Positions 1 through 64,000 of a DNA stretch of 64,000 nt are shown piece after piece. A model generated the notes under the pieces. It was not told the DNA's origin, did not search any database, and worked only from the letters and a program-made list of their open reading frames with translations. Both the position numbers and the translations under genes were made by a program. The stretch spans positions 3,425 through 67,424 of the forward strand of contig CAZPMS010000006.1 of the NCBI GenBank assembly GCA_964588165.1. Reading direction: 5' to 3'. Each line of letters begins with the position of its first letter. Within the stretch, counting starts at the first letter, position 1. The stretch is from an uncultured Gammaproteobacteria bacterium (GTDB taxonomy: Bacteria > Patescibacteriota > Patescibacteriia > UBA1558 > UBA10009).

Positions 1-643
1 CCCTTAAATAACCTTCCGAAAGCCTGGCGATATTTTCTAAAACTTTGCTTTCTACTTTAATTTTTTCCTTCTTGGCAATATATTCCAAGTGGGTGGCGAT
101 ATCGCCTATTGGCACCTTTCTGAAATCAAACCGCTGGCACCTGGAAATAATGGTTTCGGGAATTTTATGAATTTCGGTGGTGGCTAAAATAAATAAAGCA
201 TGAGCCGGTGGCTCTTCTAAAGTTTTTAACAAGGCATTAAAGGCCTCGGTAGTTAGCATGTGGACTTCATCTATAATAAAAACTTTATATTTGCCTTTTA
301 CTGGAGTATATTTTGTCTGCTCCCTTAGTTCTCTAATTTCGTTAATGCCTCTATTGGAAGCAGCATCAATTTCCACTAAATCTAAAAAGTTGCCCTCTCT
401 TACTTCCTTGCAACTATCACACTCACAGCAAGGTTCATTGCCTTTCCTGTTAGTACAGTTTAAAGTCTTAGCCAAAATTCTGGCAATAGTTGTTTTACCA
501 ATGCCCCTAGGGCCGGAAAATAAAAAAGCATGAGCCAGCTTGCCAGACTCAATTTCGTTTTGCAGGGTAACCTTAATGTGGTTTTGGGCGATAACTTCAG
601 CAAACTTACCCGGCCTGTATTTTCTATATAAAGTGGTAGACAT
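1..643 (-). CDS. dnaX: DNA polymerase III subunit gamma/tau, N-terminal ~214 codons (rest lies beyond window start)
   Basis: Absent from the ORF track because it is open at the window edge. Minus strand from ATG at 643 reads MSTTLYRKYRPGKFAEVIAQNH..FSGPRGIGKTT..IIDEVHMLT..LKTLEEPP..SRCQRFDF (clamp-loader AAA+ boxes). Track ORFs 258-533 and 540-749 are its antisense shadows. Confidence 0.9.
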   Translation of the reverse strand, partial: MSTTLYRKYRPGKFAEVIAQNHIKVTLQNEIESGKLAHAFLFSGPRGIGKTTIARILAKTLNCTNRKGNEPCCECDSCKEVREGNFLDLVEIDAASNRGINEIRELREQTKYTPVKGKYKVFIIDEVHMLTTEAFNALLKTLEEPPAHALFILATTEIHKIPETIISRCQRFDFRKVPIGDIATHLEYIAKKEKIKVESKVLENIARLSEGYLR

Positions 644-720
644 AAGCTATAAAATTTTAACAGAACGGATGATAAAAATCAACCTACAAAATTTACCTAT
701 TTCCATATTAAATTTAGCAG

Positions 721-761
721 AAAATAAAAAACCCCGCACGTTTTGTTAATATTACGTGCGG
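721..761 (-). terminator. Rho-independent terminator after islet ORF 1
   Basis: Stem CCGCACGT (734-741) / ACGTGCGG (754-761). The A-run 721-731 on plus gives a U-run after the hairpin on minus. Confidence 0.6.
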
Positions 762-785
762 AGTCAAAGCTCTAGAAGCTGGACG

Positions 786-1316
786 TTACACTACAAAAGC
801 CGCGGGGTCGCCGTGGCTGAAGTCATAACCAAGCCAGTGTCCAAGCCAGCCCCACCTGTCGTCGTCCCAGTAGAGGAAACGAACGCTTAGGTCGCCATTT
901 GGGTAGCGATATATGGTACCCCAGAAGAAGATACGTTTACTTTTCCATTCCTCAGGAATAAGGTACGGATAAGCAAGTAGGTAGTCAAGGACATTGGCGT
1001 TGAAAACGGGCTTACCTTTCAGCTCCTTGTAAAGCTCATTGCCTTCAATTGCACTATCACCTTCTTGCTTCTTGGAAAGATAGAAAGAAACCCCGTTGGG
1101 ATCCCATTCCAGCTGTCCGCCATTGGTATGCTCTTCGACTTTCCAGTCTTTGGGCGCGAAAGGTTTGGCATCGCAATCAATAATACTGGTACCTCTTAGT
1201 AAAATCTGCAAGCCGGCCTTGGTAATTCTTCCGCTCTCAATTTGAGCGAAAAACTCTTTTAGCTGAGCGGGCGTTGGAGCTTTTGGACCCCAGTCAGCAG
1301 CATGTGATCTATGCAT
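786..1316 (-). CDS. hypothetical protein, Trp-rich (GC-rich islet ORF 1)
   Basis: 176-177 aa ORF. ATG at 1316 lies 6 nt after AGGAGG (the track start is GTG at 1319). G+C is clearly higher than the flanks. Own promoter and terminator. No family recognised. Confidence 0.6.
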   Translation of the reverse strand: MHRSHAADWGPKAPTPAQLKEFFAQIESGRITKAGLQILLRGTSIIDCDAKPFAPKDWKVEEHTNGGQLEWDPNGVSFYLSKKQEGDSAIEGNELYKELKGKPVFNANVLDYLLAYPYLIPEEWKSKRIFFWGTIYRYPNGDLSVRFLYWDDDRWGWLGHWLGYDFSHGDPAAFVV

Positions 1317-1458
1317 CACACACCTCCTATTTTAAACACTTTGCTAGAGGACTACCCCTTGTAGTCATAGCCAGAAATTACCATCCTTCGACAAAATATA
1401 GGATAACAAGTAACTTTTGGCTATAACTACTAGATTAAATGAACTTAAAGAATATATT

Positions 1459-1487
1459 ATACTAGCATATTTTACTTATTTTGTCAA
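1459..1487 (-). promoter_or_regulatory. sigma70-type promoter of islet ORF 1
   Basis: Minus strand TTGACA (1487-1482), N17, TAGTAT (1464-1459). This leaves a ~140-nt leader with a long-range stem GTTATAGCCA/TGGCTATGAC before AGGAGG. Confidence 0.6.
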
Positions 1488-1610
1488 GTTTTTATACCGT
1501 CTCTATTAATCATACTTATTATGGTCATGCTATGACTTTAGCTTTCACCTAACCAAACCCAAAGCCAATAAAAATCAACTAGTGGAATTAAAAAAAGCTT
1601 TTCCTCAATT

Positions 1611-1693
1611 GTCATTTCGAGCTCCGTCGAGAAATCCCGTTATAAACAGTACGTTTTAATAACACGGGATCCCTCCGCTCCGGTCGGGATGAT
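1611..1693. mobile_element. 83-bp MITE, GTCAT-TIR family, copy 1
   Basis: Left arm GTCATTTCGAGCTCCGTCGAGAAATCCCGTTA. Right arm reverse-complements to ATCATCCCGACCGGAGCGGAGGGATCCCGTGTTA. Centre contains AGTACGT. Same length and layout as 57437-57519. Confidence 0.75.
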
Positions 1694-1705
1694 AAAAATC
1701 AAATC

Positions 1706-1736
1706 AAAAAACGGGGAATAAAATCCCCGCTTTTTT
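1706..1736. terminator. bidirectional hairpin terminator
   Basis: CGGGGA-ATAAAA-TCCCCG (1712-1729) flanked by an A-run and a T-run. Sits just downstream of the stop of 1750-2283 (minus). Confidence 0.7.
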
Positions 1737-1749
1737 AAATATCTTATAT

Positions 1750-2283
1750 CTATTTTTTATTGATAACGTTCTCTATGGCTGCCCATTGGCTATCGGCTCC
1801 TTTGGGCACCAAAATTACCACTTCATCGCCCTCGCCACCTTTAAAATAAGTAACCGAGGCCAAAATAACTTTAAAGGCTTTCTTTTCTGCTAAGGCACTA
1901 TATTCACCGGTGGCTTCATCCCTAATAAGCTTGCCTACTAAACGTTCTCTTTCTACCGGGCCGATTTGCTTGTAAATAAAATTACCGGCTTCATCTATAG
2001 TTAATTTTAAAATATCTCCCTCAACCAATTTTGATTTAGAAATATAGTTGGCAGGAACTGAATATTGCTTGCCATCCGGGCCGATCATTTTTTCACCATC
2101 AAACACGCCTTCTATTATTCTTTCATCGCCCTTTTTAGTTTCCTCGCCTACTACAGAAGCTTTTTTGGTAAAGTCAGTTTTATCTGTCGGGCCAATGCTG
2201 CCCCCTTCTAAAATAACTTTACATTTTTGCACTTGGATTTCAATATTATCCAAAATTTGTTTTAGTTCATTTACGTTTTTCAT
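1750..2283 (-). CDS. conserved hypothetical protein
   Basis: 177 aa AT-rich native-style ORF. No motif I can name. Confidence 0.55.
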   Translation of the reverse strand: MKNVNELKQILDNIEIQVQKCKVILEGGSIGPTDKTDFTKKASVVGEETKKGDERIIEGVFDGEKMIGPDGKQYSVPANYISKSKLVEGDILKLTIDEAGNFIYKQIGPVERERLVGKLIRDEATGEYSALAEKKAFKVILASVTYFKGGEGDEVVILVPKGADSQWAAIENVINKK

Positions 2284-2403
2284 ATTTATTTTTATTTAAT
2301 TTTATTTTGTTTTATATCTATTTTTGATAGTATTTTAAATATATCAGTAACAATAAAGCTGTCAATTAATATCTTGTTAATAAATTGTGAAAAAATAACA
2401 CCA

Positions 2404-2497
2404 ATAACACACGATGCTCACGAATGGCTCACAGATAGCGCGAGGATATATGTGCGCTATTAGTGTAATATCAGTGAGCAACAGTATTATTAGTGAT
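2404..2497 (+). repeat. noncoding element F, copy 1 (homologous to 47986-48077)
   Basis: Shares the exact 15-mer GTGCGCTATTAGTGT (2452-2466 vs 48031-48045), AGCAACAGTrTTATTAGT (2477-2494 vs 48057-48074) and ATAACAC..GATGCTC in the same order and orientation. Confidence 0.6.
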
Positions 2498-2504
2498 TAT
2501 TCTG

Positions 2505-5075
2505 TTACTTATTAGCAGTGTCCTGCGAAAGCTTCATCCTTTCCAAAATCTCCTGTTCTACAATATTCCTGTCTCGGCCGTACTTTAAGCGCGAAGCTTC
2601 TTTAACTTTAAAAACGATTGATTTATCACCAGGCTTTGGCGGATAAGTTTTAATGTTAAAAGCCGGCACGTTCTGGTTATCTATTAATAATTTTAGATAG
2701 GCGTTAAACTTAGGAATATTTATTAAATCATATTCATTAAAAACAGGGTTAAACTGTTTAGCCACTAGTTCGGCATCATCCGGGCCTATCCTAAAGGAAG
2801 CCATTGTACCTACATTGCCAAAAACAGAATCCCTGATAGAAGTATCGTTGCCTTTTACCAGCTGGCCCACATATTGGTGCGCCACAGTTAAACTTAATTT
2901 ATATTTTCTGGCTTCTGATAAAATTATAGAAATGCTTTCGGTAATGAAATTTTGGAACTCATCTATATATAAATAATAATCGTGCCGCTTTTCTTCTGGC
3001 AATTCTACTCTGGAGAGGGCGGATATTAGAATCTTGCCAACAACTACCATGCCCAATAAATTTGCGGACATATCACCAATGGTCCCTTTGGCCAGTTTAA
3101 TTAGCAAAATCTTTTTCTTGTCCATTACTTCTCTAAAATTAAAAGAACTTTTTTGCTGGGCAATAATCGGCCTTAATAAATCGCTGGAGACAAATGGAGT
3201 TAATTTACTGGTGATATAAGGAACCATATTAGCCAATGATGCTTCGCCGCCGGCTTTTTCTGCCTCTTTCTCCCAAAAATCCCTTACCACCGGATTTACA
3301 CATTTAGAAAGCTTGTATCTCCTAAAATTAGGGTCGGCTAAAACCTTGGGTACTTCCAATAAAGTTGAGCCGGACACAGGATCTTCCATCATTAGCAGCA
3401 TGGCATTACGCATATACTGTTCAAACATTGGGCCACCGGTGGCTTTAAGGTCGTAGAGCTTATCAAAAATATTTATCATTTCGTTTATCACGAAAGTTTT
3501 TTGTTCCGGCGTGCTAAACTCCAGCATATTAAGCCCGATAGGCCTCTTGGTATCAGCTGGATCAAACAAAATTACATCGTCTACTCTGCCTTCGGGGATA
3601 TGCTCCATTACTGTTTCTATTAAATCTCCGTGGGGATCTATAACGCAAACGCCTTGGTTATTTTTAATGTCTTGGATTATCATGTTGGACATAAAAACAG
3701 ATTTACCGGTACCGGACTTGCCAATTATATACATATGCCTTAAGCGGTCCGAACTTTTAATTCTTATTGGCGCTTTTATTCCCCGATATAAATTCTCTCC
3801 CAAAATAAGGCCCTCTTTGGGTAAATTAAGAGGCGGCGTGGCCTTCCTGGCTTCTAACCAATTTATATTAGGTGTTTCTGAAGAAGGCAAAGGCAAGTGC
3901 CATAGGCTGGCCATTTCTTCAGCATTTAAAATTAAACTTTTTTTTGGAATAAAACTTCTATGGATAAAATTGGAGATCAATTTGGGAACTTTAATAAATT
4001 TTGCTTTTTTAAATCCATTGCCATATTCATAAATATTAAACTGAGAAAAAGCATTAATAATATTTTCTAAATAAGCCTCGGCCTTTTGCCTGTTTGGAGC
4101 AGAAACCACTACCCTTATGTTTGCTTCCATGCCTGCCTTGCTGGTTTTTTCTTCAATACCTTTTACCACCTCTGCTTCCATGGGAGAAAGCATTCTTCTT
4201 TCATCTGCTTCTTCTATATTTTTAGAAGCATCCTTTTTAGTTTTAAAAAAGCTTAAAGTGCCAACCACAGCGTTGGTTAGCTTATCAAAAATATTGCCTA
4301 AGCCTGCTTTCCTTAAAGCTACACTTAATTTTTTACCCTGTTGCATTTCTCTTGCTACAATTACTCCTTTGCGATGCCAGCTTTTATAAGCAGACCTAGC
4401 CACCAGCTGAATGGCTGCTCCTGATTCTTCACCTATTTTTGAAAAAGCATTGGTTAAAGCATTTAACGGATCGCTATCAGACTTTTTGTAAGTTTTAATT
4501 GGAAAAATAAAATCTCTGCCAAACTTTAAATAACTGCCAACCACCACGCCCTGGGCAGAAAAAATATTATAGTCTTCTAACTCCTCTATCTGTGCAAAAG
4601 GGTAAGAAGCATGGATTTGCTGTTCTAGGGTATCTTTTAAATAATCAGGAATGGCTACATAAAAATTAATCTTGCCATTTTGGGTTACGATTTCTACAGA
4701 AAAATGGTCTGATCTGCCAAAGATCCAGCTCTTTGTCCCTCTCTGGGCTTTAAGGCCGCCTAAAACAGAAAAAATGTTTTCCGCTACACCTATTTGTTCT
4801 TGGATTGTTTGGGGGGAATCATCGGCACCTTCTTTTTTTAAATTTTCTTTAGGCACGGTAATGAGCAAAATTTTCATTTTTAAAGCAGAAGGAACCTTAT
4901 TGCTTTTGGCTAAAAAACTTCTAACAATTAAAAAGGCGGTTATTAAAACCACCAACAAGATAAATATTAAAATAAAAGCTAAAAACCAAGTATTTTCCAA
5001 AAGGGCATTAGCCTGGGCAGTAAAAGGCGAATTTGACTCTATAACTATTTGCAAGGCAAACAAAGTTAAATACAT
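2505..5075 (-). CDS. VirD4/TraG-family (type IV coupling protein-like) P-loop NTPase with N-terminal membrane anchor
   Basis: 856 aa. N-terminal TM segments, Walker A IGKSGTGKS, Walker B-like YYLYIDEFQNF, then AHQYVGQL. Assignment by motif only. Confidence 0.65.
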   Translation of the reverse strand: MYLTLFALQIVIESNSPFTAQANALLENTWFLAFILIFILLVVLITAFLIVRSFLAKSNKVPSALKMKILLITVPKENLKKEGADDSPQTIQEQIGVAENIFSVLGGLKAQRGTKSWIFGRSDHFSVEIVTQNGKINFYVAIPDYLKDTLEQQIHASYPFAQIEELEDYNIFSAQGVVVGSYLKFGRDFIFPIKTYKKSDSDPLNALTNAFSKIGEESGAAIQLVARSAYKSWHRKGVIVAREMQQGKKLSVALRKAGLGNIFDKLTNAVVGTLSFFKTKKDASKNIEEADERRMLSPMEAEVVKGIEEKTSKAGMEANIRVVVSAPNRQKAEAYLENIINAFSQFNIYEYGNGFKKAKFIKVPKLISNFIHRSFIPKKSLILNAEEMASLWHLPLPSSETPNINWLEARKATPPLNLPKEGLILGENLYRGIKAPIRIKSSDRLRHMYIIGKSGTGKSVFMSNMIIQDIKNNQGVCVIDPHGDLIETVMEHIPEGRVDDVILFDPADTKRPIGLNMLEFSTPEQKTFVINEMINIFDKLYDLKATGGPMFEQYMRNAMLLMMEDPVSGSTLLEVPKVLADPNFRRYKLSKCVNPVVRDFWEKEAEKAGGEASLANMVPYITSKLTPFVSSDLLRPIIAQQKSSFNFREVMDKKKILLIKLAKGTIGDMSANLLGMVVVGKILISALSRVELPEEKRHDYYLYIDEFQNFITESISIILSEARKYKLSLTVAHQYVGQLVKGNDTSIRDSVFGNVGTMASFRIGPDDAELVAKQFNPVFNEYDLINIPKFNAYLKLLIDNQNVPAFNIKTYPPKPGDKSIVFKVKEASRLKYGRDRNIVEQEILERMKLSQDTANK

Positions 5076-5083
5076 ATATAATT

Positions 5084-5611
5084 TTACTTTCTATTTTTTA
5101 AACCTAATATCCTATCAGCTTTTATTTTAGCTTCTTGTTCTAAAAAAAACCTGTTTACTCCAGGAATAATTTTAAGCCAGTTTATAATTAGTTCAAATAT
5201 TTTTTGTGTTTTAATTTTGGCAGCGCCTAAGAGTTGTGAAATTTTTGTAGCTGTTTCTTCGCCGGCCTTTCTAAATTCCTTCTGTTTTTCGGGCGGCATT
5301 TTGCTATAAACTTCAGCAAGGCCAGTTTCTAAAACACTCTCTATTTGCTTAAAATAGACTCCTTTAGCAACTACTGGCTGTGTTTTTATTGGTTTTGCCG
5401 GAACTGAGATTGGCGGTTCCTCTTTTTTGCCTTTTTTAAATTCCTGGTCAGCCGGCAAAGCCTCTGTTTTAACCTCCTGTTTTTGTTCAGGAACTAAATC
5501 TGGAATTTCTAAAATCTCGGGCTGTTTTTTTATAGCCTCTTTTTTAGGCAACTCTGAAGCAACTTCCAGCCCTGCCAGCGGATCTTCTATTTTATCTTGA
5601 TTTTTATCCAT
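5084..5611 (-). CDS. hypothetical protein (Lys/Glu/Pro-rich N-terminus)
   Basis: 175 aa ORF, 8 nt upstream of the ATPase gene on the same strand. No recognisable domain. Confidence 0.5.
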   Translation of the reverse strand: MDKNQDKIEDPLAGLEVASELPKKEAIKKQPEILEIPDLVPEQKQEVKTEALPADQEFKKGKKEEPPISVPAKPIKTQPVVAKGVYFKQIESVLETGLAEVYSKMPPEKQKEFRKAGEETATKISQLLGAAKIKTQKIFELIINWLKIIPGVNRFFLEQEAKIKADRILGLKNRK

Positions 5612-5655
5612 CTTAGCTTTTATTATACAATATTATTGGTTAATCTTCAATAAAA

Positions 5656-5664
5656 TGATATAAT
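5656..5664 (+). promoter_or_regulatory. extended -10 (TGaTATAAT) candidate for corA
   Basis: TGATATAAT lies 44 nt upstream of the corA ATG. No clear -35. Confidence 0.45.
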
Positions 5665-5707
5665 TTAAATGTAAAATACTACACACTACCAACTACAAAC
5701 TAATACC

Positions 5708-6640
5708 ATGCCAAAATCAAAAAACATCAAAGAGATTAAAACCAATAAAATGAAATGGATTTACTTAACCAATAACTCAAAAAGGGAAATTGATTATTTA
5801 AGGAACCATTTTTCTTTCCACCCATTAGATCTAGAAGATTGCCTTTCTCCGGCTCAACGGCCAAAGCTGGATGAATACCAAAACTATATTTTTATGATAA
5901 TGTCTTTCCCCTATTTTAACCGTTCTACCAGAGAAATACTGGCATCGGAAGTGGATTTTTTTATTGGCCCAAATTATTTAGTAACCGTTTCTGACGGCAA
6001 GCTGGCACCTTTAGCCAATTTTTTTGAACAATGCCAAATTAATGATTCTTACCGAGAAAAGTTTTTAGTTGATAGCCCGGCTTTTTTACTTTCAGAAATC
6101 TTAAATAAGCTTCAGCTTTACCTCCACCCAATGCTGGACCATATTCATGTTGATATCGAAAATGTCCAAAAAGTTATATTTGCCGGCTATGAAAAAAAGA
6201 TGGTTAAAGAAATTTTAATGGTTAAACGAAATATTATCAGCTTTAGAAAAATTATGCAGGCCCATAAAAACGTTATCCGCAAGCTCATTTCTAAAAAAGA
6301 AAAATTCTTTATTCCCAACACGGCTAATGTTTATCTTTCCAATAATCTGGAACAATCTAAAGATGTTTGGGATAATCTAGAAAGCCTTAAAGAAAATGTA
6401 GAAGCTTTGCATACAACCAACGAATCTTTAATTTCATTCAGGTTAAACGACATCATGAAAATTTTAACCATGATTTCTGTGATACTCCTGCCGATTAACT
6501 TAATTGCTTCCATTTTTGGCATGAACACGCCAATTATGCCTTTTATAAATAATCCAAACGGCTTTTATATTATTTTAGGCCTAATGTGCTGTTTGATAGT
6601 GTCTTTCTTCTTTTTCTTTAAAAAGAAAACTTGGCTATAA
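5708..6640 (+). CDS. corA: magnesium/cobalt transporter CorA
   Basis: 310 aa with two C-terminal TM helices and the signature FGMN (ASIFGMNTPIMPF). Confidence 0.85.
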   Translation: MPKSKNIKEIKTNKMKWIYLTNNSKREIDYLRNHFSFHPLDLEDCLSPAQRPKLDEYQNYIFMIMSFPYFNRSTREILASEVDFFIGPNYLVTVSDGKLAPLANFFEQCQINDSYREKFLVDSPAFLLSEILNKLQLYLHPMLDHIHVDIENVQKVIFAGYEKKMVKEILMVKRNIISFRKIMQAHKNVIRKLISKKEKFFIPNTANVYLSNNLEQSKDVWDNLESLKENVEALHTTNESLISFRLNDIMKILTMISVILLPINLIASIFGMNTPIMPFINNPNGFYIILGLMCCLIVSFFFFFKKKTWL

Positions 6641-6695
6641 ACTAGGTGGTAGTTAGTAGTTAGTAGATTCTTGATTAATTAAATATTGTTATATT

Positions 6696-6733
6696 AAAAA
6701 AGCCGTCCCGGATAAAACCGAAGGGCGGTTTTT
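6696..6733. terminator. bidirectional terminator between convergent corA and 6757-7173
   Basis: GCCGTCCC...GGGCGG stem (6702-6728) with an A-run before and a T-run after. Confidence 0.6.
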
Positions 6734-6756
6734 AATTTTAATCTACTCACTACAAC

Positions 6757-7173
6757 CTACTCACTAAATACAACTATCTCCTCATTAGTTTCTTCCAACA
6801 TATACCTTAAAGTATATACTTGGCCGTCGGACCAATAATAATAAGAAATATTTTCTGAAGCTGATGGATCTTGAGGAACTTCACCTAAAGCATTAACTAA
6901 AGCTTCATAACCATTGCTGGCTTCATCATTTTGGAAAGGAAAATTGTTATTTTGGCTATTATACTCTGTTAACTTGTTTTGAACAGCTTGAATATCTTCT
7001 TTTCTCTTAATATCTCTTTGTTTTACCAATTCTTTTTCATGATCTATGCCAGCCATAACTCCAGTACTAACCAAACCGATAATAGCTAAAGCTAACGGAA
7101 TAACTAAGATAACAGCACCTTTTTTATCTCGCCATGAGTAAATTTGAGAAGCGGATTTATTAGTTAAATTCAT
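6757..7173 (-). CDS. hypothetical membrane-anchored protein, pilin/pseudopilin-like C-terminal region
   Basis: 138 aa with an N-terminal hydrophobic helix. The RDIKRKEDIQAVQNKLTEYNSQNNNFP stretch resembles type IV pilin-like globular-domain openings. No G/FTLIE cleavage motif. Confidence 0.4.
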   Translation of the reverse strand: MNLTNKSASQIYSWRDKKGAVILVIPLALAIIGLVSTGVMAGIDHEKELVKQRDIKRKEDIQAVQNKLTEYNSQNNNFPFQNDEASNGYEALVNALGEVPQDPSASENISYYYWSDGQVYTLRYMLEETNEEIVVFSE

Positions 7174-7273
7174 ATTTTATTAGCTATATTTATATAGGTA
7201 ACTGAGGCATTATACTCTTTCTAAGAAAATCGTCAAGTTATCCTTGAAGTTAATTAAAATACATCCACGAGCT

Positions 7274-7312
7274 ATCTGCGGGTAATCTGGCGGGTAATCT
7301 GTGTTATCTGCG
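7274..7312 (+). repeat. phased heptamer array A (ATCTGCG, ATCTGGC, ATCTGTG, ATCTGCG)
   Basis: Heptamers start at 7274, 7285, 7297 and 7306 (spacing 11, 12, 9). The array ends 7 nt before TTGACA at 7319. Confidence 0.75.
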
Positions 7313-7318
7313 ACAGCA

Positions 7319-7347
7319 TTGACAAACCTGCTATTTTATGATAAGCT
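7319..7347 (+). promoter_or_regulatory. sigma70-type promoter of islet ORF 2
   Basis: TTGACA (7319-7324), N17, TAAGCT preceded by TG (extended -10-like). The leader contains CAACAAAAC-ATAGAGAGG before the ATG at 7397. Confidence 0.55.
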
Positions 7348-7396
7348 GATTTATTAAATTCTTTAACAACACCAACAAAACATAGAGAGGTCTACC

Positions 7397-8260
7397 ATGA
7401 GAAGAAGGTGGATAAAAATTGACGGTACTGATACCGTTATCCGCGGTAAAACGGTAACTTTGAATTTAGAGTTACCGAGTGAATTCCAAAACGTTCACAG
7501 TCGTGATTTGGTGATAAACTGTGATGAAGGAAATGTACTGATTTGTGAAAGGGATGGTATTCACATCGCACCGACCATTGAAGTTTTTCCTGATACTCCT
7601 GATGTTCTTACTTTGGAAGTTAAGGGTAAGCTCATTCATCAACCAACAACAAGGACTGATTCTGCAAAGGAAACCGGCAGAGGAGATCCTTACAAAGTTG
7701 GCGAGCCACAGGTGGAACCGATTTTCGCCGATCCTGATCCGGAAGCTGAAGAAGAAGCAGAACTGGAACAGATTGGTGAAAGAATTACTATCACCCAAGA
7801 AATGCCGGTATACGAAACCACTGAAATCCATCACTTTGAGGCTGAAGAAAATTATTCTGCACGCTTTACTTTCAGGGTGATTGATTCTCGGCCGCTGATC
7901 AAACGTAACGAACTCACTGAGCTTCGGTTTGAGCTACCTGATGGTTTCGGCAAAATCAATGAACATCATCTACCAAAGATTTTGGGAAAGGGCGCCTACG
8001 TTACCGAGTGGCAACAGATAGGCCAAGCCTTAACTGTTTCGGTGAAGACCAAAAAGTCTTCACCCGAGGAAATTACTCTGCGGGTTCGCGGCATGTGTGA
8101 AGGCGAACATACTGAGGAATTCTTCAAAATTGATGTAGAGCCGGAAACTGAAAAGGTTAAGAGAAAAACTCTTATAGCCTTGGCAATACTTCTGCTGATA
8201 GCTGCCAGCTTTGTTTCGGGCATATACATTTCTACTCTTTTCCCTCTGTTATTTCAGTAG
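7397..8260 (+). CDS. hypothetical tail-anchored protein with two beta-rich repeats and an acidic linker (GC-rich islet ORF 2)
   Basis: 287 aa. Internal repeat (..LTLEVKGK.. / ..ITLRVRGM..), DPDPEAEEEAELEQ linker and a single C-terminal TM helix. High G+C. SD GAGAGG. Confidence 0.6.
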   Translation: MRRRWIKIDGTDTVIRGKTVTLNLELPSEFQNVHSRDLVINCDEGNVLICERDGIHIAPTIEVFPDTPDVLTLEVKGKLIHQPTTRTDSAKETGRGDPYKVGEPQVEPIFADPDPEAEEEAELEQIGERITITQEMPVYETTEIHHFEAEENYSARFTFRVIDSRPLIKRNELTELRFELPDGFGKINEHHLPKILGKGAYVTEWQQIGQALTVSVKTKKSSPEEITLRVRGMCEGEHTEEFFKIDVEPETEKVKRKTLIALAILLLIAASFVSGIYISTLFPLLFQ

Positions 8261-8277
8261 ACCAAGTTAATTTCATT

Positions 8278-8311
8278 CCGTCGGTTAACACTAATAACCG
8301 GCGGTTTTTTA
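8278..8311 (+). terminator. Rho-independent terminator of islet ORF 2
   Basis: CCGTCGGTTA / TAACCGGCGG stem followed by TTTTTT. Confidence 0.7.
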
Positions 8312-8359
8312 TTTAAAAAAACTTAAAAATAAAAAATAGTAGATAGATATCCGCGGACT

Positions 8360-8409
8360 ATCAGTGATTAATCAGTGATCGTTCCGCGAATATCAGTGAA
8401 TTATCTATG
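8360..8409 (+). repeat. phased heptamer array B (ATCAGTG x3, ATCTATG)
   Basis: Heptamers start at 8360, 8371, 8392 and 8403 (spacing 11, 21, 11). The array ends 7 nt before TTGACA at 8416. Confidence 0.7.
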
Positions 8410-8415
8410 AAAAAC

Positions 8416-8444
8416 TTGACAAAATCAATAAATTATGCTAAATT
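8416..8444 (+). promoter_or_regulatory. sigma70-type promoter of islet ORF 3
   Basis: TTGACA (8416-8421), N17, TAAATT (8439-8444). The leader has the palindrome AATGTTgttgAACATT (8456-8471), ACATAGACAAAAC, and SD AAAGGAG. Confidence 0.65.
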
Positions 8445-8515
8445 ACAATGTTAAAAATGTTGTTGAACATTGACAAAAAAACGCTAAACATAGACAAAAC
8501 AAAGGAGTACTGAAA

Positions 8516-10882
8516 ATGGCTACCACCGCAAAAGAAGTAGCTGGCGCAGCCACTGCTACCTCAGCTGCCGCAGCCAGAGAACAATTCCGTTTGGAACTGT
8601 GGCAAGTTTTCCGCGACATTCTTATCGGCAAAGACAAGTGGGTTGATGAAGTTGCCAGAACCCATTACGAAAACCAATTCAAGGAACAGTTTTCGGAGAA
8701 ATACGACCTACTTCTGAAAATGCTTCATCCCGACAACCTAAGTACTACCGACCAGCATTGCCTGGATATGGTGGCCTTGGAACATGCCAAGTTGGCCGAT
8801 AAATCTTTGCACGAAAAGGATACGGCTAAGCTCATACCAGGGATGTTTAAAATCTTCTGCGACAAGTTGGAAGAAGTTATTGACTTGGCTACCGAAGGTG
8901 ATGAGTTTGACGTCATCAAAGCGCACACACTGCTCCGGGACAAACGCTGGATCGGTCAGGGCTTCTGGGCTCAAAGGCTAAAGGAAAACATGGGTGAAAT
9001 TCTCAAGCTGGGTTGGATTTCTGAAGGCCTGAGAAGATTTATCCAATCTCCTATCGTTCATGACTTCATGGAAGGAGCTGAACAGCCTTCCATCGATTTC
9101 TTTGAATGGGCCCAGCAGCATTACAACCTCGCAGCCAAAATACGCAGCGGAGCACCCAGTAATCGCCGTTACAGCAACAACCCCTTCAAAAACTTTTTTG
9201 TAGGGCTGCAGTTGATGATTGGTGTTGCTTGGAACTATCTGATGGTAGGCTTGGGCAAGGTGAACAAGTTAAGGCAACAGAATTGGCACAGGATTGGCAA
9301 AAGGACCTTCTGGACAACCATAATTGTTCTGGGTGTGGTCATTGCTTTCCTGATACTGCTGGGATTAGGAATCCACAACAGCTACTTCAAAAGTACCAAC
9401 TACCTTTGGCTTATTGCGACTGCTGGAATTCTACTGTTCATCATCTTTGCTACACTCAAGATTATTGAGGCTGCACTGGGATTGGCCATCTTCACGGTAC
9501 GCTTGGCTTTTGCTGTTATAGCTAGGCCGTCCCTCTGGACCGTTGAACAAGGCGGTAAGTTTATCTGGCAAGTTGGTACTTGGCCAATTGAATTTGGCTT
9601 TGACGCTATAACCGACACCTTTAAGGGGCTATTAATGTTCTTAGGGGTTGATATTGAGGACATTGAACGGTTAAGCGACAGAAAATTCGAACTGACTGAA
9701 GCTCAGAAATCTGCTTGGGGAGATTTAAGTAAACGAACAGAAGACTTGATGAAAGGCGCCCGCCAAACCAGTATTTTCATCACTGTCGGCTTCAAGTATT
9801 TTGCGGCGCTGATAACTTCCACTTCTTTCCTGATCTTGGCCAAATGGCAGTTTTCTGGCGTAGACTCCAGTGCGGTTTTGAACAATCCGGTTTTTGCTCT
9901 GCTGATTCTTTTCCTGCTGGGCTCGCTTTTCACCCATTTTGGAATCCGTGAATATCAGGCAAGAATTGCTAAAGCTACCGGCTTAGATGACAAAAAGCGC
10001 TCCTGGCGAACAGTTAACCGGATTGCTTTTGCTTGCCTTGTTCTGCTGATTCTGGCTGAATGGCGATTTGAAACCGTCACTAACGTCTGGTACTACAATG
10101 CCAGGCAATCAGCAGCCATAACCGAACACGCAAACCAAGAAAGGAGGCTTAAAACTGCGATTTGGGAAAAAAATCGCAGTGCAACAATTCATCGTGGAGC
10201 AACTGTATTTTTGGCAGAAACCGATACAGAAAACGATGATGAGTCTTACATCGTCATAACCGACTCAACTTTCAGCCGGCCAAATCCGAATGTGGTTTAT
10301 GTGGTAAAACCTGCCCTTGAGCAAAACGGCCAGGTATTTACTATCTACAACCCCATTGACCAAAATGGCATCAGGCAAGCAAGCCTGCAATACGCTGTTT
10401 TGGCTCAATATCTGGATCAGGTTACTCCAAACGAGGCAGCCCGCTTGCTGGCTACCAAAACTGAGGCAAAGCCATCATTAATGCCTAGCTCCATTACTTA
10501 CAATCCGAGCAAAGGCATGGCAGTGCTTGGGTATGTTAACACCGATGATGTTCTTTATCTGGATCCTGTCCAACTGTCACTACTTAGCTGTCCTGAAGAA
10601 AGCGATATTGGACTGAAAGGTACCCATGGTACACCGCGTAGCCGCCATGAAGATTGGCCTGAAGAATTCGTTGATCAGCGCATGCGGCTTGGCGCCCTGT
10701 TGGTGAAATTACCAGCTTATGGTTGGCAACCTTTGTACCAAGCCGAGTCATTCAACATCCGTGGCAGCGGAACAGCCATGGTCTGCGTTAATACGCGGCG
10801 TGGGCTTTTTGGCCTTAACGAAGGAGGAATGGTAGATATTGCTATCAGGCTGGAAACCTATGCCGAAATGGCACAACGTTAA
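8516..10882 (+). CDS. hypothetical polytopic membrane protein, 788 aa (GC-rich islet ORF 3)
   Basis: Long uninterrupted ORF at roughly 45-60% G+C in sampled stretches. Soluble N-terminal ~270 aa, ~8 hydrophobic helices, soluble C-terminal ~250 aa. No family recognised. Confidence 0.65.
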   Translation: MATTAKEVAGAATATSAAAAREQFRLELWQVFRDILIGKDKWVDEVARTHYENQFKEQFSEKYDLLLKMLHPDNLSTTDQHCLDMVALEHAKLADKSLHEKDTAKLIPGMFKIFCDKLEEVIDLATEGDEFDVIKAHTLLRDKRWIGQGFWAQRLKENMGEILKLGWISEGLRRFIQSPIVHDFMEGAEQPSIDFFEWAQQHYNLAAKIRSGAPSNRRYSNNPFKNFFVGLQLMIGVAWNYLMVGLGKVNKLRQQNWHRIGKRTFWTTIIVLGVVIAFLILLGLGIHNSYFKSTNYLWLIATAGILLFIIFATLKIIEAALGLAIFTVRLAFAVIARPSLWTVEQGGKFIWQVGTWPIEFGFDAITDTFKGLLMFLGVDIEDIERLSDRKFELTEAQKSAWGDLSKRTEDLMKGARQTSIFITVGFKYFAALITSTSFLILAKWQFSGVDSSAVLNNPVFALLILFLLGSLFTHFGIREYQARIAKATGLDDKKRSWRTVNRIAFACLVLLILAEWRFETVTNVWYYNARQSAAITEHANQERRLKTAIWEKNRSATIHRGATVFLAETDTENDDESYIVITDSTFSRPNPNVVYVVKPALEQNGQVFTIYNPIDQNGIRQASLQYAVLAQYLDQVTPNEAARLLATKTEAKPSLMPSSITYNPSKGMAVLGYVNTDDVLYLDPVQLSLLSCPEESDIGLKGTHGTPRSRHEDWPEEFVDQRMRLGALLVKLPAYGWQPLYQAESFNIRGSGTAMVCVNTRRGLFGLNEGGMVDIAIRLETYAEMAQR

Positions 10883-10892
10883 CAACAAACAA

Positions 10893-10932
10893 CCCCTTAT
10901 CATTTTTTCAAAATGATAAGGGGTTTTCTTTT
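10893..10932 (+). terminator. strong Rho-independent terminator of islet ORF 3
   Basis: 14-bp perfect stem CCCCTTATCATTTT / AAAATGATAAGGGG followed by TTTTCTTTT. Confidence 0.85.
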
Positions 10933-10978
10933 AAATAAATTTATTCTACAAACTACCAACTACAACCTACTCACTATA

Positions 10979-12097
10979 TTATAATCCTTCTTTTTCTAAA
11001 TCTTCCAATAACTTCTTTTGCTTCCGGCTTAAATTATCAGGCACTTCTACCTTTACTTCTACAATTAAGTCTCCCCTGCCTCGGCCTCTTAATTTATGGG
11101 AGCCTTTATTTTTAATATTAAATTGGCGTCCAGTTGGCGTACCAGCCGGAATTTTTAAACTTACTTTGCCGTCTAAGGTTTCTATCTGGACTTTATCGCC
11201 CAAACTGGCTTGAGAAAATTTAATGGTTTTAGTTGTATGCAAATTATCGCCTTCTCTGTTAAATATTTTATGGGGCAAAACCCTAACTGTTATATATAAA
11301 TCTCCGGCTGTGGAACCTTTTAAGCCAGCTTCGCCTTTACTGGTTAGCCTTACAGTTTCCCCGGTAGAAATTCCGGCCGGAATACCAACTTTAACCCTTT
11401 CTTTGCCTCTTACTATACCATTACCGTGGCACTTAGCACATTCTTTTTCCGGTTTTTTACCTTCACCCATGCAGGCTTCGCAAACAGCTGCTGTCCTAAA
11501 AGTGCCAAAAAAAGTATTTTGAGTTTTATTTACCTGCCCGGAACCGCCACAGGTTTTGCATCCGCTGATTTTAGTGCCTGGCTCTGCCCCATTTCCCTTG
11601 CATTTTTCACACAAAATATTTTTAGAAATATCCAAAGTTTTTTCTATACCAAAAATTGCTTCCTCTAAAGTAATATTTATGCCAGCTTCAATGTCTCTGC
11701 CTTTATAATTCCTTCTGGTTGCTTGTTGGCGTTGGCCACCGCCAAAAAAATCGCCAAAGATATCGCCCAAATCATCAATATTAATATTATAACTACCTTG
11801 TCTAAAACCACCTCCACCTGCTCCACCTTGCCTAAAGGCATCAGACCAGTTAAAACCGGCATCATAAGCTGCCTGGCCGCCCATGCCCTCAAAACTGGTT
11901 CCAAACTGATCATACTGCTTTCTTTTTTTATCATTGCCAAGAACCTGATAAGCTTCGTTTACTTCTTTAAACTTATCAGCATTGCCGTTGCCTTTATCCG
12001 GATGATGCTCATGTGCCTTTTTCCTAAAGGCTTTTTTTACTTCATCGGCAGTGGCGCTTTTCTCTACGCCCAATGTTTTATAGTAATCTTTTCCCAT
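10979..12097 (-). CDS. dnaJ: molecular chaperone DnaJ
   Basis: J-domain with HPD (HEHHPDKG), a G/F-rich region and four CxxCxGxG zinc-finger repeats. Confidence 0.95.
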   Translation of the reverse strand: MGKDYYKTLGVEKSATADEVKKAFRKKAHEHHPDKGNGNADKFKEVNEAYQVLGNDKKRKQYDQFGTSFEGMGGQAAYDAGFNWSDAFRQGGAGGGGFRQGSYNINIDDLGDIFGDFFGGGQRQQATRRNYKGRDIEAGINITLEEAIFGIEKTLDISKNILCEKCKGNGAEPGTKISGCKTCGGSGQVNKTQNTFFGTFRTAAVCEACMGEGKKPEKECAKCHGNGIVRGKERVKVGIPAGISTGETVRLTSKGEAGLKGSTAGDLYITVRVLPHKIFNREGDNLHTTKTIKFSQASLGDKVQIETLDGKVSLKIPAGTPTGRQFNIKNKGSHKLRGRGRGDLIVEVKVEVPDNLSRKQKKLLEDLEKEGL

Positions 12098-12110
12098 TAT
12101 AATATGTTAA

Positions 12111-12134
12111 GCCGACGGTTTTTAAACCGCCGGC
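12111..12134 (-). other. intergenic GC stem-loop between dnaK and dnaJ
   Basis: GCCGGCGGTTT / AAACCGTCGGC on the minus strand. No U-run, so more likely a processing or attenuating hairpin than a terminator. Confidence 0.45.
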
Positions 12135-12149
12135 CTGAACGTTTATTTA

Positions 12150-14084
12150 TTATTTATCTTCCTTGTCATCCGAAGAGGATGATTCCTTTACTTCTTCAAC
12201 TTCTGCTTCCACAGGTTCGTCTTTCTTTTCTTCTGATTGGTTTTCTTGACCTTCCTGACCTTCAGTTGGCTGTGCCTGCTCTTGCTGTTGTTTATACATG
12301 CTTTCACCAATTTTCTGGACAGTCTGGTTCATATCTTCCAAAGCCTTGTTAATAACTTCAGCATCTTCGCCATCTTTAACCTTTTTTAAGGCATCCATTT
12401 TTTCGGTTACTTCGGTTTTTACATCTTCCGGAACCTTATCAGCTGATTCCTTAAGTAGTTTTTCTGTTTGGAAGATTACTGAATCGGCATTGTTTTTAGC
12501 ATCAATTAAATCCTTTTTCTTTTTATCATCATCAGCATGAAGTTCAGCATCCTTTTTCATCTTTTCTACTTCATCTTTAGAAAGTCCGGATGAAGCGGTA
12601 ATGGTAATTGACTGTTCTTTACCTGTGGCTTTATCTTGCGCCTTAACGCTTAAAATGCCGTTGGCATCTATATCAAAGGTAACTTCCACTTGAGGAACGC
12701 CCCTTGGTGCCGGCGGAATTCCGGAAAGGATAAATCTGCCTAAAGTTTTATTATCTTGGGCCATTTCTCTTTCGCCCTGTAAAACATTAATTTCTACTGA
12801 TGACTGGTTATCGGCCGCAGTAGAAAAAATTTGTGTTTTAGAAGTTGGGATGGTGGTATTCTTTTCTATTAACGGAGTCCTTACGCCACCTAAGGTTTCT
12901 AAGCCTAGAGTTAAAGGAGTTACATCCAATAACAGCACATCTTTAACATCGCCTTGCAAAACACCAGCCTGGACTGCAGCTCCAAGTGCTACTACCTCGT
13001 CTGGATTAACTGAAATATTTGGCTTTTTGCCAAAATATTCCTCTACCTTCTTTAATACTAAAGGCATTCTGGTCATGCCGCCAACTAAAATTATTTCGTC
13101 TATATCTTCTTTTTTAAAGCCGGAATCTTTTATTGCTAATTCAACCGCTTTAAACGATTGTTCAACTAACTCTGTAGTTAACTCATCAAGTTTAGCTCTG
13201 GTTAATTTCATTACCAAATGTTTTGGCCCTGCCTGATCGGTTGTTATAAACGGCTGATTAATTTCAGTTTCAGTGGAAGTAGAAAGTTCTACCTTGGCTT
13301 TTTCTGCGGCTTCTTTAACTCTTTGCATGGCCATGGCGTCACCGGTTAAATCTATACCCTGGTCTTTTTTGAATTCAGCAATAATCCAGTTAATAACCTT
13401 CTGGTCAAAGTCATCACCACCTAAATGAGTATCGCCATTGGTGGATTTAACTTCTACAGTATCTTCAGAAACATCTAAAATAGAAATATCAAAAGTTCCG
13501 CCGCCAAGGTCATAAACTGCCAGCTGCTGATTTTTCTTTTTATCAAAACCATAAGCCAAAGCAGCGGCTGTTGGTTCATTAACAATACGCTTTACTTTAA
13601 AACCGGCAATTTCTCCTGCATCCTTTGTGGCTTGACGCTGTGAATCGCTAAAATAAGCCGGTACGGTAATAATGGCTTCTTCAATTTTTTCACCCAGTTT
13701 CTCTTCAGCATCAGCTTTTAGCTTCTGCAAAATCATGGCCGAAATTTCTTGGGGCGTATATTCCTTATCTCCCATTTTAACTTTAACGCCAGCACCTGAT
13801 TTGACGATTTTATAAGGCATGGTTTTAATGTCGTCTTGGACTTCTTTATCTTCAAACTTTCGTCCAATTAAACGTTTTATGGAAAACAAAGTACTTTCCG
13901 GATTGGTGACGGCTTGCCTTTTAGCCAGTTGGCCGGCTAACCTTTCGTTGGTTTTGGAAACAGCCACCATAGATGGGGTGGTTCTGTTGCCTTCTTTGTT
14001 TTCTAATATTTTTGGCTGTCCGCCTTCCATAACAGCCATGGCTGAATTTGTTGTTCCTAGATCAATACCTAATATTTTTGGCAT
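12150..14084 (-). CDS. dnaK: molecular chaperone DnaK (Hsp70)
   Basis: 644 aa. [17 protein letters not shown] and the full Hsp70 architecture, with an acidic C-terminal tail. Confidence 0.97.
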
Positions 14085-14181
14085 ATTTTTATTATTAATT
14101 ATTAATAATTGATGATTAATGACTTATGATCATACTTATAATTAATTGATCATAAATCATAGTCCATAAATTAATTTCAAT

Positions 14182-14229
14182 ATCTGCGAATAATCTGCGC
14201 GTCATCTGTGACCAATCTGCGTATCTCTT
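14182..14229 (+). repeat. phased heptamer array C (ATCTGCG, ATCTGCG, ATCTGTG, ATCTGCG, degenerate ATCTCTT)
   Basis: Heptamers start at 14182, 14193, 14204 and 14215 (exact 11-bp spacing), then 14223. Lies between the divergent dnaK start (14084) and TTGACA at 14238. Confidence 0.8.
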
Positions 14230-14237
14230 ATTAACTA

Positions 14238-14266
14238 TTGACAAATCCTGTAACTGTTGTTAAATT
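14238..14266 (+). promoter_or_regulatory. sigma70-type promoter of islet ORF 4
   Basis: TTGACA (14238-14243), N17, TAAATT (14261-14266). The leader has the palindrome TTGAAatgTTCAA (14270-14282), CAACAAAAC, and SD AAGGAG. Confidence 0.7.
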
Positions 14267-14306
14267 AACTTGAAATGTTCAACAAAACTTAACAAGGAGA
14301 TATCTG

Positions 14307-14762
14307 ATGGACCAGCATGTATTTACTTTGAAAGGACGCTTCTGGTGCCTTGGAGGCCTTAGCGTTCATAGGGCTTTATTAAGGCCAGCTGACTACCTGC
14401 AAGATCCTAGGCCGACTCTGGGCGAAATGACCAAGGCATTCTTTAACCTGATGCATCTGAAACTTGGCAGGCTCGAACTTCCTATCCAAAAGGGTGGCCA
14501 TGGAGAAATCTGGATTTTTTATCCTAATGGATCTGGATTTAAAATTGAATTCAGGGAAGGGAAATTATGCCTCATCCGTTTTGGCAAATTCAGTGATGAT
14601 AGTCTGGATGTAAAATATCATGAAAATATTCTCGCCAAAATACCAATAGGCTCCCTGCCTCCAGAAGCAATAAAACAAGATTTTGTGCTTGACAATGGAA
14701 TGATACTGAATCACGATTCAATATCTCAACTAGGAACTGTCTTTACTGGCCTAGCCGCCTAA
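14307..14762 (+). CDS. hypothetical protein (GC-rich islet ORF 4)
   Basis: 151 aa. Higher G+C than the flanks, with SD AAGGAG 7 nt upstream. No family recognised. Confidence 0.55.
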   Translation: MDQHVFTLKGRFWCLGGLSVHRALLRPADYLQDPRPTLGEMTKAFFNLMHLKLGRLELPIQKGGHGEIWIFYPNGSGFKIEFREGKLCLIRFGKFSDDSLDVKYHENILAKIPIGSLPPEAIKQDFVLDNGMILNHDSISQLGTVFTGLAA

Positions 14763-14778
14763 AGTACATTTTCATCCC

Positions 14779-14810
14779 AATGAAGAGTTTAACCGCTCTT
14801 CATTTTTTTT
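14779..14810 (+). terminator. Rho-independent terminator of islet ORF 4
   Basis: AATGAAGAG / CTCTTCATT stem followed by TTTTTTT. Confidence 0.75.
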
Positions 14811-14812
14811 CC

Positions 14813-15148
14813 TTAAAATCCTTTCAATTTTTCTATAAAAGAACTATCTTTATTAATTAACTGATGAATCTCTAAAACATTATCAGAAATAATTTCTGGC
14901 TCCAATGTATAATCCATAACTTCTATTGCTGAAAGATCTGTTAAAATTGCATTGCCGATTAAACCGTGCGGCATGGTCATAACCCTTACAATAATACTGG
15001 AAGAACAGTGGCCACAGGTTAAATATGCCAAAAAGCCTTGTTCGTTTTCATCCAATATTTCAATCTTGCCTTCGGTATAATCATGGTTGCAAACCGGGCA
15101 TTTTTGAACCAATTTCAAACTAAATTGTCCTTTTTGACTGTTATTCAT
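14813..15148 (-). CDS. hypothetical zinc-ribbon protein
   Basis: 111 aa with CPVCNH...CGHC cysteine pairs. Native AT-rich style. Sits in the heat-shock cluster. Confidence 0.5.
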   Translation of the reverse strand: MNNSQKGQFSLKLVQKCPVCNHDYTEGKIEILDENEQGFLAYLTCGHCSSSIIVRVMTMPHGLIGNAILTDLSAIEVMDYTLEPEIISDNVLEIHQLINKDSSFIEKLKGF

Positions 15149-15152
15149 TTAT

Positions 15153-15584
15153 TTATTTCTTATTTTTCTTTTTAATTTCCACTTTAACGCTTTTTGGTTT
15201 TAATTTCTCTTGTTTTGGAATACTTATCTTTAAAATACCGTCTTCATATTCTGCCTTGGCCTTATCACCGCTAACTGAAACAGGCAAAGCCACGCTCCTA
15301 TGGAATGAACCGGTTCTGACTTCTTTTCTATAATAACTTTTATCATCAATTTCAGTCTTTTTTTCAATTTTACCATCCATGGTCAAAATATCATTTTCTA
15401 CCGTGATATTTACATCCTCTGGCTTAACTCCTACAAGTGGCGCTTCTACTATTAAATTTTTTTCATCTTGATAAATATCCAAAGATGGTGCAAAACCACT
15501 CTGTCTGTTACCAGGAAAATTGGTTATAAATTTGTCCATTTCATCAAATGGTTCAAAGAATGGACTCCATCTTATTAATGTCAT
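15153..15584 (-). CDS. small heat-shock protein, Hsp20/alpha-crystallin family
   Basis: 143 aa. Alpha-crystallin domain pattern (DIYQDEKNLIVEAPLVGVKPEDVNITVEND..LPV..A.YEDGILKISIPK). Confidence 0.9.
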   Translation of the reverse strand: MTLIRWSPFFEPFDEMDKFITNFPGNRQSGFAPSLDIYQDEKNLIVEAPLVGVKPEDVNITVENDILTMDGKIEKKTEIDDKSYYRKEVRTGSFHRSVALPVSVSGDKAKAEYEDGILKISIPKQEKLKPKSVKVEIKKKNKK

Positions 15585-15602
15585 AGGATTATTAACTATT
15601 AA

Positions 15603-16106
15603 TTATTTTTTTGAAACGATAACTTGGGCTGGCTGTAAAACACTATCCTTTATTTTGTAGCCAGACTTTATCTCTTTAATTATGATATTATCAGTTTGAT
15701 CTGACTCTTCCTGGCCAACTGCCTCATGAAATTCGGGATTAAATTCTTCTCCCACTGTTTTTATCTCTTCAATAGCAAACCTTTTTAAAAATTGATCAAA
15801 TTCAGCTCTAATATGTCCAAGACCCTCTAACCATTCTTGGTCTGACTTTTCTTTAGGTTGATGGTTTAAGGCTAATTTAAAATGGTCATAAATTGTTAAA
15901 ACTTCCAATATAATTCCGGCGGTAGAATATTCAACCAGATCTTTTACTTTTTTATCTGATTCTTTTTTTAGATTTTCATAATCTGCCTGAGCTCTTTTCC
16001 AGCCATTTAAATATTCTTCACATTTAGACTGAAGCTCCTCAACTTTATCCTGATCCTTGTTTATGGATCCTTGTTTATGAATTTTATTTTTTTTTGTCTT
16101 TTCCAT
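15603..16106 (-). CDS. grpE: nucleotide exchange factor GrpE
   Basis: 167 aa. Coiled-coil N-terminus, RAQADYENLKK and a C-terminal beta domain typical of GrpE. Confidence 0.9.
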   Translation of the reverse strand: MEKTKKNKIHKQGSINKDQDKVEELQSKCEEYLNGWKRAQADYENLKKESDKKVKDLVEYSTAGIILEVLTIYDHFKLALNHQPKEKSDQEWLEGLGHIRAEFDQFLKRFAIEEIKTVGEEFNPEFHEAVGQEESDQTDNIIIKEIKSGYKIKDSVLQPAQVIVSKK

Positions 16107-16114
16107 TTTACCAA

Positions 16115-16804
16115 TTACTTATTACTAGTCACTAAATTAATTAAACCTAAATTTTTCTCATAATCCATTCTTATGGGCCCCAGGATTCCTAAAAGGCCAG
16201 TTTGCTTATTTAATTGCCATCTGCCTATAACACTGCTGCAATCTTGCCCAAAAGGATTTTCGGAACCTATCAATACTTGGGTTTGGCTAATGTCTTCAAA
16301 AATATCGGAAACTACTTGTTCTAAATGGTCAATTATTAAACTAATATTATAAACCATCTCTGTTTGTTTAAATTCCGGCTGCGAAAATAAGTTAGAAATG
16401 CCGGTATAATATATATTACTGTCTGAGAAAGCCACAATCACGGCATTATTGGAAAACTCAGCCATTTTTTTAGCAATTGACTTTATTGACTGTTCAACTG
16501 ACTCTTTTTTAAAAATATTAATTATTTTTTGAATTTCTTTTTGCTCGGTTGAATTTATTTTGCCATCCTTAATATGATTTTCTAAAAAATACTTGTAGCC
16601 TTTTTCGGTAGGAATTCTGCCGGCCGAAGTATGTGGCTGGATAATATAACCCTCTTTTTCTAAATCAGCCATTTCGTTCCTAATGGTAGCTGAAGAAACT
16701 CCCAGTTTGGATTTATCTTCCAATAATTTTGAACCTACCGGGCTGGCTTGTTTAATATACTGTTTAATTATTTGGCTAAGTAAAGCCTTTTTTCTCTCTT
16801 CCAT
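16115..16804 (-). CDS. hrcA: heat-inducible transcription repressor HrcA (short form)
   Basis: N-terminal wHTH PVGSKLL...SSATIRNEMADLEKEGYIIQPHTSAGRIPT. A CIRCE operator lies immediately upstream. Confidence 0.8.
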   Translation of the reverse strand: MEERKKALLSQIIKQYIKQASPVGSKLLEDKSKLGVSSATIRNEMADLEKEGYIIQPHTSAGRIPTEKGYKYFLENHIKDGKINSTEQKEIQKIINIFKKESVEQSIKSIAKKMAEFSNNAVIVAFSDSNIYYTGISNLFSQPEFKQTEMVYNISLIIDHLEQVVSDIFEDISQTQVLIGSENPFGQDCSSVIGRWQLNKQTGLLGILGPIRMDYEKNLGLINLVTSNK

Positions 16805-16819
16805 AGACTTGAGAATTAA

Positions 16820-16846
16820 CTAGCACTCAAGCCATATGAGTGCTAA
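16820..16846 (-). promoter_or_regulatory. CIRCE operator (HrcA binding site)
   Basis: Minus strand TTAGCACTC-N9-GAGTGCTAG. Matches the consensus TTAGCACTC-N9-GAGTGCTAA at 17/18 positions. Confidence 0.9.
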
Positions 16847-16849
16847 ATT

Positions 16850-16877
16850 AGTATAACATTTTAAAAAAGAGTGTCAA
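16850..16877 (-). promoter_or_regulatory. sigma70-type promoter of hrcA-grpE
   Basis: Minus strand TTGACA (16877-16872), N16, TATACT (16855-16850), directly abutting CIRCE. The -35 is embedded in the palindrome AGAGTGTTGACACTCT. Confidence 0.7.
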
Positions 16878-16903
16878 CACTCTGTTCAAATAATCATAAA
16901 AGA

Positions 16904-18151
16904 TTACTCGTTCCTTAAAGCAGTAATAGGATCCATTTTAGCCGCCTTTCTGGCTGGCACAAGGCCGAAAATTAAACCAATGGCGATAGAAACACTGGCC
17001 GCTATTAAAAGTGATTCCGGTTTAATTATAAACTCCCAATCCATACCCTGGCTTTTGGCACCGATTGATGTTATAAAAGATATTAAAATTCCTAAAATAA
17101 TTCCCAAGACTCCCCCGCTAAAGGTTAACACTACCGACTCCCATAAAAATTGCGATAGGATGCTTTTATAACTCGCGCCAACGGCTTTTCTTAGGCCTAT
17201 TTCATAAGTTCTTTCCGAAACAGAAACAAACATAATATTCATAATGCCCACTCCGCCAACAATTAAGCTGATGGCTACAATAGACATTAATAATAAAGTT
17301 ATACCGGCAAAAATAGCATCCCAAATTTCCATCATTTCTTCCATGGTAATTACGCCAAAATCATCTTTATTAGGATCGGTTATGCCATGCCTATCTCGCA
17401 TTAATAAAGTTATCTCCTCTGAAGTGGCTTTGCTTAATTCTTGATCTATCAAATTTCCCATAATAAACATAACGTGGTCTATGCCCATTACCAATTTTTG
17501 CAAAGTCCTCAATGGAATCAAAATCATATCATCCATATCCATATACATTATGGCGCCCCTTTCTTCCATTACTCCGATAACTTTGTAATTATTCTTGCCT
17601 ATTTTAATAGTTTCACCAACTGCATCACTTTCACCAAAATAGTCCTCTTTTATTTTTTTACCGATCACAGCCACCTTAGCTAAACTTTTATCCTCTTGGT
17701 CTGTAAAAAATCTACCTTCAGCTATTTCTGAAGTGTCTATATCTAAATATGAAGACGTAACTCCCCAAATCTGCTTCATATCCGATTCATCGTATTTTGT
17801 TACCATAGCCTGCCCGATTATGGCCGAATAGACATCAGAAATATTTGGGTGCTTTTTTACTGCATCAGCATCAGACTCTTTTAAAGTGGTTATACTTACG
17901 CCCATAACCATACTGGTGGCGTTTTCTGATGAAGCATGCGAGGTGCTGGGAGTTTTAACTTCTATTTCAATAAAATCAGATCCCCAGGCTTCTATTTGTG
18001 AAAGCATTAATCCCTTTAGGCTTTCACCAGCCGAAAATACAAGTATCACAGAAGTTATACCTATAACGATTCCTAATATAGTTAAAAAACTTCTTAACTT
18101 ATTTACGGTTAAGGCATTATAGGCGATCTTGATTGAACTTAAAAATCTCAT
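16904..18151 (-). CDS. ABC transporter permease, MacB/FtsX family
   Basis: 415 aa. N-terminal TM, large periplasmic domain, and three C-terminal TM helices with the FtsX-type motif ERTYEIGLRKAVGA. Confidence 0.85.
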   Translation of the reverse strand: MRFLSSIKIAYNALTVNKLRSFLTILGIVIGITSVILVFSAGESLKGLMLSQIEAWGSDFIEIEVKTPSTSHASSENATSMVMGVSITTLKESDADAVKKHPNISDVYSAIIGQAMVTKYDESDMKQIWGVTSSYLDIDTSEIAEGRFFTDQEDKSLAKVAVIGKKIKEDYFGESDAVGETIKIGKNNYKVIGVMEERGAIMYMDMDDMILIPLRTLQKLVMGIDHVMFIMGNLIDQELSKATSEEITLLMRDRHGITDPNKDDFGVITMEEMMEIWDAIFAGITLLLMSIVAISLIVGGVGIMNIMFVSVSERTYEIGLRKAVGASYKSILSQFLWESVVLTFSGGVLGIILGILISFITSIGAKSQGMDWEFIIKPESLLIAASVSIAIGLIFGLVPARKAAKMDPITALRNE

Positions 18152-18261
18152 TTTTCAAAAATTCTAAGCGCTAAATCTTAAATACTAAACATTTAATTAA
18201 TTAGAATTTTGAACATTTGAATTTGTTTAGAATTTAGAATTTAGAAATTATGATTTAACAA

Positions 18262-19497
18262 TTATTCATGTCTCAAGGCTTCTATAGGATCTAATTTTGC
18301 CGCCTTTTTAGCAGGGAAATAACCGAATATTAAACCAATAGCGCAAGAAACAACAAAACCTACAATAACTGACGAAGGAGTTACAACATAATTCCAACTA
18401 TATCCTAAATAATTAGCCACCATGGCTACAGCTCCAGAAAATATAGAGCCAAATAAAATTCCTGTTATTCCGCCAAGGATTGTAATAATAATAGCCTCTA
18501 TTAAAAACTGGCTTAATAAATTTTGTTTTGTGGCTCCAACAGCTTTTCTTAAGCCTATTTCTTTGGTTCTTTCTGTGACTGAAACATACATTATATTCAT
18601 AATGCCTATCCCGCCAACTAATAACGATATGGCAGCAATAGCTGCTAAGAAAAATTTAAGCGCATCGGTTATCATAGTTAACATTTCCAAAGCTTCTGCC
18701 TGATTCCTGACTTCAAAATCATCCTCTTTAGGATTTTTAATGCTATGCCTGTCTCTTATTACCTGATTAATTGCTTCGGTGGCAATTTCCATATTTTGGC
18801 TGTTATCTATTTTAGCCCTGATTAAACTAACATGGTTTATGCCCAATAAAAGCTTTTGGGCCGTTTTAAGCGGAATAAAAACATGTTCGTCTACACTTTC
18901 AAAAGCTACAGTTCCTCTTTCCTTCATTACTCCAATTACTTCAAAACTTTCCCGCTTAATTTTTATTTTATGCCCTATGGGGTCTTCGTCCTCAAATAAT
19001 TCTTTAGCTGCTTGGAAACCCAAAACCGCCACCCTAGAAATTCCCTTTTCTTCTTGCTCAGAAAAAAAATGGCCGTTTATAACAGCCGTATCTTCTATAT
19101 CTAAATAGCTTGCAGTGGTGCCTACAAAAGTTGTATCTAATTTCTGATTCTGCCAAGAAAGAGTTTCTATTCCCCTAACAAATGAGGTGGCCGCTAAAAC
19201 TTCCGGTACTTGCCTGGCTATAGCCAAGCCATCTTCATATTTTAAAGTTGTAACTGTTATGCCAAAAGCAGCAGCCGGCGGCCCATCATCAGAGGCATTG
19301 CCCGGCATAACGCTTAATAAATTAGAGCCTACTTTTTCTATTTGAGATAATATTAAACTCTGGGCTCCGGCCCCAACAGACATAATAATAATTACCGCCG
19401 AAATGCCAATAATAATCCCTAACATAGTTAGGGCACTTCTGGTTTTATTCGTTTTTAAACCAATAAAAGAAATATTGATTATGCCTCTTAAATTCAT
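18262..19497 (-). CDS. ABC transporter permease, MacB/FtsX family (paralog)
   Basis: 411 aa with the same architecture; ERTKEIGLRKAVGA. Confidence 0.85.
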   Translation of the reverse strand: MNLRGIINISFIGLKTNKTRSALTMLGIIIGISAVIIIMSVGAGAQSLILSQIEKVGSNLLSVMPGNASDDGPPAAAFGITVTTLKYEDGLAIARQVPEVLAATSFVRGIETLSWQNQKLDTTFVGTTASYLDIEDTAVINGHFFSEQEEKGISRVAVLGFQAAKELFEDEDPIGHKIKIKRESFEVIGVMKERGTVAFESVDEHVFIPLKTAQKLLLGINHVSLIRAKIDNSQNMEIATEAINQVIRDRHSIKNPKEDDFEVRNQAEALEMLTMITDALKFFLAAIAAISLLVGGIGIMNIMYVSVTERTKEIGLRKAVGATKQNLLSQFLIEAIIITILGGITGILFGSIFSGAVAMVANYLGYSWNYVVTPSSVIVGFVVSCAIGLIFGYFPAKKAAKLDPIEALRHE

Positions 19498-19501
19498 AAT
19501 T

Positions 19502-20221
19502 CTATTTAACTAATTTTCCGTTGGAAGTTGACCTCCTACTGGTAACTTTAGAATCGCTGACAGCTCTGCCGTCTCTTAGTTTAATAATTCTTTCGGCATG
19601 GTTAGCTGTATCTTGCTCATGAGTAACCAAAATAATAGTTTTGCCGCTGGCATTTAACTTTTCTAAAATTTCCATTACCTGGTCACCTGATTTTGAATCT
19701 AAATTACCGGTAGGTTCATCCGCAAAAATAATATCCGGATCATTAACTAAAGCTCTGGCAATGGCCACTCTTTGTTTTTCTCCACCCGAAAGTTGGTTAG
19801 AAAAATGTTCTAACCTATGTTCCAAGCTAACAGCCTTTAAAGCTTTTTTGGCCTTTTCATCACTTACACCTTGGCTACTATAAACTAAAGGCAGTTTTAC
19901 ATTTTCTAAAACCGTAGTTTTAGGCAGTAAAAAAAATGACTGAAATACAAAGCCAACTTCTTTATTTCTAATTTCAGCCAATTTATCTTCATCAAAATCT
20001 TTTGTTTCTTTATCTTTATATAAAAAATTGCCCGAAGAAAGCCGGTCTAAAAAACCAAAAATATGCATTAAAGTGGATTTGCCAGAACCAGAAGGCCCCA
20101 TTATAGCCACAAACTCTCCCATACTAATTTCCAAATCTATGCCATGCAAAACTTTGGTGACCACTTCATCAGTTATAAATTCTTTCTTTAAATCTGTAAC
20201 TTTTATCAATGACTTGCCCAT
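19502..20221 (-). CDS. ABC transporter ATP-binding protein (MacB/LolD-like)
   Basis: Walker A GPSGSGKST, signature LSGGEKQRVAIARAL, Walker B IIFADEPT. Confidence 0.92.
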   Translation of the reverse strand: MGKSLIKVTDLKKEFITDEVVTKVLHGIDLEISMGEFVAIMGPSGSGKSTLMHIFGFLDRLSSGNFLYKDKETKDFDEDKLAEIRNKEVGFVFQSFFLLPKTTVLENVKLPLVYSSQGVSDEKAKKALKAVSLEHRLEHFSNQLSGGEKQRVAIARALVNDPDIIFADEPTGNLDSKSGDQVMEILEKLNASGKTIILVTHEQDTANHAERIIKLRDGRAVSDSKVTSRRSTSNGKLVK

Positions 20222-20227
20222 AAAATT

Positions 20228-21889
20228 CTATTTACTGCTCTTTATATAGGTAACAACTTCATCTCCCTTATTAAGTCCATTAATTATTTCAATTAAACCG
20301 TCGTCTCCTCTTAAGCCTGTGGCAACATCTTTCTCTATCATCTGGCCGTTTTCCATTGTTCTAACAAAACGCCTGCCATAAGCTTCTATTACTGCTCTGG
20401 CCGGAATATAAATAGCATCTTCACGCTCAGCTGTAGTAACTGATAAATTAGCTGTCATACCCGACTTAACCTCGTCACTAATCTCGTCAAAAATTACTTT
20501 TACCTTATAATATACAACATCGTTAATAATGGTTTCGGCCGGATCAACTAAAGTTATATGTCCAACGAATATTTTTTCTTCGCCAAAAGCATCCAAGGTT
20601 ATTTCTGCCGCGTCGCCTGCCTTTACCTTAGCAATATCTGATTCCGGCACATCAACTTCAATTTCAAAATTACTTTCACCGATTATGGTTAAAACAGGCT
20701 CATTAGAACTTATATATTCACCTATTTCATAATTTATCTTGGTTACAATGCCTTCTAAGGGGCTTTTAATAGTATAATCGACTAAATCAGCAACTGCCTT
20801 TTGCAAACTTGCCTGAGCTTGCCTTAATTTAGCTTCATACAAATCCACATTATAATCTGTTGGGCCGGCCTGTTTTAATTCCAGTTCCGCCTGGGCAACA
20901 GCTAAAGCAGCTTCGGCTTTTTGAATTTCCGCCTGGGCAATTTCTACATTATTATCATATTCCAAAACTCCTGTTTGTAGATCGGATTTAATGCTTTGAA
21001 CGGAAGAGATGTTAGCTGAAACACTGGTTTGGTCAGCTGCTATATTAGTTTTAAATGTATCAATATTTGCCTGGGTTAAACTGCCACTTGGTAAAATATT
21101 AGAAAGTAAATCAAAAGTATCAAAAAGAGCTATACTTGCTTTGGTTAATACTTCATCAGTTTCTGTTAACAAAAATACCAGTTCATCAACTGTGCTATCC
21201 ATTGAATAATTATCAATTATATCTTCTAAAATATTCAGTTCGGCTATTCCGCTGTTATAACTGGCTTTGGCTTTTGTATGAGTTACTGGATGATTGCTAA
21301 ATTGGATAGTATAGGAATTATCATTAATAAAATCATCTATATCTTCTAAAGATTCCTTTGCCACAAAGATTGACTCATTAGCCTCATTAACAGCCTGCTC
21401 TTTTAAGGAAATTATATTCTGGTCTCTTTCACTTATGGCATGGCTTAAGGTGTCCTGTTTAGCGGCTAAATCTGCTTGAGCCTGGCTTACTTTAGCACTA
21501 GCTACAGCTATCTCTTCTGCTGTAGAACCGGCTATAATAGTTGCTAAATCAGCTTCGGCTTGGCTAACCCCGGCCTGGGCATTAGCTACCTGGCTGGCAG
21601 CCTGGCCAGATTGCAGTTCGGCCAGTATTTGACCTTTTTTAACCTTATCTCCTACTTTTAAATAAAGCTTGGCTAAATTACCGCTATTGGTAAAATTAAG
21701 GTTTGTTTCGGTAGCAGATTCAACTTTGCCAGTGGCTGAAACAGTTTGCACTAATAAGCCTTTTTCAGCAAAAGAAGTAACTATTTCTTCTGTATCTGTT
21801 TTGTTTAAATTACTATATATAATGCCTCCTGCAACTATCACAATTATAAAAATTATCCAAAAAACCTTGCTCTTAAATATTTTTTTCAT
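20228..21889 (-). CDS. periplasmic adaptor (HlyD/MacA-type membrane fusion protein)
   Basis: 553 aa. N-terminal TM, biotinyl-lipoyl-like segments flanking long Ala/Gln-rich coiled coils. Adjacent to the ABC genes. Confidence 0.75.
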   Translation of the reverse strand: MKKIFKSKVFWIIFIIVIVAGGIIYSNLNKTDTEEIVTSFAEKGLLVQTVSATGKVESATETNLNFTNSGNLAKLYLKVGDKVKKGQILAELQSGQAASQVANAQAGVSQAEADLATIIAGSTAEEIAVASAKVSQAQADLAAKQDTLSHAISERDQNIISLKEQAVNEANESIFVAKESLEDIDDFINDNSYTIQFSNHPVTHTKAKASYNSGIAELNILEDIIDNYSMDSTVDELVFLLTETDEVLTKASIALFDTFDLLSNILPSGSLTQANIDTFKTNIAADQTSVSANISSVQSIKSDLQTGVLEYDNNVEIAQAEIQKAEAALAVAQAELELKQAGPTDYNVDLYEAKLRQAQASLQKAVADLVDYTIKSPLEGIVTKINYEIGEYISSNEPVLTIIGESNFEIEVDVPESDIAKVKAGDAAEITLDAFGEEKIFVGHITLVDPAETIINDVVYYKVKVIFDEISDEVKSGMTANLSVTTAEREDAIYIPARAVIEAYGRRFVRTMENGQMIEKDVATGLRGDDGLIEIINGLNKGDEVVTYIKSSK

Positions 21890-21924
21890 ATGTTTATTAT
21901 TTTATTATTTACGTTTTAAAAATC

Positions 21925-23049
21925 CTATAGAGTCCAAATGGTATAAATAATGCCTCCAACAAAAATAAGGGAAAGTAAAAAAACTATAAGAGGACTTTTA
22001 GAAAGTTGATACTCTGGTTGGCGCTCTTTTTTATCAGCAACTTTTAAATACATTAAACCAATTAAAATACCTTCTATGCCGCCTCCAATGGCTCCAACAG
22101 TTCCCATCACCTTAACAAAATTATTTAACCCTAGTAAAAAAACAATGAGCGGTATACTAATTGTTAAAAACCAAGCAAGATTCCTATTAAAGTTAAAATC
22201 AAACCGATAGGTATTTTTTAGAGCAAGGCCCAGAGTTAAAAAACTGGTAGCCATAGTAAAAAAAGCAAACAGATTGGCAAAAATTAACATAGGCCTGCCC
22301 ATAACATCGCCCAAACCAATGGTGGCCACTTCTGTTATCCTACTGCCAGCCACGCCCACCACAATAATTGTAAAAACCAAATAAACAATAAAGGGAATAC
22401 TGGTACCTATGATTATGCTTTTTTTCACCAAATTCTCACGACCTTTTAAAACCCGCCTTAGTTGTGGTACAGCTGAAGCACCGCCAATAGAAAAAAAGAT
22501 GACTCCGTAAGGTATTAATAGTTTAGACGCATCAAAAACTGCTAAGTTAGCCCAATTTAAATCTTTAATTCCCCAAAAGGAAATAACCACAACAATAAAA
22601 AGAATGGCTATAGTTAATAAAAATTCAGTTTCCTTAATTATAACTAATCCTAAATAAACCAATAGCGAAGCAAAAGCGAAAAAAATTAAACTGTAAATAA
22701 AAGGATTGCCGCCCGTTAAAGCTGCCAAAACTTTTCCTTCGCCAATTAGATAAGCAAGCATTGCTCCGTAAAAACCAAAAACCACAGAGCCAAACATTAA
22801 ATATTTCCCTATCTTGCCTAAATATTTTTCAGCGTAACCTGTAAGTTGGTGGTGCCTCTCGGTGCTTAAAACAATCTCGCCAAGATGTAAGTTAATCAAA
22901 AGTACAGCTAAAAATATTACCAACATTAAAATTCCCCCGGTAATAAAGCCAGACTGGTAAATTACATAAGGAATTCCTAAAACGCCGGCGCCGATAATAG
23001 TGCCGACCAGAATTGAAATAGCTTCAAAAAATGGTAGTTTCTTTTTCAT
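21925..23049 (-). CDS. amino acid permease (aromatic/hydroxy amino acid permease-like)
   Basis: 374 aa, ~11 TM helices, N-terminal FEAISILVGTIIGAGVLGIPY motif. Confidence 0.65.
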   Translation of the reverse strand: MKKKLPFFEAISILVGTIIGAGVLGIPYVIYQSGFITGGILMLVIFLAVLLINLHLGEIVLSTERHHQLTGYAEKYLGKIGKYLMFGSVVFGFYGAMLAYLIGEGKVLAALTGGNPFIYSLIFFAFASLLVYLGLVIIKETEFLLTIAILFIVVVISFWGIKDLNWANLAVFDASKLLIPYGVIFFSIGGASAVPQLRRVLKGRENLVKKSIIIGTSIPFIVYLVFTIIVVGVAGSRITEVATIGLGDVMGRPMLIFANLFAFFTMATSFLTLGLALKNTYRFDFNFNRNLAWFLTISIPLIVFLLGLNNFVKVMGTVGAIGGGIEGILIGLMYLKVADKKERQPEYQLSKSPLIVFLLSLIFVGGIIYTIWTL

Positions 23050-24156
23050 TTACTGTTGCTCCTTTGGTAAATTACCATTTATCTTAGGAAAGATGTCTCC
23101 ATTTATATCACCTTGTTTTTCTTCTGTGGTGATAACTTCTTTTTGATAAATCTGGCCTGCTTCTAATATTGGTATGATTGTCATTTTTAGATTAACGGAA
23201 CTACCCAGTTCCTCCGAAAGCTGGTTGGTTAAACTATCCATCTGTTTGGGGGTTAAATTATTTTTTGCCCTAACCACAATTTCAATAAATAAAACATCAT
23301 CTCTACCGGATAACTTAATATCAGAAATTTCACTTTGGCTGACTCTTAAGTTTATTACCCCTCTGACTATTTTAATTTGTTGGTTGTTTTTTAAAGTATC
23401 GCTGGTGATTATAATAAGCGGAATAATTATTATTATTAAAAATACTACGGACCAAACTACATTATTGCGCCTTCTTTCTAAACTTTCCTCTCCTGAAAGC
23501 GGCTTAAATTTAGCCAATACAAAAAACAAGGCTGCCGAAAGGATCATGGCGATCAAATTAGAAACAAAAAGTAGAAGCGAACCGGCCGCCTGGCCAAGAT
23601 TTTTTTCTGCTAAAGAGAGGCCTACAACGCATAGGGGCGGCACAACGGCAGAAGCAATAACCACACCGGCGATAAAACTGCCCAAACCGGGATAAGAAAT
23701 AACAAAAGCGGCTACAAAACCGGCAGCCAAAGCAATAAACAATTCTAAAATAGTAGGTTGGGTCCTAGAAATAACTTCCATGCCAAATTCATTAAAAGGC
23801 AAAATTAATCCCATTAAATAGGCTACTAAAAGTATGGAAGCTGTAGCCTTAAATAAAGTGAATAGCGACTGCTCGAATAATCTTAAGCTGCCTCTTATCA
23901 TACTAAGGGCCATAGCCAAAATTGGCCAAACCAAAGGTGCCATTAACATGCCGCCGATAATCACAGCGCTGCTATTTAAAATCAGCCCCAAGGTGATTAT
24001 TATTCCGGCAAAAATAGTTAAAGTAAAAAAATCCAAATCTCCTTTGGCACTTTCTTTTATCTGTTCTAATACTTTCACGTGCCTTTCATCAGAAAGCCGG
24101 AAAACATTAAAAATTTTTCTAAAATTTAATTGCATCTTACTTATATAATAACACAA
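23050..24156 (-). CDS. hydrophobic membrane protein, DUF389-like
   Basis: 368 aa, multi-TM core with a soluble C-terminal domain. Family call is from overall pattern only. An internal Met (MQLNF) is an alternative start. Confidence 0.45.
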   Translation of the reverse strand: MCYYISKMQLNFRKIFNVFRLSDERHVKVLEQIKESAKGDLDFFTLTIFAGIIITLGLILNSSAVIIGGMLMAPLVWPILAMALSMIRGSLRLFEQSLFTLFKATASILLVAYLMGLILPFNEFGMEVISRTQPTILELFIALAAGFVAAFVISYPGLGSFIAGVVIASAVVPPLCVVGLSLAEKNLGQAAGSLLLFVSNLIAMILSAALFFVLAKFKPLSGEESLERRRNNVVWSVVFLIIIIIPLIIITSDTLKNNQQIKIVRGVINLRVSQSEISDIKLSGRDDVLFIEIVVRAKNNLTPKQMDSLTNQLSEELGSSVNLKMTIIPILEAGQIYQKEVITTEEKQGDINGDIFPKINGNLPKEQQ

Positions 24157-24169
24157 TTTATAAGATTAT

Positions 24170-25168
24170 CTAATCTAACCAAATATTGGCCGCAGCCTGC
24201 CAAATATCCACATCTCCTTGCTGTTTAAGCCAATACCACCACTCAACTCCCCATAAATAGATAGGGCTTAAGCCTGTCCTTTTGGAGTAACTTAAATTCT
24301 TACTAAAAATAATAGGATCCATAGAATGTTTTTGTTCTTCCAAGGAAGTTAAAAGTATCTGCCTAGAAACCCAGGGTTCCATTTGCATCTCTGAAATGAA
24401 TATTGAATCTACATCAGTTACAGCCCTTGCTAGTAAGCTTTTTAAATAATAATGAGCAGGAGGCAAGGGATAATAAAAATAACCAAACCATTTATTCCAA
24501 GTTATTCTATAAATACTGGAGCCTACCATATCACCCAAAGAGGAGCCCCTAAGCCAAGTGGAAAGTTCTCCGCTCTCGGTAATTACCACCGGGCGATCAT
24601 CAAGTGATTTAACTAAAGCCACCTCATTTTTATAAAAATCCTTATCCAGCCTAGGACATTCACCAAAAACAGCCAAGTAAGGTTCGTTCTCTACCTGCCA
24701 GGCAATAATAGATTTATAATCTTTAAAATGATTAACTGTTTTTTTAAGCAAGTTTAAAATATGTTCTTGGCGTTCTTCTTCATTGGAGCCAAAAATCCAG
24801 GTTGGCCAATGGCATTCCGGCCACCTGGGAACCCTATTGCCGATAGTTAACAATATTTCGCCTCCCCTTTTTTCCACCTCTTTGATTTGCCATTCCAAAT
24901 TAGAAAAATCATACTTCCCTTTAGCTGATTCAATTTTATCCCAATAAGCAATTAACCTAAATTTTTTAACGCCTAGATCATCCAAGATACTGGTAAATGT
25001 TTTTTGCCAATCAAGCTCTAATTCTTCAGCATACTTTTGGCTAAAAGTAACACCATATTCTATTACCTTGCCTTTACTAAAATCAGCTAAGTAAAGCCAG
25101 ACTATTGAAAATATAATTGCCAAAATAATAAATAAGGAAAAAACTTTTTTATAATAATTTTTAATCAT
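24170..25168 (-). CDS. putative glycoside hydrolase, TIM-barrel clan GH-A-like
   Basis: 332 aa, N-terminal anchor, WQVENEP (NEP acid/base motif) and the FRLIAYWDKIE pattern. Confidence 0.5.
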   Translation of the reverse strand: MIKNYYKKVFSLFIILAIIFSIVWLYLADFSKGKVIEYGVTFSQKYAEELELDWQKTFTSILDDLGVKKFRLIAYWDKIESAKGKYDFSNLEWQIKEVEKRGGEILLTIGNRVPRWPECHWPTWIFGSNEEERQEHILNLLKKTVNHFKDYKSIIAWQVENEPYLAVFGECPRLDKDFYKNEVALVKSLDDRPVVITESGELSTWLRGSSLGDMVGSSIYRITWNKWFGYFYYPLPPAHYYLKSLLARAVTDVDSIFISEMQMEPWVSRQILLTSLEEQKHSMDPIIFSKNLSYSKRTGLSPIYLWGVEWWYWLKQQGDVDIWQAAANIWLD

Positions 25169-25192
25169 AAATTTTAGCTACTAGATACAACC

Positions 25193-25222
25193 CCAGCCAA
25201 AGGCTGGTGAGCCTACGGCTCA
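25193..25222 (-). repeat. GC-rich twin-hairpin element, copy outside a tRNA
   Basis: Plus strand CCAGCCAAAGGCTGG + TGAGCCTACGGCTCA. The first hairpin is identical to that at 34325-34339. ATCTAG occurs on both sides. Confidence 0.7.
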
Positions 25223-25228
25223 TACTCG

Positions 25229-26137
25229 CTAGATTAGAATTAATACGATTCCTACAAACAAAACAGAGCTCCAAAGCAATTTTTGGAAAATAAATTTCTT
25301 TTTAATACTTTCTTTTAATACTTTGGGATAAAATTTTGACATCAAGTAAACCAAAAAGATTATAAAGAAAAACTGTATTCCATTTAAAGCCGATACTAAA
25401 ATTACATTGCCTAATTTAATAGCAACCTGCTGCAGAATTACTCCCAAGCTTCCAGCCAACTGGCCCAATAAAAAAGGCGCCCAAGGCTGCTTCTTTTTTT
25501 TAAACAGCTTTTTTTTCTTTCTTATTAAAACTTTAGACCATTTATTAAATAATGCCACAAACAAAACAGCGGCCATCACTGTAAACCATCTCATCCAAAC
25601 AAAAGCAGTAATAAAGGAGAGGTTATCATAGGCGATTTTACCAAAAACGTTAGAAGCACCCAACATTAAACTGGATACTATTACAAAAAGCCAGGTTTTT
25701 TTGTCCAGGTGGGTTTTTTTAAGCCCTACCTGTGAAAGCAAATAACTTCCGGCTACAATTAGCAGGGCACCAGCAACTCTTTTAACAGAAACAAGCTCTA
25801 TTTCTAAAAACCAAGAAAGAGCAAAAACTACAATTGGTATGAAACTTACTACAATAGGGTTGGATTTAGAAACTTCTGACCTGGCTATTGCTAAAAACAG
25901 ATAATAAAGTCCAAAAAATAATGAGCAGCCACCCGCCAATAGCACAGCTAACCAGCCGACGGGAAGATAAAAACCTTTTTCAAAAAAAATAAAAAAACTG
26001 CTGAGAACTCCTCCCAGCAATGATATGTAAAAAGCGAAAGAAACCGGCACTATCTTAGTTTTAGAAAGTAAATATTTATCAACCACAGCAGCTACCGCCA
26101 GAAGAAAAAAAGCAATTATGGATAAAATAAACCACAT
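25229..26137 (-). CDS. EamA/DMT-family transporter
   Basis: 302 aa, ~10 TM helices in two similar halves. Confidence 0.65.
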   Translation of the reverse strand: MWFILSIIAFFLLAVAAVVDKYLLSKTKIVPVSFAFYISLLGGVLSSFFIFFEKGFYLPVGWLAVLLAGGCSLFFGLYYLFLAIARSEVSKSNPIVVSFIPIVVFALSWFLEIELVSVKRVAGALLIVAGSYLLSQVGLKKTHLDKKTWLFVIVSSLMLGASNVFGKIAYDNLSFITAFVWMRWFTVMAAVLFVALFNKWSKVLIRKKKKLFKKKKQPWAPFLLGQLAGSLGVILQQVAIKLGNVILVSALNGIQFFFIIFLVYLMSKFYPKVLKESIKKKFIFQKLLWSSVLFVGIVLILI

Positions 26138-26139
26138 AT

Positions 26140-27492
26140 TTAATACTGTGAAATAGTTTCTAGTTTTTTAGCTTTGCCAATTTGCTTAGCCAATATTTTT
26201 TCTATATTATAGGTTCCCATTTTAGGGGCTTCTAAAAATCCTTGCGCGGCAGCCTCAGCCAGCCAGCCACTCCTAATGGCATCATCCAGCCATTCACTTG
26301 CATACCTTGGATCTTCTTGTTTTATGCCGGCGCCCAAATTAATCAGCCATCTTTGGTTAAATTCCTCTTGGGAGCCGATCGGCGGGGCAATTATAATTGG
26401 CAAACCAAGAGCGCAGTAAAAAGAAAGTTCCGAAGGCTTTGTCCATAAAATATCGGTTTTGGAAAGCAGGCTATTAAACTTTTTAAAATATTCTTCTTTT
26501 TCTCTTTCATAAAGGATGTTCACCCATTTGCCTAATTCATTAGATAATCCATTTTTTTTGATTGCCTGTTTAAAAAATTTATTTACCAAAGGGTGGATAC
26601 CGGCTATAAGATTCATTTTTAACTCATGATTTTTAATTTTACCAGCCAGCCGTTTAATTATTTCGGCTCCCAGTTCCCTTTGTGCCCCAGCTCCGCCAAC
26701 TGCAAAAGTTATAGTTAAAGGATGATTGCATTTTTTAGGAAAATTCTTTACCTTAAGTGTTTTTAATAAAGTATCTCGGTATTTATTGAGATAGTTTTTA
26801 TTGGGATCCAAATTTAATAATCGATGTTTTAGATCATCTCTAACCTTTTTAAAACTTGGCGCGCCAAGGTTAGCATCCGGCAAAGGAAAGCCGGTTAAAA
26901 AAATCCTTGATTTATCTACGCCATAAAGCTGCAGCCTATCGTAAACCCTAACATTTGGCACAAAATATTTTATCTTGCTCTTACTGGGCTCTGCCGAAAC
27001 CCAGGCCCGGCTGATATCTGCATCGCAGATTATGCAAAAAATGTCTCCAGGGTATTTGTGGACCTCCGCCATAATAGCTGTAGCAAAAAAAGAAGTTACA
27101 TATGGCAAATCAGATCTTTGGGAAACTTTTTCAATTAAATGCTTGCCCCATTTCTTATCTTTAATTACTCGAGTAGCCGAAAGTGTCTGGATTGAAGGCT
27201 TGGAAAGATCTCGCCTAGGATAAAAATTAGGAATTTCCTGAATTTTATTCATAATGCTAAAAAGTAGGTCCCCAAAAAAAGGTACTTTTTTAAAACGCGA
27301 GACAAATTCATAAAACTTTCTCTGGTTTAGCCAGATTTTCCTATCATATCTGGGAATGCCATTATAACTATTGGCATTAATAGTCCCCTGGTAAGCTTTT
27401 TTTCTTAACGGATGAGTAGCCCTTTGATGGCCATAGCCCATATCCACTGTAACCAGCCAATATTTTAATTTTTTTTTCTTTTTTAGAGGCAT
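26140..27492 (-). CDS. putative glycosyltransferase (MGDG-synthase/GT28-like), uncertain
   Basis: 450 aa. N-terminal DMGYGHQRA and later VGGAGAQ glycine motif resemble GT-B lipid glycosyltransferases. Weak call. Confidence 0.35.
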   Translation of the reverse strand: MPLKKKKKLKYWLVTVDMGYGHQRATHPLRKKAYQGTINANSYNGIPRYDRKIWLNQRKFYEFVSRFKKVPFFGDLLFSIMNKIQEIPNFYPRRDLSKPSIQTLSATRVIKDKKWGKHLIEKVSQRSDLPYVTSFFATAIMAEVHKYPGDIFCIICDADISRAWVSAEPSKSKIKYFVPNVRVYDRLQLYGVDKSRIFLTGFPLPDANLGAPSFKKVRDDLKHRLLNLDPNKNYLNKYRDTLLKTLKVKNFPKKCNHPLTITFAVGGAGAQRELGAEIIKRLAGKIKNHELKMNLIAGIHPLVNKFFKQAIKKNGLSNELGKWVNILYEREKEEYFKKFNSLLSKTDILWTKPSELSFYCALGLPIIIAPPIGSQEEFNQRWLINLGAGIKQEDPRYASEWLDDAIRSGWLAEAAAQGFLEAPKMGTYNIEKILAKQIGKAKKLETISQY

Positions 27493-27563
27493 TTTTTAAA
27501 CAAAAATTATGAGAATATTTCTTCCCTTTGTTATCTTTAATTATAACATTTTTTTGCTATTCT

Positions 27564-28952
27564 TTAAAATAATTTATCCCACAAAGTTATGAAGGAAAAT
27601 AAGCCAAAAAATAGAAAGGCTATTAGAAGTATTATCTTACGATATAATTTTGGATGAAAAACTTTAGGCAGAGTTTTAAAATTCATGATATTTACTAAAG
27701 CAATGTGGATAAACATGGCGAAGGCATTAATAACTGCTCCCAAAACAATTAGCATTTTGGGTTCATAAATATTAAAAAGAAAAAGAATAATGCCAAAAGC
27801 AATTTGTGACCATAAAAAAAGATAATAGATCTTGGAAAGATTTATTTTTACCTGTTGAGTATGGTCTGATCTTTCTAAAGCGAAATTTTCAGCCATTACT
27901 CTAGAGGTTGAATCCATTATTCCTAATTGTGTTTGAAAAAGCATAACCGAAACCATTAGCAAAAATAAAACACCAACTATTGGAACTAAACTTTTACCGA
28001 TAGCTAAACCTTCATTTATAACAAAGTTAATTCCAGTAGCATTAGATTCCAGGCCAAAAGTGGTGGTATATGAGAGAATCATTAATAAACACATGGCCAC
28101 AAAACCAACTAGCCAAAATACTAACAGATGTTCGGTATTAATCCTTTTCCACCAAATTTTAAACCGGCTGATGTTTTCTTCATTCAATTCAAATTTTTCT
28201 CCGGTAAGTTTTATCTGATTTTCTTTCTTGCTCTTAAACAGGCCTGATATTTTTTGTGAATACTTGCCCATGCCATAGCCTTTTTCCTTAATATAAATTG
28301 ACTGGGTAAGGTTTAAATTGCCTCCGGCTCCAGAATAAGCAAAGGCGCCAAAAAATGTGCCGATAGCTATGCCCAAGGGCAAAAATTGATAACCCTGCCC
28401 TATGCCTATAATCCCCCGCCCCAGTTCTACCCAATCAGCATTTTTGCTAAGCATTACCGCTAAGACTAAAATAAAAGGCACGCCAATAAAGATTATAGTT
28501 TTGGTAACCCTTTCCATAACTCCATAAACTGTTTTTCCCAAACTTAGAATTAAGCCTACTACTATTAAAAGTAAGATGGCAATCCATTTAAAATTTTCTA
28601 TGCCAATAACAAAAGCAAAAACCTTGGCCGATGCCGCTACAATTCCTGGCAGGCCAAAACCAACAAAGGTTGAAAAAATAAACCAATAAGGCGCCAGTTT
28701 AAATATTTTATTTAATCCAACAAAAACGCTTTCTCCTTTTATTAAGGCGTAGCGCTCAATTTCCATATTAATAAAAAACTGGAAAGTAATTCCCAACAGC
28801 GCTCCCCAAACAAGCCCTAAGCCGTAATTTGAAGCCAAGTAAGGCCATAATATAACCTCTCCCGAGCCCAAACCAAGGGCTAAAATAATAAAGCTCGGTC
28901 CTATGAGCTTTCTTAATCTGACTGGTTTAGGAAATTCTTTTGTTTGCTTCAT
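27564..28952 (-). CDS. Nramp-like membrane transporter (distant)
   Basis: Multi-TM protein. I moved the start to MKQTKEF (28952), 14 nt after the upstream stop; the track start 29045 would overlap the AMMECR1 gene by 80 nt. Confidence 0.45.
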   Translation of the reverse strand: MKQTKEFPKPVRLRKLIGPSFIILALGLGSGEVILWPYLASNYGLGLVWGALLGITFQFFINMEIERYALIKGESVFVGLNKIFKLAPYWFIFSTFVGFGLPGIVAASAKVFAFVIGIENFKWIAILLLIVVGLILSLGKTVYGVMERVTKTIIFIGVPFILVLAVMLSKNADWVELGRGIIGIGQGYQFLPLGIAIGTFFGAFAYSGAGGNLNLTQSIYIKEKGYGMGKYSQKISGLFKSKKENQIKLTGEKFELNEENISRFKIWWKRINTEHLLVFWLVGFVAMCLLMILSYTTTFGLESNATGINFVINEGLAIGKSLVPIVGVLFLLMVSVMLFQTQLGIMDSTSRVMAENFALERSDHTQQVKINLSKIYYLFLWSQIAFGIILFLFNIYEPKMLIVLGAVINAFAMFIHIALVNIMNFKTLPKVFHPKLYRKIILLIAFLFFGLFSFITLWDKLF

Positions 28953-28965
28953 CGCTATTATTATA

Positions 28966-29526
28966 TCACTTTTTATGACTTTCCCTAAAGACTTCCGCTT
29001 GATAAGTATAAATTTTAATTTTATCCGACTGCCAGCAATCAGCATACCAGCCTCCTTTTAAACACAGGCTGGACAAAAATTCATCTGTTGAGGAAAATCC
29101 ATGCCAAACCTGGGGTAAATAGGTTGACCCCTTGTTTCCTTGTTTTAATATTACTCCATCAATACCCGGCCTAAGCTTACTGACATCTTTAAGCCCTTGC
29201 GGAGCAGATAAAATTGATATTTCAACAATAATATTACCAAGCTCATTTAAAGACAATGGCAAAAACCTATCATCATAAAATCCGGCAGCCACGGCATTTT
29301 CTATAACACCCTGATAAAGTGGCTTAATAGGTTCGATATAACCAACACAGCCCCTTAGCTTGCCTTCTTTTTCTAAAGTGACAAAAACGCCCCTTTTTTC
29401 TTTAAGAGGCTCTGTAACTTCTGATTCATTAACTGACAGTTGTTGGCCGGTTTTAAAATAATACTCAATGGACTTACGGGCCAGTTTAAAAAGTAAAGTT
29501 ATGTTATTTTTATCAATCAATTCCAT
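28966..29526 (-). CDS. AMMECR1 domain protein
   Basis: 186 aa. GVFVTLEKEGKLRGCVGYIEP core motif. Confidence 0.8.
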   Translation of the reverse strand: MELIDKNNITLLFKLARKSIEYYFKTGQQLSVNESEVTEPLKEKRGVFVTLEKEGKLRGCVGYIEPIKPLYQGVIENAVAAGFYDDRFLPLSLNELGNIIVEISILSAPQGLKDVSKLRPGIDGVILKQGNKGSTYLPQVWHGFSSTDEFLSSLCLKGGWYADCWQSDKIKIYTYQAEVFRESHKK

Positions 29527-29581
29527 AATTTAATTATATCAAAAAAAGACGCAAAGTCCTTAATTTGAAATTTATTTATAA

Positions 29582-30061
29582 TTATACTTTTAATTTTTCT
29601 TTCACTTTATTTACAACATCTTCTAATTTCCAGTCGCTTTTAATTAAATAATCATAGGCGCCACTTTCTAACATTTCAGCAATCTTTTCCCTATCATTTA
29701 AAACTGTTAATACTATTACCTGGACTTTACTACCCCATGTATCTTTTCTTAATTCCTTTAACATCTTTACTCCGTTCATCTTCGGCATAATAATATCTAA
29801 CAAGATAATATCAGGATGCTCTTTAAATGCAATTTCTAACCCTTCCTGGCCGTTTTTTGCCTGAAAAACCCCGAAGCCGTCAATCTTTGGCATAACCAGA
29901 TCTAAAAAAAGCAAATCAAACTTTTCACTTTTTAACAAATTTAATATTTCTTCACCATTATAAGCAACTTTTACATCAAAACCGGCACTTTTTAGTTTTA
30001 ATTCCAAAGCTTTAGCCATGGGCTTTTCATCTTCTCCTATTAAAATTTTCTTATTTGGCAT
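29582..30061 (-). CDS. response-regulator receiver (REC) protein with an internal ~33-aa duplication
   Basis: ILIGEDE..., then two successive phosphoacceptor blocks: AYNGEEILNLLKSEKFDLLFLDLVMPKIDG and AKNGQEGLEIAFKEHPDIILLDIIMPKMNG. No output domain. Confidence 0.8.
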   Translation of the reverse strand: MPNKKILIGEDEKPMAKALELKLKSAGFDVKVAYNGEEILNLLKSEKFDLLFLDLVMPKIDGFGVFQAKNGQEGLEIAFKEHPDIILLDIIMPKMNGVKMLKELRKDTWGSKVQVIVLTVLNDREKIAEMLESGAYDYLIKSDWKLEDVVNKVKEKLKV

Positions 30062-30129
30062 AAAAAATAAAATTATTGTTGATATTATACCATTTTATAT
30101 AATTTTTGTAACTAAAATAACTATTTCAG

Positions 30130-31371
30130 CTATTCTTCAAAAATAAAATCCGGATAATAATTTCTGGCGTTCCACAATAGCCAGCCAGCCGTACTAGTGG
30201 CTGCTTCTGTTACATTAATCTGACTTTTGATTTTCTGATAGTCATATGTTGCACCTAAACTGAAAGCTTGGAGCCAAGGCCTTAATTTGCCTCTTTTTTC
30301 TTCTAAGGCAGGTGAACTTATATTTAAGCCATAGCTGACTACTTGGCCTGGATAAGCAGCCGGATTATCAAAACCCAAATAATTTGGCGGATAATGCGAA
30401 GGATAAACCATTGGGCAAATAAAATCAAAACTTTCTGCTGCATCAACTAGAACCTGTCCTATGCCTAAATCATAGCCCGTTTCCACGTTGTCCAAAACTA
30501 GACCGAACAAATCAACGGATATTTTAGTTTTATCCGAAAGTTGGCTGGAGGCATAAATAAAAAAATCTTTTAAGGCATCTGATCTGGTTTTGCCTTCTGG
30601 TAAATTATAGCTTAAGTTCCCAATAGGGCCATCGCTGGGATAGCGGATATAATCAAAATTAATTTCATCAAAGCCTAATTCAATTGCCTCCTTACTGATA
30701 GATAAGTTATAATCCCAAACTTCTTGCTTTTGCGGGTCGGACCAAGGCCTGCCTGCATAATTATGCCAAGTGTTGCCATTATAAGTTTTTAAAGCTAAAT
30801 CAGGATTGCTACCAACCAGCTTAGGATCCTGGAAAATAACCTGCCGGGCAATAACGTAAATTCCTGCTTGATGAAAATCATCTAAAACTTTTTCTACATC
30901 AGGCATATGTAAAGTAACTGCTCCAAACTGTTTAACTTCTTCTATATCTGTATTATATAAAACCCGTCCATAAGCATCTTTAATATCAATAACTACTGAA
31001 TTAATATAGCCAGCTGACATTTTTTCAATCAACTGGCTGCGAAAGTCGTCACGGCTGGCTGAATATGCTGTTAAATATATTCCTCTAACATATTCGGGAA
31101 GCTCAACATGATTTTGTTCTTCTTCTATTGGTTTAATAGTTTCTAAAATATTCTGTATTGGAAACTGGCTGAAATTAATAATTTGTTCAAATTTTAACAA
31201 TTGACTTTGTTGTAAAATAAAAAAGCCACTGGCAATTACTGCCACAGCAAAAATTGAATAATAAATTATGGTTTTATGTTTGTTTTCCACCTCTTTATCA
31301 TATCTTATTTTTGCTGGTTTGAAAACTAAAAAACCAGCCGACAAGGCGGGTGAACTTTTTAAAAAATACAA
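30130..31371 (-). CDS. putative glycoside hydrolase-like TIM barrel (DUF4015-like)
   Basis: 413 aa, N-terminal anchor, VRGIYLTAYSA...VVIDIKD pattern. Confidence 0.45.
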   Translation of the reverse strand: MYFLKSSPALSAGFLVFKPAKIRYDKEVENKHKTIIYYSIFAVAVIASGFFILQQSQLLKFEQIINFSQFPIQNILETIKPIEEEQNHVELPEYVRGIYLTAYSASRDDFRSQLIEKMSAGYINSVVIDIKDAYGRVLYNTDIEEVKQFGAVTLHMPDVEKVLDDFHQAGIYVIARQVIFQDPKLVGSNPDLALKTYNGNTWHNYAGRPWSDPQKQEVWDYNLSISKEAIELGFDEINFDYIRYPSDGPIGNLSYNLPEGKTRSDALKDFFIYASSQLSDKTKISVDLFGLVLDNVETGYDLGIGQVLVDAAESFDFICPMVYPSHYPPNYLGFDNPAAYPGQVVSYGLNISSPALEEKRGKLRPWLQAFSLGATYDYQKIKSQINVTEAATSTAGWLLWNARNYYPDFIFEE

Positions 31372-31374
31372 ACC

Positions 31375-31995
31375 TTATCCTTTAAAATCGTTTTTATATA
31401 TAAAATCTACAATATTTCGTATTTGACTCATGTACGGTAGATACATATCATGTAAAATGACTTTCTTTAATTGCCATTTTTCTATGTTTATATCCCGTTC
31501 AGATTTGTCACGATATTTAGCTTTCAACAATGCAATATTTTCAGGTGTATCAACCAAAATATTAAGATTGGATTGATTCTTAAAAATTATAGATGATAAT
31601 AACCCCTCAAAAAGAACTAATTTACATTTAGAAGCATCAATGTAAATTTCTTTATCTAACTCTCCGTTACTAATATTGTAACAATTTTTTTCTACAAATT
31701 TCTGTTTTTGTTTAATTTTTTCTAACACCTCCTGTGCCTTTTCTTTATTATACCAATCCATCAAAACACCTTTATCTTGCTCAAATTTATCTTTCCACTG
31801 TGTTCGAGGGATCTTGAAAAATAAATCCATCGTAAGTAAAATGGATTCTTTAAGGGAATATTTAATAATCTGATCTGCAAGATAACTTTTACCACTTCCT
31901 ACAATACCCTCAATAACTATAATAACTGGAAAATTTGTTTGCTCCTGTAAACTAATTATTTTTTGCTTAATTTTTTTAAATGTTACTGAGTCCAT
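31375..31995 (-). CDS. P-loop nucleoside/nucleotide kinase-like protein
   Basis: 206 aa. Walker A GIVGSGKS. Confidence 0.5.
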   Translation of the reverse strand: MDSVTFKKIKQKIISLQEQTNFPVIIVIEGIVGSGKSYLADQIIKYSLKESILLTMDLFFKIPRTQWKDKFEQDKGVLMDWYNKEKAQEVLEKIKQKQKFVEKNCYNISNGELDKEIYIDASKCKLVLFEGLLSSIIFKNQSNLNILVDTPENIALLKAKYRDKSERDINIEKWQLKKVILHDMYLPYMSQIRNIVDFIYKNDFKG

Positions 31996-32034
31996 AAAAT
32001 TCCCTTTTCAGTAATTAATATCTTATCATGCAAA

Positions 32035-32132
32035 TGGCAGGGATTTGCCCCGCTTTTCGTGAAAGGCGGGATAAAAACCCAGACCAACGGTTTTGGACCC
32101 AGCCCTTCGCGAAGGGCTGGGTGGAGACCCTC
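32035..32132 (-). pseudogene. ghost of tRNA-Trp 3' half carrying two GC hairpin insertions
   Basis: Minus strand GAGGGTCTCCA[CCCAGCCCTTCGCGAAGGGCTGGG]TCCAAAACCGTTGGTCTGGGTT[..CCCGCCTTTCACGAAAAGCGGGG]CAAATCCCTGCCA aligns to the tRNA-Trp anticodon stem through CCA. The 3' acceptor strand is mostly deleted. Confidence 0.75.
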
Positions 32133-32148
32133 AAAAATCATATTATTT

Positions 32149-32223
32149 TGGCAGGAGCGCTAGGATTTGAACCCAGACCAACGGTTTTGGAGACCGTCAT
32201 GCTACCATTGACACCACGCTCCC
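32149..32223 (-). tRNA. tRNA-Trp (anticodon CCA)
   Basis: 75 nt cloverleaf GGGAGCG..ACGGT-CTCCAAA-ACCGT..CTGGG-TTCAAAT-CCTAG-CGCTCCT-G-CCA. CCA is encoded. Confidence 0.9.
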
Positions 32224-32258
32224 ATCAAAAAAATATGATTATCTTAAATTTAATCTCT

Positions 32259-32483
32259 TTAAAAGACCATGATAAGCGATCCATATTGTTTTAGTTTTCT
32301 TTCCCTCACTTTGGCATCTATTTCTTTCTGATACGCTTCATAATAAAACAATTTGGGATTTTTCATCCGTTTAGTAGTATACACTTTTCCACTTTTATGT
32401 TCAGACAATCGTCTATTTAGGTTATTAGTATACCCTATGTATATTTTCCCATGATCATCAAGTTGTAAATAAACATAATACAT
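32259..32483 (-). CDS. small GIY-YIG nuclease-family protein (COG2827-like)
   Basis: 74 aa. YVYLQ..GKIYIGYTNNLNRRLSEH..YYE. Ends 36 nt upstream of tRNA-Trp on the same strand. Confidence 0.8.
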   Translation of the reverse strand: MYYVYLQLDDHGKIYIGYTNNLNRRLSEHKSGKVYTTKRMKNPKLFYYEAYQKEIDAKVRERKLKQYGSLIMVF

Positions 32484-32552
32484 AATCGCTTTTCTTAATT
32501 CTTAAAAATAGATATCAAAAAACACTACTTACCGATTACTGTTTACTAATAA

Positions 32553-32963
32553 CTAATTTCTCAGATACTGTTCAAGATTTAAATCATCAATAAGTTCTGG
32601 AAATTTCTTTAGCAAATAAACATGGCGATCTGTTCTTTCACCGGTAGCCTCATTAAACAGTGGGTTGCTGCCGGTATATACTGTATCTTTACTGTTACCG
32701 TATTTATTCAGGTTTTTTTCTTCCAGCCATTGGTCTATTTTTTCTTTGCCTTGTGAAGTGAGTTGAGCCACGAAATCATCAGCCCATCCTTCACCCTGTT
32801 CTTCCCACCAGTTTTGAGCTTCATCCAAACCTTGGTTGATTAGTAAAGGAGTTTTTTCTTCAACTTTAGTTTGCCAAGAAGCCAGCCAGGCAGAAATATC
32901 TTCATGCCAGATAAGGCCGACTAAAGCACCCATTATTATTATGAATAAAAGCGTCTTTATCAT
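32553..32963 (-). CDS. hypothetical secreted/anchored protein
   Basis: 136 aa, N-terminal hydrophobic helix, Trp/Glu-rich. Confidence 0.5.
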   Translation of the reverse strand: MIKTLLFIIIMGALVGLIWHEDISAWLASWQTKVEEKTPLLINQGLDEAQNWWEEQGEGWADDFVAQLTSQGKEKIDQWLEEKNLNKYGNSKDTVYTGSNPLFNEATGERTDRHVYLLKKFPELIDDLNLEQYLRN

Positions 32964-32981
32964 ACTTTTGATAAATTTAGC

Positions 32982-33137
32982 TTATTTAGTTTCTTTGTGG
33001 AGGGTATGTTTTTTACAATGTTTACAGAATTTCTTAAGTTCCAATCTTTCCTTTAAAGTTTTTTTGTTCTTTCTGGAATATTGGTTGACTCTTTTGCACT
33101 CTGTACATTCTAACTTTATCAAGTTATCTTGCGACAT
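32982..33137 (-). CDS. rpmG: 50S ribosomal protein L33
   Basis: Not in the ORF track (51 aa): [51 protein letters not shown]. Has the CxxC...CxxC zinc ribbon and the LHKETK end typical of L33. Confidence 0.9.
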
Positions 33138-33211
33138 AGTATTTTTAGTTAAATTACAAATTATTTAATGGCCGCGCCATGAAGTTTATGAGCGCAGCGA
33201 ATAATACTTCA

Positions 33212-33286
33212 TGGAGCCGAGAAGAGGAATCGAACCCCCAACCTACAGTTTACAAAACTGTTGCTCTACCATTGAGCTATCTCGGC
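33212..33286 (-). tRNA. tRNA-Thr (anticodon UGU)
   Basis: 75 nt GCCGAGA-TA-GCTC-AATGGTA-GAGC-A-ACAGT-TTTGTAA-ACTGT-AGGTT-GGGGG-TTCGATT-CCTCT-TCTCGGC-T-CCA. Confidence 0.9.
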
Positions 33287-33308
33287 GTGTATCTATTTTT
33301 AAAATGTT

Positions 33309-33415
33309 CCTACAGTTTATGCCGCCTTTAGGAGGTGGCAAAACTGTTGCTCCCTGCCCCGTTTACTCCAAACAAATGTGAGGAGTTATGCGGGGTACCA
33401 TTGAGCTACAACGGC
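33309..33415 (-). pseudogene. ghost tRNA-Thr(UGU), 5' two-thirds, different acceptor (GCCGTTG), two hairpin insertions
   Basis: GCCGTTGTAGCTCAATGGT[43-44 nt hairpin 33353-33396]GAGCAACAGTTTT[GCCACCTCCTAAAGGCGGC 33321-33339]ATAAACTGTAGG. T-arm and 3' acceptor are missing. Confidence 0.8.
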
Positions 33416-33553
33416 TCGTTAGACTCACGATGCCTCTCAACTTCGTTCGAGACACTCGACTTCTTCTTAATATATCTCATTATATATCTCATTAATAAAT
33501 TATGGTCGTAGGCCACGAGCGTAGTATCGAACAAAGTGAGATACGAAGTCGAG

Positions 33554-33638
33554 TGGTGGGCCGGGCAGGATTCGAACCTGCGAAGGCAGAGCCAACAGAT
33601 TTACAGTCTGTCCCGTTTGACCGCTTCGGTACCGACCC
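33554..33638 (-). tRNA. tRNA-Tyr (anticodon GUA), class II with long variable arm
   Basis: 85 nt GGGTCGG..ACAGA-CTGTAAA-TCTGT-TGGCTCTGCCTTC-GCAGG-TTCGAAT-CCTGC-CCGGCCC-A-CCA. Confidence 0.9.
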
Positions 33639-33882
33639 ACAAATTTTTAACTAGCTCCTTAAAGGCTCTTCCTCCTTTATAAGATTTTATCAGAAGCTCT
33701 CTTTTATATGCATCTTGTTTAGAAAAATATCTTTCCGAATAAACCAACTTCCAAGGGACACCTGATTTTGTTGATTTTACAAAACCTTTATTATGTCTAG
33801 CTAAACGATTAAATAAATTCTTACAATGACCTGTATAGTATCTATCTAAAGATTTACTATGCAATATATAAACTATAAACAT
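33601..33882 (-). CDS. small GIY-YIG nuclease-family protein whose 3' end is encoded by tRNA-Tyr
   Basis: IVYILHS..RYYTGHCKNLFNRLARH. ATG at 33882 (the track uses GTG at 33885). The last 38 nt are tRNA-Tyr positions 1-38, and the stop TAA is the GUAAA of the anticodon loop. Confidence 0.8.
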   Translation of the reverse strand: MFIVYILHSKSLDRYYTGHCKNLFNRLARHNKGFVKSTKSGVPWKLVYSERYFSKQDAYKRELLIKSYKGGRAFKELVKNLWVGTEAVKRDRL

Positions 33883-33896
33883 CACTTTTCATTTAA

Positions 33897-33995
33897 GATT
33901 TATGCCCGCCTATGGCGGCACCCCGCCGTAGGCGGTGGCAGTCTGTCCCGTTTATCCCGCCAAAGGCGGCGATTTGACCGCTTCGGTACCGACCC
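33897..33995 (-). pseudogene. ghost tRNA-Tyr 5' half (positions 1-41) with hairpin insertions in the D-loop and anticodon loop
   Basis: GGGTCGGTACCGAAGCGGTCAAA[TCGCCGCCTTTGGCGGGAT, TTT duplicated]AAACGGGACAGACTG[36-nt double hairpin 33903-33938]TAAATCT, then diverges into the GIY-YIG gene. Confidence 0.8.
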
Positions 33996-34086
33996 GATGG
34001 AGCCGTTGTGCGGACTCGAACCACAAACCCCTTCCTTACCCCCGCAAGATTTCGTTTCACTCAATCTGCGGGGCAAGCATGGAAGT

Positions 34087-34202
<116 letters not shown>

Positions 34203-34318
34203 AAGTGCTCCCTGCCCCGCTTACTCCGAACAAAAGTAGGAGTTATGCGGGGTACCAACTGAGCTACAACGGCAATAATGTTTTTTTAAAAAAACATATT
34301 CTTATGGCATAACTTCTT

Positions 34319-34371
34319 TCTACCCCAGCCAAAGGCTGGTCCGCCTCTGACGGAAACTGAGCTATGTCGGC
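34319..34371 (-). pseudogene. third tRNA-Thr-like 5' fragment (acceptor GCCGACA) with a twin hairpin in the D-loop
   Basis: GCCGACATAGCTCAGTT[TCCGTCAGAGGCGGA][CCAGCCTTTGGCTGG]GGTAGA, then decays. The perfect palindrome ATGTTTTTTTAAAAAAACAT (34279-34298) lies downstream. Confidence 0.65.
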
Positions 34372-34394
34372 ACGTTAGGCATTACTTTATTTAA

Positions 34395-35279
34395 CTATAA
34401 CTTCTCAATCACTTCCTTAAATTCTGATAATTTTTGATTTTCAGGATTAACTTCCTTTAACTGGCTAAAAGCCTTTAAAGCAGCACCTTTATCTCGGACT
34501 ATTATACTGACTTCTATCAAAAAGTCAAGAACTTTGGGGTTATTAGGCTCAATACTGGCAGCACGGCTAATTATTTCAAAGGCCTGTTCCGGCTCATCTA
34601 AATTTAAATATACTTCGGAAAGGTCCAAATAGCTGGAAATATCGGTTGAATCTAATTCTAAAGATCTCTGTAACTCCTGCTGGGCCTTTTTTAAATCACC
34701 TTTATCTGAAGCAATTTCACCCAAGCTCCGATAAACAGAAGAATCCTGATCGTTTAAATTTAATAGGAATTCAAAGGTTTCTTTAGCGTGTTCGTAATCT
34801 TTCTGTTCTAAATAAAGTTTGCCTAAGCCTTTATAGGCAATAGTGTTTTTATTATCAACCTGCAGGATTTCAATATACTTTTTTTCCGCTTCAGCATATT
34901 TGCCAAGTTTAGCTAAAGTTTCTGCTTCAGTTAAAAGCTGGTTAGTAAACTGCTGTTTATCAACTTTATCTTTAAAGCTTGATTTGAGCGTCTTGTGCCT
35001 GTATTTTTCCTCCAACTCTATCAAGCGCTGATACCAATTTTTAGATTTACTTATAATTAGTCTGCCCAAGGGTTTTAAAAATAATAATGATTTATCCAGA
35101 GTTCCTTTAAATCTTCTATCTAACCTTTCTTCTAAAATTTTTCTTTTTACCTGAAGCTGCTTTACCATGGGGGTTGCCTTAGAATTTACAGCTACTGCCT
35201 TGGGTACCTTCTTTAAAAAAATGTAAGCAATAACTCCCAAGCTAACTATAATGATTACTATTAAAACGTAAAAAAACAT
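34395..35279 (-). CDS. TPR-repeat protein with N-terminal membrane anchor
   Basis: 294 aa. Repeated AxxxYxxAL/GxYxxA TPR-like units (e.g. LGKYAEAEKKYIEILQVDNKN). Confidence 0.7.
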   Translation of the reverse strand: MFFYVLIVIIIVSLGVIAYIFLKKVPKAVAVNSKATPMVKQLQVKRKILEERLDRRFKGTLDKSLLFLKPLGRLIISKSKNWYQRLIELEEKYRHKTLKSSFKDKVDKQQFTNQLLTEAETLAKLGKYAEAEKKYIEILQVDNKNTIAYKGLGKLYLEQKDYEHAKETFEFLLNLNDQDSSVYRSLGEIASDKGDLKKAQQELQRSLELDSTDISSYLDLSEVYLNLDEPEQAFEIISRAASIEPNNPKVLDFLIEVSIIVRDKGAALKAFSQLKEVNPENQKLSEFKEVIEKL

Positions 35280-35284
35280 ATTTC

Positions 35285-36139
35285 TTAAATATTAAATAAA
35301 TTGGCTTTTTTTTCAACTACTTGGCTTACTGCTTCTATAGAAGGTTTTATAACTTCACGGGGGTCAACTAAATTCCCTTCCATTTTTATAGTTTGTTTTA
35401 AACTATTGGTAAAGGCAATTCTTAAATCGGTATCCACATTAATTACCCTAACGCCGCCGCCGATTGCCTTTTTAACTTGTTTATCTTCTACGCCAGAACC
35501 GCCATGCAGAACAATGGGAATATCAATTTCCTTAGTTATTTTTTTTAATCTGGCAAAATCAATATTTTCTTCTCCTACAAAATTACCATGCATGCTGCCA
35601 ATAGAAACAGCTACAGTATTAACCCCTGTTCTTTCTATAAATTCCTTAATCTGTTCTGGATTTGTCATTAACTTTTTTAAATCTTCTCCTTGCTGCATCT
35701 TTATAAGCCCTTCTTTGCCGTAAATGTTGCCCAATTCTCCTTGAACCCAAACTCCTTTTTCTTTAGCTATTTCCACTGCTTCTTTGGTTAGCTTTATATT
35801 TTCTTCAAAAGAATACTCTGAAGCGTCCATGTGGACAGAAGAAAAACCCAGTTCAACACAAGCCCTTAGAACTTCCAAATTTTTACCGTGATCTAAATGA
35901 ATGGCTATAGGCACATCTCCACTTTCTTTTTCTATGGTCTTCTTAATTAAACAGTACAAAGCCTCTAAACCGGCATACTTTATGGATTTTTCAGTAACTT
36001 GAATAATAGCGGGTAAATTTGACTTCTTTATTCCACTGACAATACCTTGGGTAACTTCTAAATTAAAAGTATTAAAAGCGCCTGCTGCTGTTTGGTTTTT
36101 TACTTTTTCTTCAACTATTTCTTTAATATGAGTTAACAT
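35285..36139 (-). CDS. fba: class II fructose-bisphosphate aldolase
   Basis: 284 aa with the HLDHG, SVHMDAS and VLHGGSG motifs. Confidence 0.9.
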   Translation of the reverse strand: MLTHIKEIVEEKVKNQTAAGAFNTFNLEVTQGIVSGIKKSNLPAIIQVTEKSIKYAGLEALYCLIKKTIEKESGDVPIAIHLDHGKNLEVLRACVELGFSSVHMDASEYSFEENIKLTKEAVEIAKEKGVWVQGELGNIYGKEGLIKMQQGEDLKKLMTNPEQIKEFIERTGVNTVAVSIGSMHGNFVGEENIDFARLKKITKEIDIPIVLHGGSGVEDKQVKKAIGGGVRVINVDTDLRIAFTNSLKQTIKMEGNLVDPREVIKPSIEAVSQVVEKKANLFNI

Positions 36140-36170
36140 AATATGATGATTGAAAACTGTTGATTGATGA

Positions 36171-36186
36171 TTGATGAATAATGATT
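36171..36186 (-). repeat. 16-nt upstream motif AATCATTATTCATCAA (copy 1, before fba)
   Basis: Exact 16-mer (plus strand ttgatgaataatgatt), also at 42099-42114 and 47831-47846. Each lies 10-32 nt upstream of a minus-strand start codon. Confidence 0.6.
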
Positions 36187-36223
36187 AAAAACTAATCAAT
36201 CATTAATTTTTAATTATTAGTTA

Positions 36224-36988
36224 TTAGCTCTGTTTAACTAATTCAATAAATGTATCCGGCTTTAATGAAGCTCCACCAACTAAAATACCGTCCACCGTTG
36301 GCTGAGAAGTAAAACTGTTAACATTTTCCGGGTTAACACTGCCGCCATAAGTGATGCTGGTTTTCTTATCGGCAATCTCTAAAGATAATTTATCCAATAA
36401 AACCTGCCGTATTACCCTGTTAGTATGTTCTGCTTCTTCTGCCTGAACAGCCTGGCCAGAACCAATTACCCAAACAGGTTCGTAAGCAATTACCAAATAA
36501 TCATCCGATAAAATTTTAACATCTGCCAATGCCTTATTAATCTGCTCCATAATCACAAAATCTTTTCTGCCTTCTTTCCTTTGTTCAAAAGTTTCACCCA
36601 CGCAGATAATGGGAATTAAATTATTTTTAAGGGCAGACAAAACCTTTTTATTAACCATTTCATCTGTTTCTTTTAAATACTGCCTCCTTTCGGAATGGCC
36701 AACAATAACATATTTACAACCCAGCTCCTTTAAAACTTTAGGTGAAACTTCGCCGGTAAAAGCGCCTTCATCGTCCCAAAAGCAATTTTGGGCGCCTAAA
36801 GATACTTTATTTGAATTTTTTACAACCTCGCCAATGGAAGCGATTGAATCAAAAGTTGGACACAGTATAACTTCCACTTTTCCTTCTGACCATTCATTTT
36901 CTTTTTCTACAATTTCTTCTGCCAGCTTAAGGCTTTCGGAAGGTTTAAGATTCATTTTCCAATTAGCAATTATAATTGTTTTTTTCAT
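36224..36988 (-). CDS. tpiA: triosephosphate isomerase
   Basis: 254 aa. IIANWKMN, VGHSERR, AYEPVWVIGSG. Confidence 0.95.
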   Translation of the reverse strand: MKKTIIIANWKMNLKPSESLKLAEEIVEKENEWSEGKVEVILCPTFDSIASIGEVVKNSNKVSLGAQNCFWDDEGAFTGEVSPKVLKELGCKYVIVGHSERRQYLKETDEMVNKKVLSALKNNLIPIICVGETFEQRKEGRKDFVIMEQINKALADVKILSDDYLVIAYEPVWVIGSGQAVQAEEAEHTNRVIRQVLLDKLSLEIADKKTSITYGGSVNPENVNSFTSQPTVDGILVGGASLKPDTFIELVKQS

Positions 36989-37007
36989 AATATTAAAATT
37001 TAAATTT

Positions 37008-37472
37008 TTAGAAAAAACTAAATATTCCCAAAGTTGCCAAAACCACCAAAACTGCGGAAAGGATAAGGCCGGTTATAATCAATAATAAAGCTCTATTTTT
37101 TGGAATGTCAAACAAATATGCGATTATAGCACCGGTCCAAAAGCCGGATCCTGGCAAAGGCACGGCCACAAATAAAATTAACGCCCACTGGCCATACTTC
37201 GTATATTTCTTTACCGCCCTATCTCTGGTTTTTTCAAAAATCCAGTTAAAAAATCTTTCTAAAAAACCAATATGCTTAGATAATAACTTAACCGCCGGAT
37301 CAATAAACTTAAGCAACAAATAACTGCCGATAAAACTGCCCAAAAGCGACCAAAGAACAGCTTGAAAAACAGACATTTTATAAACAACTATAGCCACAGG
37401 AATAGAAGCCCTAATTTCCCCTATAGGCAAAGCTGAAAGTAAAATTGTTAGTATTTCTGGTGGTAAATTCAT
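37008..37472 (-). CDS. small multidrug-export-like membrane protein (COG2426-like)
   Basis: 154 aa, 4 TM helices, N-terminal LPIGEIRASIPVA motif. Confidence 0.55.
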   Translation of the reverse strand: MNLPPEILTILLSALPIGEIRASIPVAIVVYKMSVFQAVLWSLLGSFIGSYLLLKFIDPAVKLLSKHIGFLERFFNWIFEKTRDRAVKKYTKYGQWALILFVAVPLPGSGFWTGAIIAYLFDIPKNRALLLIITGLILSAVLVVLATLGIFSFF

Positions 37473-37558
37473 CTTTAAAATAGCTTAAATTGCTAAATAT
37501 GTAAACATTTTAGGAGGTAAGGATGTTAGAAGGTTAGTTAAACCGACATCTTAGCATT

Positions 37559-38485
37559 CTAACTTTCTGACATACTAGTTTCTGGCCAATAATAGTTATC
37601 AAACGACCATTGTGATAAGGCTTTCACCTCTTGGAAACGGCTATCTTCTGTTTCGCTGCCTAAAACAACCACTAAAACCTCATGGCCATTATTATCAATA
37701 TTGCTTACTAAGCAGTAACCGGCTTCATCCAAAAAACCTGTTTTTCCGGAAACCACATTAAGGTAACTATTTAATAACCGGTCGGTATTTTTTAAGGTGT
37801 AGTTTCTGGGGGCATTTATGATGCTAAACTTATATTCTTTCTGTTTAGTGGCTGCCGCAATATCCGGTTGGCTTAAAGCCGTTTGGGCAAGTTTGATTAT
37901 ATCAAAGGCAGTAGAAACATTAGCGGGATCCAACCCAGTTGGTTCAAAAAAAATTGAATCAGACATGCCCAATTCTTGAGCCTTCTGGTTCATGGCTTCT
38001 ACAAACCCTTCTTCTGTAAGGCCAGTGGACCTTGCCAAAGCCATAGTTGAATTATTGGATGAAGCAACCAGCGAAGCATTAAACAAATCCTTTACATACA
38101 TTTTTTCTCCATTATAAACTCTTACTCGGCCACCTTCTCTGGAATCTGATTCTTGAATTGTAACTTCCGTTTGCCAGCCGGGATTATTATCCAAAAAAAC
38201 CAAAGCTGTCATTAATTTAGTAATACTGGCAATTGGACGGGCTTCTTCCGGGTTCTTCTGCCACAAAATAGAGTTGGTTCTTTTATCCACTACCATAGCC
38301 GAGGCAGCAGATATTTTTATACCCAAGGAACTACTATTTAATCTGTAAGGAGCATCTTTTTTATAAACAGCGCTGATTAAATTAATATTGCCTTCAACAT
38401 TGCTATCAATCGTTTGGGTAACAATGGCCGGTAAGGTAACCAGGCTATATAAACCTATTAAATTAGCTAAGATAGATAGTAACAT
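37559..38485 (-). CDS. D-alanyl-D-alanine carboxypeptidase (S11, PBP5/6-like)
   Basis: SITKLMT (SxxK), SSNN (SxN) and KTGF (KTG) motifs in the right order. Confidence 0.8.
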   Translation of the reverse strand: MLLSILANLIGLYSLVTLPAIVTQTIDSNVEGNINLISAVYKKDAPYRLNSSSLGIKISAASAMVVDKRTNSILWQKNPEEARPIASITKLMTALVFLDNNPGWQTEVTIQESDSREGGRVRVYNGEKMYVKDLFNASLVASSNNSTMALARSTGLTEEGFVEAMNQKAQELGMSDSIFFEPTGLDPANVSTAFDIIKLAQTALSQPDIAAATKQKEYKFSIINAPRNYTLKNTDRLLNSYLNVVSGKTGFLDEAGYCLVSNIDNNGHEVLVVVLGSETEDSRFQEVKALSQWSFDNYYWPETSMSES

Positions 38486-38855
38486 TAAAAGGTCCTTTAA
38501 TTAAATAAAAAATACTTTTAAAATCAGTAAAGATTAAAGAGAGCCATAACAGAATAATTCCAATTATTGATAAGTTTATAATCATAAAAATAAACATCCA
38601 AACAGCTGCCACATAATTGGTTTTTAACAAAGTCTTGGCAATTGGACGTGCCGTTAATATAATCAACACAACAACTAAAATTATATAAAAAAACTTTAAA
38701 GCAATCTGCAAATTATTCATCCCTATATTGTTAAGCAGACGTGATAGGACAAATAAAACAATCCAGCCAATAATAGCTACTACATAAACTTTAACGCTTT
38801 CAGCTAAAGAAATCTGCCATAGTCTTTTTAATTTATTTTGATACTTTTTACTCAT
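38463..38855 (-). CDS. hypothetical membrane protein
   Basis: 130 aa, 3-4 hydrophobic helices. Overlaps the next gene by 23 nt. Confidence 0.45.
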   Translation of the reverse strand: MSKKYQNKLKRLWQISLAESVKVYVVAIIGWIVLFVLSRLLNNIGMNNLQIALKFFYIILVVVLIILTARPIAKTLLKTNYVAAVWMFIFMIINLSIIGIILLWLSLIFTDFKSIFYLIKGPFNVTIYLS

Positions 38856-38976
38856 ATGATTTTTCGTCAGCGGTTAGCGAAAAGTCTGCGAAAGTTCGTG
38901 CGATATGTGATGTTAGCGAATTACGCATACCGCGCTGACACAACTGACCAATCGCAAACCGCGAACAATAATTTAT

Positions 38977-39579
38977 TTATTGATCACTACTTACCTCCAC
39001 CTTAACAACCTTATCTTCTTTTGCTTCTTGCTGGCTGACTTTACTATCCAGCAATTTATGTAAATTCTCATCACTATTTAGTTTTTCAAAATCGGGCAAA
39101 TCTACCACTGAATTTATGCCTAAGTGTTTAAGGAAGTCCATAGTGACTGAATAAACGGTTACGCCTTTTTGCTTGCTGTATTCCGCTTCTACCAAACCTC
39201 TAATCATTAAGTTCCTTAAGATTAGGCTGCAGTTAACGCCCCTTATCTGTTCCATTTCGGCTTTGGATACCGGCTGACGGTAAGCAACTATAGTCAAAGT
39301 TTCCAATGAAGGTTCTGTTAGTTCACCGGTTATATCATCTTTTAAATAAGTTTTAACCAAATCGGCATTGGCTGGATTAGAAGCCAGCTGGACTGAATTA
39401 TTATTTTTAATCAGCCTGATTCCCCCGCCATTTTGGTTGTATTCCTGATTTAACTGGACTAAAACTTCTTCTATCTTTTTTGGTTTAACTTTTAATATTT
39501 CTGCCAGTTTTTTTACGGAAATTGGTTTTGAAGTTACCAGTAATATACTTTCCAGTTGTGACTTTAATTGGTCTGACAT
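38977..39579 (-). CDS. scpB: segregation and condensation protein B
   Basis: LESILLVTSKPISVKKLAEIL..., two wHTH-like halves. Downstream of scpA. Confidence 0.85.
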   Translation of the reverse strand: MSDQLKSQLESILLVTSKPISVKKLAEILKVKPKKIEEVLVQLNQEYNQNGGGIRLIKNNNSVQLASNPANADLVKTYLKDDITGELTEPSLETLTIVAYRQPVSKAEMEQIRGVNCSLILRNLMIRGLVEAEYSKQKGVTVYSVTMDFLKHLGINSVVDLPDFEKLNSDENLHKLLDSKVSQQEAKEDKVVKVEVSSDQ

Positions 39580-39600
39580 TTTAATTATTGATTATTTATT

Positions 39601-40314
39601 TTAATTATCATCTTGATGGCCATTTTTTTGAACAGTAATATCAGTAAATAAACCGCTCTGATCTACACTGATGGTTCGCTGTTTAACCAACTCCAGCATA
39701 GCTAAAAATGAAACTATCACTTCTGTTTTATCACCATTATTTAAAATATTCTTAAAGTTAAAAGAAAACTTTTCCATAATCATATTTTTTATATGTTTGA
39801 TCTTCTCGCCGATGGAAATAGTTTTTTTAATAACATCTTTAGGCAAATTTACAATTGGCTCTAATCTTTTTACAATTCTTTCAAATATTAATCCTAAATC
39901 CTTGGACCTTAGCTTTTCCGGTGGACTAAACCTAGGTGTAAATACCCTAATTGGCTTAGCTCTAGTAAACATAAAGCTCTCTTGCTTAAGCATCTGTTTT
40001 ATTTTTTTTGAAGCATCAAAATATTCTTTATAAATTTTTAGCTGGCGTTCCAAGGAACCCTCGTCTTCATCTTCAAAATCCAAACTTGGCATTAAAACTT
40101 TTGACTTTAATAGTAGAAGTTTTGAGGCAACAACTAAAAAGTCTGCCACCTCGCCCGGATTCATTTCTTCTGCTTCATTTACATAAGTAATAAACTGGTC
40201 AGCTACTTTAGCCAAAGAAACTTCCGTAATATCCATTTCCTGGTCTTCTATCAATTTCAATAAAAGGTCCAGAGGACCCTCAAATTGTTCCAGTTGTATT
40301 TTATATGTTGACAT
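39601..40314 (-). CDS. scpA: segregation and condensation protein A
   Basis: MSTYKIQLEQFEGPLDLLLKLIEDQEMDITEVSLAKVADQF. I prefer the ATG at 40314 over the track's TTG at 40329. Confidence 0.85.
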   Translation of the reverse strand: MSTYKIQLEQFEGPLDLLLKLIEDQEMDITEVSLAKVADQFITYVNEAEEMNPGEVADFLVVASKLLLLKSKVLMPSLDFEDEDEGSLERQLKIYKEYFDASKKIKQMLKQESFMFTRAKPIRVFTPRFSPPEKLRSKDLGLIFERIVKRLEPIVNLPKDVIKKTISIGEKIKHIKNMIMEKFSFNFKNILNNGDKTEVIVSFLAMLELVKQRTISVDQSGLFTDITVQKNGHQDDN

Positions 40315-40484
40315 ATCGCAAAAACGCAAAAAATTGAAAACGCAAAATTTTTCTACTATATTTTTGCGTCAAAAGTTGTTTACAACTCTTTTAATCTCCA
40401 ATGTTGGTTTGGAAAAATTTAATAATAATCCTAATTTCAATCCAGTTGTTTTTAAATATGATAATAACTGCGCTTTATGTACAG

Positions 40485-41048
40485 TTATCTTTTCTTTTTC
40501 ACTTTAGTATTTTTTCTCTTTGGCTTTTTTGTGGTTCTGCGTTTTTGCGCTTTTGCGGTCTTCGCGCCTTTGCGTTTAATCTTCTTTATTTCTGAAAATA
40601 GATGGACTATTGGCTCTTCCAACTTTTTATAATCATTAACTGTCATTTTGATGCTTTCCACCAATGAACCTCCGGAAAAAATTACTTTCTTTACTTTGTC
40701 AAAACCCTTATCTAGAATAACTTCAACTTTATGGATAGAACCAAATCCGGTTAATGAACCGGGCTTAATTTTAAAAGCTTTAATAAGTTCCGCTTCTTTT
40801 GGAATAACCACTTTTTTGGCCTTAAGGGCTTTTTTTAATTTAGATAAATTTACGTTCTTGTCTGAAGCCAAAATTAACAAATAATAGTTCTTATCAGCTT
40901 TAACAACTAATGACTTGGCGATTTCATCTAATTTGACTTTAAGAGTTGCCGCAGCATCAAAGGCAGTATAAACTTTTTTATGCGGTACAATTTCGTATTT
41001 TACTTTTTTATCATCTAAATGTTTTAGCACTTTCTTTGAAGTTGACAT
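40485..41048 (-). CDS. YbaK/aminoacyl-tRNA deacylase-domain protein with a Lys/Arg-rich C-terminal tail
   Basis: The YbaK-like core covers ~150 aa. The last ~35 aa (KKIKRKGAKTAKAQKRRTTKKPKRKNTKVKKKR) are encoded by a reiterated CGCAAAA-type word tract. Confidence 0.7.
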   Translation of the reverse strand: MSTSKKVLKHLDDKKVKYEIVPHKKVYTAFDAAATLKVKLDEIAKSLVVKADKNYYLLILASDKNVNLSKLKKALKAKKVVIPKEAELIKAFKIKPGSLTGFGSIHKVEVILDKGFDKVKKVIFSGGSLVESIKMTVNDYKKLEEPIVHLFSEIKKIKRKGAKTAKAQKRRTTKKPKRKNTKVKKKR

Positions 41049-41064
41049 ATATTTTAATTTAATT

Positions 41065-41123
41065 ATCTGCGGAATATCTGCGTGTCATCTGCGCCTGCCC
41101 GCCTATTGCGGGGTCAATCTGCG
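41065..41123 (+). repeat. phased heptamer array D (ATCTGCG x4) interrupted by a GC hairpin
   Basis: ATCTGCG at 41065, 41076, 41087 and 41117 (spacing 11, 11, 30). The CCCGC-CTATT-GCGGG hairpin lies between them. The array is 17-75 nt upstream of the minus-strand start at 41048. Confidence 0.75.
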
Positions 41124-41429
41124 TTATCTTTTTCCCTTTTTAAATTGAAAACTTTTTTGTTCGCCTAATAACTTTTTAGCAATTAAACGACCTTTAGGTG
41201 TTAGGCTTACTTCTTTAATAAACCACTTATGCTGAGTTCTTTGGCCATAACCGACCATTAAACCCTTATCAATTAATCTATCTATGCTTTTTGAAATTAT
41301 TTTAACCTGTTCTAATTTTGATGGAGTTTTTTTGCCGTTGTAATATTTATGGTAACGGCTGCGTAAAATCTTATTCCTTTGCCCAAAACTTTCTTTAAGT
41401 ATAAATTTTTGTAGGGCTGAAAGCTTCAT
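41124..41429 (-). CDS. hypothetical small basic protein (possible wHTH)
   Basis: 101 aa, Lys/Arg-rich. ATGA overlap with the upstream HD gene. Confidence 0.45.
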   Translation of the reverse strand: MKLSALQKFILKESFGQRNKILRSRYHKYYNGKKTPSKLEQVKIISKSIDRLIDKGLMVGYGQRTQHKWFIKEVSLTPKGRLIAKKLLGEQKSFQFKKGKR

Positions 41430-42088
41430 GCTAATTTAAATTTATTTATTTCTAAGCTGAATTTATAACCTAAATATTCTGCCGAATGCCGACAATAAAC
41501 CATCCTGGCGGTAAATATTTCAAAATAATTCATTGGCTGGGTAAACTTGGTATCAATTGTTAAATCAAGAGTGATGGTTTTTTTGCCATTATTTATTTTA
41601 AGTTGGTTGTCCTTAACAGCATAATTAACTCGGTCATGGATATCCGCTTTTATTTTATCCATCTTTTTAGTTAAAACCCGGCTACGATGAACATCGGACT
41701 TATCGGCAATTATGGCAGCTGCAGAAACTTTACTCATTATATTTATATCTTCTTTATCATGGGCCACAATGGCTTCCATAATGTCAGAAACCTGTTTAAC
41801 ATCTTTGTTATTGCCAAAAACCTGATGGAATAAAAGCCCAGCCCAATAATGATGGTAAGTCCTGCCTAAAAAATTACCCATATCATGGCAATAGCCGGCT
41901 ATCTTGGAATTTTCCGTATCAACTTTGCTAAACTTTAAATTCCTGGCAATTTTTCCTGCCCTATCGGCCACAATGCCCACGTGCCTAAAACCATGGTCAG
42001 TATAACCAATATCTTTTAAATATCCAGCTGACTGTTTTATAAACTGCTGGATTTGCGGATTAGCTTTTACTTGTTCAAAGGTTATCAT
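41426..42088 (-). CDS. HD-domain phosphohydrolase
   Basis: 220 aa. H..HD pattern (FRHVGIV...GYCHDMGN). Confidence 0.75.
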   Translation of the reverse strand: MITFEQVKANPQIQQFIKQSAGYLKDIGYTDHGFRHVGIVADRAGKIARNLKFSKVDTENSKIAGYCHDMGNFLGRTYHHYWAGLLFHQVFGNNKDVKQVSDIMEAIVAHDKEDINIMSKVSAAAIIADKSDVHRSRVLTKKMDKIKADIHDRVNYAVKDNQLKINNGKKTITLDLTIDTKFTQPMNYFEIFTARMVYCRHSAEYLGYKFSLEINKFKLA

Positions 42089-42098
42089 GATTTAATAA

Positions 42099-42114
42099 TT
42101 GATGAATAATGATT
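42099..42114 (-). repeat. 16-nt upstream motif AATCATTATTCATCAA (copy 2, before the HD gene)
   Basis: Exact copy, 11 nt upstream of the ATG at 42088. Confidence 0.6.
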
Positions 42115-42123
42115 CATGACTGA

Positions 42124-43506
42124 TTATTTAATCTTTATCCCTAATTCTTTAAGTTGGTCTTTATCCACTTCCGATGGTGAATCCATCAATGGATCTCTAT
42201 TATCAGAAGTTTTTGGAAAAGCCATTACTTCTCTTATGCTGGTTTCGCCCGCTAAAATTGCGATTAATCTATCTAGGCCAAAAGCAATACCTCCATGAGG
42301 CGGAACACCATATTTGAAAGCCTCTAAAAGATGTCCAAACTTATCTTTAATTTCCTTATCTTTATGGCCTAAAACTTCAAAAATTTTATAAAGAATTTTA
42401 GGATCAGAAGTTCTAATAGAGCCGCCGGCAATTTCTTGGCCGTTTAAGGCTAAATCATATTGTAGGGCCCTAACATCTTTTAAGTCACCTTTTTCTACTT
42501 TATCTAAATCTTCGGAATTAATAGCGGTAAAAGGATGATGAGCTGCACCCCAACGCTTATCGCCTTCTTTATATTCAAACATCGGAAAATCAGTTACCCA
42601 AACAAAGGCTAATTCATTATCATCTTCTTTGTTTTTTCTAACATCTGGCTTGTCAGACTTATACTTTTCTATAGCTTCTTTATGTGTCATTCTAGAAATA
42701 CTCATTTTGGCTTCTGGCTTAACTTTGGCAACAACTGACTTTATCAATTTTTCTATCAAAGAAATAATTTCTTTTTGATTTACAAAGCTCATTTCCATAT
42801 CCAGTTGAGTAAATTCCGCTTGCCTATCGCCTCTTTGGTCTTCATCTCTAAAACATCTAACTATTTGAAAATATTTTTCCATCCCGGCAATCATTAACAT
42901 CTGTTTGTACTGTTGTGGGCTTTGAGGCAAAGCATAAAAATTTCCTTTAAAATTTCTTGAAGGAACTAAAAAATCTCTTGCGCCTTCGGGTGTAGACTTA
43001 GAAAGAAATGGGGTTTCTATTTCTAAAAAATCTTCTTTATAAAAGAATTCTCTAATAGTTTTAATAACTTCGTGCCTTAATTTAATATTTTTCTGCATTC
43101 TTTCATGCTTTAAGTCTAAATATCTGTATTTAAGCCTAAGTTCTTCGTTAGCTTGCCTATCTTCATTATCAATCTCAAATGGCGGAGTTACTGCTTCTGA
43201 TAAGATTTTGACTTGCTTAGCCAATACCTCAACTGTACCGGTTGGTATATCTTTATTAACCTGCTTATCACCTCTTTTATTGACGGTGCCGTTTATTTCT
43301 AAAACATATTCAGGTTTTATGTTCTTGATAATTTCGGCTGAATCTTTATCCAGTTCTGATGGCACCAGGACAACCTGAACAATGGCAGATTTATCTCTAA
43401 GGTCTACAAACATTATCTTGCCCATTTTCCGGACGCTATGCGCCCAGCCGGCCAGCAAAACTTCTTTATTAATTTGTTTAGTTGTTTCTATATTATTTAT
43501 TTTCAT
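42124..43506 (-). CDS. aspS: aspartate--tRNA ligase (compact form without the large insertion domain)
   Basis: 460 aa. OB-fold N-terminus, class II motif 2 FRDEDQRGDRQAEFTQLDMEMSF, motif 3 GGIAFGLDRL. Confidence 0.92.
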   Translation of the reverse strand: MKINNIETTKQINKEVLLAGWAHSVRKMGKIMFVDLRDKSAIVQVVLVPSELDKDSAEIIKNIKPEYVLEINGTVNKRGDKQVNKDIPTGTVEVLAKQVKILSEAVTPPFEIDNEDRQANEELRLKYRYLDLKHERMQKNIKLRHEVIKTIREFFYKEDFLEIETPFLSKSTPEGARDFLVPSRNFKGNFYALPQSPQQYKQMLMIAGMEKYFQIVRCFRDEDQRGDRQAEFTQLDMEMSFVNQKEIISLIEKLIKSVVAKVKPEAKMSISRMTHKEAIEKYKSDKPDVRKNKEDDNELAFVWVTDFPMFEYKEGDKRWGAAHHPFTAINSEDLDKVEKGDLKDVRALQYDLALNGQEIAGGSIRTSDPKILYKIFEVLGHKDKEIKDKFGHLLEAFKYGVPPHGGIAFGLDRLIAILAGETSIREVMAFPKTSDNRDPLMDSPSEVDKDQLKELGIKIK

Positions 43507-43519
43507 ATTTTACCTCTAC

Positions 43520-43600
43520 GTCATTCCGAGCGAGGCTAAACCCTCGCCTTAACGTTTAAATTATTAAAAAATTGTTTAACGAAGAATTCAGCTTATCATT
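43520..43600. mobile_element. degenerate GTCAT-TIR MITE (copy 3)
   Basis: The left arm GTCATTCCGAGCGAGGCTAAACCCTCGCCTTAACG is clear. The right arm TAACGAAGAATTCAGCTTATCATT is only weakly related. Total length is ~81 bp, like the 83-bp copies. Confidence 0.4.
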
Positions 43601-43632
43601 CTAGTTTTTATATTTTTAGTTTTCATAAATTA

Positions 43633-43875
43633 TTACTCAACTGATTGACGTTCAATATCTTCCTCATGACTGGTAACAGTATCGCCCCAATCTCCATCTG
43701 TTTGATCAAGAGTTGGCTTGGTTCCGGTAGCCCTGTCTTTTTTAGGGGGTTGTTGAGTATCTTCCAAAAAAGCAGCGGCAACCTCCGGATCATTTGGTAC
43801 ACCAGATTGATCTAATAAATCTTTAGCCTCTGGTGGTATCTCCCCTCCGTTTTCAAATGATTTTCCGTCAAACAT
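43633..43875 (-). CDS. hypothetical acidic Pro/Asp/Glu-rich protein
   Basis: 80 aa. Intermediate G+C and no SD. Bracketed by GTCAT-type arms at 43520 and 43924 in the same orientation. Confidence 0.4.
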   Translation of the reverse strand: MFDGKSFENGGEIPPEAKDLLDQSGVPNDPEVAAAFLEDTQQPPKKDRATGTKPTLDQTDGDWGDTVTSHEEDIERQSVE

Positions 43876-43923
43876 ATTTTTATTGGTTAATTAATTATTA
43901 TTTTTTTTGTATTCTACTACTAC

Positions 43924-44299
43924 GCCATTCCGAGCTTGTCGAGGAATCCCGTTATTCCGGAAAGACGATTTTTAAATTCTTATTAACTCGCTTTATTAAA
44001 TCCAATTTTTTAAAACGACTCCATTTTTTTAACTGTTTTTCTCTATCAATCGCTTCAATAATACTTTCATAACTTTCAAAATAAACTAATTCATCAACAT
44101 TATATTTTTTAGTAAATCCTTTTAATTTTAATTGATGTTCATCTAATCTTCTAGCTAAATCATTGGTAACTCCTATATAAATCACTGTTCTCCTATGATT
44201 CATTAAAAAATAGACGTAAAATTCTTTTTGTAACACATTTTAAACTTTCCTACCCTGATACATTTATTAACGGGATCTCTCCACCTTGGTCGAGATGAC
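43924..44299 (-). mobile_element. GTCAT-TIR element carrying a GIY-YIG gene (putative autonomous partner of the 83-bp MITEs)
   Basis: Plus-strand left arm GCCATTCCGAGCTTGTCGAGGAATCCCGTTA (43924-43954). The right arm 44268-44299 reverse-complements to GTCATCTCGACCAAGGTGGAGAGATCCCGTTA. The ORF stop TAA lies inside the left arm. Confidence 0.7.
43952..44236 (-). CDS. small GIY-YIG nuclease-family protein (COG2827-like)
   Basis: 94 aa. FYVYFLMN..VIYIGVTNDLARRLDEH..FTKKYNV..LVYFE. Confidence 0.85.
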   Translation of the reverse strand: MLQKEFYVYFLMNHRRTVIYIGVTNDLARRLDEHQLKLKGFTKKYNVDELVYFESYESIIEAIDREKQLKKWSRFKKLDLIKRVNKNLKIVFPE

Positions 44300-44309
44300 G
44301 TCTGAGAAA

Positions 44310-45599
44310 CTACGGTTTTAATCTGGTAATCATTCTAGGAAATGGAATTGTTTCCCTAACATGTTTAGTACCGCAGATCCAGCCAACCAGCCTTTCTAAG
44401 CCAACGCCGAATCCGGAATGAGGCACACTACCGTATTTTCTTAAATCCAAATACCATTGGAAATCTTTTATAGGCAATTTGTGTTCTTTAACTCTTTTGA
44501 GTAAAGTGTCATAATCATCCTCACGTTGACTGCCGCCGATAATTTCACCAAAACCTTCTGGGGCTATCATATCATCACAAAGTGCCAACTTGCCGGACTT
44601 ATCGCGCTTCATATAAAAAGCTTTAATGGCTGCCGGCCACTTATCTACAAACACCGGCACATCTGAATCTTTGGTTAATAAAGTCTCATCATCGCCGCCT
44701 AAATCCTCGTTATCTTTAATATCTGATCCAAGTTTTTGAAGTTTTTTTACAGCCTCTTTGTGTGTCATTCTTACAAATGGAGCTTTGATTTTTTTAAGCT
44801 TAGCAGTATCCCGTTCTAAAATCTCTAATTCCTTTTTATTTTCTGAAAGTACCTTTTTAACAATATATGAGACTAACTCTTCCTGGATCTTCATATTTTC
44901 TTCATGTTCAACAAAGGCTGCTTCTGCGTCCATCATCCAAAATTCTGTAAGATGCCTGCGGGTTTTGGATTTCTCGGCTCTAAACACTGGGCCAAAGTCA
45001 AAAACCTTGCCTAACGAAAATATGGCCGCTTCTATATATAACTGTCCTGATTGCGAAAGGTAAGCTTTGCCTAGGTCAAAATAATCCAGTTCAAATAAAG
45101 TTGTGGTGCCCTCACAGGCGTTGGGAGTTAAAATCGGCGAATCAATCTTAATATAGCCCTGGTTATTTAAAAATTCGTAAATTGAGTTTATGATGGTGTT
45201 CCTAACTTTTTGGATGGCCCACTGTTTGTTTGAACGTAGCCATAAATGACGATTATCCAATAAAAAATCCGGTCCATGCTCTTTTTTGGAAATCGGATAT
45301 TCTTCAGCCACCTGGACTAATTCAATATCGCTGACTTGGAGTTCATATTCTTCCTTTTTTGGATGTTTACTTATTTTTCCAGATAATATAGCTGACGATT
45401 CTTGAGTGATTTTCTCAACTTCCTTCCATACCTTGCCAGATACTTCCTTTTTATTAACAATGGCCTGAATAAAACCAGAACCGTCTCTAACCTGTAAAAA
45501 ATAAAGGCTTCCGGAAGATCGGAAGTTATAAATCCAGCCCTGAATTTTTGCTTCTTTACCCTCAAATTCAGAAGCTTTCGTAATTGTAATTTTTTCCAT
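44310..45599 (-). CDS. asnS: asparagine--tRNA ligase
   Basis: 429 aa. OB-fold N-terminus, FRAEKSKTRRHLTEFWMMDAE (motif 2), GFGVGLERL (motif 3). Confidence 0.92.
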   Translation of the reverse strand: MEKITITKASEFEGKEAKIQGWIYNFRSSGSLYFLQVRDGSGFIQAIVNKKEVSGKVWKEVEKITQESSAILSGKISKHPKKEEYELQVSDIELVQVAEEYPISKKEHGPDFLLDNRHLWLRSNKQWAIQKVRNTIINSIYEFLNNQGYIKIDSPILTPNACEGTTTLFELDYFDLGKAYLSQSGQLYIEAAIFSLGKVFDFGPVFRAEKSKTRRHLTEFWMMDAEAAFVEHEENMKIQEELVSYIVKKVLSENKKELEILERDTAKLKKIKAPFVRMTHKEAVKKLQKLGSDIKDNEDLGGDDETLLTKDSDVPVFVDKWPAAIKAFYMKRDKSGKLALCDDMIAPEGFGEIIGGSQREDDYDTLLKRVKEHKLPIKDFQWYLDLRKYGSVPHSGFGVGLERLVGWICGTKHVRETIPFPRMITRLKP

Positions 45600-45652
45600 A
45601 AGTTGTAGATATTATACTATTTTTTGACTATTTTGTGAAGTTAATGATTGTA

Positions 45653-45681
45653 TTGACTAAACTAAGTTAACGTGTAAAAAT
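45653..45681 (+). promoter_or_regulatory. candidate promoter of islet ORF 5
   Basis: TTGACT (45653-45658) with TGtAAAAAT about 15-17 nt downstream. A second TTGACT lies at 45624. Weaker than the other islet promoters. Confidence 0.4.
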
Positions 45682-45736
45682 ATCCCTATTGTACATTACA
45701 AAACATACATCGTTTAACTAGCTGGAGATTAGAACC

Positions 45737-46354
45737 ATGAAGAAAGTTTTTGGAGTCTTAGCCGTTCTTTTATGCTTTCTGCTGTTGGTAGCTACCTTTG
45801 CCTTCCCATTCTGGAACGATAATCGGTTGGCCGTCAAAGAGCGCAGCGAAGCCATTGTAGCTGCTCAGGAATTCACCGTTGAAGGCCAATTGCTGGCTAC
45901 CGTTCACTATTCACTGGAAGGTATTGAAACCAAGGGAGAATTTAACCAGACTTTCATTGAACTGGTAAACCAACAAATTCCCTCCTACAACGACGCCGGC
46001 CAACGGCTGATAACCTATTGCTATATAGCCGGCCAAGAATCGTCTTCACAGCAAGAAATCTTATTGGCCAAACAGAACCTTAAGCCTTGCCAGAATTCGA
46101 TTATGATATTTTTGGCAAATTCCGAAGGGAAAACAAATTGCTACTTGATTATTGATAATTATTGGTCGAGCAACATGCCTGCAATTATGGGAATGTTTAT
46201 GAAGCCGAATACTGGACCGCTAACAGAGACTTTTACAGCTTTGATGATTGGCGCAACAATAAAAATTCCTTCAACTGTTTTATTGACCGGTGGCTGGATT
46301 CCCAATAACCTGGTGTATTTCTCCGATGAACAAATCCCTTATTTAACCAGTTAA
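45737..46354 (+). CDS. hypothetical secreted/anchored protein (GC-rich islet ORF 5)
   Basis: 205 aa. N-terminal signal/anchor MKKVFGVLAVLLCFLLLVATFAF. SD GGAG. Higher G+C than the flanks. Confidence 0.55.
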   Translation: MKKVFGVLAVLLCFLLLVATFAFPFWNDNRLAVKERSEAIVAAQEFTVEGQLLATVHYSLEGIETKGEFNQTFIELVNQQIPSYNDAGQRLITYCYIAGQESSSQQEILLAKQNLKPCQNSIMIFLANSEGKTNCYLIIDNYWSSNMPAIMGMFMKPNTGPLTETFTALMIGATIKIPSTVLLTGGWIPNNLVYFSDEQIPYLTS

Positions 46355-46372
46355 TTATTTGACCACCTCTAT

Positions 46373-46410
46373 CCGCCAAGCTACTTATGCCTGGCGGTTT
46401 TTATTTTTTT
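46373..46410 (+). terminator. Rho-independent terminator of islet ORF 5
   Basis: CCGCCAAG...CCTGGCGG stem followed by TTTTTATTTTTTT. Confidence 0.7.
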
Positions 46411-46558
46411 ATAAAACTTTTAATTTCTTCTGAAGTTAATTCCCGCCAATTTCCAGGCGGTAAATCTTCCATTTTAATGCTACCAACTCTGATTCTTTTC
46501 AAACTGACCACTTCATAGCCTATATTTTCTACCATCCGCCTTATTTGCCTATTCCAGC
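46401..46558 (-). pseudogene. orphan 3'-terminal fragment of the rluB-type pseudouridine synthase gene
   Basis: An open frame without a start: GWNRQIRRMVENIGYEVVSLKRIRVGSIKMEDLPPGNWRELTSEEIKSFIKK*. A ~103-bp block (46456-46558) is near-identical to 47193-47295 inside the live gene. Confidence 0.85.
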
Positions 46559-46562
46559 CCTA

Positions 46563-46591
46563 TTGACAATATTTTTAATATATGATATTAT
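46563..46591 (+). promoter_or_regulatory. sigma70-type promoter of islet ORF 6
   Basis: TTGACA (46563-46568), N17, TATTAT (46586-46591). Starts 5 nt after the end of the duplicated rluB block. Confidence 0.65.
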
Positions 46592-46619
46592 TTATTATTC
46601 GATCTTTCTTTATTGACCA

Positions 46620-46640
46620 TTTAGTACTAATAGTACTAAA
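46620..46640. promoter_or_regulatory. 21-bp near-perfect palindrome in the islet-6 leader (operator-like)
   Basis: TTTAGTACTAATAGTACTAAA (two TAGTACTA palindromes) between the -10 and the SD. Confidence 0.45.
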
Positions 46641-46682
46641 CTTCAAAAGAGTGAAAAGTGCCAAACCACAGTGAGGGAAATT

Positions 46683-47096
46683 ATGAGGTATCCGAACTCT
46701 TTTCTGAAGAATGGTCCGCTTTATGTGGTCATTCTAGCTGCTCTCGTTTTCGTAACGGGGTTTGTTCAGTACAACAGCGACAGCCATCACTTCAGCATTC
46801 AGCACGAAACTTTCGTCGCAGGCGACAACCAGGCCTCATTGATCGGCTACACAGTTGCTGATCTGGAAAATTATGGGCAACGTTACCTTGAAGCCAAGTA
46901 TCCTGGGACATCCCAACTGCCACGCTTCGTAAACGTGGCATTAGGAATGATACCTGTACTACTTCTTCCACCAAACATTTTTTGGTCGCCAGCAATCATT
47001 CTTACATTTATGCTATGCGGAATCTGCGGAATATTGCTTACCGGAATAATTTCTAACCGCAATATGAATTGCCTCAAACCAACTTTATCACAATAA
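46683..47096 (+). CDS. hypothetical membrane protein (GC-rich islet ORF 6)
   Basis: 137 aa from the ATG at 46683, with SD GAGGGA (the track starts at GTG 46671). About 3 TM helices. Higher G+C. Confidence 0.5.
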   Translation: MRYPNSFLKNGPLYVVILAALVFVTGFVQYNSDSHHFSIQHETFVAGDNQASLIGYTVADLENYGQRYLEAKYPGTSQLPRFVNVALGMIPVLLLPPNIFWSPAIILTFMLCGICGILLTGIISNRNMNCLKPTLSQ

Positions 47097-47125
47097 ACAA
47101 TGAGAGGTACAAATTTTCTAAACGA

Positions 47126-47821
47126 TCATCCTCTGAAAGCCTCGGCAAATGCTGAGGCTTTTTCTTTTTCTGTAAGATTACGCCACTTACCGGGCGGTAA
47201 ATCTTCCATTTTAATGCTACCAACTCTGATTCTTTTCAAACTAAGCACCTCATAGCCTATATTTTCTACCATCCGCCTTATTTGCCTATTCCAGCCTTGG
47301 TGGACTACAATTCGTAATTTATTATCCGAAACTCTTAAAATCTTATCGGCCTTGGCAATTCCCTCCCTCAACTTGATGCCCTGTCTCAATTTTTTAATTG
47401 ACTGTTCATTAATTACTTGTTCAGTTTCTACTAAATATTCTTTTTCATGTTTGAACTTGGGATGCATTATTTTATTGGCAAAGTCGCCGTCATTAGTAAG
47501 GATAATCAAACCGGATGATTCTACATCTAACCTGCCAACCGGATAAATTCTTTCTTTAATATCAATCTTTTCTATAATATTATCTCTTTTTGTCTCATCA
47601 GTTGTGCAAATAACACCAACCGGTTTATGGTAAGCAATGTAAATTGATGACTGATGATTAATGATTAATTTTTTTCCGACCTTAACTTCATCAGTCTCAT
47701 CAACCTGGCTACCAAGTTCGGCTATCTCATCATTAATAAAAACCTTGTTTTGTTTTATTAGTTCATCAGCTTGCCTGCGTGAACAGTGTCCGCTTTCGGC
47801 TAAATATTTGTTTATTCTCAT
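47126..47821 (-). CDS. rluB: 23S/16S rRNA pseudouridine synthase, RsuA/RluB family
   Basis: S4 domain MRINKYLAESGHCSRRQADELI, catalytic VGRLDVESSGLIILTNDG. The C-terminal ~10 aa derive from islet sequence. Confidence 0.88.
   Translation of the reverse strand: MRINKYLAESGHCSRRQADELIKQNKVFINDEIAELGSQVDETDEVKVGKKLIINHQSSIYIAYHKPVGVICTTDETKRDNIIEKIDIKERIYPVGRLDVESSGLIILTNDGDFANKIMHPKFKHEKEYLVETEQVINEQSIKKLRQGIKLREGIAKADKILRVSDNKLRIVVHQGWNRQIRRMVENIGYEVLSLKRIRVGSIKMEDLPPGKWRNLTEKEKASAFAEAFRG
47139..47170 (+). terminator. terminator of islet ORF 6, embedded in the rluB 3' coding end
   Basis: GCCTCGGCA-AAT-GCTGAGGC followed by TTTTTCTTTTTC. Its reverse complement encodes the last residues (ASAFAEAFRG) of the live rluB gene. 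Confidence 0.7.
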
Positions 47822-47830
47822 ATTTAATGA

Positions 47831-47846
47831 TTGATGAATAATGATT
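47831..47846 (-). repeat. 16-nt upstream motif AATCATTATTCATCAA (copy 3, before rluB)
   Basis: Exact copy, 10 nt upstream of the ATG at 47821. Confidence 0.6.
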
Positions 47847-47854
47847 AATGAATT

Positions 47855-47936
47855 ATCTGTGAGTAATCCCTACCTTCCGGCAGGCAGGCGTGGGTCATCT
47901 GGTGGGTAATCAGTAAATATCTGTGACTTATCCGTG
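47855..47936 (+). repeat. phased heptamer array E (ATCTGTG, ATCTGGT, ATCAGTA, ATCTGTG, ATCCGTG) with a GC hairpin insert
   Basis: Heptamers start at 47855, 47897, 47909, 47919 and 47930. The hairpin CCTACCTTCCGGCAGGCAGG lies at ~47868-47887. The array abuts TTGACC at 47937. Confidence 0.65.
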
Positions 47937-47965
47937 TTGACCCTATTTTAACAGATTTAACTATA
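47937..47965 (+). promoter_or_regulatory. candidate promoter facing element F copy 2
   Basis: TTGACC (47937-47942), N17-19, ACTATA/TATATA. No plus-strand ORF follows. Confidence 0.4.
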
Positions 47966-47985
47966 TAAAACTAATTTTTTCACAT

Positions 47986-48077
47986 ATAACACGAATGCTC
48001 GCTATTCTTTTACAGATTACACACTAATCCGTGCGCTATTAGTGTTTTATCCGTAAGCAACAGTGTTATTAGTTATT
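47986..48077 (+). repeat. noncoding element F, copy 2 (possible sRNA or cis element)
   Basis: Homologous to 2404-2497 (see that feature). Lies between candidate promoter E and the islet-7 terminator. Confidence 0.55.
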
Positions 48078-48087
48078 TACGCATAAA

Positions 48088-48122
48088 TGAAAAAGCCACC
48101 CATTATAGAGATATGAGCGGCT
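48088..48122 (-). terminator. Rho-independent terminator of islet ORF 7
   Basis: Minus strand AGCCGC...GUGGCU stem followed by UUUUUC. Confidence 0.6.
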
Positions 48123-48150
48123 TATTATGTTCTTCTTTTGAGTTGACGTT

Positions 48151-48645
48151 TTACTTTTTCAGCTTCTTGCCGAAGCCTTCATTGTCAAGAAATGTGAGCG
48201 CTTCAATCCAGAGAATGGCCTTAGCCATTTCTTGTGCGACACACTTCACGTTTCGACCACCAGGACCGTAAGTGAATTTACTGACACCCAGCGGGTATTG
48301 AGTACTGAAAGAGGCAATAATACCCTCAGTCATTTTCTGTTTTCCGCTGGTCTCGATAATTTGAGTTACGATTGGCCACTTAAAGTCATCACGGGTATGG
48401 TTGGATACCACTGCCCCGACTACCATCCCAAGGTTCCAGTTGACATCGCGTAGATGATCAAGCCCTTTGCCCTCAGCAAGCCACTCGTTGACCACCGTTT
48501 TTACTATTGGCCAGCTCCATTGCCAGCAACCAACTCCCACCAGAAGCAAATCACGATTGTCATGTACTCGAATGCCAGCCTTAGAAAACTTTATAAAGTT
48601 TTCTTTTAAAGCCCTTTCCTCTCGATTCTTCTCTTTGAAAGTCAT
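48151..48645 (-). CDS. hypothetical protein (GC-rich islet ORF 7)
   Basis: 164 aa, preceded by AGGAGGAG 3 nt upstream... of the ATG. Higher G+C. No family recognised. Confidence 0.55.
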   Translation of the reverse strand: MTFKEKNREERALKENFIKFSKAGIRVHDNRDLLLVGVGCWQWSWPIVKTVVNEWLAEGKGLDHLRDVNWNLGMVVGAVVSNHTRDDFKWPIVTQIIETSGKQKMTEGIIASFSTQYPLGVSKFTYGPGGRNVKCVAQEMAKAILWIEALTFLDNEGFGKKLKK

Positions 48646-48703
48646 CTTCTCCTCCTAACAATAAGGGGATTATGCTGCGCCACCATTAGCACAGTCTGTT
48701 TAT

Positions 48704-48732
48704 AATGTAACATATTTTTATATTTATGTCAA
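48704..48732 (-). promoter_or_regulatory. sigma70-type promoter of islet ORF 7
   Basis: Minus strand TTGACA (48732-48727), N17, TACATT (48709-48704). Confidence 0.65.
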
Positions 48733-48747
48733 GTTTTACTGGATATC

Positions 48748-48776
48748 AAAAAACTCAATAAAATTGAGCCTTTTTT
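48748..48776. terminator. bidirectional hairpin terminator downstream of tRNA-Asn
   Basis: CTCAAT-AAA-ATTGAG flanked by A6 and T6 runs. Confidence 0.6.
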
Positions 48777-48777
48777 A

Positions 48778-48954
48778 TGGCTGCCGGGGCTGGATTTTCA
48801 CCCCGCCGTATTGGCTGTGGAGACAGGACTCGAACCTGTAACATTCGCATTAACAGTGCGACGTTCTACCATTGAACTACTCCACAACTAATGTAGATAG
48901 ACGAAAATACTGCCCGCCAAAGGCGGGTCCGCCCTTGGCGGAAACTACCCGGCA
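48778..48954 (-). pseudogene. outer (disrupted) tRNA-Asn-like gene enclosing the intact tRNA-Asn
   Basis: The 5' piece is TGCCGGG-TA-GTT[twin hairpin 48913-48942]CAGTA (48954->48908). The 3' piece is ...CCCGGCA-G-CCA (48809->48778). The acceptor halves TGCCGGG/CCCGGCA are perfectly complementary. The anticodon arm is missing. Confidence 0.7.
48812..48886 (-). tRNA. tRNA-Asn (anticodon GUU)
   Basis: 75 nt TGTGGAG-TA-GTTC-AATGGTA-GAAC-G-TCGCA-CTGTTAA-TGCGA-ATGTT-ACAGG-TTCGAGT-CCTGT-CTCCACA-G-CCA. A U1-A72 pair also occurs in E. coli tRNA-Asn. Confidence 0.9.
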
Positions 48955-48977
48955 AACTTGTTCGCCGAAGAGGCGAA

Positions 48978-49003
48978 ATAAAAAACCCGCCGAACTTGGC
49001 GGG
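48978..49003 (-). terminator. Rho-independent terminator downstream of the GerMN lipoprotein gene
   Basis: Minus strand CCCGCCAAGTTCGGCGGG followed by TTTTTTAT. Confidence 0.7.
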
Positions 49004-49156
49004 ATTATTACTTTTTACTAAATAACAACTCACCAAGTTCTAAACCGGTTATTATTGTTTAAATTGTTGTCTTTTCTTAACATATTAATAATTTATCAGA
49101 TTTAATCTATTTGTCAACTCTTCCTAGTTACTAATTACCAGTTACTAATTACCAAC

Positions 49157-50077
49157 TTATGGCTGCAAAGCAGACTGGCTATCCCCTTCTACCTGGATTT
49201 CCACCTCTTTAATTTCTAAATCAGTAACTTCATTTAAAGACATTAAAGTTTTGGCTATCTGGCTCCTGCGCATTTCCATTAAACAACTGCCTCCGCCTTC
49301 ATTTAAATCAGCATTAAAATTAACAATGGCCTTATTATCTTCATAACCAAATGACCTGATCCTGGTATTAATTGGGATAGCAGTTAATAAATTTTCCTGT
49401 TCCAGATCTTCCGGAACCGAAAGCTGAATTAACAACTTTATAATTTCCGGGATTAAACCTAAATCTTCACTAGGCCTTCTAATTGTGGCCGTTTTTACGG
49501 CTGTAGCCTCACAGTTAAAATTTTCTAAACTGGCACTATCAAAATAAAGTTTAACTGTAATATTTTGGCCTTTTTTAGTTGAATCAAACTTAGCAAACGA
49601 GAAGTCGCTTATAAACTTGGCAAATTCAGCTGAGCCCGGTTTGCTATTAGTAACTAAAATTATAAATTCTCCGGTTTCAATTATTGCACCTTCAAACCTG
49701 TTATTATCATTTGTAGTACCAAATAAACTTGTGGCCAAACTGGCAAAAACTTCTGTTTGGCTTTGGCTTTCTATATTATAATCTTTTAAGACTTCGTCTG
49801 CCGTTGTTTGATAAAAAATCTCTACCTTGGTAGTTTCTTCTAGATTTGAAAAACTGACTTTATCGTTAAAACCCTCTAAATTTCCAGTGGAAGTTTCTTC
49901 AACTAAATTATTATTCAAATACCTGGCAGTAAAAGAAAACTTTTCAAAAAGCTCACTTCGATAAATCTCGTAGCTAATTTCAGTCTCTTTTAACTGATCA
50001 TCTTCTTGTTTATTTAAAAAACAACCACTTATTATCAGTGGCACTATTAATAATAGCAATAAATAATATTTCTTCAT
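49157..50077 (-). CDS. lipoprotein with C-terminal GerMN-like domain
   Basis: Signal plus lipobox (LIISGC). The C-terminus GGGSCLMEMRRSQIAKTLMSLNEV..VEIQVEGDSQSALQP resembles GerMN domains. Confidence 0.6.
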   Translation of the reverse strand: MKKYYLLLLLIVPLIISGCFLNKQEDDQLKETEISYEIYRSELFEKFSFTARYLNNNLVEETSTGNLEGFNDKVSFSNLEETTKVEIFYQTTADEVLKDYNIESQSQTEVFASLATSLFGTTNDNNRFEGAIIETGEFIILVTNSKPGSAEFAKFISDFSFAKFDSTKKGQNITVKLYFDSASLENFNCEATAVKTATIRRPSEDLGLIPEIIKLLIQLSVPEDLEQENLLTAIPINTRIRSFGYEDNKAIVNFNADLNEGGGSCLMEMRRSQIAKTLMSLNEVTDLEIKEVEIQVEGDSQSALQP

Positions 50078-50079
50078 AT

Positions 50080-51591
50080 TTAGTGTTTAAAAGCTCTAAT
50101 TTTTGTAAAGACCATAGCCATTTTAAGTTCATCTGCTGCGGCAATTACTTCTTCATCTTTTATTGATCCTCCAGGCTGTACAATAGATTTTATCTCATTT
50201 TGGGCTAACTTGTCAATACTATCTCTAAATGGAAAAAATGCATCAGAAGCTACTGCACAGCCCTTAATATTTTCAGCTGCTTTTTTAATAGCCATATCCA
50301 CAGCGTCTACCCTGGACATTTGTCCGGCACCTATTCCTACTGTGGCTCCTCCTTTTACCAAAACAATAGCGTTGGACTTTACATGCTTAACAACTTTCCA
50401 GGCAAATAATAAATCTTTTAATTGATTTTCTGACGGTTTTTCTTTAGTAACGATTTTTAAATCTTTTTGACTAAGTTGATGGTTGTTATAATCCTGCTCT
50501 AAAATCCCACCAACCACTTTTTTATAATCTTTTTGATTCTTGATTATGGATAATGGGTTATTGATTTTCAAAATCCTAATATTCTTCTTTTGCTTTAAAA
50601 TATTGAGTGCCTCAGCTTCATAATCCGATGCTATAACAATTTCTGCAAAAACTTTGTTGATTTCTTCAGCAATCTCTTTGGTGCATTCTCTATTTAAAAT
50701 TATAATTCCGCCAAAAGCTGAAAGAGAATCAGCAGCATAAGCTTTTTTAAAAGCTTGGGTGATGTTATCAGCTACCGCACAACCGCAAGGGTTAGTATGT
50801 TTAATTACTGCGGCTGCCGGTTCATCAAACTCTCTGATTAGATTTAAAGCACCATCAGCATCTAAAATATTGTTATACGAAAGTTCTTTTCCATGAAGTA
50901 CCTCCGCATTAATAATGCCTTGCCCCTTGTTACCTGCCCCTTGTTCCTCAAAAAGAGCAGCTTTTTGATGTGGATTTTCACCATACCTTAAATTATATAG
51001 TTTTTTAAAGTTAAGTGACAAATTCTTTCCTCCTGAAAAATAATCGGCAATCATAGCATCATAATCAGCCGTATGACAAAATGCTTTATAAGCCAATTCC
51101 TTTCTTAAATCTTTCAGTCTTTCAATCTTTTTATCTTCAACTTCAGACAAAGCTTCCAAAATCATATTATAGTCCTCAACATCACTGACAACTGTAACGT
51201 CTTGATAATTTTTAGCTGCCGCTCTTAATAAAGTAACACCGCCAATATCAATATTTTCTATGCCTGGCTCTTTGTCAAATTGATATAAATTACAGACTAC
51301 TAAATCAATAATAGGTATCTTATTGTCTTCGGCCTGATTAAGATGATCTTCTTTTGATCTATCAGCCAGAATCCCGCCAAATATCTTGGGATGTAAAGTT
51401 TTAACCCGGCCATCCATAATTTCCGGAAAGCCGGTAATTTCTTCCACCTTTTTTAGATTTTTGATGCCTTCCCCCTTTAATAATTTATACGTACCGCCGG
51501 TAGAAATTATTTCATAATCCAAAGAAACCAAACTCTTGGCAAATTCAGCTAAACCTTCTTTATTGCAAACGCTGATTAAAGCTTTTTTCAT
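50080..51591 (-). CDS. purH: bifunctional AICAR transformylase / IMP cyclohydrolase
   Basis: 503 aa. MGS-like N-terminus (ALISVCNKEGL..), GRVKTLHP, and a C-terminal AICARFT domain ending FKH. Confidence 0.95.
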   Translation of the reverse strand: MKKALISVCNKEGLAEFAKSLVSLDYEIISTGGTYKLLKGEGIKNLKKVEEITGFPEIMDGRVKTLHPKIFGGILADRSKEDHLNQAEDNKIPIIDLVVCNLYQFDKEPGIENIDIGGVTLLRAAAKNYQDVTVVSDVEDYNMILEALSEVEDKKIERLKDLRKELAYKAFCHTADYDAMIADYFSGGKNLSLNFKKLYNLRYGENPHQKAALFEEQGAGNKGQGIINAEVLHGKELSYNNILDADGALNLIREFDEPAAAVIKHTNPCGCAVADNITQAFKKAYAADSLSAFGGIIILNRECTKEIAEEINKVFAEIVIASDYEAEALNILKQKKNIRILKINNPLSIIKNQKDYKKVVGGILEQDYNNHQLSQKDLKIVTKEKPSENQLKDLLFAWKVVKHVKSNAIVLVKGGATVGIGAGQMSRVDAVDMAIKKAAENIKGCAVASDAFFPFRDSIDKLAQNEIKSIVQPGGSIKDEEVIAAADELKMAMVFTKIRAFKH

Positions 51592-51593
51592 AT

Positions 51594-51622
51594 TTGACTG
51601 ATTTACTTATTTTTGATAATTT
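51594..51622 (+). promoter_or_regulatory. candidate promoter of the 30-codon mini-ORF
   Basis: TTGACT (51594-51599, overlapping the purH start region), N17, TAATTT. Confidence 0.45.
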
Positions 51623-51654
51623 TTAATTATACTGTTCTTTACTAGGAGTTTAAG

Positions 51655-51747
51655 ATGAGCGATGAAAAACCAGATACCGAACAAGATGAGCCCACCCCAG
51701 CAGAATTAAGTGGAATGGGACTAGCACATGATTTGTGCGGCAAATAA
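51655..51747 (+). CDS. 30-aa acidic peptide ORF (GC-rich mini-islet 8), coding status uncertain
   Basis: MSDEKPDTEQDEPTPAELSGMGLAHDLCGK. AGGAG lies 6 nt upstream and a hairpin terminator follows. The G+C is far above the surrounding spacer. Not in the ORF track. Confidence 0.3.
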   Translation: MSDEKPDTEQDEPTPAELSGMGLAHDLCGK

Positions 51748-51759
51748 CATCTACCCAGG

Positions 51760-51788
51760 ACCGCCTCTTTACTAAGTTGCGGTTTTTA
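51760..51788 (+). terminator. terminator after the mini-ORF
   Basis: ACCGC...GCGGT stem followed by TTTTTAT. Overlaps the purN stop codon. Confidence 0.5.
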
Positions 51789-52370
51789 TTTCGCCTCTTC
51801 AGCGAACATTTTAATGCCTTCTAAAATAACTTGCTGTTCTAATTTTTGAACCTTATTTCTTAATGACTCTACGGTTTCATTTTCAACAATTTTAACTTTT
51901 TTTTGAATAATGGTTGGGCCCCCGTCCAAATCTTCATTTACAAAATGCAAAGTGCAACCGCTTTCTTTTTCTTTATTAAATAAAACTTCTTTATGAACAT
52001 CCAAATCCATACCCGGATATTTAGGCAACAGCGAAGGATGAATGTTCATTATTCTATTTTTATACGGATTGATAATAACTGATGTCATTATCCGCATATA
52101 ACCAATTAGTACTATCAAATCAATTTTATGCTCCTGGCAAACCTTTAAGCATTCTGCATCAAATTTTTCTCTGTTTTTATTTTTTTGATTAATGTAGATG
52201 GTATTAATACCGGCTTTACGGGCACGTTCCAAAGCATAACAATCTTTTTTATTGGATAAAACAAACTTTAAATCAGCAAACTCAAGATTACCAGATTCCT
52301 TAGCGTCAATTATAGCTTGTAAATCTGTTCCTTTGGTTGAAGCAAATACTGCTAAATTGATTTTATTCAT
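51786..52370 (-). CDS. purN: phosphoribosylglycinamide formyltransferase
   Basis: 194 aa. LAVFASTKGTDLQAII, MNIHPSLLPKYPG, and the ESGCTLHFVNEDLDGGP pattern. Confidence 0.92.
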   Translation of the reverse strand: MNKINLAVFASTKGTDLQAIIDAKESGNLEFADLKFVLSNKKDCYALERARKAGINTIYINQKNKNREKFDAECLKVCQEHKIDLIVLIGYMRIMTSVIINPYKNRIMNIHPSLLPKYPGMDLDVHKEVLFNKEKESGCTLHFVNEDLDGGPTIIQKKVKIVENETVESLRNKVQKLEQQVILEGIKMFAEEAK

Positions 52371-52381
52371 AATTTTATCGA

Positions 52382-52557
52382 CGAGGATAAATTCCTCGCC
52401 TGCGGAATATTATATTTATTAGCGAGGCTAAACCCTCGCCTGAACGATCTACTATCCCCAAAGTTGAGCAGAGGGTTTAGCCTCTGCATAAAATCCGTAG
52501 ACTATAAATGTAATAAATTACTTAACAAAATACCGTAACAGAGGAATTTATCCTCTG
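52382..52557. repeat. four-hairpin composite repeat filling the purD-purN spacer
   Basis: H1 CGAGGATAAATTCCTCG (52382), H2 GCGAGGCTAAACCCTCGC (52422), H3 GCAGAGGGTTTAGCCTCTGC (52468), H4 CAGAGGAATTTATCCTCTG (52539). H3 resembles rc(H2) and H4 resembles rc(H1). H2 plus its flank equals the arm at 43527-43554. Confidence 0.65.
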
Positions 52558-52562
52558 CAAAT

Positions 52563-53933
52563 TTAAGACTTTAATTCTTCCATCATCTTAATTCTTTTTT
52601 CTATCAATTCCTTAGTTCCAATATCCGGCCTATAGAAAACCGGACCGGTTATCTTTTTTATTTCTGCTTCTACCATTTTTTCTGCTTCATATAAATCTTC
52701 ATGAATACCCACTAATGCCACGGCCCTGGAACCGGCTAGATACAGGCCGTCTTCTCTTTGATCGACTGAGGCATAAAAAACTTTAACTTTAGACTGGTCT
52801 ACTTTAGAAACATCAATCTTTTTATCTTTGGTAGGATTTTCCGGATAACCTTCTGGCACTACATATTTACAGACTGTAGATTTTTTTTGAAGCTCTGGCT
52901 TTAATTGATCTAAATTACCGTTAATAATGGCTGAACATATTTCTAAAAAATCTGCTGATTTGTTGGCGGGAAAAGTTTTAGGCGGGAAAAGTGGCAACAC
53001 ATTCATGGCCTCTGGATCGCCTAACCTGGCATTATACTCAATCAGTTTGACTCCATTCTTAGTTAGCATAAAACCGCCATACAAAAATCCCTTATAGCTT
53101 TTACCAAACTTCTTTTTTAAAGCAACAGCCGTAGCTTCATTTACCCGACGGGCTTCTTTAATATCTTCTTCATCTAAAAATGGTAAAGAAAAATCTGCCA
53201 TAGAATAAGAACCCATGCCACCGGTATTAGGTCCTTTATCATCTACTAGAGCTCTTTTATTATCTTGAACCGCTGGCAGATGTAATAAATGTTCGCCATC
53301 ACAAAAACTCATCAAACTAAATTCCTGGCCAACCAATTTTTCTTCTATAACAACCTTATGACCTGATTCAAAATGTTTTTTTATAATCTCCAGGCCTTCG
53401 TTCATATTTTTAAAATGGTCGCCAGCCACAGTTACTCCTTTACCGCCAGCTAAACCGTCTTGTTTAATTACAAAATTTTCTTCCAAATGTTGAATCCAGT
53501 CTTCTACCCCTTCCATATCTTCACCCAGTCCTTCGCGAAGAGCTGGGTCAAAAACCATAAACTCGGGACTGCCATTTATTTTATAATCCTTAAATAATTC
53601 ACGAGTGAAGGCTTTACTGGTTTCTATCTGGGCTAAATCCTTGTCCGGGCCTACTGATGGAATGCCAACTTGGGATAAAACATCTACTACTCCTTGGCCT
53701 AAAGGAGCTTCTGGACCGATAAGGCAAAAATCAATAGATTTTTCGGTGGCATAACTAACTATAGAAGTATTATTTTTAAGCTCGCCAACTTTATAATCAG
53801 TTGCCAGCTCTTTAGTGCCTGGATTTGTGGATGAGGCAAATACATAAAGCTCTATTTCTTCTTTAGAAGATTTTAAAACAGAAGCCATGGCATGCTCTCT
53901 GGCACCAGAGCCAACTAACAAAACTTTTTTCAT
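52563..53933 (-). CDS. purD: phosphoribosylamine--glycine ligase
   Basis: 456 aa, ATP-grasp. VLLVGSGAREHA, GLAGGKGV, NARLGDPE. Confidence 0.93.
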   Translation of the reverse strand: MKKVLLVGSGAREHAMASVLKSSKEEIELYVFASSTNPGTKELATDYKVGELKNNTSIVSYATEKSIDFCLIGPEAPLGQGVVDVLSQVGIPSVGPDKDLAQIETSKAFTRELFKDYKINGSPEFMVFDPALREGLGEDMEGVEDWIQHLEENFVIKQDGLAGGKGVTVAGDHFKNMNEGLEIIKKHFESGHKVVIEEKLVGQEFSLMSFCDGEHLLHLPAVQDNKRALVDDKGPNTGGMGSYSMADFSLPFLDEEDIKEARRVNEATAVALKKKFGKSYKGFLYGGFMLTKNGVKLIEYNARLGDPEAMNVLPLFPPKTFPANKSADFLEICSAIINGNLDQLKPELQKKSTVCKYVVPEGYPENPTKDKKIDVSKVDQSKVKVFYASVDQREDGLYLAGSRAVALVGIHEDLYEAEKMVEAEIKKITGPVFYRPDIGTKELIEKRIKMMEELKS

Positions 53934-55420
53934 AATAATGAAGATTTACCGTGGTTATTATTAATATTTGATCTTTCTTGCTTTCTTCGTTTTTCTATTT
54001 CAACTAAAACTTCTTCGTTTATCTCTTCGGTTGGATATTTGCCATCAAAATAAGCGCAGTGCGGCCGGCTGAATTTTAGTTTTCCTTTCCTGGTTACTGC
54101 CTCTATTAAATCATCTAAATCTTGATAAATTAAAACATCTGCTCCAATACTTTGCTGTATTTCTTCTACACTGCGGTCGTAGGCAATATATTCTTCTCTG
54201 GTAGGCAAATCTATGCCATAAATATCCGGCCATCTAAGAGGCGGGCTGGCTGAGCCAAAATAAACTTTTTTAGCTCCATTCTCCCTCATTAACTTAACTA
54301 TATGCCTGGATACATTACCTCTAACAATACTATCATCTACTACCAATACGTTTTTATTTTTGATTTCTTGCTTAATGGCTGATAATTTATATTTGTTGGC
54401 TTTTTGCCTGGCTTCTTGGCCCGGCATTATAAATGTCCTGCCAATAAAAGGATTTTTGTAAATACCCTCTGTATATCTAACTCCTAATTCATTAGCGCAA
54501 GATAGGGCTGCTGTAGTAGCACTTTGCGGTGCCGGAATTACCACATCAATATCTAAACCGGGATGTTCTCTTTTAATTTTTTTAGCTAAGTTTTGGCCCA
54601 TTCTTAATCTGGATCTATATATGCTAACTCCGTTTAAGAATGAATCTACTCTGGCAAAATAAACATATTCAAAAATACAAGGCTTAAATTCTTTCTCTGT
54701 AACTCTTTTAGTTTTAACTTCTCCGTTTAAATCAATAAAAACAACCTCTCCTGGTTCTATGTCCCTATAAAAATCGTAGCCTAAAATTTGCAACATGGTA
54801 TTTTCGGAAGCAAAAATATGTTCAGTTTTAAAACTGGTTTTCCTCTGGCCCCAAATTAGCGGCCTGATTCCATGAGGATCTCTAAAAACAACCATTCCCT
54901 TATCGGCAATCATAGAAACTACAGAGTAAGCCCCTTTTACTCTTTTATGAACACTGCTCACTGCCTGGCAAACTGAATCAAAAAAATCACGATGGCAAAA
55001 CCGCGAAAGTTCATAAGCAAAAACATTTAAAATTACCTCCATATCACTGCTGGAATTTGTATGCCTTAGATCATTTTTAAACAACTCTTCCTTAAGCTGC
55101 CAATAGTTATAAACATTGCCATTATAGGCCATAGAAATTCCATAGGGAGAATTAACGTAAAATGGCTGGACTTCTTCTTTAGTAATAGCACCTACTGTAG
55201 GATACCTAACCTGTCCAATACCCATATTGCCTTTGAGATCAAAAATATCTTCTTGAGAGAAAACCTCTCTTACCAAGCCTAGCCCCCTTTTTTGATGAAA
55301 ACACTTATTATAGGTGGAAATGCCAGCACAATCCTGGCCCCGATGCTGCAAGGCCAATAAACTTTCATATAATTCTGTAGAAACTTGACCATTGCCAATT
55401 ATTCCGGCTATTCCGCACAT
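53930..55420 (-). CDS. purF: amidophosphoribosyltransferase
   Basis: The start is moved to MCGIAGIIG (55420), the Ntn-hydrolase Cys1 signature. The PRTase motif VLVVDDSIVRGN is present. Confidence 0.93.
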   Translation of the reverse strand: MCGIAGIIGNGQVSTELYESLLALQHRGQDCAGISTYNKCFHQKRGLGLVREVFSQEDIFDLKGNMGIGQVRYPTVGAITKEEVQPFYVNSPYGISMAYNGNVYNYWQLKEELFKNDLRHTNSSSDMEVILNVFAYELSRFCHRDFFDSVCQAVSSVHKRVKGAYSVVSMIADKGMVVFRDPHGIRPLIWGQRKTSFKTEHIFASENTMLQILGYDFYRDIEPGEVVFIDLNGEVKTKRVTEKEFKPCIFEYVYFARVDSFLNGVSIYRSRLRMGQNLAKKIKREHPGLDIDVVIPAPQSATTAALSCANELGVRYTEGIYKNPFIGRTFIMPGQEARQKANKYKLSAIKQEIKNKNVLVVDDSIVRGNVSRHIVKLMRENGAKKVYFGSASPPLRWPDIYGIDLPTREEYIAYDRSVEEIQQSIGADVLIYQDLDDLIEAVTRKGKLKFSRPHCAYFDGKYPTEEINEEVLVEIEKRRKQERSNINNNHGKSSLL

Positions 55421-55483
55421 AAATTTTATAATTAATGAACCATGATCAATAATCAATTATTATCATGGTTTATGGTTTATAGA

Positions 55484-56839
55484 TTATTTAATATACTTAT
55501 CTACCAGCTTACTGGCTAAACCGATATAATTTTCCGGGGTAAGCTTTAGCAGCTGATCCTTTGCCTGTTTGCTTATCTTTAAACTTCTAATGAATTTATG
55601 AAGCTCAATTTTATTTATAGTTTTTCCTCTGGTTAATTTTTTTAAAGCCTCATACGGTTTAGGATAGCCTTCTTTTCTTAAAACCACCTGGATTGGTTCG
55701 GCTAAAAGCTGCCATTGGTCTGATAATTCCTCTGCTACTTTTTGTTTATTTACTTCTAAACGTGATAAGCCTTTTAAAGTTGATTTTAAGGCCAATAAAC
55801 TATAGCCAATGGCCACGCCTTGGTTTCTCAATACTGTACTATCAGAAAGATCACGTTGCATCCTGGAAACTGCTAATTTTTCTGCTAAATGATTTAGAAT
55901 TGAGTTGGACAGCCCAAGATTACCTTCACTATTTTCAAAGTAAATTGGATTTACCTTATGGGGCATGGTTGATGAACCGACTTCTCCCTTAACTTTTTTC
56001 TGTTTGAATATGCCACGACTGATATAAAGCCAGATATCTTGATCTAAATCTTTGATAATATTATTAACTCTTATTAAATGATGGTAAGCTTCAGCTGATC
56101 CGTCATGAGGCTCTATTTGAGTTGTTAAAGGATTAAATTCAAGGCCGAATGATTCAATAAAATTTTTGCTAAAGCCAAGCCAGTCTACTTTTGGATAAGC
56201 AACCAAATGGGCACTCCAATTACCAACTGCTCCGGAAAATTTTCCTTTTAACGGCAACTGATTAATTTGATCATTGATTCTCTTATAAAAAACTGCTAAC
56301 TCCTTGCCAATGGTAGTTGGGCTGGCTGGCTGGCCATGGGTTAAAGCCAGTAGTGGAGTCCTGCGATGCTTGACTGCTGTTGACCTTAGTTCTTTCAATA
56401 ATTTATTTAAAGATTTTTTATAAGTAGCTAAGCCATCTTTTAACATTAAGGTGTAAGCCAGATTATTTATATCTTCTGAAGTTAAGCCGAAATGAATAAA
56501 TTCCTGATAGTCTTCCAATCTTTTAATCTTCTTAATCTTCTCCTTCAAATAATATTCAACCGACTTAACATCATGATTAGTTGTTTTTTCTATCTTCTTA
56601 ACTTTCTCAGCCTCCTTTATATCAAACTTTTCATAAATAGTTCTAAGTAGCACTCTTTCTTCGTCTGTGAATTCCCGCACTTCCGGAATTTTTGATTCGT
56701 TGGATAAGGCGATTAAATATTCCACTTCAACCTTAAGCCTGTACTTCATTAAAGCACTTTCAGAAAAAATTGAGTTTAGTTCTTTAACCTCATTATAATA
56801 ACGACCATCCAATGGAGAGATTGATGTTAAATTTGACAT
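55484..56839 (-). CDS. purB: adenylosuccinate lyase
   Basis: 451 aa. ISPLDGRY, the fumarate-lyase signature GSSTMPHKVNP. Confidence 0.93.
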   Translation of the reverse strand: MSNLTSISPLDGRYYNEVKELNSIFSESALMKYRLKVEVEYLIALSNESKIPEVREFTDEERVLLRTIYEKFDIKEAEKVKKIEKTTNHDVKSVEYYLKEKIKKIKRLEDYQEFIHFGLTSEDINNLAYTLMLKDGLATYKKSLNKLLKELRSTAVKHRRTPLLALTHGQPASPTTIGKELAVFYKRINDQINQLPLKGKFSGAVGNWSAHLVAYPKVDWLGFSKNFIESFGLEFNPLTTQIEPHDGSAEAYHHLIRVNNIIKDLDQDIWLYISRGIFKQKKVKGEVGSSTMPHKVNPIYFENSEGNLGLSNSILNHLAEKLAVSRMQRDLSDSTVLRNQGVAIGYSLLALKSTLKGLSRLEVNKQKVAEELSDQWQLLAEPIQVVLRKEGYPKPYEALKKLTRGKTINKIELHKFIRSLKISKQAKDQLLKLTPENYIGLASKLVDKYIK

Positions 56840-56946
56840 AAATGATTAAATTACCAATTAACAATTTCCAATAACCAATAAAATTCCAATTCTAAATTTA
56901 ATAATTTTTAATTTATTGGATATTGGTTATTGTAAATTAGATATTA

Positions 56947-57393
56947 TTAAAAGCTTTCTTTTATTTCCTTGATCTTATTTTTAACTTTATTTTGGATTGA
57001 CTCATCGGCCAAACCAAATATCCTAGCACAGGCAGCAGCCACATTTTTAGGATCCAAAACTGTAAGTACCGGCGTATCAGAAGGCATTTGCAAAGTTGAA
57101 TTAATGTTTACCATCATGTCTGATTTATCTTTAAAAGGCGGACAGGCAATAACCGGATGGACGGAATTGGCAGCCACTACTCCGGAAAGGCCGTTTGACC
57201 TACCGGCAATAGTTACGTAGACCAAATCTTTTTCCTTATTATTATTTTTTACAATTTCAAAAACCTTTTCCGGCACTTTATGGGCCGAAGCTATAATGGT
57301 TTCTGATTCTAAATCCCATTTCTTTAATTCCGATGATATTTTGTCAGCCCAATCTTTATCGGACGGACTGCCCATTATTAGAATGACTTTCAT
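56947..57393 (-). CDS. purE: AIR carboxylase/N5-CAIR mutase catalytic subunit
   Basis: 148 aa. IMGSPSD...ASAHK..P...AGRSNGL pattern. Confidence 0.85.
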   Translation of the reverse strand: MKVILIMGSPSDKDWADKISSELKKWDLESETIIASAHKVPEKVFEIVKNNNKEKDLVYVTIAGRSNGLSGVVAANSVHPVIACPPFKDKSDMMVNINSTLQMPSDTPVLTVLDPKNVAAACARIFGLADESIQNKVKNKIKEIKESF

Positions 57394-57436
57394 AAATTTA
57401 TGAATAAAAAATGTTATGGAAAACTTTACTTCTATC

Positions 57437-57519
57437 TGTCATCCTGAGCTTGCCGAAGGATCCCGTTACTTTTAGTACGTGCTATATAATACGGGATTCC
57501 TCAATGTAACTCAGAATGA
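57437..57519. mobile_element. 83-bp MITE, GTCAT-TIR family, copy 2
   Basis: Left arm GTCATCCTGAGCTTGCCGAAGGATCCCGTTA. The right arm reverse-complements to GTCATTCTGAGTTACATTGAGGAATCCCGTA. Centre contains AGTACGT. The outer flanks AAACTTTACTT / AAGTAAAGTTT are also inverted. Confidence 0.8.
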
Positions 57520-57544
57520 CAAAAAGTAAAGTTTTACCTGATTA

Positions 57545-58546
57545 TTATACAAGATAACCGCTTTTTTTCAAATTTTCTTCTATTCTATCCTTAATACTAC
57601 CCTCTTTGGCCTTAAACTGTTGGCCAGTTATCATTTCATACAGTTTTATATATCTGGATGAAAGTTCCACGACAAGCTCTTTAGGGGCTTCTGGCAGTTT
57701 TTCGTCATTATACGGATCACAGTGATCTTTAAACCACAATCTTAAAAATTCCTTATCAATATTATCAGGTTCTTTGCCATCTGATATTCTTTGTTGATAA
57801 GACTCTGCCAGCCAATACCTGGATGAATCCGGCGTATGGATTTCATCTATAAGCATAATATTACCTTCTTCATCCTTTCCGAATTCATATTTGGTATCAA
57901 CTAAAATTAAGCTGTTTTTGCTGGCTACTTCTTGGCCGAATTTAAAAAGTTCCATAGCTTTTTGGGAAATATAATCCCACTCTTGGGCAGTAGCAAAATG
58001 TTCCAACAAAATATCATTTTTGGAAATATTCCTGTCATGTTTTTCAAATTTAGTGCTGGGCGTAATTATTGGTTCCGTAAACTTTTGATTCTTCATCATA
58101 CCTTCTGGAAGTTTATTGCCGCAGAATTCCCTAACGCCTTTTTGATAATTAGTCCAAACTGCTGTATCAGTAGAACCAGTCATGTATCCCCTAACAATTA
58201 CTTCAAACGGAAACACTTTACATTTTTTACCAACTACTACGTTAGGATCAGGAATATCTAAAACAAAGTTGGGAATAATATTTTTAGTTTGCTTAAACCA
58301 CCAGGCGCTTGTTTGGTTTAGAACTTGGCCTTTAAACGGAATTGAGGCTAGCACTCTATCAAAAGCTGACTGCCTATCAGTTGTAATTAAAATTATTTTA
58401 TCTTCTGCTTGTCCTGAACCAGCTTTAGCTTGGTGCTGGATAAAATAGGTATCCCTTACTTTACCTGTCTTTTTTTCACCAAGGCCTTTAAAGTCAATCT
58501 CGGTTAAAACGTTATGAATGTTTTTTTCAATAATTTTTTTATCCAT
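57545..58546 (-). CDS. purC: SAICAR synthetase (long form)
   Basis: 333 aa. GKVRDTY..., ILITTDRQSAFD, LILVDTKYEFG. Confidence 0.9.
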   Translation of the reverse strand: MDKKIIEKNIHNVLTEIDFKGLGEKKTGKVRDTYFIQHQAKAGSGQAEDKIILITTDRQSAFDRVLASIPFKGQVLNQTSAWWFKQTKNIIPNFVLDIPDPNVVVGKKCKVFPFEVIVRGYMTGSTDTAVWTNYQKGVREFCGNKLPEGMMKNQKFTEPIITPSTKFEKHDRNISKNDILLEHFATAQEWDYISQKAMELFKFGQEVASKNSLILVDTKYEFGKDEEGNIMLIDEIHTPDSSRYWLAESYQQRISDGKEPDNIDKEFLRLWFKDHCDPYNDEKLPEAPKELVVELSSRYIKLYEMITGQQFKAKEGSIKDRIEENLKKSGYLV

Positions 58547-58559
58547 ATTATTATTTTAA

Positions 58560-59123
58560 TTATTTTCTAGCTTGTTTAAGGGCTCCTGCATACCATTCCA
58601 GTTCATCTAAAAAATTAACTACCCGCTTATTATATTTTTCATCCAAGGCTTTGCCATTTTCATCAAAAGCATCATTAATCCCGGAAACCATAAAGGAAGT
58701 TGGAATACTAGATGCGCCAAGTTCACCCATTACCGCCCTCAAAGGATTTAAAACTCTAACCCCAGCAAACGGACCTGCAGAATAAGTTACAATTCCACTG
58801 GGCTTGTAATGATATTCAGCTTGAAAATGGTCTAAAATATTTTTTAAAACCGGCGGCACACCATGATTGTATTCACCGGAAACCAATACAAAACCATCGG
58901 CCTGCTCTAAAACCTGATGGACTTTTTCTATGGGCTCTGGAGCTTTGCCAGCATCATATTCCTTATACATTTTATCTAGCATAGGCAAATTAAATTCCAG
59001 TTGATCAACTAGTGTAACTTCGTGTCCGCGCTCTTTTAACTGGTTGGTAATAAATTTTGCCAGTTTAGTGCCCTGGCGTTCGGTCCTTACGGAACCGTAA
59101 ATTACTGCAATATTTAAAGACAT
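58560..59123 (-). CDS. NADPH-dependent FMN reductase family protein
   Basis: 187 aa. IAVIYGSVRTERQGTKLAKF and SGEYNHGVPPVLKN patterns. Confidence 0.7.
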   Translation of the reverse strand: MSLNIAVIYGSVRTERQGTKLAKFITNQLKERGHEVTLVDQLEFNLPMLDKMYKEYDAGKAPEPIEKVHQVLEQADGFVLVSGEYNHGVPPVLKNILDHFQAEYHYKPSGIVTYSAGPFAGVRVLNPLRAVMGELGASSIPTSFMVSGINDAFDENGKALDEKYNKRVVNFLDELEWYAGALKQARK

Positions 59124-59134
59124 AATTTTATTGG

Positions 59135-59533
59135 TTAATTTTTTTTTTCACTGAGAACTTCTTCTATAGTTCTCTTTTTTATAATTAAAGGATGATAATA
59201 AAAAACTGATTGATTATTAAATTCACCTACAAGATATATTTTCAACTTCTTATCTTTAGCCTGAAGCGCTAAAGCCATTCCCAGTTCCACATACTTTCCC
59301 CTGCCTTCAGCAGGATCGGTAAATAAAATAAATACATCTGCTTCCAATAATCCATCTAAATCCCTCACTGCTCTAAAGCTGGCTTCTTCTGATTTGGCTT
59401 CCCTTTCTTTAGTAGAAATCGGCACGTCATTGAACCACTCAACAACGATTTCATGTCCTGATTTTTTAACCAGATCTGCTGCCTTAACAACTTCTTCTTT
59501 GCTTTCTAAAGTTCCGGCCAAATAAACTTTCAT
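59135..59533 (-). CDS. nucleoside 2-deoxyribosyltransferase-like protein
   Basis: 132 aa. MKVYLAG... Rossmann-like start and an acidic motif after beta-4. Weak call. Confidence 0.45.
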   Translation of the reverse strand: MKVYLAGTLESKEEVVKAADLVKKSGHEIVVEWFNDVPISTKEREAKSEEASFRAVRDLDGLLEADVFILFTDPAEGRGKYVELGMALALQAKDKKLKIYLVGEFNNQSVFYYHPLIIKKRTIEEVLSEKKN

Positions 59534-59535
59534 AA

Positions 59536-60771
59536 TTAATAATTTTCAATTGATTGAGAAAAAGGATTTGCTAAAATATTTGATTCTAAAATTTTCTGCC
59601 AGTCATCTGCTGAACATTCAACTTCCCACAAAACTCCATTTTTTATTGAACTGATCTCGGACATATTTAATCTATTATTTAATGTATCAAGTTTTGCCTG
59701 CCCCGTAAAATCGTCTTTGTATCTAGTGAGTAGTTTGTAGGTGGTAGTGAGTAGTTTTGATTTGTCATTAATATAAGGAATCTCCTTATTGGTATTTAAC
59801 AGTTCGTTTGATTTTATTAATTGGTCCACAAACTGTTCTGACTGATCAATAGATTGAATTTCCCAATGAGTATAACGTTTAACTTTGACGCCACTAAAAC
59901 CAAGGTTATTTAAAGCAGTTTGAAGGGTTTCTGCTTCATTGTCGGTAATTATAAGTTCAACCAACATTTCCATAGCCTCTTCCGGTTTTTTATATTCCCC
60001 ATTTTGAATTTGATTATTAAAATTTTGTATCTTGTCTGTTTCTTGCTTCTTGTTTCTTGCTTCTTGTTTATCTAAATAAGCTTTCATTGATTCAAATATA
60101 ATCTGTCCATCATCCGTTCTTTCCGGATGAGGCATTAAAGCTAAAACATTACCAGCCGGATTGCTAACTCCGGCTAAATTATAAACAGCACCATTGGGAT
60201 TAATAGGAAATTGATCTTTTACTTCCCCATTTTTGTCACAATACCTAAAAACTGTCTGGCCATTTTCTTTTAATTGATTTAAGACATCCTCATTAATAAC
60301 AAACCTGCCTTCACCATGGGCAATGGGTAATCCAAAATGATGGCCTTGTTTATAATTATTAAAAGCTGATCTTCCTGACTGAACATCATTTTTAATTCTA
60401 ACCCAAATATTTAAATAACCATGGTTATTCCAAGCCAAGGATGATCCTAAATGGTGGTTTTCTAATCCAGGAATCAATCCAGATTCAACCAAAATCTGAG
60501 CGCCATTACATATACCAATAACCGGCTTGCCTTTGGCTGACTCTTGTTTAACAATATCCATCAAAGGATCCCGGCCGGCAATAGCGCCTGACCTTACTCT
60601 ATCTTCGTAACTAAAACCACCGGCAATAAAATAACCGTCAAATTCCTTTAATTTATTATAATCATCGTTCCATCTAAAAAATTCCGCGTCCATACCGGCT
60701 TTTTTTATAGCCCGAGCTGACTCGTACTCACAATTAGTGCCGGGAAATTGAATAATAGCTATTTTATGCAT
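59536..60771 (-). CDS. purQ: FGAM synthase glutaminase subunit PurQ fused to two PurS-like repeats
   Basis: The N-terminal ~230 aa are a class I GATase (IAIIQFPGTNCE, GICNGAQIL, MPHPER). The C-terminal ~150 aa contain two PurS-like units ending LLNTNKEIPY and ILANPFSQSIENY. The linkers are encoded by reiterated word tracts. Confidence 0.85.
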   Translation of the reverse strand: MHKIAIIQFPGTNCEYESARAIKKAGMDAEFFRWNDDYNKLKEFDGYFIAGGFSYEDRVRSGAIAGRDPLMDIVKQESAKGKPVIGICNGAQILVESGLIPGLENHHLGSSLAWNNHGYLNIWVRIKNDVQSGRSAFNNYKQGHHFGLPIAHGEGRFVINEDVLNQLKENGQTVFRYCDKNGEVKDQFPINPNGAVYNLAGVSNPAGNVLALMPHPERTDDGQIIFESMKAYLDKQEARNKKQETDKIQNFNNQIQNGEYKKPEEAMEMLVELIITDNEAETLQTALNNLGFSGVKVKRYTHWEIQSIDQSEQFVDQLIKSNELLNTNKEIPYINDKSKLLTTTYKLLTRYKDDFTGQAKLDTLNNRLNMSEISSIKNGVLWEVECSADDWQKILESNILANPFSQSIENY

Positions 60772-60773
60772 AA

Positions 60774-61607
60774 TTAATTTGTATCAATATTATTTTGTAG
60801 TTCTTCATTGGAAATAAATTTTGGCCAATTCGGAAGTTGTTGATTACTGTATCTGATAACCTCTGCTTGTGGGGTTTTCTTTTTCCTAATTTCTTCTCTA
60901 TCTTTTATTTCATCTAAAATACCGAATAACATTCTAAAGCTTCCATTATGCCCGGAAACTAAAATTTTTATTGGTCGGTTATTTTGTTCTTGAAACTTTT
61001 GGGCTAATTTATATACATCATTTAAAAACCAAATAAGTTTCCCCAGCACCATTGAATAATTTTCACCGCCTGGAAAAAATCTGCCATAAGAGAATCCCTT
61101 AGCTTTTTCTTCGGCTGCCAATGAATCTTTTTTCTGGCCACCATATTCACCGTAACACCTCTCATTTATTCTTTGATCGATAACAAACCTTTCTTCAGGA
61201 ATTTCTATACCAGCTGACTTTAAAGTTTCTCTGACAGTAACATCAGTTCTGCTCAAACCAGATCTAACTACCAAATCAAATTCTTCTCCTTCTAAATTTT
61301 TACCCATAGCCTGAGCCTGTTCATAACCTTTCTCGGTTAATTCAGCATCAACTGTTCCGGTAAATTTTTTTGCCTCATTATGGGTTGTTTGGGTATGCCT
61401 GATAAATGAAAAATCTATTGCTGTTTTACCAATCTCTTCTTTTAACTTTAAATATTGCTGATATAAATATTCTATTTTGGGTAAAATTTCTCTTAAAATA
61501 TCCGGAGTGGGAATATCTTCTAAATTTTTAGACAAGGTTGAAGCACTTTCCCATAGTTCTCTAATAGAAATTCTCTCTTGCTCAAATTGTGGACCCTCTT
61601 CGTTCAT
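60774..61607 (-). CDS. histidine phosphatase (phosphoglycerate mutase-like) family protein
   Basis: 277 aa. FIRHTQTTHN (RHG-type motif) and a later SGHNGSF (H of the catalytic pair). Confidence 0.65.
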   Translation of the reverse strand: MNEEGPQFEQERISIRELWESASTLSKNLEDIPTPDILREILPKIEYLYQQYLKLKEEIGKTAIDFSFIRHTQTTHNEAKKFTGTVDAELTEKGYEQAQAMGKNLEGEEFDLVVRSGLSRTDVTVRETLKSAGIEIPEERFVIDQRINERCYGEYGGQKKDSLAAEEKAKGFSYGRFFPGGENYSMVLGKLIWFLNDVYKLAQKFQEQNNRPIKILVSGHNGSFRMLFGILDEIKDREEIRKKKTPQAEVIRYSNQQLPNWPKFISNEELQNNIDTN

Positions 61608-61629
61608 GTTTAAATTAATTTATTGCTGA

Positions 61630-61766
61630 CAGATTTTAAATCTTTTTTATATGATGCGGACAGATTTTAAATCTGCCCCTTTCTTACCGCTAACCACTTT
61701 ACCTATTTCGAAAACTTTCTCACCTGATTTTTCCAATTCTGAACGAACAGATTTTAAATCTGCCCC
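61630..61766. repeat. three copies of the 15-bp palindrome CAGATTT-T-AAATCTG at the purM 3' end
   Basis: Copies at 61630-61643 (14/15), 61661-61675 and 61748-61762. The last two are embedded in the 20-mer ACAGATTTTAAATCTGCCCC, 87 bp apart. Confidence 0.75.
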
Positions 61767-62684
61767 GACGATTAATACCATGCCAATGCCCATATTAAAA
61801 ACTCTATACATTTCTTCTTCTGCCACTTCTCCAACTTTTTGGATTAATTTAAAAATTGGCAGTATGTCCCAGGAATGTTTTTTTATCTCAACAGATAAAC
61901 GTTTTGGCAAAACTCTGGGAATATTATCTATAAATCCACCGCCAGTTATATGAGCAATACCGTTTATTTTTTCAACTAAAGGCAAAACTGACTTTACATA
62001 AGATTTATGTGGCATAGCCAACTCTTTGCCTAAACTAAAATTCAGTTCATCAAAATGGCTATCGGCCGTGTAATTATTTGCTTCAAAAAATATCTTTCTA
62101 ATTAAAGATGCGCCGTTAGTATGCATGCCGGATGATGCTAATCCCAGTAAAACATCACCTTCTTTAATTTTTTCACCGGTGATTATTTTATCTTTTTCTA
62201 CAATACCCGTAATACAGCCGGCTACATCATGTTCGCCTTTAACGTAGACTCCCGGCATTTCTGCAGTTTCTCCGCCAATTAAACTGACTCCGTTTTCCAT
62301 GCAGGCTTTGGCCATGCCTGTAACTATTTCTTCTATTTCTTTAGGATCAAGCTTATCGGCAGCTATGTAGTCTAAAAATGTTAAAGGTTTAGCTCCTTGG
62401 CACAAAATGTCATCACAGCAATGGTTAACAATATCCTCACCAACAGTTTCTAGGTTACCAACCATTTTGGCAACTTTAAGCTTAGTGCCTACGCCGTCTA
62501 TGCTTTGGACTAAAATTGGTTGGTTATAATCTTTTAATTGGCTGGCATCATACATGGCTCCAAAGGAACCTAAACCGGTAACCACATTGGCATCAAAAGT
62601 GGCCTTTACTTTATCTTTTATTTTATTTACTGCTTCATTACCGGCATCTATGTTAACACCAGAAGATTTATAACTAATTGACAT
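61647..62684 (-). CDS. purM: AIR synthetase (phosphoribosylformylglycinamidine cyclo-ligase)
   Basis: 345 aa. YKSSGVNIDAGN, DGVGTKL, GGETAEMPG. The C-terminal GADLKSVRII repeats an internal GADLKSVR. Confidence 0.93.
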   Translation of the reverse strand: MSISYKSSGVNIDAGNEAVNKIKDKVKATFDANVVTGLGSFGAMYDASQLKDYNQPILVQSIDGVGTKLKVAKMVGNLETVGEDIVNHCCDDILCQGAKPLTFLDYIAADKLDPKEIEEIVTGMAKACMENGVSLIGGETAEMPGVYVKGEHDVAGCITGIVEKDKIITGEKIKEGDVLLGLASSGMHTNGASLIRKIFFEANNYTADSHFDELNFSLGKELAMPHKSYVKSVLPLVEKINGIAHITGGGFIDNIPRVLPKRLSVEIKKHSWDILPIFKLIQKVGEVAEEEMYRVFNMGIGMVLIVGADLKSVRSELEKSGEKVFEIGKVVSGKKGADLKSVRII

Positions 62685-62746
62685 ATTTTTTACTTATTAA
62701 AAATATTTTAACACCGGCTTGTCCGCCGAAGCCTTGGCGTAGGTGG

Positions 62747-62787
62747 GCATCAATATTAACGCCTGATGATTTATAATCTATTGACAT
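62747..62787 (-). pseudogene. duplicated purM 5' end (first ~14 codons)
   Basis: Minus strand ATGTCAATAGATTATAAATCATCAGGCGTTAATATTGATGC (MSIDYKSSGVNIDA) versus the real MSISYKSSGVNIDA at 62684-62644. A GC hairpin (~62714-62735) lies between the copies. Confidence 0.75.
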
Positions 62788-62808
62788 ATTTTATTTATTA
62801 TATAATAT
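62781..62808 (+). promoter_or_regulatory. sigma70-type promoter of islet ORF 9
   Basis: TTGACA (62781-62786, the reverse complement of the duplicated purM ATGTCAA), N16, TAATAT. Confidence 0.55.
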
Positions 62809-62847
62809 ATATTAATTCGTACCTTTAAACCAACGAGGATTAAAAAA

Positions 62848-63345
62848 ATGCGTTTACGCAGCAGTGTTTTTCTAGCTTTATTACTGTTTTTGCTGTTTGG
62901 TTGTGGATTTATGTTTGAAGAACCGGAACAACCGACCTTTGAAGAAACCCTGAATCTAGTCCAACAATATACCTTTGAAGGGACGGTAGAAAAAACAGAA
63001 ATGCCCATATTTGATACCATTATCATATCTGCAAAGTCTGGAGGAAGAATATACACAATAGGGGTAATGAATCCCAACTGGATCTACTATAACCAAATGG
63101 ATCCTATTGCCCAGTTTGAAAACCCCTTTGATTATGAAAATGTTCATAATCTAAAAAATCAGTTAACAACTGGCTCCCGAATCCGTATTGCTATTAATCA
63201 AGCTCTACCAATTGAATGCAGTGTCCCTTTCAGACTAGTTTACGCAAATAATGATAGTATTCCTTATATCGACTATTTCCTCGAAGGTTTTACTATTCCA
63301 GCATATTTTTCTCCAACTGGTATTACTGAAATACCAATTCCTTGA
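62848..63345 (+). CDS. hypothetical lipoprotein (islet ORF 9)
   Basis: 165 aa. Signal peptide with lipobox LLFGC. SD GAGG. Sits between purM and purL on the opposite strand. Confidence 0.55.
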   Translation: MRLRSSVFLALLLFLLFGCGFMFEEPEQPTFEETLNLVQQYTFEGTVEKTEMPIFDTIIISAKSGGRIYTIGVMNPNWIYYNQMDPIAQFENPFDYENVHNLKNQLTTGSRIRIAINQALPIECSVPFRLVYANNDSIPYIDYFLEGFTIPAYFSPTGITEIPIP

Positions 63346-63361
63346 ATAACTCATTTTCCAA

Positions 63362-63389
63362 ACAGATAGCTTAGGCTGTCTGTTTTTCT
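63362..63389 (+). terminator. terminator of islet ORF 9
   Basis: ACAGATAGC / GCTGTCTGT stem followed by TTTTTC. Confidence 0.6.
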
Positions 63390-63400
63390 TATTTAAAAAA

Positions 63401-64000
63401 CTAATTATTCATTTTATCCCTTAAACCGTTCAACCATTTATCTGCCATTTCTTGAACTGATAAATTGATAATTTCTTGTACCGACGCAATGTCATCCTGA
63501 GCGGAGCCAAAGGATTGCGTCGCTACCTTTAGCGACTGACCACCAGTCTTACCTATTTCAATAGCTTCAATATTATATTTCTCACAAATCTTCTGTACCG
63601 ACGCAACATCCTTAGTTTCTAAAACAAAGCCGCCTGTTTCGGAAAATAATTTCCCTGACGGATAAATTCCGTCAGCTGCGGTTTGGGTGAATTCTATTTC
63701 GCAGCCAATTTTATTTTTCCCATTCCCGCCAAAACACATTTCAGCAAGAGCAACTGCCAATCCACCGTCTGATATATCATGGCAAGCCAACAGTAATTCA
63801 TTATCAATCATATCTGTTACTGCATATATTTGATTTTCTGCCTCTTTAAAATCAGGCTTTGGCACATTGGCACCTAACTCGTTATGGATTTGATAGTAGA
63901 CCGAACCGCCCAGTTCATCTTTACGTTGGCCAATTAATAAAATTGACGAACCGGTTTTTTTAAATTCCATAGTAATGGCCTTATTATAATCCTGAATTCT
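63401..64000 (-). CDS. purL: FGAM synthase II (PurL), C-terminal part; gene continues beyond window end
   Basis: ..LLACHDISDGGLAVALAEMCF.. is typical of the PurL C-terminal AIRS-C domain. The frame stays open to position 64000, and the track start at 63970 is only an internal Met. Confidence 0.88.
   Translation of the reverse strand, partial: RIQDYNKAITMEFKKTGSSILLIGQRKDELGGSVYYQIHNELGANVPKPDFKEAENQIYAVTDMIDNELLLACHDISDGGLAVALAEMCFGGNGKNKIGCEIEFTQTAADGIYPSGKLFSETGGFVLETKDVASVQKICEKYNIEAIEIGKTGGQSLKVATQSFGSAQDDIASVQEIINLSVQEMADKWLNGLRDKMNN
63482..63522 (-). repeat. GTCAT-type hairpin element inserted in frame within purL
   Basis: Plus strand CGACGCAAT-GTCATCCTGAGCGGAGCCAAAGG-ATTGCGTCG, translated as ..ATQSFGSAQDDIAS... 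The 12-mer GTACCGACGCAA is repeated at 63478 and 63595. Confidence 0.6.

Follow-up and report, generated by a model that had tools for sequence, protein, structure and literature searches.

A dispersed 30-nucleotide twin-hairpin sequence of Patescibacteria and other phyla, a probable non-autonomous mobile mini-element, often in frame in protein genes and in part in tRNA ghosts

Why should the same pair of small hairpins recur inside the remains of unrelated tRNA genes and also outside them? The question is raised by the window, the whole stretch of 64,000 nucleotides that was analysed, in which a first-pass annotation had claimed three 30-nt copies of one conserved element, one of them outside tRNAs. 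The positions of the three copies were found to be exact (Table 1), and both the recurrence of the element and the location of one copy outside tRNAs, in the spacer behind an EamA gene, were borne out. A covariance model with 41 distinct copies as input, searched against the window with filters off, found exactly three full copies (48.3-51.2 bits, E ~1e-11), followed by a half-element as the best independent score (16.5 bits, 33957-33969). The core CCGCCNNNGGCGG, with at most one mismatch, occurred 7 times in the window, the expectation from shuffles being 0.29. Folding of the copies as single-stranded DNA gave two 6-bp/3-nt hairpins each (z = -2.8 to -4.2); the fold of copy 1 was -13.1 kcal/mol (z = -4.1), and the second stem of copy 2 contained a single C/A mismatch. 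The flanks of the three copies were just 22-40% identical and the similarity ended at the edge of the element; the copies are therefore not one duplicated segment. All three were found in one orientation, with the element on the C-rich strand, which with n = 3 is not significant.

Table 1. Coordinates of the twin-hairpin copies, the tRNA ghosts with their hairpin insertions, and the small GIY-YIG reading frames in the window.
Feature	Position	Strand	Details
Twin-hairpin copy 1	48913-48942	+	CCCGCCAAAGGCGGG + TCCGCCCTTGGCGGA; covariance model 50.9 bits
Twin-hairpin copy 2	34325-34354	+	CCAGCCAAAGGCTGG + TCCGCCTCTGACGGA, one stem mismatch; covariance model 51.2 bits
Twin-hairpin copy 3	25193-25222	+	CCAGCCAAAGGCTGG + TGAGCCTACGGCTCA; covariance model 48.3 bits
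Asn-like 5' ghost	48908-48954	-	TGCCGGGTAGTT 48954-48943, copy 1, CAGTA 48912-48908
Decayed Asn-like 3' ghost	48778-48807	-	ends CCCGGCA-G-CCA; downstream of intact tRNA-Asn (48812-48886)
Thr 5' tRNA ghost (a)	34316-34371	-	GCCGACATAGCTCAGTT 34371-34355, copy 2, GGTAGAAAG 34324-34316
Nested tRNA: outer native-type tRNA-Thr(GGT) ghost	33998-34273	-	acceptor GCCGTTG...CAACGGC
Tyr 5' tRNA ghost	33896-33995	-	tRNA positions 1 to ~40, two hairpin insertions
Single hairpin insertion, D-loop of Tyr 5' ghost	33952-33972	-	covariance model 16.5 bits, 33957-33969
Divergent 36-nt twin hairpin (18 + 18 nt)	33903-33938	-	weak covariance-model half matches
Small GIY-YIG nuclease ORF	33601-33885	-	Pfam PF01541, E = 7.6e-12
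Thr(TGT) 5' ghost	33309-33415	-	39-nt D-loop hairpin 33357-33395; 18-nt anticodon-loop hairpin 33321-33338
Second small GIY-YIG ORF	32259-32483	-	Pfam PF01541, E = 7.8e-13
Trp 3' ghost	32035-32130	-	24-nt anticodon-loop hairpin 32098-32121; 28-nt T-loop insertion 32048-32075

Further copies were found far beyond the window. A search of public genomes with a 21-nt pattern gave at least 118 matching stretches, where about 4 to 10 matches would be expected by chance according to our own estimate from the degeneracy of the pattern; about 14 of the 124 listed matches are apparent chance or disrupted copies. Among the matches listed, the majority belonged to Patescibacteria, and the other hosts were Omnitrophota, Planctomycetota, Cytophagales (including a cultured Marivirga), Elusimicrobiota, Melainabacteria and Chloroflexota. 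An identical 30-mer was present in isolate, single-cell and metagenome genomes of many laboratories. One match was located in a Nodularia MAG (L048). The element gave no match in 2.9 million viral contigs and no full match in a set of 72,556 plasmids. When Rfam models were compared with the window and 18 loci, tRNAs alone reached the threshold, and the element, the ghosts and a Cytophagales composite had no match. No paper printing the sequences of the element or its encoded peptides was found in the literature, and the element is absent from the descriptions in papers on group I introns in tRNAs and on rRNA insertions of Patescibacteria. The element is apparently previously undescribed.

The element is composed of two adjacent 6-bp/3-nt GC hairpins and is exactly 30 nt long, with the consensus CC[C/A]GCCAAAGGC[G/T]GG-T[C/G][C/A]GCC-TNN-GGC[G/T][G/C]A. 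The sequence after it is rich in A and contains no U-tract or T-run. Hairpin 2 has a 3' arm that the search pattern left unspecified; this arm was perfectly paired in 96 of the 124 copies among the matches listed and paired at 5/6 positions in a further 14. Four compensated stem variants were present among the 124 copies listed, and more were recovered with the covariance model. The covariation score was 0.193 as compared to 0.047 in shuffles, none of 500 shuffles reaching 0.193, and the compensatory stem differences between the window copies are real. Since the stems covary, the hairpins are under selection. The earlier statement that selection acts on structure rather than on sequence thus stands in its first part, whereas its second part does not, because the sequence is equally conserved and an identical 30-mer occurs across phyla. 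The covariation of a palindrome cannot discriminate between selection at the DNA level and at the RNA level. The loops of the twin hairpin were also conserved, and the 30-mer was unchanged despite diverged flanks in the pairs L003/L099 and L080/L110. In some copies additional hairpins were nested inside the loop of hairpin 2, and a ghost copy in L120 was decayed by substitutions and a nested insert.

The three window copies occupy different surroundings. Copy 1 is contained in a short 5' fragment of an Asn-like tRNA, at a distance of 27 nt upstream of an intact minus-strand tRNA-Asn; a terminator-type GC-rich hairpin at 48986-49003 adjoins it. Copy 2, which was identical in the independent assembly L127, separates positions 17 and 18 of a Thr 5' tRNA fragment. 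Copy 3 begins 6 nt past the stop codon of the EamA gene, in a spacer of 60 nt between this gene and a glycosyl-hydrolase-like gene; the homologous spacer was 5 nt and 3 nt in the relatives L128 and L131, and copy 3 is a lineage-specific gain within an intergenic spacer. Whether copy 3 sits in an unrecognised tRNA remnant had been put forward as a point to check, and the tRNA HMM found no match there. By eye, the flanks of copy 3, TAGCGAGTA and GGTTGTATC, have a weak likeness to a D-arm.

The claim that the element occupies the same D-loop position in unrelated tRNAs was right in that both insertions follow AGTT, but copy 2 is located in the D-loop (between 17 and 18) and copy 1 in the D-stem (between 12 and 13). 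The recurrence of AGTT reflects a short flank preference (Y-N before the element and A-A after it) and not a structural position of the tRNA. The proposed tie to tRNA D-loops did not hold, as about 90% of 115 copies were found elsewhere, about half being in frame inside ORFs; tRNA fragments were interrupted by about 10% of the copies. A tRNA intron (archaeal bulge-helix-bulge or bacterial group I) was rejected, because excision gave an intact, junction-spanning tRNA in 0 of 115 cases with ARAGORN and the hosts are truncated fragments. A group I intron was also rejected, the insert being 30 nt and the Rfam group I models having no match at gathering or E-value thresholds. A CRISPR repeat was discarded, as the spacers of the sole regular array (L037, 66-nt period) are all alike and are tRNA 3' fragments. 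An intrinsic terminator was dismissed on account of the A-rich sequence after the element, the copies inside ORFs and the presence of both orientations.

Within ORFs of at least 150 aa, 62 of 115 copies were found, and the Arg/Trp frames were used by just 4 of these 62 (p = 5e-7). The length of the element is a multiple of three and no frame contains a stop codon, so that it can survive in protein genes in a Pro/Ala/Gly/Ser-rich frame. The frame selection shows that the copies in ORFs are translated, and the element thereby gives many proteins of uncultured bacteria 10 extra residues (PAKGGSASGG and frame variants). In RecG, a 10-residue insert at one codon was present in four lineages and absent in three, the empty sites being tta-aag, atg-aaa and tta-aaa.

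Where canonical tRNA sequence is found on both sides, the element is a clean 30-nt insertion without duplication. In general a unit of exactly 30 nt is inserted after Y-N and before A-A, in most cases with no duplication of the target; when the target is viewed on the opposite strand, the element stands directly after TT, often AGTT or TTTT. Among the matches listed, position +2 of the flank was A in 98 of 124 copies (p = 9e-33), position -1 was A in just 5 of 124, and position -2 was a pyrimidine in 105 of 124. Direct repeats of 7 bp on both sides were found in 11 of 110 copies against 0.9 expected, and most copies have none. Orientation was balanced, with 48 versus 52 copies by GC skew and 28 versus 38 by gene strand; the lagging-strand signature of IS200/IS605-type single-strand transposition is therefore absent. 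No insertion polymorphism was seen among near-identical strains, on the basis of one strain-level contig, which was identical. An exact empty site whose flanks were otherwise identical was not found, and the contig of L120 stops short of the sites of copies 1 and 3. A preference for the tips of larger hairpins was rejected, flanking stems of at least 8 bp being present in 3 of 108 copies (0.4 expected), a minor subset. No recurrent transposase family was found near the copies, the clustering of ~3,400 ORFs of 118 loci giving housekeeping families and a small GIY-YIG family.

We consider the twin hairpin to be probably a very small, non-autonomous mobile mini-element, with copies scattered over chromosomes in Patescibacteria and in several further phyla. 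An insertion element is favored over a structured RNA kept in place by the occurrence of both orientations, the absence of a U-tract, the coding copies, and the homologous sites at which some lineages have the element and others do not. Compensatory change maintains the hairpins, and the pair would be recognised by a trans-acting nuclease or transposase. The host of the window is a Patescibacterium related to Ca. Komeilibacteria; in its compact genome a dead tRNA fragment may be a rare place for cost-free insertion, and the AGTT contained in tRNA D-arms would have offered the site for two of the window copies. The ghosts would be remnants of native tRNA genes replaced by incoming cassettes, consisting of a GIY-YIG gene plus a tRNA or of a tRNA flanked by inverted repeats. 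The flank motif is too weak to account for hairpins in every tRNA ghost of the window and leaves the repeated use of one RecG codon in four lineages unexplained. The alternatives are targeting that is partly structural, a coupling of insertion to the formation of ghosts, or selection that keeps old copies constant.

If it is mobile, a unit of 30 nt is far smaller than known MITEs, and its sequence is common to phyla as remote as Patescibacteria, Bacteroidota and Planctomycetota. This would raise the question of which enzyme or repair route is able to move so little DNA, and of how phyla were crossed without a trace in the searched viral (2.9 million contigs) or plasmid collections. The element disrupts tRNA-like sequences in a manner missed by gene finders, and would be a ready marker of insertion polymorphism at the strain level.

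All tRNAs of the window are located on the minus strand. Copy 2 splits GCCGACATAGCTCAGTT from GGTAGA, and together these match positions 1-23 of tRNA-Thr at 22 of 23 bases, an alignment score that none of 2000 shuffles attained. Copy 1 splits TGCCGGGTAGTT from CAGTA, where the tRNA alignment is weak (8-nt match, p ~0.04); since alignment alone is weak, the assignment to an Asn-like ghost is based on acceptor complementarity with 48778-48807, the TGCCGGG of the 5' ghost pairing with CCCGGCA-G-CCA just downstream of the intact tRNA-Asn. The intact tRNA-Asn is bracketed by these ghost pieces (48778-48807 and 48943-48954). The Tyr ghost, without its hairpins, matched the intact tRNA-Tyr at 42 of 43 bases. 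Its D-loop insertion is a half-element, as the hairpin core CCGCCAAAGGCGG is hairpin 1 of the element; its anticodon loop contains the 36-nt twin hairpin, and the GIY-YIG start codon is located 20 nt downstream of this hairpin. The Tyr ghost precedes this GIY-YIG ORF and the intact tRNA-Tyr (33554-33638) follows it, the 3' end of the ORF entering the tRNA. The outer tRNA-Thr(GGT) ghost contained hairpin insertions at 34215-34252 and 34040-34073 and was split by an insert that is bordered by the inverted repeat GCCAATAGCC/GGCTATTGGC and contains an intact tRNA-Thr(GGT) at 34104-34179; the relative L120 has an intact tRNA-Thr(GGT) whose acceptor is of the GCCGTTG type, and nested tRNAs were also found in L122. 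The D-loop hairpin of the Thr(TGT) ghost was ~85% identical to the hairpin at 34215-34252. In the Trp ghost, TCCA was duplicated at the anticodon-loop hairpin, and the second GIY-YIG ORF lies immediately upstream of the intact tRNA-Trp (32149-32223).

The association with these cassettes suggests an alternative that we hold to be unlikely, in which the hairpins are mechanistically coupled to GIY-YIG/tRNA replacement cassettes. The small GIY-YIG nuclease might recognise the twin hairpin or cut beside it, mobilising solo copies too; the ghost hairpins might be selected for destroying the nuclease target or neutralising a harmful tRNA half; or hairpins might be captured during repair of the double-strand break made by the nuclease. 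In the examined loci, 5 of 8 small GIY-YIG ORFs had a twin hairpin no farther than 200 nt away (p = 2e-4). A layout of a 5' tRNA ghost with a twin hairpin after TT, a gap of 14 to 22 nt, a GIY-YIG start and an intact tRNA of the same identity was found for four tRNAs, Ala in L113, Pro in L053, Trp in L066 and Tyr in the window (the 36-nt variant); L068 has the upstream part of this layout, its contig stopping before any tRNA. The simple order of ghost, GIY-YIG and tRNA was found again in L113, L053, L066, L068 and L120. Moreover, every tRNA ghost of the window holds one or two hairpin insertions, ~10 within ~350 nt, a density far over that of intergenic DNA. However, about 90% of the copies are without a nearby tRNA or GIY-YIG gene, about half being in ordinary protein genes. 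In L053 the 5' halves of the ghost and the intact tRNA are identical, so that a role in target immunity is not obvious, and the element is situated within continuous tRNA sequence, away from the cassette junction. The association could stem just from cassettes making neutral, AGTT-containing ghosts.

The nearest precedent for the neighbouring cassettes, though not for the 30-mer, is SegB of phage T4, a free-standing GIY-YIG homing endonuclease found in tRNA gene clusters. Both have a small GIY-YIG gene beside tRNA genes and co-inherited with them, whereas the cassettes of the window, with predicted nucleases, have split or nested resident tRNA ghosts and lie on Patescibacteria chromosomes. The viral contigs contained essentially no close relatives of the GIY-YIG protein. 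No paper joining GIY-YIG, tRNA genes and CPR was found in the literature, nor were GIY-YIG/tRNA cassettes overwriting native tRNA genes found described for Patescibacteria; such overwriting would make the turnover of tRNA genes in reduced genomes directly testable. A bolder picture, distinctly unlikely as a whole, would make the 30-nt twin hairpin the smallest cross-phylum mobile DNA known, moved in trans by small stand-alone GIY-YIG nucleases adjacent to tRNAs, with tRNA genes as its preferred, normally lethal targets. The GIY-YIG-plus-tRNA cassettes and the tRNA cassettes flanked by inverted repeats would then be replacement modules in a running conflict over the tRNA genes of Patescibacteria, and the hairpin-riddled ghosts its remains.

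It is very improbable that the twin hairpin works in place, as a structured RNA or DNA site kept by selection, and spread by its usefulness and not by mobility; it would then be, for example, a processing, stability or termination signal or, as has been proposed for some REP sequences, the site of a conserved host protein. Strong stem covariation, conserved loops, the location of the hairpin ahead of several GIY-YIG start codons, at a distance of 14-22 nt, and the identity of the 30-mer at homologous sites while adjacent codons diverge would all suit such a site. This reading is opposed by both orientations relative to genes, the missing U-tract, the lack of a matching Rfam family, the copies (about half) that are in frame in ORFs and translated according to frame selection, the homologous sites that are occupied in certain lineages only, and the decay of copies in neutral DNA, as in the L120 ghost. 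Short GC-rich hairpins are common as terminators and one stands beside copy 1, but similarity by chance, ordinary terminators, one duplicated segment or an assembly artefact have practically no chance of being the explanation, given E ~1e-11 for all three copies, the absent T-run, the unrelated flanks, the identical copy in an independent assembly and the 30-mer common to isolate, single-cell and metagenome genomes of many laboratories.

As a probable mobile mini-element, the twin hairpin may be compared with several known systems. The REP/REPIN sequences of Proteobacteria, with their RAYT (TnpA-REP) transposases, are also short (20-40 nt) GC-rich imperfect palindromes, occur in many copies per genome, often paired, and are non-autonomous, their movement being ascribed to a hairpin-binding enzyme that acts in trans. 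However, REPs are extragenic, whereas the element occurs in ORFs in non-random frames. REPs carry a conserved 5' GTAG, which the consensus and flank tables of the element do not contain, and are species-specific with their own RAYT gene, whereas the element is the same 30-mer across phyla; in the 118 loci around the copies no RAYT-like or transposase-like family recurred. The Rickettsia palindromic elements (RPE), like the element, are palindromic selfish repeats present in frame in protein genes and translated, but they are 100-150 bp long and are not known outside Rickettsia, whereas the element is 30 nt and cross-phylum. In fungal mitochondria (Allomyces, yeasts), mobile elements of adjacent GC-rich hairpins, 26-79 nt long, occupy intergenic, structural-RNA-gene and coding sites of AT-rich genomes. 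The element matches their two adjacent GC hairpins and varied insertion sites, a likeness of form only, with no common descent implied. Such double-hairpin elements and GC clusters, together with repetitive hairpin elements of sponge mitochondria, are treated in PMC2800124 and PMC10085805. They are mitochondrial and lineage-restricted, whereas the element is found in bacterial chromosomes of several phyla with a fixed 30-nt consensus. The small dispersed repeats (SDR) of Nostocaceae (Elhai et al., 2008), as cited in PMC5861425 and PMC3116915, are dispersed repeats of 21-27 nt with mobility features, namely nested insertion and fixed-site insertion, without a known enzyme; compared by description, they are reported in these citing papers as confined to Nostocaceae, whereas the element is cross-phylum. 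Miniature elements derived from IS200/IS605 (PATEs) share with the element a hairpin at each end and insertion adjacent to a short motif without target duplication, the latter in most copies of the element. However, PATEs enter the lagging-strand template strand-specifically, whereas the element has no strand bias. PATEs insert 3' of a defined 4-5 nt motif; the element has a weak preference for a preceding TT or a following AA and 7-bp repeats in a minority of copies (11/110). PATEs also need cleavage sites outside their hairpins, for which the element has no space.

The 30-nt element was a widespread, apparently undescribed twin-hairpin insertion element and was classed among the miniature palindromic mobile repeats. 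The coordinates and sequences of its three window copies were found to agree exactly with those of the first-pass annotation. A twin-hairpin covariance model built from 41 distinct copies (R1), run over the entire window with filters off, found three full copies (51.2, 50.9, and 48.3 bits; E ~1e-11), below which only half-elements were found, the best scoring 16.5 bits. The core CCGCCNNNGGCGG occurred seven times in the window with ≤1 mismatch, against 0.29 expected. Folded as single-stranded DNA, every window copy formed two hairpins of 6 bp with 3-nt loops. The flanks of the three copies were unrelated; therefore, they are not pieces of one duplicated segment. Copy 3 was located 6 nt past an EamA stop codon, in a spacer of 60 nt compared with 3–5 nt in the relatives L131 and L128, the latter from Ca. 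Komeilibacteria and with an EamA that is 61% identical. A second, independently made assembly from this organism (L127; 99.96% identity) carried the copy unchanged. No tRNA remnant, for which the first-pass annotation had proposed a check, was detected around it. The window contained 36% G+C, its plus strand was C-rich throughout, and all five tRNAs, like almost every gene, were on the minus strand. The GC skew of the plus strand was negative in each of the 4-kb bins (range, −0.06 to −0.20), and beyond about 11 kb the minus strand held almost all genes, which places the window within one replichore with a strong gene-strand bias.

When the pattern CCMGCCAAAGGCKGGTSMGCC was searched in the GTDB species genomes, it matched more than 118 genome stretches, a lower bound. 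The hosts among the matches listed were many Patescibacteria classes; Omnitrophota and Elusimicrobiota, including single-cell genomes; and Planctomycetia, Brocadiaceae, Cytophagales, the isolate Marivirga aurantiaca, Melainabacteria, Chloroflexota, and a Nodularia MAG. Some of the MAG labels may be wrong, but not those of the isolate, single-cell genomes, and megabase contigs. Of the 124 distinct copies among the matches listed, the nine pattern-free bases completed hairpin 2 perfectly in 96, and a further 14 paired at 5 of 6 positions; the remaining matches were mostly due to chance in GC-rich genomes or were copies with a second hairpin nested in the loop. The stem variants were matched (TCCGCC/GGCGGA, TCAGCC/GGCTGA, TGCGCC/GGCGCA, and TGAGCC/GGCTCA) and the covariation of the stems was higher than in any of the 500 shuffles or any slid control, so that the structure is under selection, as had been proposed. 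R1 also detected a variant whose hairpin 1 was TCCGCC..GGCGGA, a copy richer in A+T (L050), and as many as six copies within 8 kb of one genome stretch (L009). In one stretch (L037), units of 66 nt were arrayed in tandem, each being a tRNA 3' fragment with the twin hairpin in the T-loop, between TGGCGGTGGGAGCAGGATTC and GAACC; the array resembles a CRISPR at first glance, but its spacers are identical. In Cytophagales, Marivirga, and Bacteroidota (L007, L046, L055, L103, L112, and L013) the element was present within a larger conserved repeat of ~100 nt, ...GGTCGACAAAAAGGCGGGGAGCGCGCTGAATTGTAGCGTGGAAG-element-ACATCTTTTTGTC..., which matched no Rfam family.

In tRNA D- and T-loops, where the host sequence was known, the insert measured exactly 30 nt, with zero duplication. 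Among the 124 copies listed, the −2 flank was T or C in 105, the −1 flank was A in only 5, and the +1 and +2 flanks were A in 72 and 98, respectively; the frequent right flank AACT is the reverse complement of AGTT. A 7-bp direct repeat flanked 11 of 110 listed copies (0.9 expected), often as part of a short array of one heptamer on both sides, such as CAAGTTT, AAAAATC, or CAAATTC. These repeats could be a target duplication in one insertion mode, slippage beside a stable hairpin, or pre-existing microsatellites.

All six frames of the element were devoid of stop codons, and 62 of 115 copies among the matches listed were found in ORFs of ≥150 aa, where they encoded PAKGGSASGG (25), P/Q-PKAGPPLAE (15), SA-K/R-GGPAFGG (10), and PPEADPPLAG (8). 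The two Arg/Trp frames were used by only 4 of these 62 (p = 5e-7), which indicates that the copies are translated and filtered by selection. RecG contained the insert at one codon (between LHxxM and K) in four distant Patescibacteria lineages and lacked it in three, where the empty sites were tta-aag, atg-aaa, and tta-aaa; either this codon is a strong hotspot for insertion or the insert is old and has been kept identical in nucleotide sequence. Identical 30-mers were also present in homologous gene pairs whose flanks have diverged.

The earlier interpretation was half right: selection does act on the structure, but the element is not a feature of tRNAs, and only ~10% of copies interrupted recognizable tRNA fragments. 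Two of the window copies were caught in tRNA pseudogene fragments (ghosts) left by tRNA-gene replacement cassettes. On the minus strand, read from 34380 to 32035 and 49000 to 48770, each intact tRNA had companion ghosts of the same identity, which without their hairpins aligned to the intact genes far above shuffles (0/2000 for Thr, Tyr, and Trp). Copy 2 separated GCCGACATAGCTCAGTT from GGTAGA between tRNA positions 17 and 18, and copy 1 separated TGCCGGGTAGTT from CAGTA between positions 12 and 13 of a short fragment; the preceding AGTT was thus common to both as annotated, but the structural position was not. The acceptor strand TGCCGGG of the copy 1 fragment pairs with CCCGGCA-G-CCA directly downstream of the intact tRNA-Asn, which therefore sits within an older gene. 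Further GC-hairpin insertions were found in all ghosts, in or beside the D-, anticodon-, or T-loops, comprising a half-element, a 36-nt twin variant, and four other hairpins; the ghosts carried ~10 insertions in ~350 nt compared with very few in the remaining ~6 kb of intergenic sequence.

Two kinds of incoming cassette overwrite native tRNA genes. In the first, a complete tRNA followed a small GIY-YIG ORF, and the second consisted of a tRNA between inverted repeats of 10–18 bp inside a resident gene of the same identity; 5' and 3' ghosts were left by both. In the relative L120, with the gene order of the window and ~60% protein identity, the intact tRNA-Thr(GGT) had the acceptor GCCGTTG/CAACGGC of the outer ghost of the window, so that the working tRNA-Thr(GGT) of the window (acceptor GCCGAGA) is the newcomer. 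The latter was found in an insert bounded by the inverted repeat GCCAATAGCC/GGCTATTGGC within the native gene, and the same nesting was present for tRNA-Tyr and tRNA-Pro in L122, the inner gene again lying between inverted repeats. The Tyr locus of the window contained a 5' ghost up to the anticodon loop, a GIY-YIG ORF (Pfam E = 7.6e-12), and an intact tRNA-Tyr, compared with a plain tRNA-Tyr in L120. The Trp locus of L120 contained a 5' Trp ghost with a hairpin, a GIY-YIG gene, and a new tRNA-Trp, and the layout recurred in unrelated Patescibacteria at Ala (L113), Pro (L053), and Trp (L066). Cassette presence differed between the window and L120. The GIY-YIG ORF upstream of tRNA-Tyr had no stop codon of its own and extended 38 nt into the tRNA gene, so that the 5' half of the tRNA encodes its C-terminal residues. 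Neither a tRNA nor a GC hairpin adjoined the third small GIY-YIG ORF of the window.

Features of the window and of the other genome stretches
Feature	Stretch	Position
Copy 1	Window, plus strand	48913-48942
Copy 2	Window, plus strand	34325-34354
Copy 3	Window, plus strand	25193-25222
Half-element in ghost	Window	33952-33972
R1 hit within that half-element (best below the full copies)	Window	33957-33969
36-nt twin variant in ghost	Window	33903-33938
38–39 nt hairpin	Window	34215-34252; 33357-33395
TCGCGA palindrome	Window	32098-32121
Other intergenic hairpins	Window	43530-43547; 52382-52557
Cassette sites	Window	33998-34273; 33554-33995; 32035-32483
Cassette sites	L120	8340-8540; 10276-10717
Cassette sites	L122	3250-3500; 4580-4840
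ORF overlap with tRNA-Tyr	Window	33601-33638
Third GIY-YIG ORF	Window	43952-44236
Tandem array	L037	6898-7150
RecG with 10-residue insert	L025, L058, L059, L096	
RecG without insert	L033, L037, L115	
Copies with flanking 7-bp repeats, including	L010, L031, L072, L085, L092, L100	

The element was a discrete 30-nt unit, present or absent at homologous sites. It prefers certain flanks, keeps its pair of hairpins conserved, is tolerated in coding DNA, nests, and decays in neutral DNA, as in the L120 ghost copy. An enzyme recognizing the two hairpins probably moves it in trans. No recurring transposase was found in the loci around the matches listed, and only a few copies conformed to a preference for tips of larger hairpins. 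The hairpin-saturated ghosts and the proximity to GIY-YIG genes remain beyond this simple model; a twin hairpin was present within 200 nt of 5 of the 8 small GIY-YIG genes (p = 2e-4), the gap from hairpin to start codon being 14–22 nt. Both observations are compatible with neutral ghosts bearing AGTT that act as sinks for insertions and with a true coupling of the hairpins to the GIY-YIG cassettes. We ranked the former reading higher, because neither a tRNA nor a GIY-YIG gene was near ~90% of copies. A single-strand route like that of IS200/IS605 predicts a replication-strand bias, and none was observed among the matches listed.

The element most resembled, in form, the double-hairpin elements and GC clusters found in fungal mitochondria and, in behavior, REP/REPIN sequences, the small dispersed repeats of Nostoc, and Rickettsia palindromic elements. 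It lacked the defining features of REPs (extragenic, GTAG, and species-specific) and the strand bias of IS200/IS605 derivatives. It also lacked those of a tRNA intron (excision at 115 sites never restored a tRNA), a CRISPR repeat, and a terminator. Rfam contained no family for the element, viral contigs no match, and 72,556 plasmids no full match; the literature search found no paper printing its sequence or peptides or describing it in Patescibacteria.

Other hairpins were also found. Two Thr ghosts of the GGT and TGT types, both with the acceptor GCCGTTG, shared a 38–39 nt hairpin (CCCCGCATAACTCC...GGAGTAAGCGGGG, then CAGG) at a common D-loop position following GGTA, which indicates that a hairpin-bearing 5' module was duplicated or converted between paralogues. 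A TCGCGA-centered palindrome interrupted the anticodon loop of tRNA-Trp, where TCCA was duplicated (CTCCA-hairpin-TCCAAAA), and seems to represent another hairpin family that has a target of its own; it was also present in L066, an unrelated Patescibacterium in which ghosts flank the tRNA-Trp on both sides. A further family of hairpins between genes comprised GCGAGGGTTTAGCCTCGC, found twice, GCAGAGGCTAAACCCTCTGC, GCAGAGGATAAATTCCTCTG, and GCGAGGAATTTATCCTCG, and four of this family crowded one 200-nt spacer.

Follow-up and report, generated by a model that had tools for sequence, protein, structure and literature searches.

In the genome analysed here, purM is preceded by a second copy of its own start, and we read this repeat, with confidence evenly balanced, as the scar of a gene-start displacement linked to a dispersed GC-rich mini-element. 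Comparison with relatives indicates that the upstream copy (62746–62787) is most likely the former purM start, kept in its original context, and that the copy in use is the divergent one. All coordinates refer to the window, i.e. the whole stretch of 64,000 nucleotides that was analysed; its host is a marine Patescibacterium. The features of the region are as follows.

61647–62684, minus strand: purM (AIR synthase), the functional gene, 345 aa (ORF list; Pfam AIRS E=7e-22, AIRS_C E=3e-30).
62643–62689, minus strand: copy 1, the purM start in use, codons 1–14 plus 5 nt upstream; the more divergent copy (alignment to relatives).
62674–62787, minus strand: upstream ORF (uORF) of 37 codons, MSIDYKSSGVNIDAHLRQGFGGQAGVKIFLISKKYVN and stop (ORF list).
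62685–62711, minus strand: AT-rich leader of 27 nt from the GC element to the purM ATG, without a Shine-Dalgarno sequence (read from sequence).
62712–62745, minus strand: GC-rich dispersed element of 34 nt, CACCTACGCCAAGGCTTCGGCGGACAAGCCGGTG on the purM strand, HLRQGFGGQAG in the frame of the remnant (homologous copies in relatives).
62746–62792, minus strand: copy 2, most likely the displaced older purM start, consensus-like, with its ATG at 62787 and codons 1–14 (comparison with relatives).
62781–62808, plus strand: promoter-like site of the lipoprotein gene, TTGACA-16 nt-TAATAT (consensus scan, 10/12).
62835–62839, plus strand: ribosome-binding site GAGGA, with the lipoprotein ATG 8 nt further on (read from sequence).
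62848–63345, plus strand: orphan ORF of 165 aa, a probable lipoprotein (MRLRSSVFLALLLFLLFG directly before the cysteine) (ORF list).
63360–63385, plus strand: intrinsic terminator of the lipoprotein gene (terminator scan).
63401–64000, minus strand: 3′ end of purL, running off the window edge, with an in-frame palindromic insertion at 63482–63522 (Pfam AIRS_C; alignment with relatives).

The purM product is 72–83% identical to Patescibacteria purM, and full-length purL encodes 800 aa in contig L001. The direct repeat measures 47 nt (62643–62689 and 62746–62792), with 39 of 47 positions identical at an offset of 103 nt, and comprises 14 purM codons together with the 5 nt upstream of the ATG. 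Formal alignment gave a local repeat score of 23, the best in 62300–63100; dinucleotide shuffles averaged 9.5 and peaked at 13, with 0/300 scoring 23 or more. This confirms an earlier sequence-only reading of the DNA, which had described the purM 5′ end as repeated over about 14 codons and about 15 nt upstream. The codons stand, whereas only some 5 nt of the upstream part are clearly common, the remainder lying within the AT-rich background (z=1.4). Both copies are ATG-initiated, copy 1 (ATG at 62684) encoding MSISYKSSGVNIDA and copy 2 (ATG at 62787) encoding MSIDYKSSGVNIDA. Across nine independently assembled contigs (JGI, ENA, Logan) the region 62500–63460 is 100% identical. Nothing but the AT-rich context speaks for chance similarity or an assembly artefact, an explanation refuted by the shuffles, the nine identical assemblies and the conserved purM N-terminus encoded by both copies, which leave it practically no probability.

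The assignment of the older copy relies on the 42 nt from the ATG onwards. Here copy 2 has 2 mismatches to L010, 5 to L171 and 5 to L180, compared with 8 to copy 1, and its first 23 nt are identical to the purM start of L171. Copy 1 differs from the functional starts of L010, L180, L171 and L174 at 9–11 of 42 positions. The 8 nucleotide differences between the copies affect 7 codons and yet change a single amino acid (P=5e-5 against random substitution), and copy 1 holds the derived state at most of the polarisable sites, i.e. at least 5 of about 6 differences (our binomial estimate, ~0.003). Since the differences are nearly all synonymous and the remnant is consensus-like, the copies do not appear to have diverged as a gene and its decaying local duplicate. 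Synonymous bias and a remnant nearer to the starts of other lineages are the pattern of different alleles under selection, as in gene-end displacements. A copy-1-type start (ATGTCAATTAGTTATAAATCTTCTGG) was found in none of the sampled lineages, and hence no donor allele was recovered. The leader at 62685–62711 shows a weak likeness to the contiguous purL-stop/purM-start junction of L010 (19/31 identity, ranking in the top 1.3% among 78 upstream regions). The close relative P0004 also has the Ser4 of copy 1, so that copy 1 may simply be native.

The simplest history for a single genome would place all events in situ: a tandem duplication of about 60 nt over the purM start, followed by entry of the GC element into the dispensable upstream copy, with the functional copy drifting synonymously and the upstream copy being kept as promoter, uORF or both. 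Such a course accounts for the 103-nt period (42 + 34 + 27) and the A-rich ...TAAAA(A)AT ahead of both ATGs, for similar GC elements occupying many non-essential spots, and for the remnant having stayed intact only next to a divergent gene that could use it. However, a neutral remnant should hold most of the changes, and it is the functional copy that carries the derived sites. A 6-nt -35 box, moreover, hardly explains why all 42 nt should be constrained, even those positions at which the functional starts of relatives vary, and the upstream similarity predicted for a tandem unit is not significant, as given above. We consider this history possible but somewhat doubtful.

In the displacement we favour, the former start would have kept its original place 60 nt from the lipoprotein gene, which is oriented divergently. 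It would have been severed from its gene by a 103-nt block consisting of the 34-nt element right after codon 14, the 27-nt leader and the second, diverged start. The 5′ end may have been displaced through recombination of diverged purM alleles, anchored in the conserved GATGCCGGYAATGAAGC just past codon 13; the GC element would mark the joint. The recombination step is one that we infer, since the purL, purM and purQ trees are congruent (the window grouping with L170/L175), the N-terminal half of purM is too conserved to reveal mosaicism, and nucleotide comparison with relatives is saturated throughout, at ~70–78% identity. Xenologous replacement of purM alone was rejected on the congruent trees, and recent transfer on the level of identity to every relative. 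A weak signal towards L177 at the purL 3′ end (informative sites 7A/21B versus 26A/8B) stems partly from palindrome-encoded loops.

Homology-facilitated illegitimate recombination (HFIR) is known to leave orphaned gene ends (PMC5361080, PMC3240628). As in the Rhs/CDI toxin tips and T6SS effector-immunity arrays (PMC5361080, PMC3240628), a conserved stretch occurs twice in the window, once in the working gene and once in an adjoining displaced stub; as with HFIR-type orphan ends, the copies resemble different alleles rather than decayed duplicates and are patchily distributed among relatives. Unlike the Rhs/CDI orphan ends, the displaced part is the 42-nt 5′ end of a housekeeping gene and not a variable 3′ toxin tip, there is no cargo gene between the copies, only the 34-nt element and the leader, and the sampled lineages yielded no donor allele.

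Scans of genomes and metagenomes for purM listed mostly distant relatives among their matches, and closer ones were reached via protein clusters and contig look-ups. In L177, L178 and L182–184 a remnant (ATGTCAATAGATTACAGATCATC) is followed by the element, 30 nt and the purM ATG, with no gene between purL and purM. L186 and L187 also lack a gene there, and display a decayed 42-nt remnant (24/42, colinear), a decayed element with the same junction and a 29-nt leader. The homologues of the element that adjoin the purM remnants reach z=10.7 in L177 and z=7.5 in L187. As the triplet following the element, the window has GGT and L177 has GGC, each being its lineage's own codon 15; the leaders of the two, from element to ATG, are unrelated (z=-0.4). 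L171 has an ORF on the opposite strand (ORF155) at the same position and no duplication. The spacing is preserved, with 60 nt from the lipoprotein ATG to the remnant ATG in the window and 61 nt from ORF155 to the functional purM start in L171. The purL–purM gap is only 3–5 nt in L170, L175, L010 and L180. The remnant is intact in the window, together with the lipoprotein gene; in the two lineages without such a gene it has decayed or become truncated.

These relatives bear directly on the origin of the repeat. The sequence-only reading had taken the duplicated purM end as the mark of an islet boundary, to be abandoned if the duplication occurred in relatives lacking the lipoprotein gene. Such relatives were looked for and found: the arrangement is present in two lineages without the gene and absent from L171, which has an ORF in the same place. 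That the lipoprotein islet, on entering between purL and purM, produced the duplication is thus very unlikely, even though the remnant directly adjoins the islet and the window contains other gene-end remnants near small inserted genes, e.g. a GIY-YIG ORF between tRNA-Tyr and a tRNA-Tyr 5′-half copy. L177 might also have lost a gene, given that its sister L171 has an ORF here. Against this, the repeat pair does not enclose the lipoprotein gene and flanks only the GC element and leader, and no integrase or transposase was seen among the neighbouring ORFs examined. The displacement arrangement would rather have arisen independently of the lipoprotein gene, and may be common to the two other Patescibacteria lineages by descent or by inter-lineage recombination.

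The window repeats this pattern at two tRNA genes, tRNA-Trp and tRNA-Thr, each with an intact gene end, a GC hairpin and a remnant that has diverged. The remnant of tRNA-Thr begins precisely at the anticodon and carries compensatory T-stem changes. tRNA genes are classical targets of integrases. This shared architecture would suit a site-specific integrative element aimed at the 5′ end of purM that brought a replacement start with it (an attL/attR duplication), nearly all of the element having since been deleted, and synonymous differences in the replaced end are as expected of an attP-borne copy. The likeness to attL/attR systems extends to a direct repeat of a gene end whose functional and displaced copies differ with function preserved. 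In contrast to those systems, just 61 nt separate the repeats, with no island, recombinase or cargo among them, and the lipoprotein gene lies outside. No integrase was found in the parts of the window examined, nor a recombinase domain in the neighbouring ORFs examined, and what the repeats enclose is not cargo but a dispersed element, found in frame in the purL of other lineages too. We hold this origin to be very unlikely.

The element at the joint has the core CGCCARGGCTTCGGCGGRCAAGC, usually translated as LRQGFGGQ. It is single-copy in the 64-kb window. Five other lineages have homologous copies, as does one viral contig of high GC in which a 23-mer of the element recurs. Further copies lie in frame within purL of L090 and L172. 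Alignment of purL shows in-frame insertions where relatives have gap columns, namely RLRQGFGGQA in L090, PRLRSGQA in L180, SAKASEDK in L172, VATQSFGSAQDDIAS in the window and copies in L171. The element family was observed in purL of L090, L172, L180, L171 and the window, as well as in the purM remnant. The sequence-only reading had placed a GC hairpin between the repeat copies. The GC-rich insert is real, but its fold (62712–62745; -11.4 kcal/mol) is about as stable as those of shuffled sequences (z~0), and structures are inconsistent among six copies. Other elements, such as that at 63482–63522, are true 9-bp palindromes. A role as hairpin or terminator was rejected, the fold being unexceptional and the terminator scan making no call. 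An Rfam scan of both strands of 62500–63500 at a permissive E-value returned only noise and no riboswitch or leader family.

In terms of known families, the element is closest to the Rickettsia palindromic elements (RPEs) and other intragenic MITEs (reviewed in PMC10969869), with which it shares a short non-coding repeat family inserted in frame into tolerant protein loops, at sites that are empty in relatives. It differs in length (~30–40 nt against ~100–150 nt for RPEs), in being single-copy in 64 kb, and in its lack of terminal inverted repeats, of a significant fold and of a demonstrated target-site duplication. The flanks of the GC core in the window are not significantly alike (z=1.0), and the 47-nt repeats are not symmetric about the element; L177 alone has an 11-nt flank repeat (z=3.6). 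We found no such elements described for Patescibacteria in the literature.

The gene next to the remnant is a probable lipoprotein, judging by its translated N-terminus, which consists of MRLR, SSVFLALLLFLLF and a G–C19 junction and which we take to fit the PROSITE PS51257 pattern. The ORF matched neither a Pfam nor a PHROG family, and no homologue was found in libraries of 5.8 billion (word-index) or 1.84 billion (full phmmer, representatives) proteins. Its similarity to ORF155 of L171 is weak (local z=3.1), and a single-sequence AF2 model was unusable (pLDDT 39). The ORF is framed by a putative promoter, a ribosome-binding site and a good terminator; the boundary motif at the terminator, AAATAA(G)AAAAAC(G)GACAG, lies at the same junction in the islets of L171, L172 and L179. 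The candidate promoter TTGACA-16-TAATAT matches consensus at 10 of 12 positions, has a spacer within the sigma-70-type range (16–18 nt) and lies 40 nt upstream of the GAGGA-preceded ATG, making it a plausible promoter of the lipoprotein gene; promoter-like matches are not enriched in the region (7 vs 4.6±1.9 expected). As had been stated earlier, TTGACA (62781–62786) is the reverse complement of the ATGTCAA of the remnant. The further claim that the duplication supplied this -35 box appears to reverse the order of events: as part of the original start, still in its own context, the -35-like hexamer would predate the duplication. L171 has the same TTGACA without an acceptable -10, and no consensus promoter was found there. 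On the plus strand, the present role of the remnant may be to provide the -35-like TTGACA and upstream region of the putative lipoprotein promoter.

On the minus strand, the remnant would serve to open the 37-codon uORF, with possible coupling to purM. The uORF begins at the remnant ATG, crosses the GC element and ends at a TAG 8 nt inside purM (ATGTCAATTAG). It is called as a gene in all contigs, and L177 has an analogous uORF of 23 codons; that it remains open is not significant on its own. The position of its stop, 8 nt past the purM ATG, resembles uORF termination-reinitiation coupling in bacterial operons, and relatives join purM to purL through a 3–5-nt junction. The uORF could couple purM translation, replacing the purL–purM coupling of relatives. 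Unlike known coupling uORFs, it is a relic of purM's own start fused to a repeat element, and it is decayed in L187.

A broader proposal, which we regard as unlikely, is that low-copy GC-rich mini-elements cross lineages, enter essential genes of Patescibacteria in frame, and trigger or join gene-end duplications or displacements of about 100 nt (purM start, tRNA-Trp, tRNA-Thr). Members of the element family occupy in-frame positions in loops of purL and purM in different lineages, and lie at three gene-end remnants in the window. If the proposal is true, GC mini-elements would be an undescribed driver of gene-end remnants and of the exchange of small envelope-gene islets between diverged genomes; if the elements are mobile or recombinogenic, this would bear on annotation and on genome plasticity in the phylum.

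A duplicated host-gene end beside an orphan gene is, in this case, not the footprint of that gene's insertion, which corrects a tempting inference. The scar is modest in evolutionary terms. It would nonetheless show in one worked case how an essential operon gene can have its start displaced and rebuilt in the reduced genomes of Patescibacteria, where the old purM start may have been reused, both as the promoter of a divergent envelope gene and as a uORF for coupling.

The minus-strand purine operon at the end of the window runs purL, purM, a histidine-phosphatase gene, purQ (whose product gives a weak PurS match at its C-terminal end) and more pur genes, with a plus-strand gene for a probable lipoprotein lying between the first two.

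Features of the purL-purM junction
63401 to window end, minus strand: 3' end of purL, purine operon
63360-63385: clean intrinsic terminator of the lipoprotein ORF (terminator scan)
62848-63345, plus strand: probable lipoprotein ORF, 165 aa, between purL and purM
61647-62684, minus strand: purM, following purL in the purine operon

The signal peptide of the 165-aa ORF ends in LLFG|C, and its ATG is preceded by GAGGA, 8 nt away. Pfam, PHROG and protein-library searches detected no homologue elsewhere, the sole weak similarity (local alignment z=3.1) being to ORF155 of L171, a contig from a related lineage. The two have in common an N-terminal MRL(K/R)..SS and, near the C-terminus, L(V/I)Y..(D/N)..IPY(I/V)(D/N). 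Among the matches listed, uncultured Patescibacteria, in part labelled Komeilibacteria, come closest in purM, and the locus was also assembled independently from several marine metagenomes. The His_Phos_1 gene (60774-61607) between purM and purQ is another small inserted gene in this operon; purQ directly follows purM in most relatives (L170, L010, L177, L180), while a NUDIX gene occupies that place in L175.

Formal alignment bears out the duplication of the purM start. The direct repeat (62643-62689 versus 62746-62792) is identical at 39/47 positions, its copies lying 103 nt apart, and its score of 23 was reached by 0/300 dinucleotide shuffles of the surrounding 800 nt (maximum 13). Both copies open with ATG and code for the conserved purM N-terminus (MSISYKSSGVNIDA in the gene, MSIDYKSSGVNIDA in the upstream remnant). 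An assembly artefact is ruled out, since 62500-63460 is identical across nine contigs from three assembly sources. The sequence-only reading had described a repeat of ~14 codons plus ~15 nt upstream, separated by a GC hairpin. The codons hold, and similarity beyond ~5 nt upstream of the ATG is not above the AT-rich background (z=1.4); the GC-rich sequence is present at 62712-62745, with a fold no better than that of shuffled sequence of equal composition.

In the same reading, the islet boundary coincides with the duplicated purM end. We compared the junction in ten related lineages (purM identity 72-83%). The purL-purM gap is 3-5 nt in L170, L175/176, L010 and L180/181, with longer arrangements as follows.

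Content of the purL-purM junction in relatives
L090: palindromic spacer, 178 nt
L171: 155-aa ORF (ORF155), opposite strand
L172: 85-aa ORF, opposite strand
L179: ~200-aa membrane ORF, opposite strand, in-frame TGA
L177/L178/L182-184 (L177 group): 222-nt spacer of ATGTCAATAGATTACAGATCATC (MSIDYRSS), CCTGCCTTCGCCAGGGCTTCGGCGGGCAAGCCGGCG, 30 nt and the real purM start (MINYKNSG...), no gene
L186/L187: 167-nt spacer of decayed remnant, decayed element, 29-nt leader and purM, no gene

The opposite-strand genes are unlike each other but have a common outer boundary beside the purL stop, where a rare motif, AAATAA(G)AAAAAC(G)GACAG, forms a terminator. ATGTCAATAGATTACAGATCATC of the L177 group differs from the window remnant at 2/23 positions, and the L186/L187 remnant, which has lost its ATG, is colinear and identical at 24/42. 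The decayed element of L186/L187 abuts the remnant at the same junction as in the window, directly after codon 14, while the L177 junction is compatible with an 18-nt deletion in addition to that event (alignment A2). Homology of the GC element to that of the window is clear in both (z=10.7 for L177, z=7.5 for L187). As these lineages carry the arrangement with no gene between purL and purM, the duplication is present in relatives lacking the lipoprotein gene, the very finding that the sequence-only reading had named as refuting; L171 has a gene there, yet no duplication. Nothing but the GC element and a 27-nt leader separates the repeats in the window, and the lipoprotein gene sits outside them. 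The purM remnant can be separated from the islet as an event of its own, and a link between the duplication and the islet boundary is not supported. Long palindromic, MITE-like elements made of GATACAAG/CTTGTATC motifs lie in the spacers of L090 (4823-5000) and L177 (4779-~4900). The multi-pass L179 ORF (3826-4552) has one in-frame TGA, which may reflect a pseudogene, sequencing error or recoding.

Mismatches over 42 positions to functional purM starts of relatives
L010: remnant 2, copy in use 10
L180: remnant 5, copy in use 11
L171: remnant 5, copy in use 9
L174: remnant 7, copy in use 9
Remnant versus copy in use: 8

It is thus the remnant that is consensus-like and the copy in use that is divergent. 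Their 8 differences fall in 7 codons and change one amino acid, compared to an average of 5.4 under random substitution (P≈5e-5), with the derived state in the functional copy at at least five of about six polarisable differences. Neutral decay of a spare local duplicate would give the opposite pattern. The L171 purM start is identical to the first 23 nt of the remnant, and the ATG-ATG spacing to the divergent gene is 61 nt from functional purM in L171 and 60 nt from the remnant in the window. Given this divergence pattern and the native spacing, the remnant is the older start left in place, while element, leader and second start are the newer part.

The most economical mechanism we infer is recombination between diverged purM alleles, which would displace the 5' end of the gene. 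Recombination could be anchored in block GATGCCGGYAATGAAGC, which begins at the end of the remnant and whose nucleotide sequence every relative has conserved. Such a displacement would resemble the origin proposed for orphaned gene ends through homology-facilitated illegitimate recombination (PMC5361080, PMC3240628). The recombination step itself can only be inferred, because no donor allele for copy 1 was found among the sampled lineages, the trees of purL, purM and purQ agree with one another and join the window to L170 and L175, nucleotide identities to relatives are saturated, the purM N-terminal half is uninformative, and a shift of the last ~150 purL codons towards L177-like states is confounded, arising in part through loops that alternative palindromic elements encode. 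An in-situ tandem duplication with later element insertion is the main rival, credible if less probable; in this case selection would keep the remnant, which is intact in the presence of a divergent gene and is truncated or decayed in its absence. Under the displacement model, the purM arrangement is a new form of a known recombination scar. One purL loop (window residues ~700-710) is encoded by either of two palindromes depending on lineage, CTGACGGAATTTATCCGTCAG (ADGIYPS) or CGACGCAAAATTTTGCGTCG (ATQNFAS), and such alternatives mimic recombination signals in phylogenetic tests.

The remnant state also provides indirect support for a present-day promoter role. The plus-strand TTGACA at 62781-62786, proposed as the lipoprotein -35 box, is indeed the reverse complement of the remnant's ATGTCAA. 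Together with TAATAT after 16 nt it makes a plausible promoter, matching the consensus at 10/12 positions and suitably spaced from the lipoprotein gene, in an AT-rich region where promoter-like matches are not enriched; no -10 was found for the L171 equivalent. A minus-strand ORF of 37 codons begins at the remnant ATG, passes through the GC element and stops 8 nt inside purM (ATGTCAATTAG). With a convergent gene and its terminator lying between it and purL, and with no Shine-Dalgarno sequence of its own, purM could receive translational coupling from this uORF. An Rfam scan of 62500-63500 found no known leader.

In its broader impression that remnants of gene ends gather around small inserted genes in this genome, the sequence-only reading is right, given a recurring layout of intact gene end, about 27-29 nt, GC hairpin and diverged remnant of that gene end. 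Besides purM, this layout is seen at tRNA-Trp (period 94 nt) and at tRNA-Thr(GGT) (period 106 nt).

Gene-end remnants near tRNA genes
32069-32133 and 32149-32223: tRNA-Trp and its downstream remnant region
33601-33885: GIY-YIG-domain ORF (Pfam E=8e-12)
33998-34040 and 34104-34179: tRNA-Thr(GGT) with its remnant, which repeats 43 nt of the gene's 3' half and comes behind a hairpin, 106 nt downstream of the intact copy

Downstream of tRNA-Trp, a GC hairpin (CCCAGCCCTTCGCGAAGGGCTGGG) is followed by a 29-nt, 90% tRNA copy (anticodon to T-stem) and then another GC hairpin. In the tRNA-Thr remnant, which begins at the anticodon, the T-stem carries compensatory changes. The GIY-YIG ORF overlaps the tRNA-Tyr 5' end (within 33554-33997) and is preceded by a tRNA-Tyr 5'-half copy (33897-33997) broken by two GC hairpins; no recombinase was seen near these remnants. 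Upstream of both tRNA-Thr genes lie minus-strand copies of a tRNA-like 5' fragment (~33365-33425 and ~34215-34275), composed of GCCGTTGTAGCTCA.TGGTA, a CCCCGC...GCGGGG hairpin and CAGGGAGCA, neither of which is called by ARAGORN.

The window contains one copy of the GC element. Related copies occur as in-frame segments of purL in L090 (RLRQGFGGQA) and in L172 (there read in another frame, SAKASEDK). The 23-mer CGCCAAGGCTTCGGCGGACAAGC at 6758-6780 of the high-GC viral contig L185 (IMGVR_UViG_3300045935_000065) matches the element's degenerate core pattern exactly, directly after a capsid-like ORF and with a strong 11-bp hairpin, a cross-phylum occurrence. At a few loop hot spots, the purL genes of these lineages carry several more in-frame insertions that are short and GC-rich or palindromic, the window having its own in the C-terminal linker, and palindromes also occur at the 3' end of purM.

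Palindromic elements in purL and at the purM 3' end
63482-63522, minus strand: perfect 9-bp palindrome CGACGCAAT...ATTGCGTCG around GTCATCCTGAGCGGAGCCAAAGGA, in purL
61630-61644, 61661-61675 and 61748-61762: three copies of palindrome CAGATTTTAAATCTG, purM 3' end

The purL palindrome forms an in-frame insertion of ~10 codons (VATQSFGSAQDDIAS), a peptide that L171 has in another purL loop. A 20-nt direct repeat (63470-63489 / 63587-63606; 85%, 117 nt apart) surrounds it. One CAGATTTTAAATCTG copy codes for the conserved VGADLKSVR, one extends the C-terminus by ADLKS relative to relatives (GKKGVRLI) and one lies beyond the stop codon; in L170, too, this palindrome occurs immediately past the purM stop. 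The GC elements of the window and its relatives behave like Rickettsia palindromic elements (PMC10969869), although size and copy number differ and the GC element has no stable fold. A literature search returned no account of elements of this kind from Patescibacteria, and these GC-rich mini-elements are the more interesting, if unproven, lead.

Follow-up and report, generated by a model that had tools for sequence, protein, structure and literature searches.

The window, by which we mean the whole 64-kb stretch of DNA analysed here, ends within purL, the gene for subunit II of FGAM synthase (Table 1). The PurL identity of this minus-strand frame is indicated by a Pfam AIRS_C match (E=7e-17), by the NCBIfam PurL equivalog models, which cover profile positions 542-715 of 723, and by the fold of the C-terminal domain, for which the PurL structure 3VIU was the top Foldseek match in the PDB. 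The encoded protein retrieved 219 homologs, the nearest being ~60% identical by BLASTP and 62-65% identical in two alignments (A1 and A2). Downstream on the same strand lie purM, a purQ-like gene, purC, and purE, and by Pfam the pur operon is intact apart from the question of purL itself, which we take up below.

Table 1. Features of the purL locus and of the tagged hairpin units in the window
Feature	Position	Strand	Details
3' part of purL (FGAM synthase subunit II)	63401..64000	-	last 199 codons and TAG stop (63403-63401); gene continues past window end
Arm X, GTACCGACGCAA	63478..63489	+	5' of tag; encodes (I)ASV; with 63477 an exact 13-mer copy of native purL
Solo unit, TGTCATCCTGAGCGGAGCCAAAGGAT	63490..63515	+ (antisense to purL)	TGTC tag; stem starts AT...AT; covariance model R1
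Arm X', TGCGTCGCTAC	63516..63526	+	inverted copy of X, 10/11 bases; encodes VATQ
Net gain of 33 nt (11 codons, ATQSFGSAQDD), one possible placement	63491..63523	-	alignments A1 and A2 against P0002 and P0003
Native 13-mer copy, TGTACCGACGCAA	63594..63606	+	encodes (V)ASVQ in conserved stretch LETKDVASVQKICEKY; no length change against homologs
Gene-less dimer, purC-purE spacer	57436..57522		units 57437-57462 (+) and 57495-57521 (-); inner stem ATCCCGT...ACGGGAT; R1 29.6 and 20.0 bits; z = -3.8
Inverted unit pair flanking the GIY-YIG gene	43923..44300		units 43923-43948 (+) and 44274-44300 (-); each unit followed by ATCCCGTTA
94-aa single-domain GIY-YIG gene (predicted nuclease)	43952-44236	-	Pfam GIY-YIG E=4.8e-17
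Second gene-less dimer	1609..1694		units 1610-1636 (+) and 1668-1694 (-); inner stem as in the 57436..57522 dimer

An extra in-frame segment in purL

Near the 3' end of purL, positions 63482-63522 form a hairpin that reads CGACGCAAT GTCATCCTGAGCGGAGCCAAAGG ATTGCGTCG on the plus strand and ATQSFGSAQDDIAS in the stop-free purL frame. The minus-strand reading runs on as ...LKVATQSFGSAQDDIASVQEIINLSV... to the TAG stop without interruption, bearing out the statement of the first-pass annotation that the hairpin lies in frame in purL and leaves that frame unbroken. Given the intact frame, the insert would be translated and tolerated by an essential enzyme. Across the insert, the purL peptide is ...VATQSFGSAQDDIASVQEI.... 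Folded as DNA, the coding strand of the hairpin reaches -14.2 kcal/mol (z = -4.3), with none of 200 shuffles equally stable, and the plus strand gives z = -2.2 against its shuffles. The insert is identical in three assemblies, namely the window and two metagenome scaffolds, L001 and L124; as both scaffolds are independent, faulty assembly of the window cannot account for the hairpin. In JGI metagenome contigs, the 41-nt hairpin had no exact match, and no assembly beyond these three came to light.

Comparison with orthologs, which the first-pass annotation had named as the test that could refute its insertion claim, upheld the claim: the segment is missing from every one of the 115 PurL homologs aligned. 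Measured from IGKTGGQ to NLSVQEM, the stretch spans 37 residues in the window and 22-27 in 112 of the 115 homologs; the remaining three comprise one truncated sequence (17) and two proteins, P0008 and P0083 (45 and 48), in which inserts of unrelated sequence lie at this beta hairpin or close to it. The site is length-variable among homologs. The two nearest homologs (P0002 and P0003) are 11 residues shorter at this position, with 4 codons between LKV and QEI where the window has 15, and the nearest homologs read LQIKDNG-REIVNLTV there. The purL of the window thus has ~45 nt where its homologs have ~12 nt, a net gain of 33 nt whose precise edges are ambiguous at the sequence level. No closer relative with an empty purL site was found, and because the nearest homologs are only ~60-65% identical, the event cannot be dated, nor its boundaries fixed. 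The insert is real, keeps the frame, and is specific to this lineage.

The AlphaFold2 model of the PurL part encoded in the window has a mean pLDDT of 90 and places strands at residues 156-163 and 173-181, with confidence falling to ~63 over residues 161-170. The insert is modelled as the tip of the last beta hairpin (156-163/173-181) of the C-terminal AIRS_C-type domain, a predicted permissive site, where the 11 added residues are expected to lengthen the hairpin and its loop while the fold is kept. The W189..G192-L-R motif 3' of the insert is conserved, and the extra residues are most likely neutral for PurL.

The repeat family of the 26-nt core and its local arms

Seven tagged units were found in the 64 kb, six of them arranged as three inverted pairs in spacers. 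To recover foreign units, genome contigs were scanned with GTCATCCTGAGC-N6-7-AAGGAT, which yielded at least 120 loci spanning at least 15 phyla among the matches listed (our count from record titles). The matches listed contain 151 units, in which GTC is preceded by T in 76% and by C in 16%; an inverted partner accompanies 120 of the 151. From 18 foreign partner arms we built the covariance model R1, with the purL sequence not included. These arms were not forced to the scan pattern; they were taken with a looser expression that fixes several conserved positions and imposes no pairing. They show 98% pairing, with changes on both sides in five of the seven pairs; in their alignment (A3), the A5-T25 pair varies (15 A-U, 2 G-C, 1 unpaired) and T6-A24 is invariant. 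The family stem thereby described has 9 positions, two of them G.A/A.G, closed by a 3-nt GNA loop and followed by a tail C-T/C-N. A further R1 match at 33186-33204 has the loop and no tag, lies inside a longer hairpin adjoining a tRNA gene, and was not accepted as a unit.

The 26-nt core of the purL hairpin belongs to this GTCAT hairpin repeat family. It scores 22.8 bits with R1 (E=0.0022), ranking second in the 128 kb searched, between spacer units, and it has 13 exact nt and AAGGAT in common with the spacer unit at 57437. Its TGTC tag (63490-63493) is followed by AT (63494-63495), which pairs with AT at 63514-63515, and its loop, GGAGC, fits the commonest loop type of the family, G-N-AGCG. 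The core GA-GC-GNA-GC-GA is degenerate, with one G changed to C and one extra A. Directly after the palindrome comes T (63516), and the tail is TGC, whereas C occupies that first position in almost all foreign units and in all six spacer units of the window.

Membership of the core means that the family enters coding sequence, and the earlier claim that these elements invade genes as well as spacers gains from the statistical support for the core and from two foreign loci in which in-frame dimers of the same family lie in Pfam-backed genes, murB (L071) and a SpoU methyltransferase (L100). Only these two foreign cases were retained after Pfam analysis; the other long open reading frames over foreign units, at GC-rich loci, are mostly spurious or have the unit 5' of the true start (for example, L067).

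The GTC...CTGAG core was also considered as a hammerhead or other ribozyme and set aside, because the CUGANGA core is absent by eye; Rfam agrees, and a scan of 56000-64000 with E up to 1 returned no family. A text search of the literature with GTCATCCTGAGC and its complement retrieved only unrelated primers.

Outside the core, the hairpin consists of local sequence. The first-pass annotation had reported a 12-mer repeated 117 bp away, and we located both copies of GTACCGACGCAA at 63478-63489 and 63595-63606, the exact direct repeat being one base longer, a 13-mer (TGTACCGACGCAA) starting at 63477 and 63594. A third, inverted copy of the 12-mer with one mismatch occupies 63515-63526, so that three matches are observed against 0.06 expected by chance. 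The match between arms X' and X rises to 11/12 once T63515, with which the unit ends, is counted as pairing with A63489 of arm X. A perfect complement of arm X would encode V-P-T-Q instead of VATQ.

In light of these copies, the original description of a GTCAT-type repeat inserted in purL holds for the 26-nt core and fails in two other respects. The 9-nt arms CGACGCAAT and ATTGCGTCG are not parts of the repeat, as family units elsewhere carry no flank palindrome and one arm copies native purL; flank palindromes as a family trait were discarded, since the flank stem lengths of the 151 foreign units equal those of the random control. Nor is the insertion a simple one: ~45 nt replace ~12 nt, and the ancestral turn is itself replaced. 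Judged from the sequence, the event appears to be of a complex, repair-type nature and not a clean insertion; the mechanism that we offer below for the 13-mer copy is a proposal, in which the origin of the arms is itself inferred.

Known hairpin repeats and the GIY-YIG gene

On sequence features, the family appears to fall among the CGTC/TGTC-tagged REPs; it also resembles the Ssn-related motifs (SRM), of which it may be a variant. The CGTC/TGTC-tagged REP super-family, whose stems start with AT and whose members include Rickettsia RPE-4 and RPE-6, was described by Di Nocera, De Gregorio and Rocco (2013, PMC3733652). As in tagged REPs, the units here have an unpaired 5' CGTC/TGTC tag, a stem that begins with A-T and T-A pairs, and mostly the form of inverted dimers in spacers between co-directional genes. 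In place of the continuous 8-9 bp stem, 4-5 nt loop, and CCA tail published for tagged REPs (PMC3733652), they have a 5-bp stem, tandem G.A/A.G, 2 bp, a GNA triloop (GCGNAGC), and a C-T/C tail. The purL copy further departs from tagged REPs in being a degenerate singleton between arms of local sequence. In-frame REP insertion is already documented in other bacteria, purL of Opitutus terrae included: the intragenic REPs reported by the same authors comprise GTAG-17 dimers, of the GTAG family, inside that gene, and REPs in frame within known genes add 8-30 residues, and their antisense reading often finishes in ..HD, ..ND or ..DD (PMC3733652). Likewise, the purL copy read antisense ends ..AQDD.

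The second point of comparison is the NTS/SRM-ssnA system (Chenal et al. 2025, PMC11893778). Its nucleases, the Ssn family, are GIY-YIG enzymes that act site-specifically on ssDNA; they belong to CDD family cd10448, cleave ssDNA beside their motif, and show a unit-gene-unit architecture at ssnA; NTS units modulate transformation in Neisseria, and 2% of units are intragenic in N. meningitidis 8013 (PMC11893778). The family shares with NTS/SRM a directional hairpin repeat starting yGTCAT, the C after the palindrome in family units, a wide phylogenetic spread, a small fraction of units inside genes, and inverted units on both sides of a 94-aa single-domain GIY-YIG gene. The SRM search string as published, HGTCWYN(0-2)YYVSBRHN(0-5)WNVSBRGN(0-2)RNCYNB, has no match in the window and matches none of five units examined individually, the purL copy among them. 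We therefore count the family as an SRM variant, an equation based on architecture and shared features. In-frame translated copies and flank rearrangements do not figure in the NTS/SRM paper (PMC11893778).

The family is linked to the GIY-YIG gene in the window, which lies 19 kb from the purL unit. Among the foreign loci listed, all four GIY-YIG homologs are at most 79 nt from a unit, and one locus (L114) has the same unit-gene-unit arrangement. A PDB sequence search with the 94-aa protein gave weak UPF0213 matches only and no close solved relative. The 'GTCAT' spacer repeats of the window are tied to tagged REPs, to Ssn-related motifs, and to a small predicted GIY-YIG nuclease, and for annotation the spacer elements are best entered as a tagged-REP/SRM-like family and not as unknown RNAs.

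For SsnA binding, no base matters more than the C just after the palindrome, on whose 5' side there are also conserved bases (PMC11893778). With this C and the G.A pair both lost, and both mattering for nuclease recognition, the purL unit is probably an inert relic.

A further parallel comes from Rickettsia. Ogata and colleagues reportedly described, in 2000, Rickettsia palindromic elements (RPE-1) in frame in protein genes. An RPE-1 is 100-150 bp long and encodes 30-50 residues. Like RPE-1, the purL insert is a palindromic repeat in frame in a housekeeping gene, absent from orthologs, with a fold that is predicted here to be undisturbed; unlike RPE-1, it consists of a 26-nt unit with local arms and adds a net 11 residues.

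Candidate origins of the insert

We consider it likely that a 26-nt unit of a dispersed tagged-REP/SRM-like hairpin repeat is embedded antisense in purL, between arms of local sequence. Under the mechanism that we propose, the 26-nt unit would have landed antisense in the 3' end of the gene, after which ssDNA may have broken or stalled at the hairpin, possibly because the GIY-YIG nuclease nicked it immediately 5' of the tag. Repair could then have proceeded by microhomology-guided copying of the native 13-mer 117 nt upstream in the gene, giving one arm, and by fold-back synthesis, giving the second, inverted arm; selection would have kept only an in-frame, proline-free outcome. A net gain of 33 nt preserves both the frame and the conserved C-terminal helix. 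A more ambitious and rather doubtful reading has two parts: that the purL copy preserves the footprint of unit entry and repair, by which a frameshifting 26 nt became an in-frame 33-nt beta-hairpin extension, and that the family GTCATCCTGAGCG-N-AGCGAAGGATC, unchanged in at least 15 phyla and missed by the SRM string, is a mobile, Ssn-linked hairpin of pan-bacterial range that remodels proteins as well. The purL insert itself does not represent a new class of biology; it is an ordinary case of a known phenomenon, and one clean case of a hairpin repeat unit surviving in a housekeeping gene of an uncultivated low-GC bacterium, whose odd flank structure gives a modest clue to the way in which such insertions arise and come to fit a reading frame.

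Among the alternatives, it is unlikely, if still worth weighing, that purL is a pseudogene or was recently inactivated in this population. Relative to orthologs, scaffolds L001 and L124 are without 11 and 28 nt, respectively, at the conserved MWQ/FTEG/VRGV, a site ~140 nt past the window end and upstream in purL, and both deletions are frameshifting; if they are real, purL is not functional today. Yet the two scaffolds and the window are otherwise identical, except for N-runs and 1-2 SNPs, while the scaffolds differ from each other at this very site, and L124 has further scaffold joins with missing bases, a pattern that points to scaffolding artefacts. Moreover, both halves of purL are long open frames at 36% GC (we estimate P ~1e-7 for 228 stop-free codons), the W..GLR motif after the insert is conserved, and the rest of the pur operon is intact.

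It is improbable that the hairpin has been kept for a nucleic-acid role in purL, whether as an mRNA stabiliser, as a place near the 3' end where translation pauses, or as a target of Ssn-dependent DNA processing by which recombination around the pur operon is modulated. The RNA hairpin is stable (-21.5 kcal/mol, z = -2.9 against shuffles), in the ensemble centroid X' pairs alternatively with the native copy upstream, a second family element lies in the purC-purE spacer of the same operon, and NTS units modulate Neisseria transformation (PMC11893778). Against such a role, the purL unit is degenerate at Ssn-binding positions, with the G.A pair disrupted and T, not C, following the palindrome; it is antisense in the mRNA, and SsnA is inactive on RNA (PMC11893778); and the insert is carried by one population only.

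Embedding of a family unit, as preferred above, must also be set against a purely local origin, in which template switching duplicated the native purL segment 117 nt upstream, once directly and once inverted, without any mobile repeat and with a coincidental likeness to the spacer units. Indeed, the coding-strand CTCAGGATGACATTGCGTCGGTACAAGAAATT matches the native CTAAGGATG and TTGCGTCGGTACAGAAGATT, separated by one 3-nt gap, at 25 of 29 positions by our count, and that native segment recurs, inverted, in the left arm. The native segment has neither the loop GAGCGGAGCC nor the TGTC tag, however, and R1, built from foreign units and blind to the purL sequence, ranks the core second in the window (E=0.002); for the 13 exact nt plus AAGGAT shared with the 57437 unit, chance would supply fewer than 0.01 matches to the full 24-mer. 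Very little probability is therefore left for a purely local duplication, which we reject for the core on its R1 score and retain for the arms. That the segment is simply native PurL, a long loop typical of the lineage, is close to impossible: the hairpin tip does vary in length (22-27 residues) and two homologs have other long inserts there, but the sequence occurs in 0/115 homologs, the two nearest are 11 residues shorter, and the DNA holds a unit of the repeat family.

Identity and family membership of the hairpin in purL

At 63482-63522, the plus strand reads CGACGCAAT-GTCATCCTGAGCGGAGCCAAAGG-ATTGCGTCG, antisense to a minus-strand frame that closes at a TAG (63403-63401) and ends in ...GKTGGQSLKVATQSFGSAQDDIASVQEIINLSVQEMADKWLNGLRDKMNN*. 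The Pfam AIRS_C and NCBIfam PurL equivalog models (profile positions 542-715 of 723) identify this frame as PurL, and its AlphaFold2 model matched PurL structures, with 3VIU as the best. Both the hairpin sequence and its in-frame reading are as the first-pass annotation described them, as is the 12-mer repeated 117 nt away: GTACCGACGCAA lies at 63478 and 63595, and an inverted copy with one mismatch occupies 63515-63526 (three copies found against 0.06 expected). The exact direct repeat in purL is in fact a 13-mer. The hairpin was more stable than shuffled sequence, with z = -4.3 as the DNA coding strand and z = -2.9 as RNA (-21.5 kcal/mol), and the sequence of the region is identical in two independent metagenome scaffolds (L001 and L124).

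The purL core, TGTCATCCTGAGCGGAGCCAAAGGAT, is the equivalent of one arm of an ~86-nt palindromic element, of which the window holds two gene-less dimers of the form TGTCAT-yyy-GAGC...rrr-ATCCCGT...ACGGGAT-...-ATGAyA. One of these, placed between purC and purE of the purL-headed operon, carries GTCATCCTGAG at 57438 and, at 57510, the inverted sequence differing at a single base. The core of the family includes GCGNAGC, an unusually stable DNA mini-hairpin. Scanning 185,579 species genomes with the motif GTCATCCTGAGC-N6-7-AAGGAT (18 fixed bases) recovered it unchanged at at least 120 loci in at least 15 phyla, as judged by database record titles. Among the 151 units in the matches listed, the base before GTC is T in 76% and C in 16%, the loop is usually G-N-AGCG, C follows AAGGAT, and an inverted partner lies downstream in 120.

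From these loci, 18 partner arms were chosen by a looser expression, with base pairing not imposed, and aligned without gaps; being free of the scan pattern's constraint, they constitute a fair sample. In this alignment, 98% of cells pair under AT-NNN/GA/GC-GNA-GC/GA/NNN-AT and in five of the seven pairs both partners vary, with shuffle and slide controls far lower. When the entire window was searched, filters off, with a covariance model of these 18 arms, the purL site ranked second (Table). Since a model built without the purL core still detects it, the core is a family member, which upholds the central idea of the first-pass annotation, that a unit of the window's repeat family sits in frame in purL. 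The unit is degraded: its 3' arm has gained one A and exchanged a G for C, and T rather than C follows the palindrome.

Table. Repeat units, palindromic dimers and associated genes in the window
Position	Strand	Feature	Detail
1609-1694		Palindromic gene-less dimer, ~86 nt	Inner stem ATCCCGT...ACGGGAT
57436-57522		Palindromic gene-less dimer, ~86 nt	Inner stem ATCCCGT...ACGGGAT
57437	+	Covariance match	29.6 bits
63490	+	Covariance match, purL site	22.8 bits, E = 0.002
1610	+	Covariance match	20.6 bits
57495	-	Covariance match	20.0 bits
1668	-	Covariance match	19.1 bits
43923	+	Covariance match	18.0 bits
33186	+	Covariance match, partial	16.6 bits; no tag
44274	-	Covariance match	15.5 bits
43952-44236	-	94-aa ORF, single GIY-YIG domain	Pfam E = 5e-17
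43923 and 44274		Two inverted tagged units flanking the GIY-YIG ORF (span 43923-44300)	Each followed by ATCCCGTTA
	-	pur operon	purL (first), purM, histidine phosphatase, purQ-like amidotransferase, purC, purE

Net gain in PurL and a proposed origin of the flanking arms

A search of 5.8 billion proteins recovered 219 PurL homologs. Two alignments, one of 21 and one of 116 sequences, showed the segment in no protein other than that of the window and database entries identical to it; the refuting condition named by the first-pass annotation, the same segment in PurL of unrelated bacteria, gave a negative result. Measured from IGKTGGQ to NLSVQEM, the stretch is 37 residues long in the window protein, and 112 of the 115 homologs have 22-27. 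The closest homologs, two aquifer metagenome proteins (P0002 and P0003; ~60% identity by BLASTP, 62-65% in the alignments), read LQIKDNG-REIVNLTV and LKIEDKG-KEVVNLKV at the site. They have four codons where the window has 15 between LKV and QEI, indicating a net gain of 33 nt, and the homologs' turn motif, x-D/N-x-G, is no longer discernible in the window PurL. The protein database searched contained no PurL homologs between about 65% and 100% identity, and an exact-match scan of the JGI metagenomes for the hairpin gave no match.

The first-pass annotation treated the hairpin as one repeat; this stands for the core, which is the repeat unit, but not for the arms, which lie outside it, the flanks of foreign units pairing like random positions. 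In the purL copy, the flank stem (7 bp, ungapped) ranks within the highest 0.3% of control values. Arm X (63478-63489) plus one base is an exact copy of native purL at 63594-63606, a stretch (LETKDVASVQKI) of unchanged length against homologs, and the likeness continues into the unit across a 3-nt gap (CATCCTGAG versus CATCCTTAG). At 63516-63526, arm X' repeats arm X in inverted orientation except for one mismatch, with which the protein reads V-A-T-Q; full complementarity would place proline in the beta strand (V-P-T-Q). The 26-nt unit alone shifts the frame, and 26 + 7 = 33 restores it. Simple insertion does not account for the arms. We suggest instead that repair after a break or stall at this hairpin, perhaps from a nick immediately 5' of the tag (the Ssn cut site), may have involved a short bout of templated synthesis. 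By annealing to native GGATG/TTG, the nascent end ...GGATGACATTG could copy CGTCGGTACA; the second arm could arise if synthesis folded back while the tag was looped out, and products out of frame would have been lost.

AlphaFold2 modelled the final 199 residues of PurL with a mean pLDDT of 90; the last two strands (156-163 and 173-181) enclose a loop at 164-172, with pLDDT of ~63 over residues 161-170 and rising again thereafter. The unit is predicted to form the loop and the arms additional strand pairs. The site is permissive: its length varies among homologs, and that this holds generally is shown by two unrelated inserts at or near this C-terminal beta hairpin: one of 22 residues in the same turn of P0083 (GGCGDEKNAAECEDGCGCVG) and a long one just before strand 1 of P0008 (RGNGSKVGKKGSARSSAV). 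The open frame and the conserved W..GLR after the insert point to a PurL that is probably translated and active.

That the family enters coding sequence is borne out by two further in-frame cases, both dimers: one in murB of a Micavibrio MAG (L071, ~6894-6918; ...LRSFANAQDDS...), between FAD_binding_4 and MurB_C, and one in the substrate-binding domain of a SpoU-type RNA methyltransferase of a 'Ca. Gilichinskyi gelida' MAG (L100, ~971-995; VILSVSEGS...SFAPAQDD). An antisense frame reading ..AQDD is common to all three cases.

Relation to tagged REPs and a GIY-YIG gene

Di Nocera et al. 2013 (PMC3733652) described a REP super-family with an unpaired CGTC (often TGTC) tag and stems that start with A-T pairs; these are mostly dimeric and without a known transposase, and many copies are intragenic and in frame, including Rickettsia RPE-4 and RPE-6, with two dimers of the GTAG family within purL of Opitutus terrae. 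Chenal et al. 2025 (PMC11893778) showed that ssnA is flanked by the Neisseria subset of these repeats, NTS (CGTCATTCCCGCGMAVGCGGGAATCYRG), and by related SRM motifs. The ssnA product, a GIY-YIG enzyme of 94 aa, recognizes the hairpin in single-stranded DNA alone and cleaves it a few nt to the 5' side. Binding depends chiefly on the C that follows the palindrome and cutting on the bases that precede the palindrome, 2% of NTS are intragenic, and the authors remark on the IS-like motif-gene-motif layout. The arrangement at 43923-44300 has the layout reported for ssnA, and the gene-less dimers, with the same inner ATCCCGT stem, look like miniature derivatives. GIY-YIG homologs in the foreign loci number four among the matches listed, each 0-79 nt from a unit and one, in a Chloroflexota MAG, with units on both sides; as ~3% of foreign-locus sequence is equally near a unit, this proximity is not due to chance. 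The published degenerate SRM string gave zero matches to the window's units.

The window family is most aptly described as an SRM-like variant among the CGTC/TGTC-tagged REPs, and the purL case is an intragenic unit of a kind already documented, with precedent even in purL. Three points are worth keeping: the window repeats are tied to a nearby gene for a predicted GIY-YIG nuclease, they escape the SRM search string as published, and the flanks of the purL copy are unusual in structure.

Sibling scaffolds and other repeats in the window

Compared with orthologs, the sibling scaffolds L001 (~1033-1045) and L124 (~1027) lack 11 and 28 nt, respectively, ~140 nt past window position 64000, in the part of purL by which they extend beyond the window. 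Both deletions shift the frame at the conserved MWQ-FTEG-VRGV, which may reflect real heterogeneity or a purL pseudogene. We lean instead to a scaffolding artefact, since both scaffolds otherwise match the window save for N-runs and 1-2 SNPs, and L124 has further joins with bases missing. Old decay is disfavored by the long open frames of both gene halves in a 36% GC genome.

Adjoining a tRNA gene end, the hairpin CCATGAAGTTTAT-GAGCGCAGCGA-ATAATACTTCATGG (33177-33211) has the repeat-family loop, lacks the GTC tag and may be a terminator. At 43519-43555, a CGTCATTCCGAGC head is joined to a different hairpin, GAGGCTAAACCCTCGCC, which reappears at 52424-52484 as an inverted pair and may represent a second small repeat family. 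In the final codons of dnaK (12150-14084, minus strand), TGTCATCCGAAGAGGATGA (12164-12182) combines a tag-like head with a short hairpin and could be either a highly eroded unit or a coincidence. Further GC-rich perfect hairpins (ACCCAGCCCTTCGCGAAGGGCTGGGT, ACCCCAGCCAAAGGCTGGT) occupy spacers at 32097-32122, 53523-53551, 25190-25214 and 34322-34346, and AT-rich TGATGAATAATGATT-type repeats with 14-nt spacing recur in several spacers (14068-14130, 36116-36188, 42086-42134 and 47638-47862).
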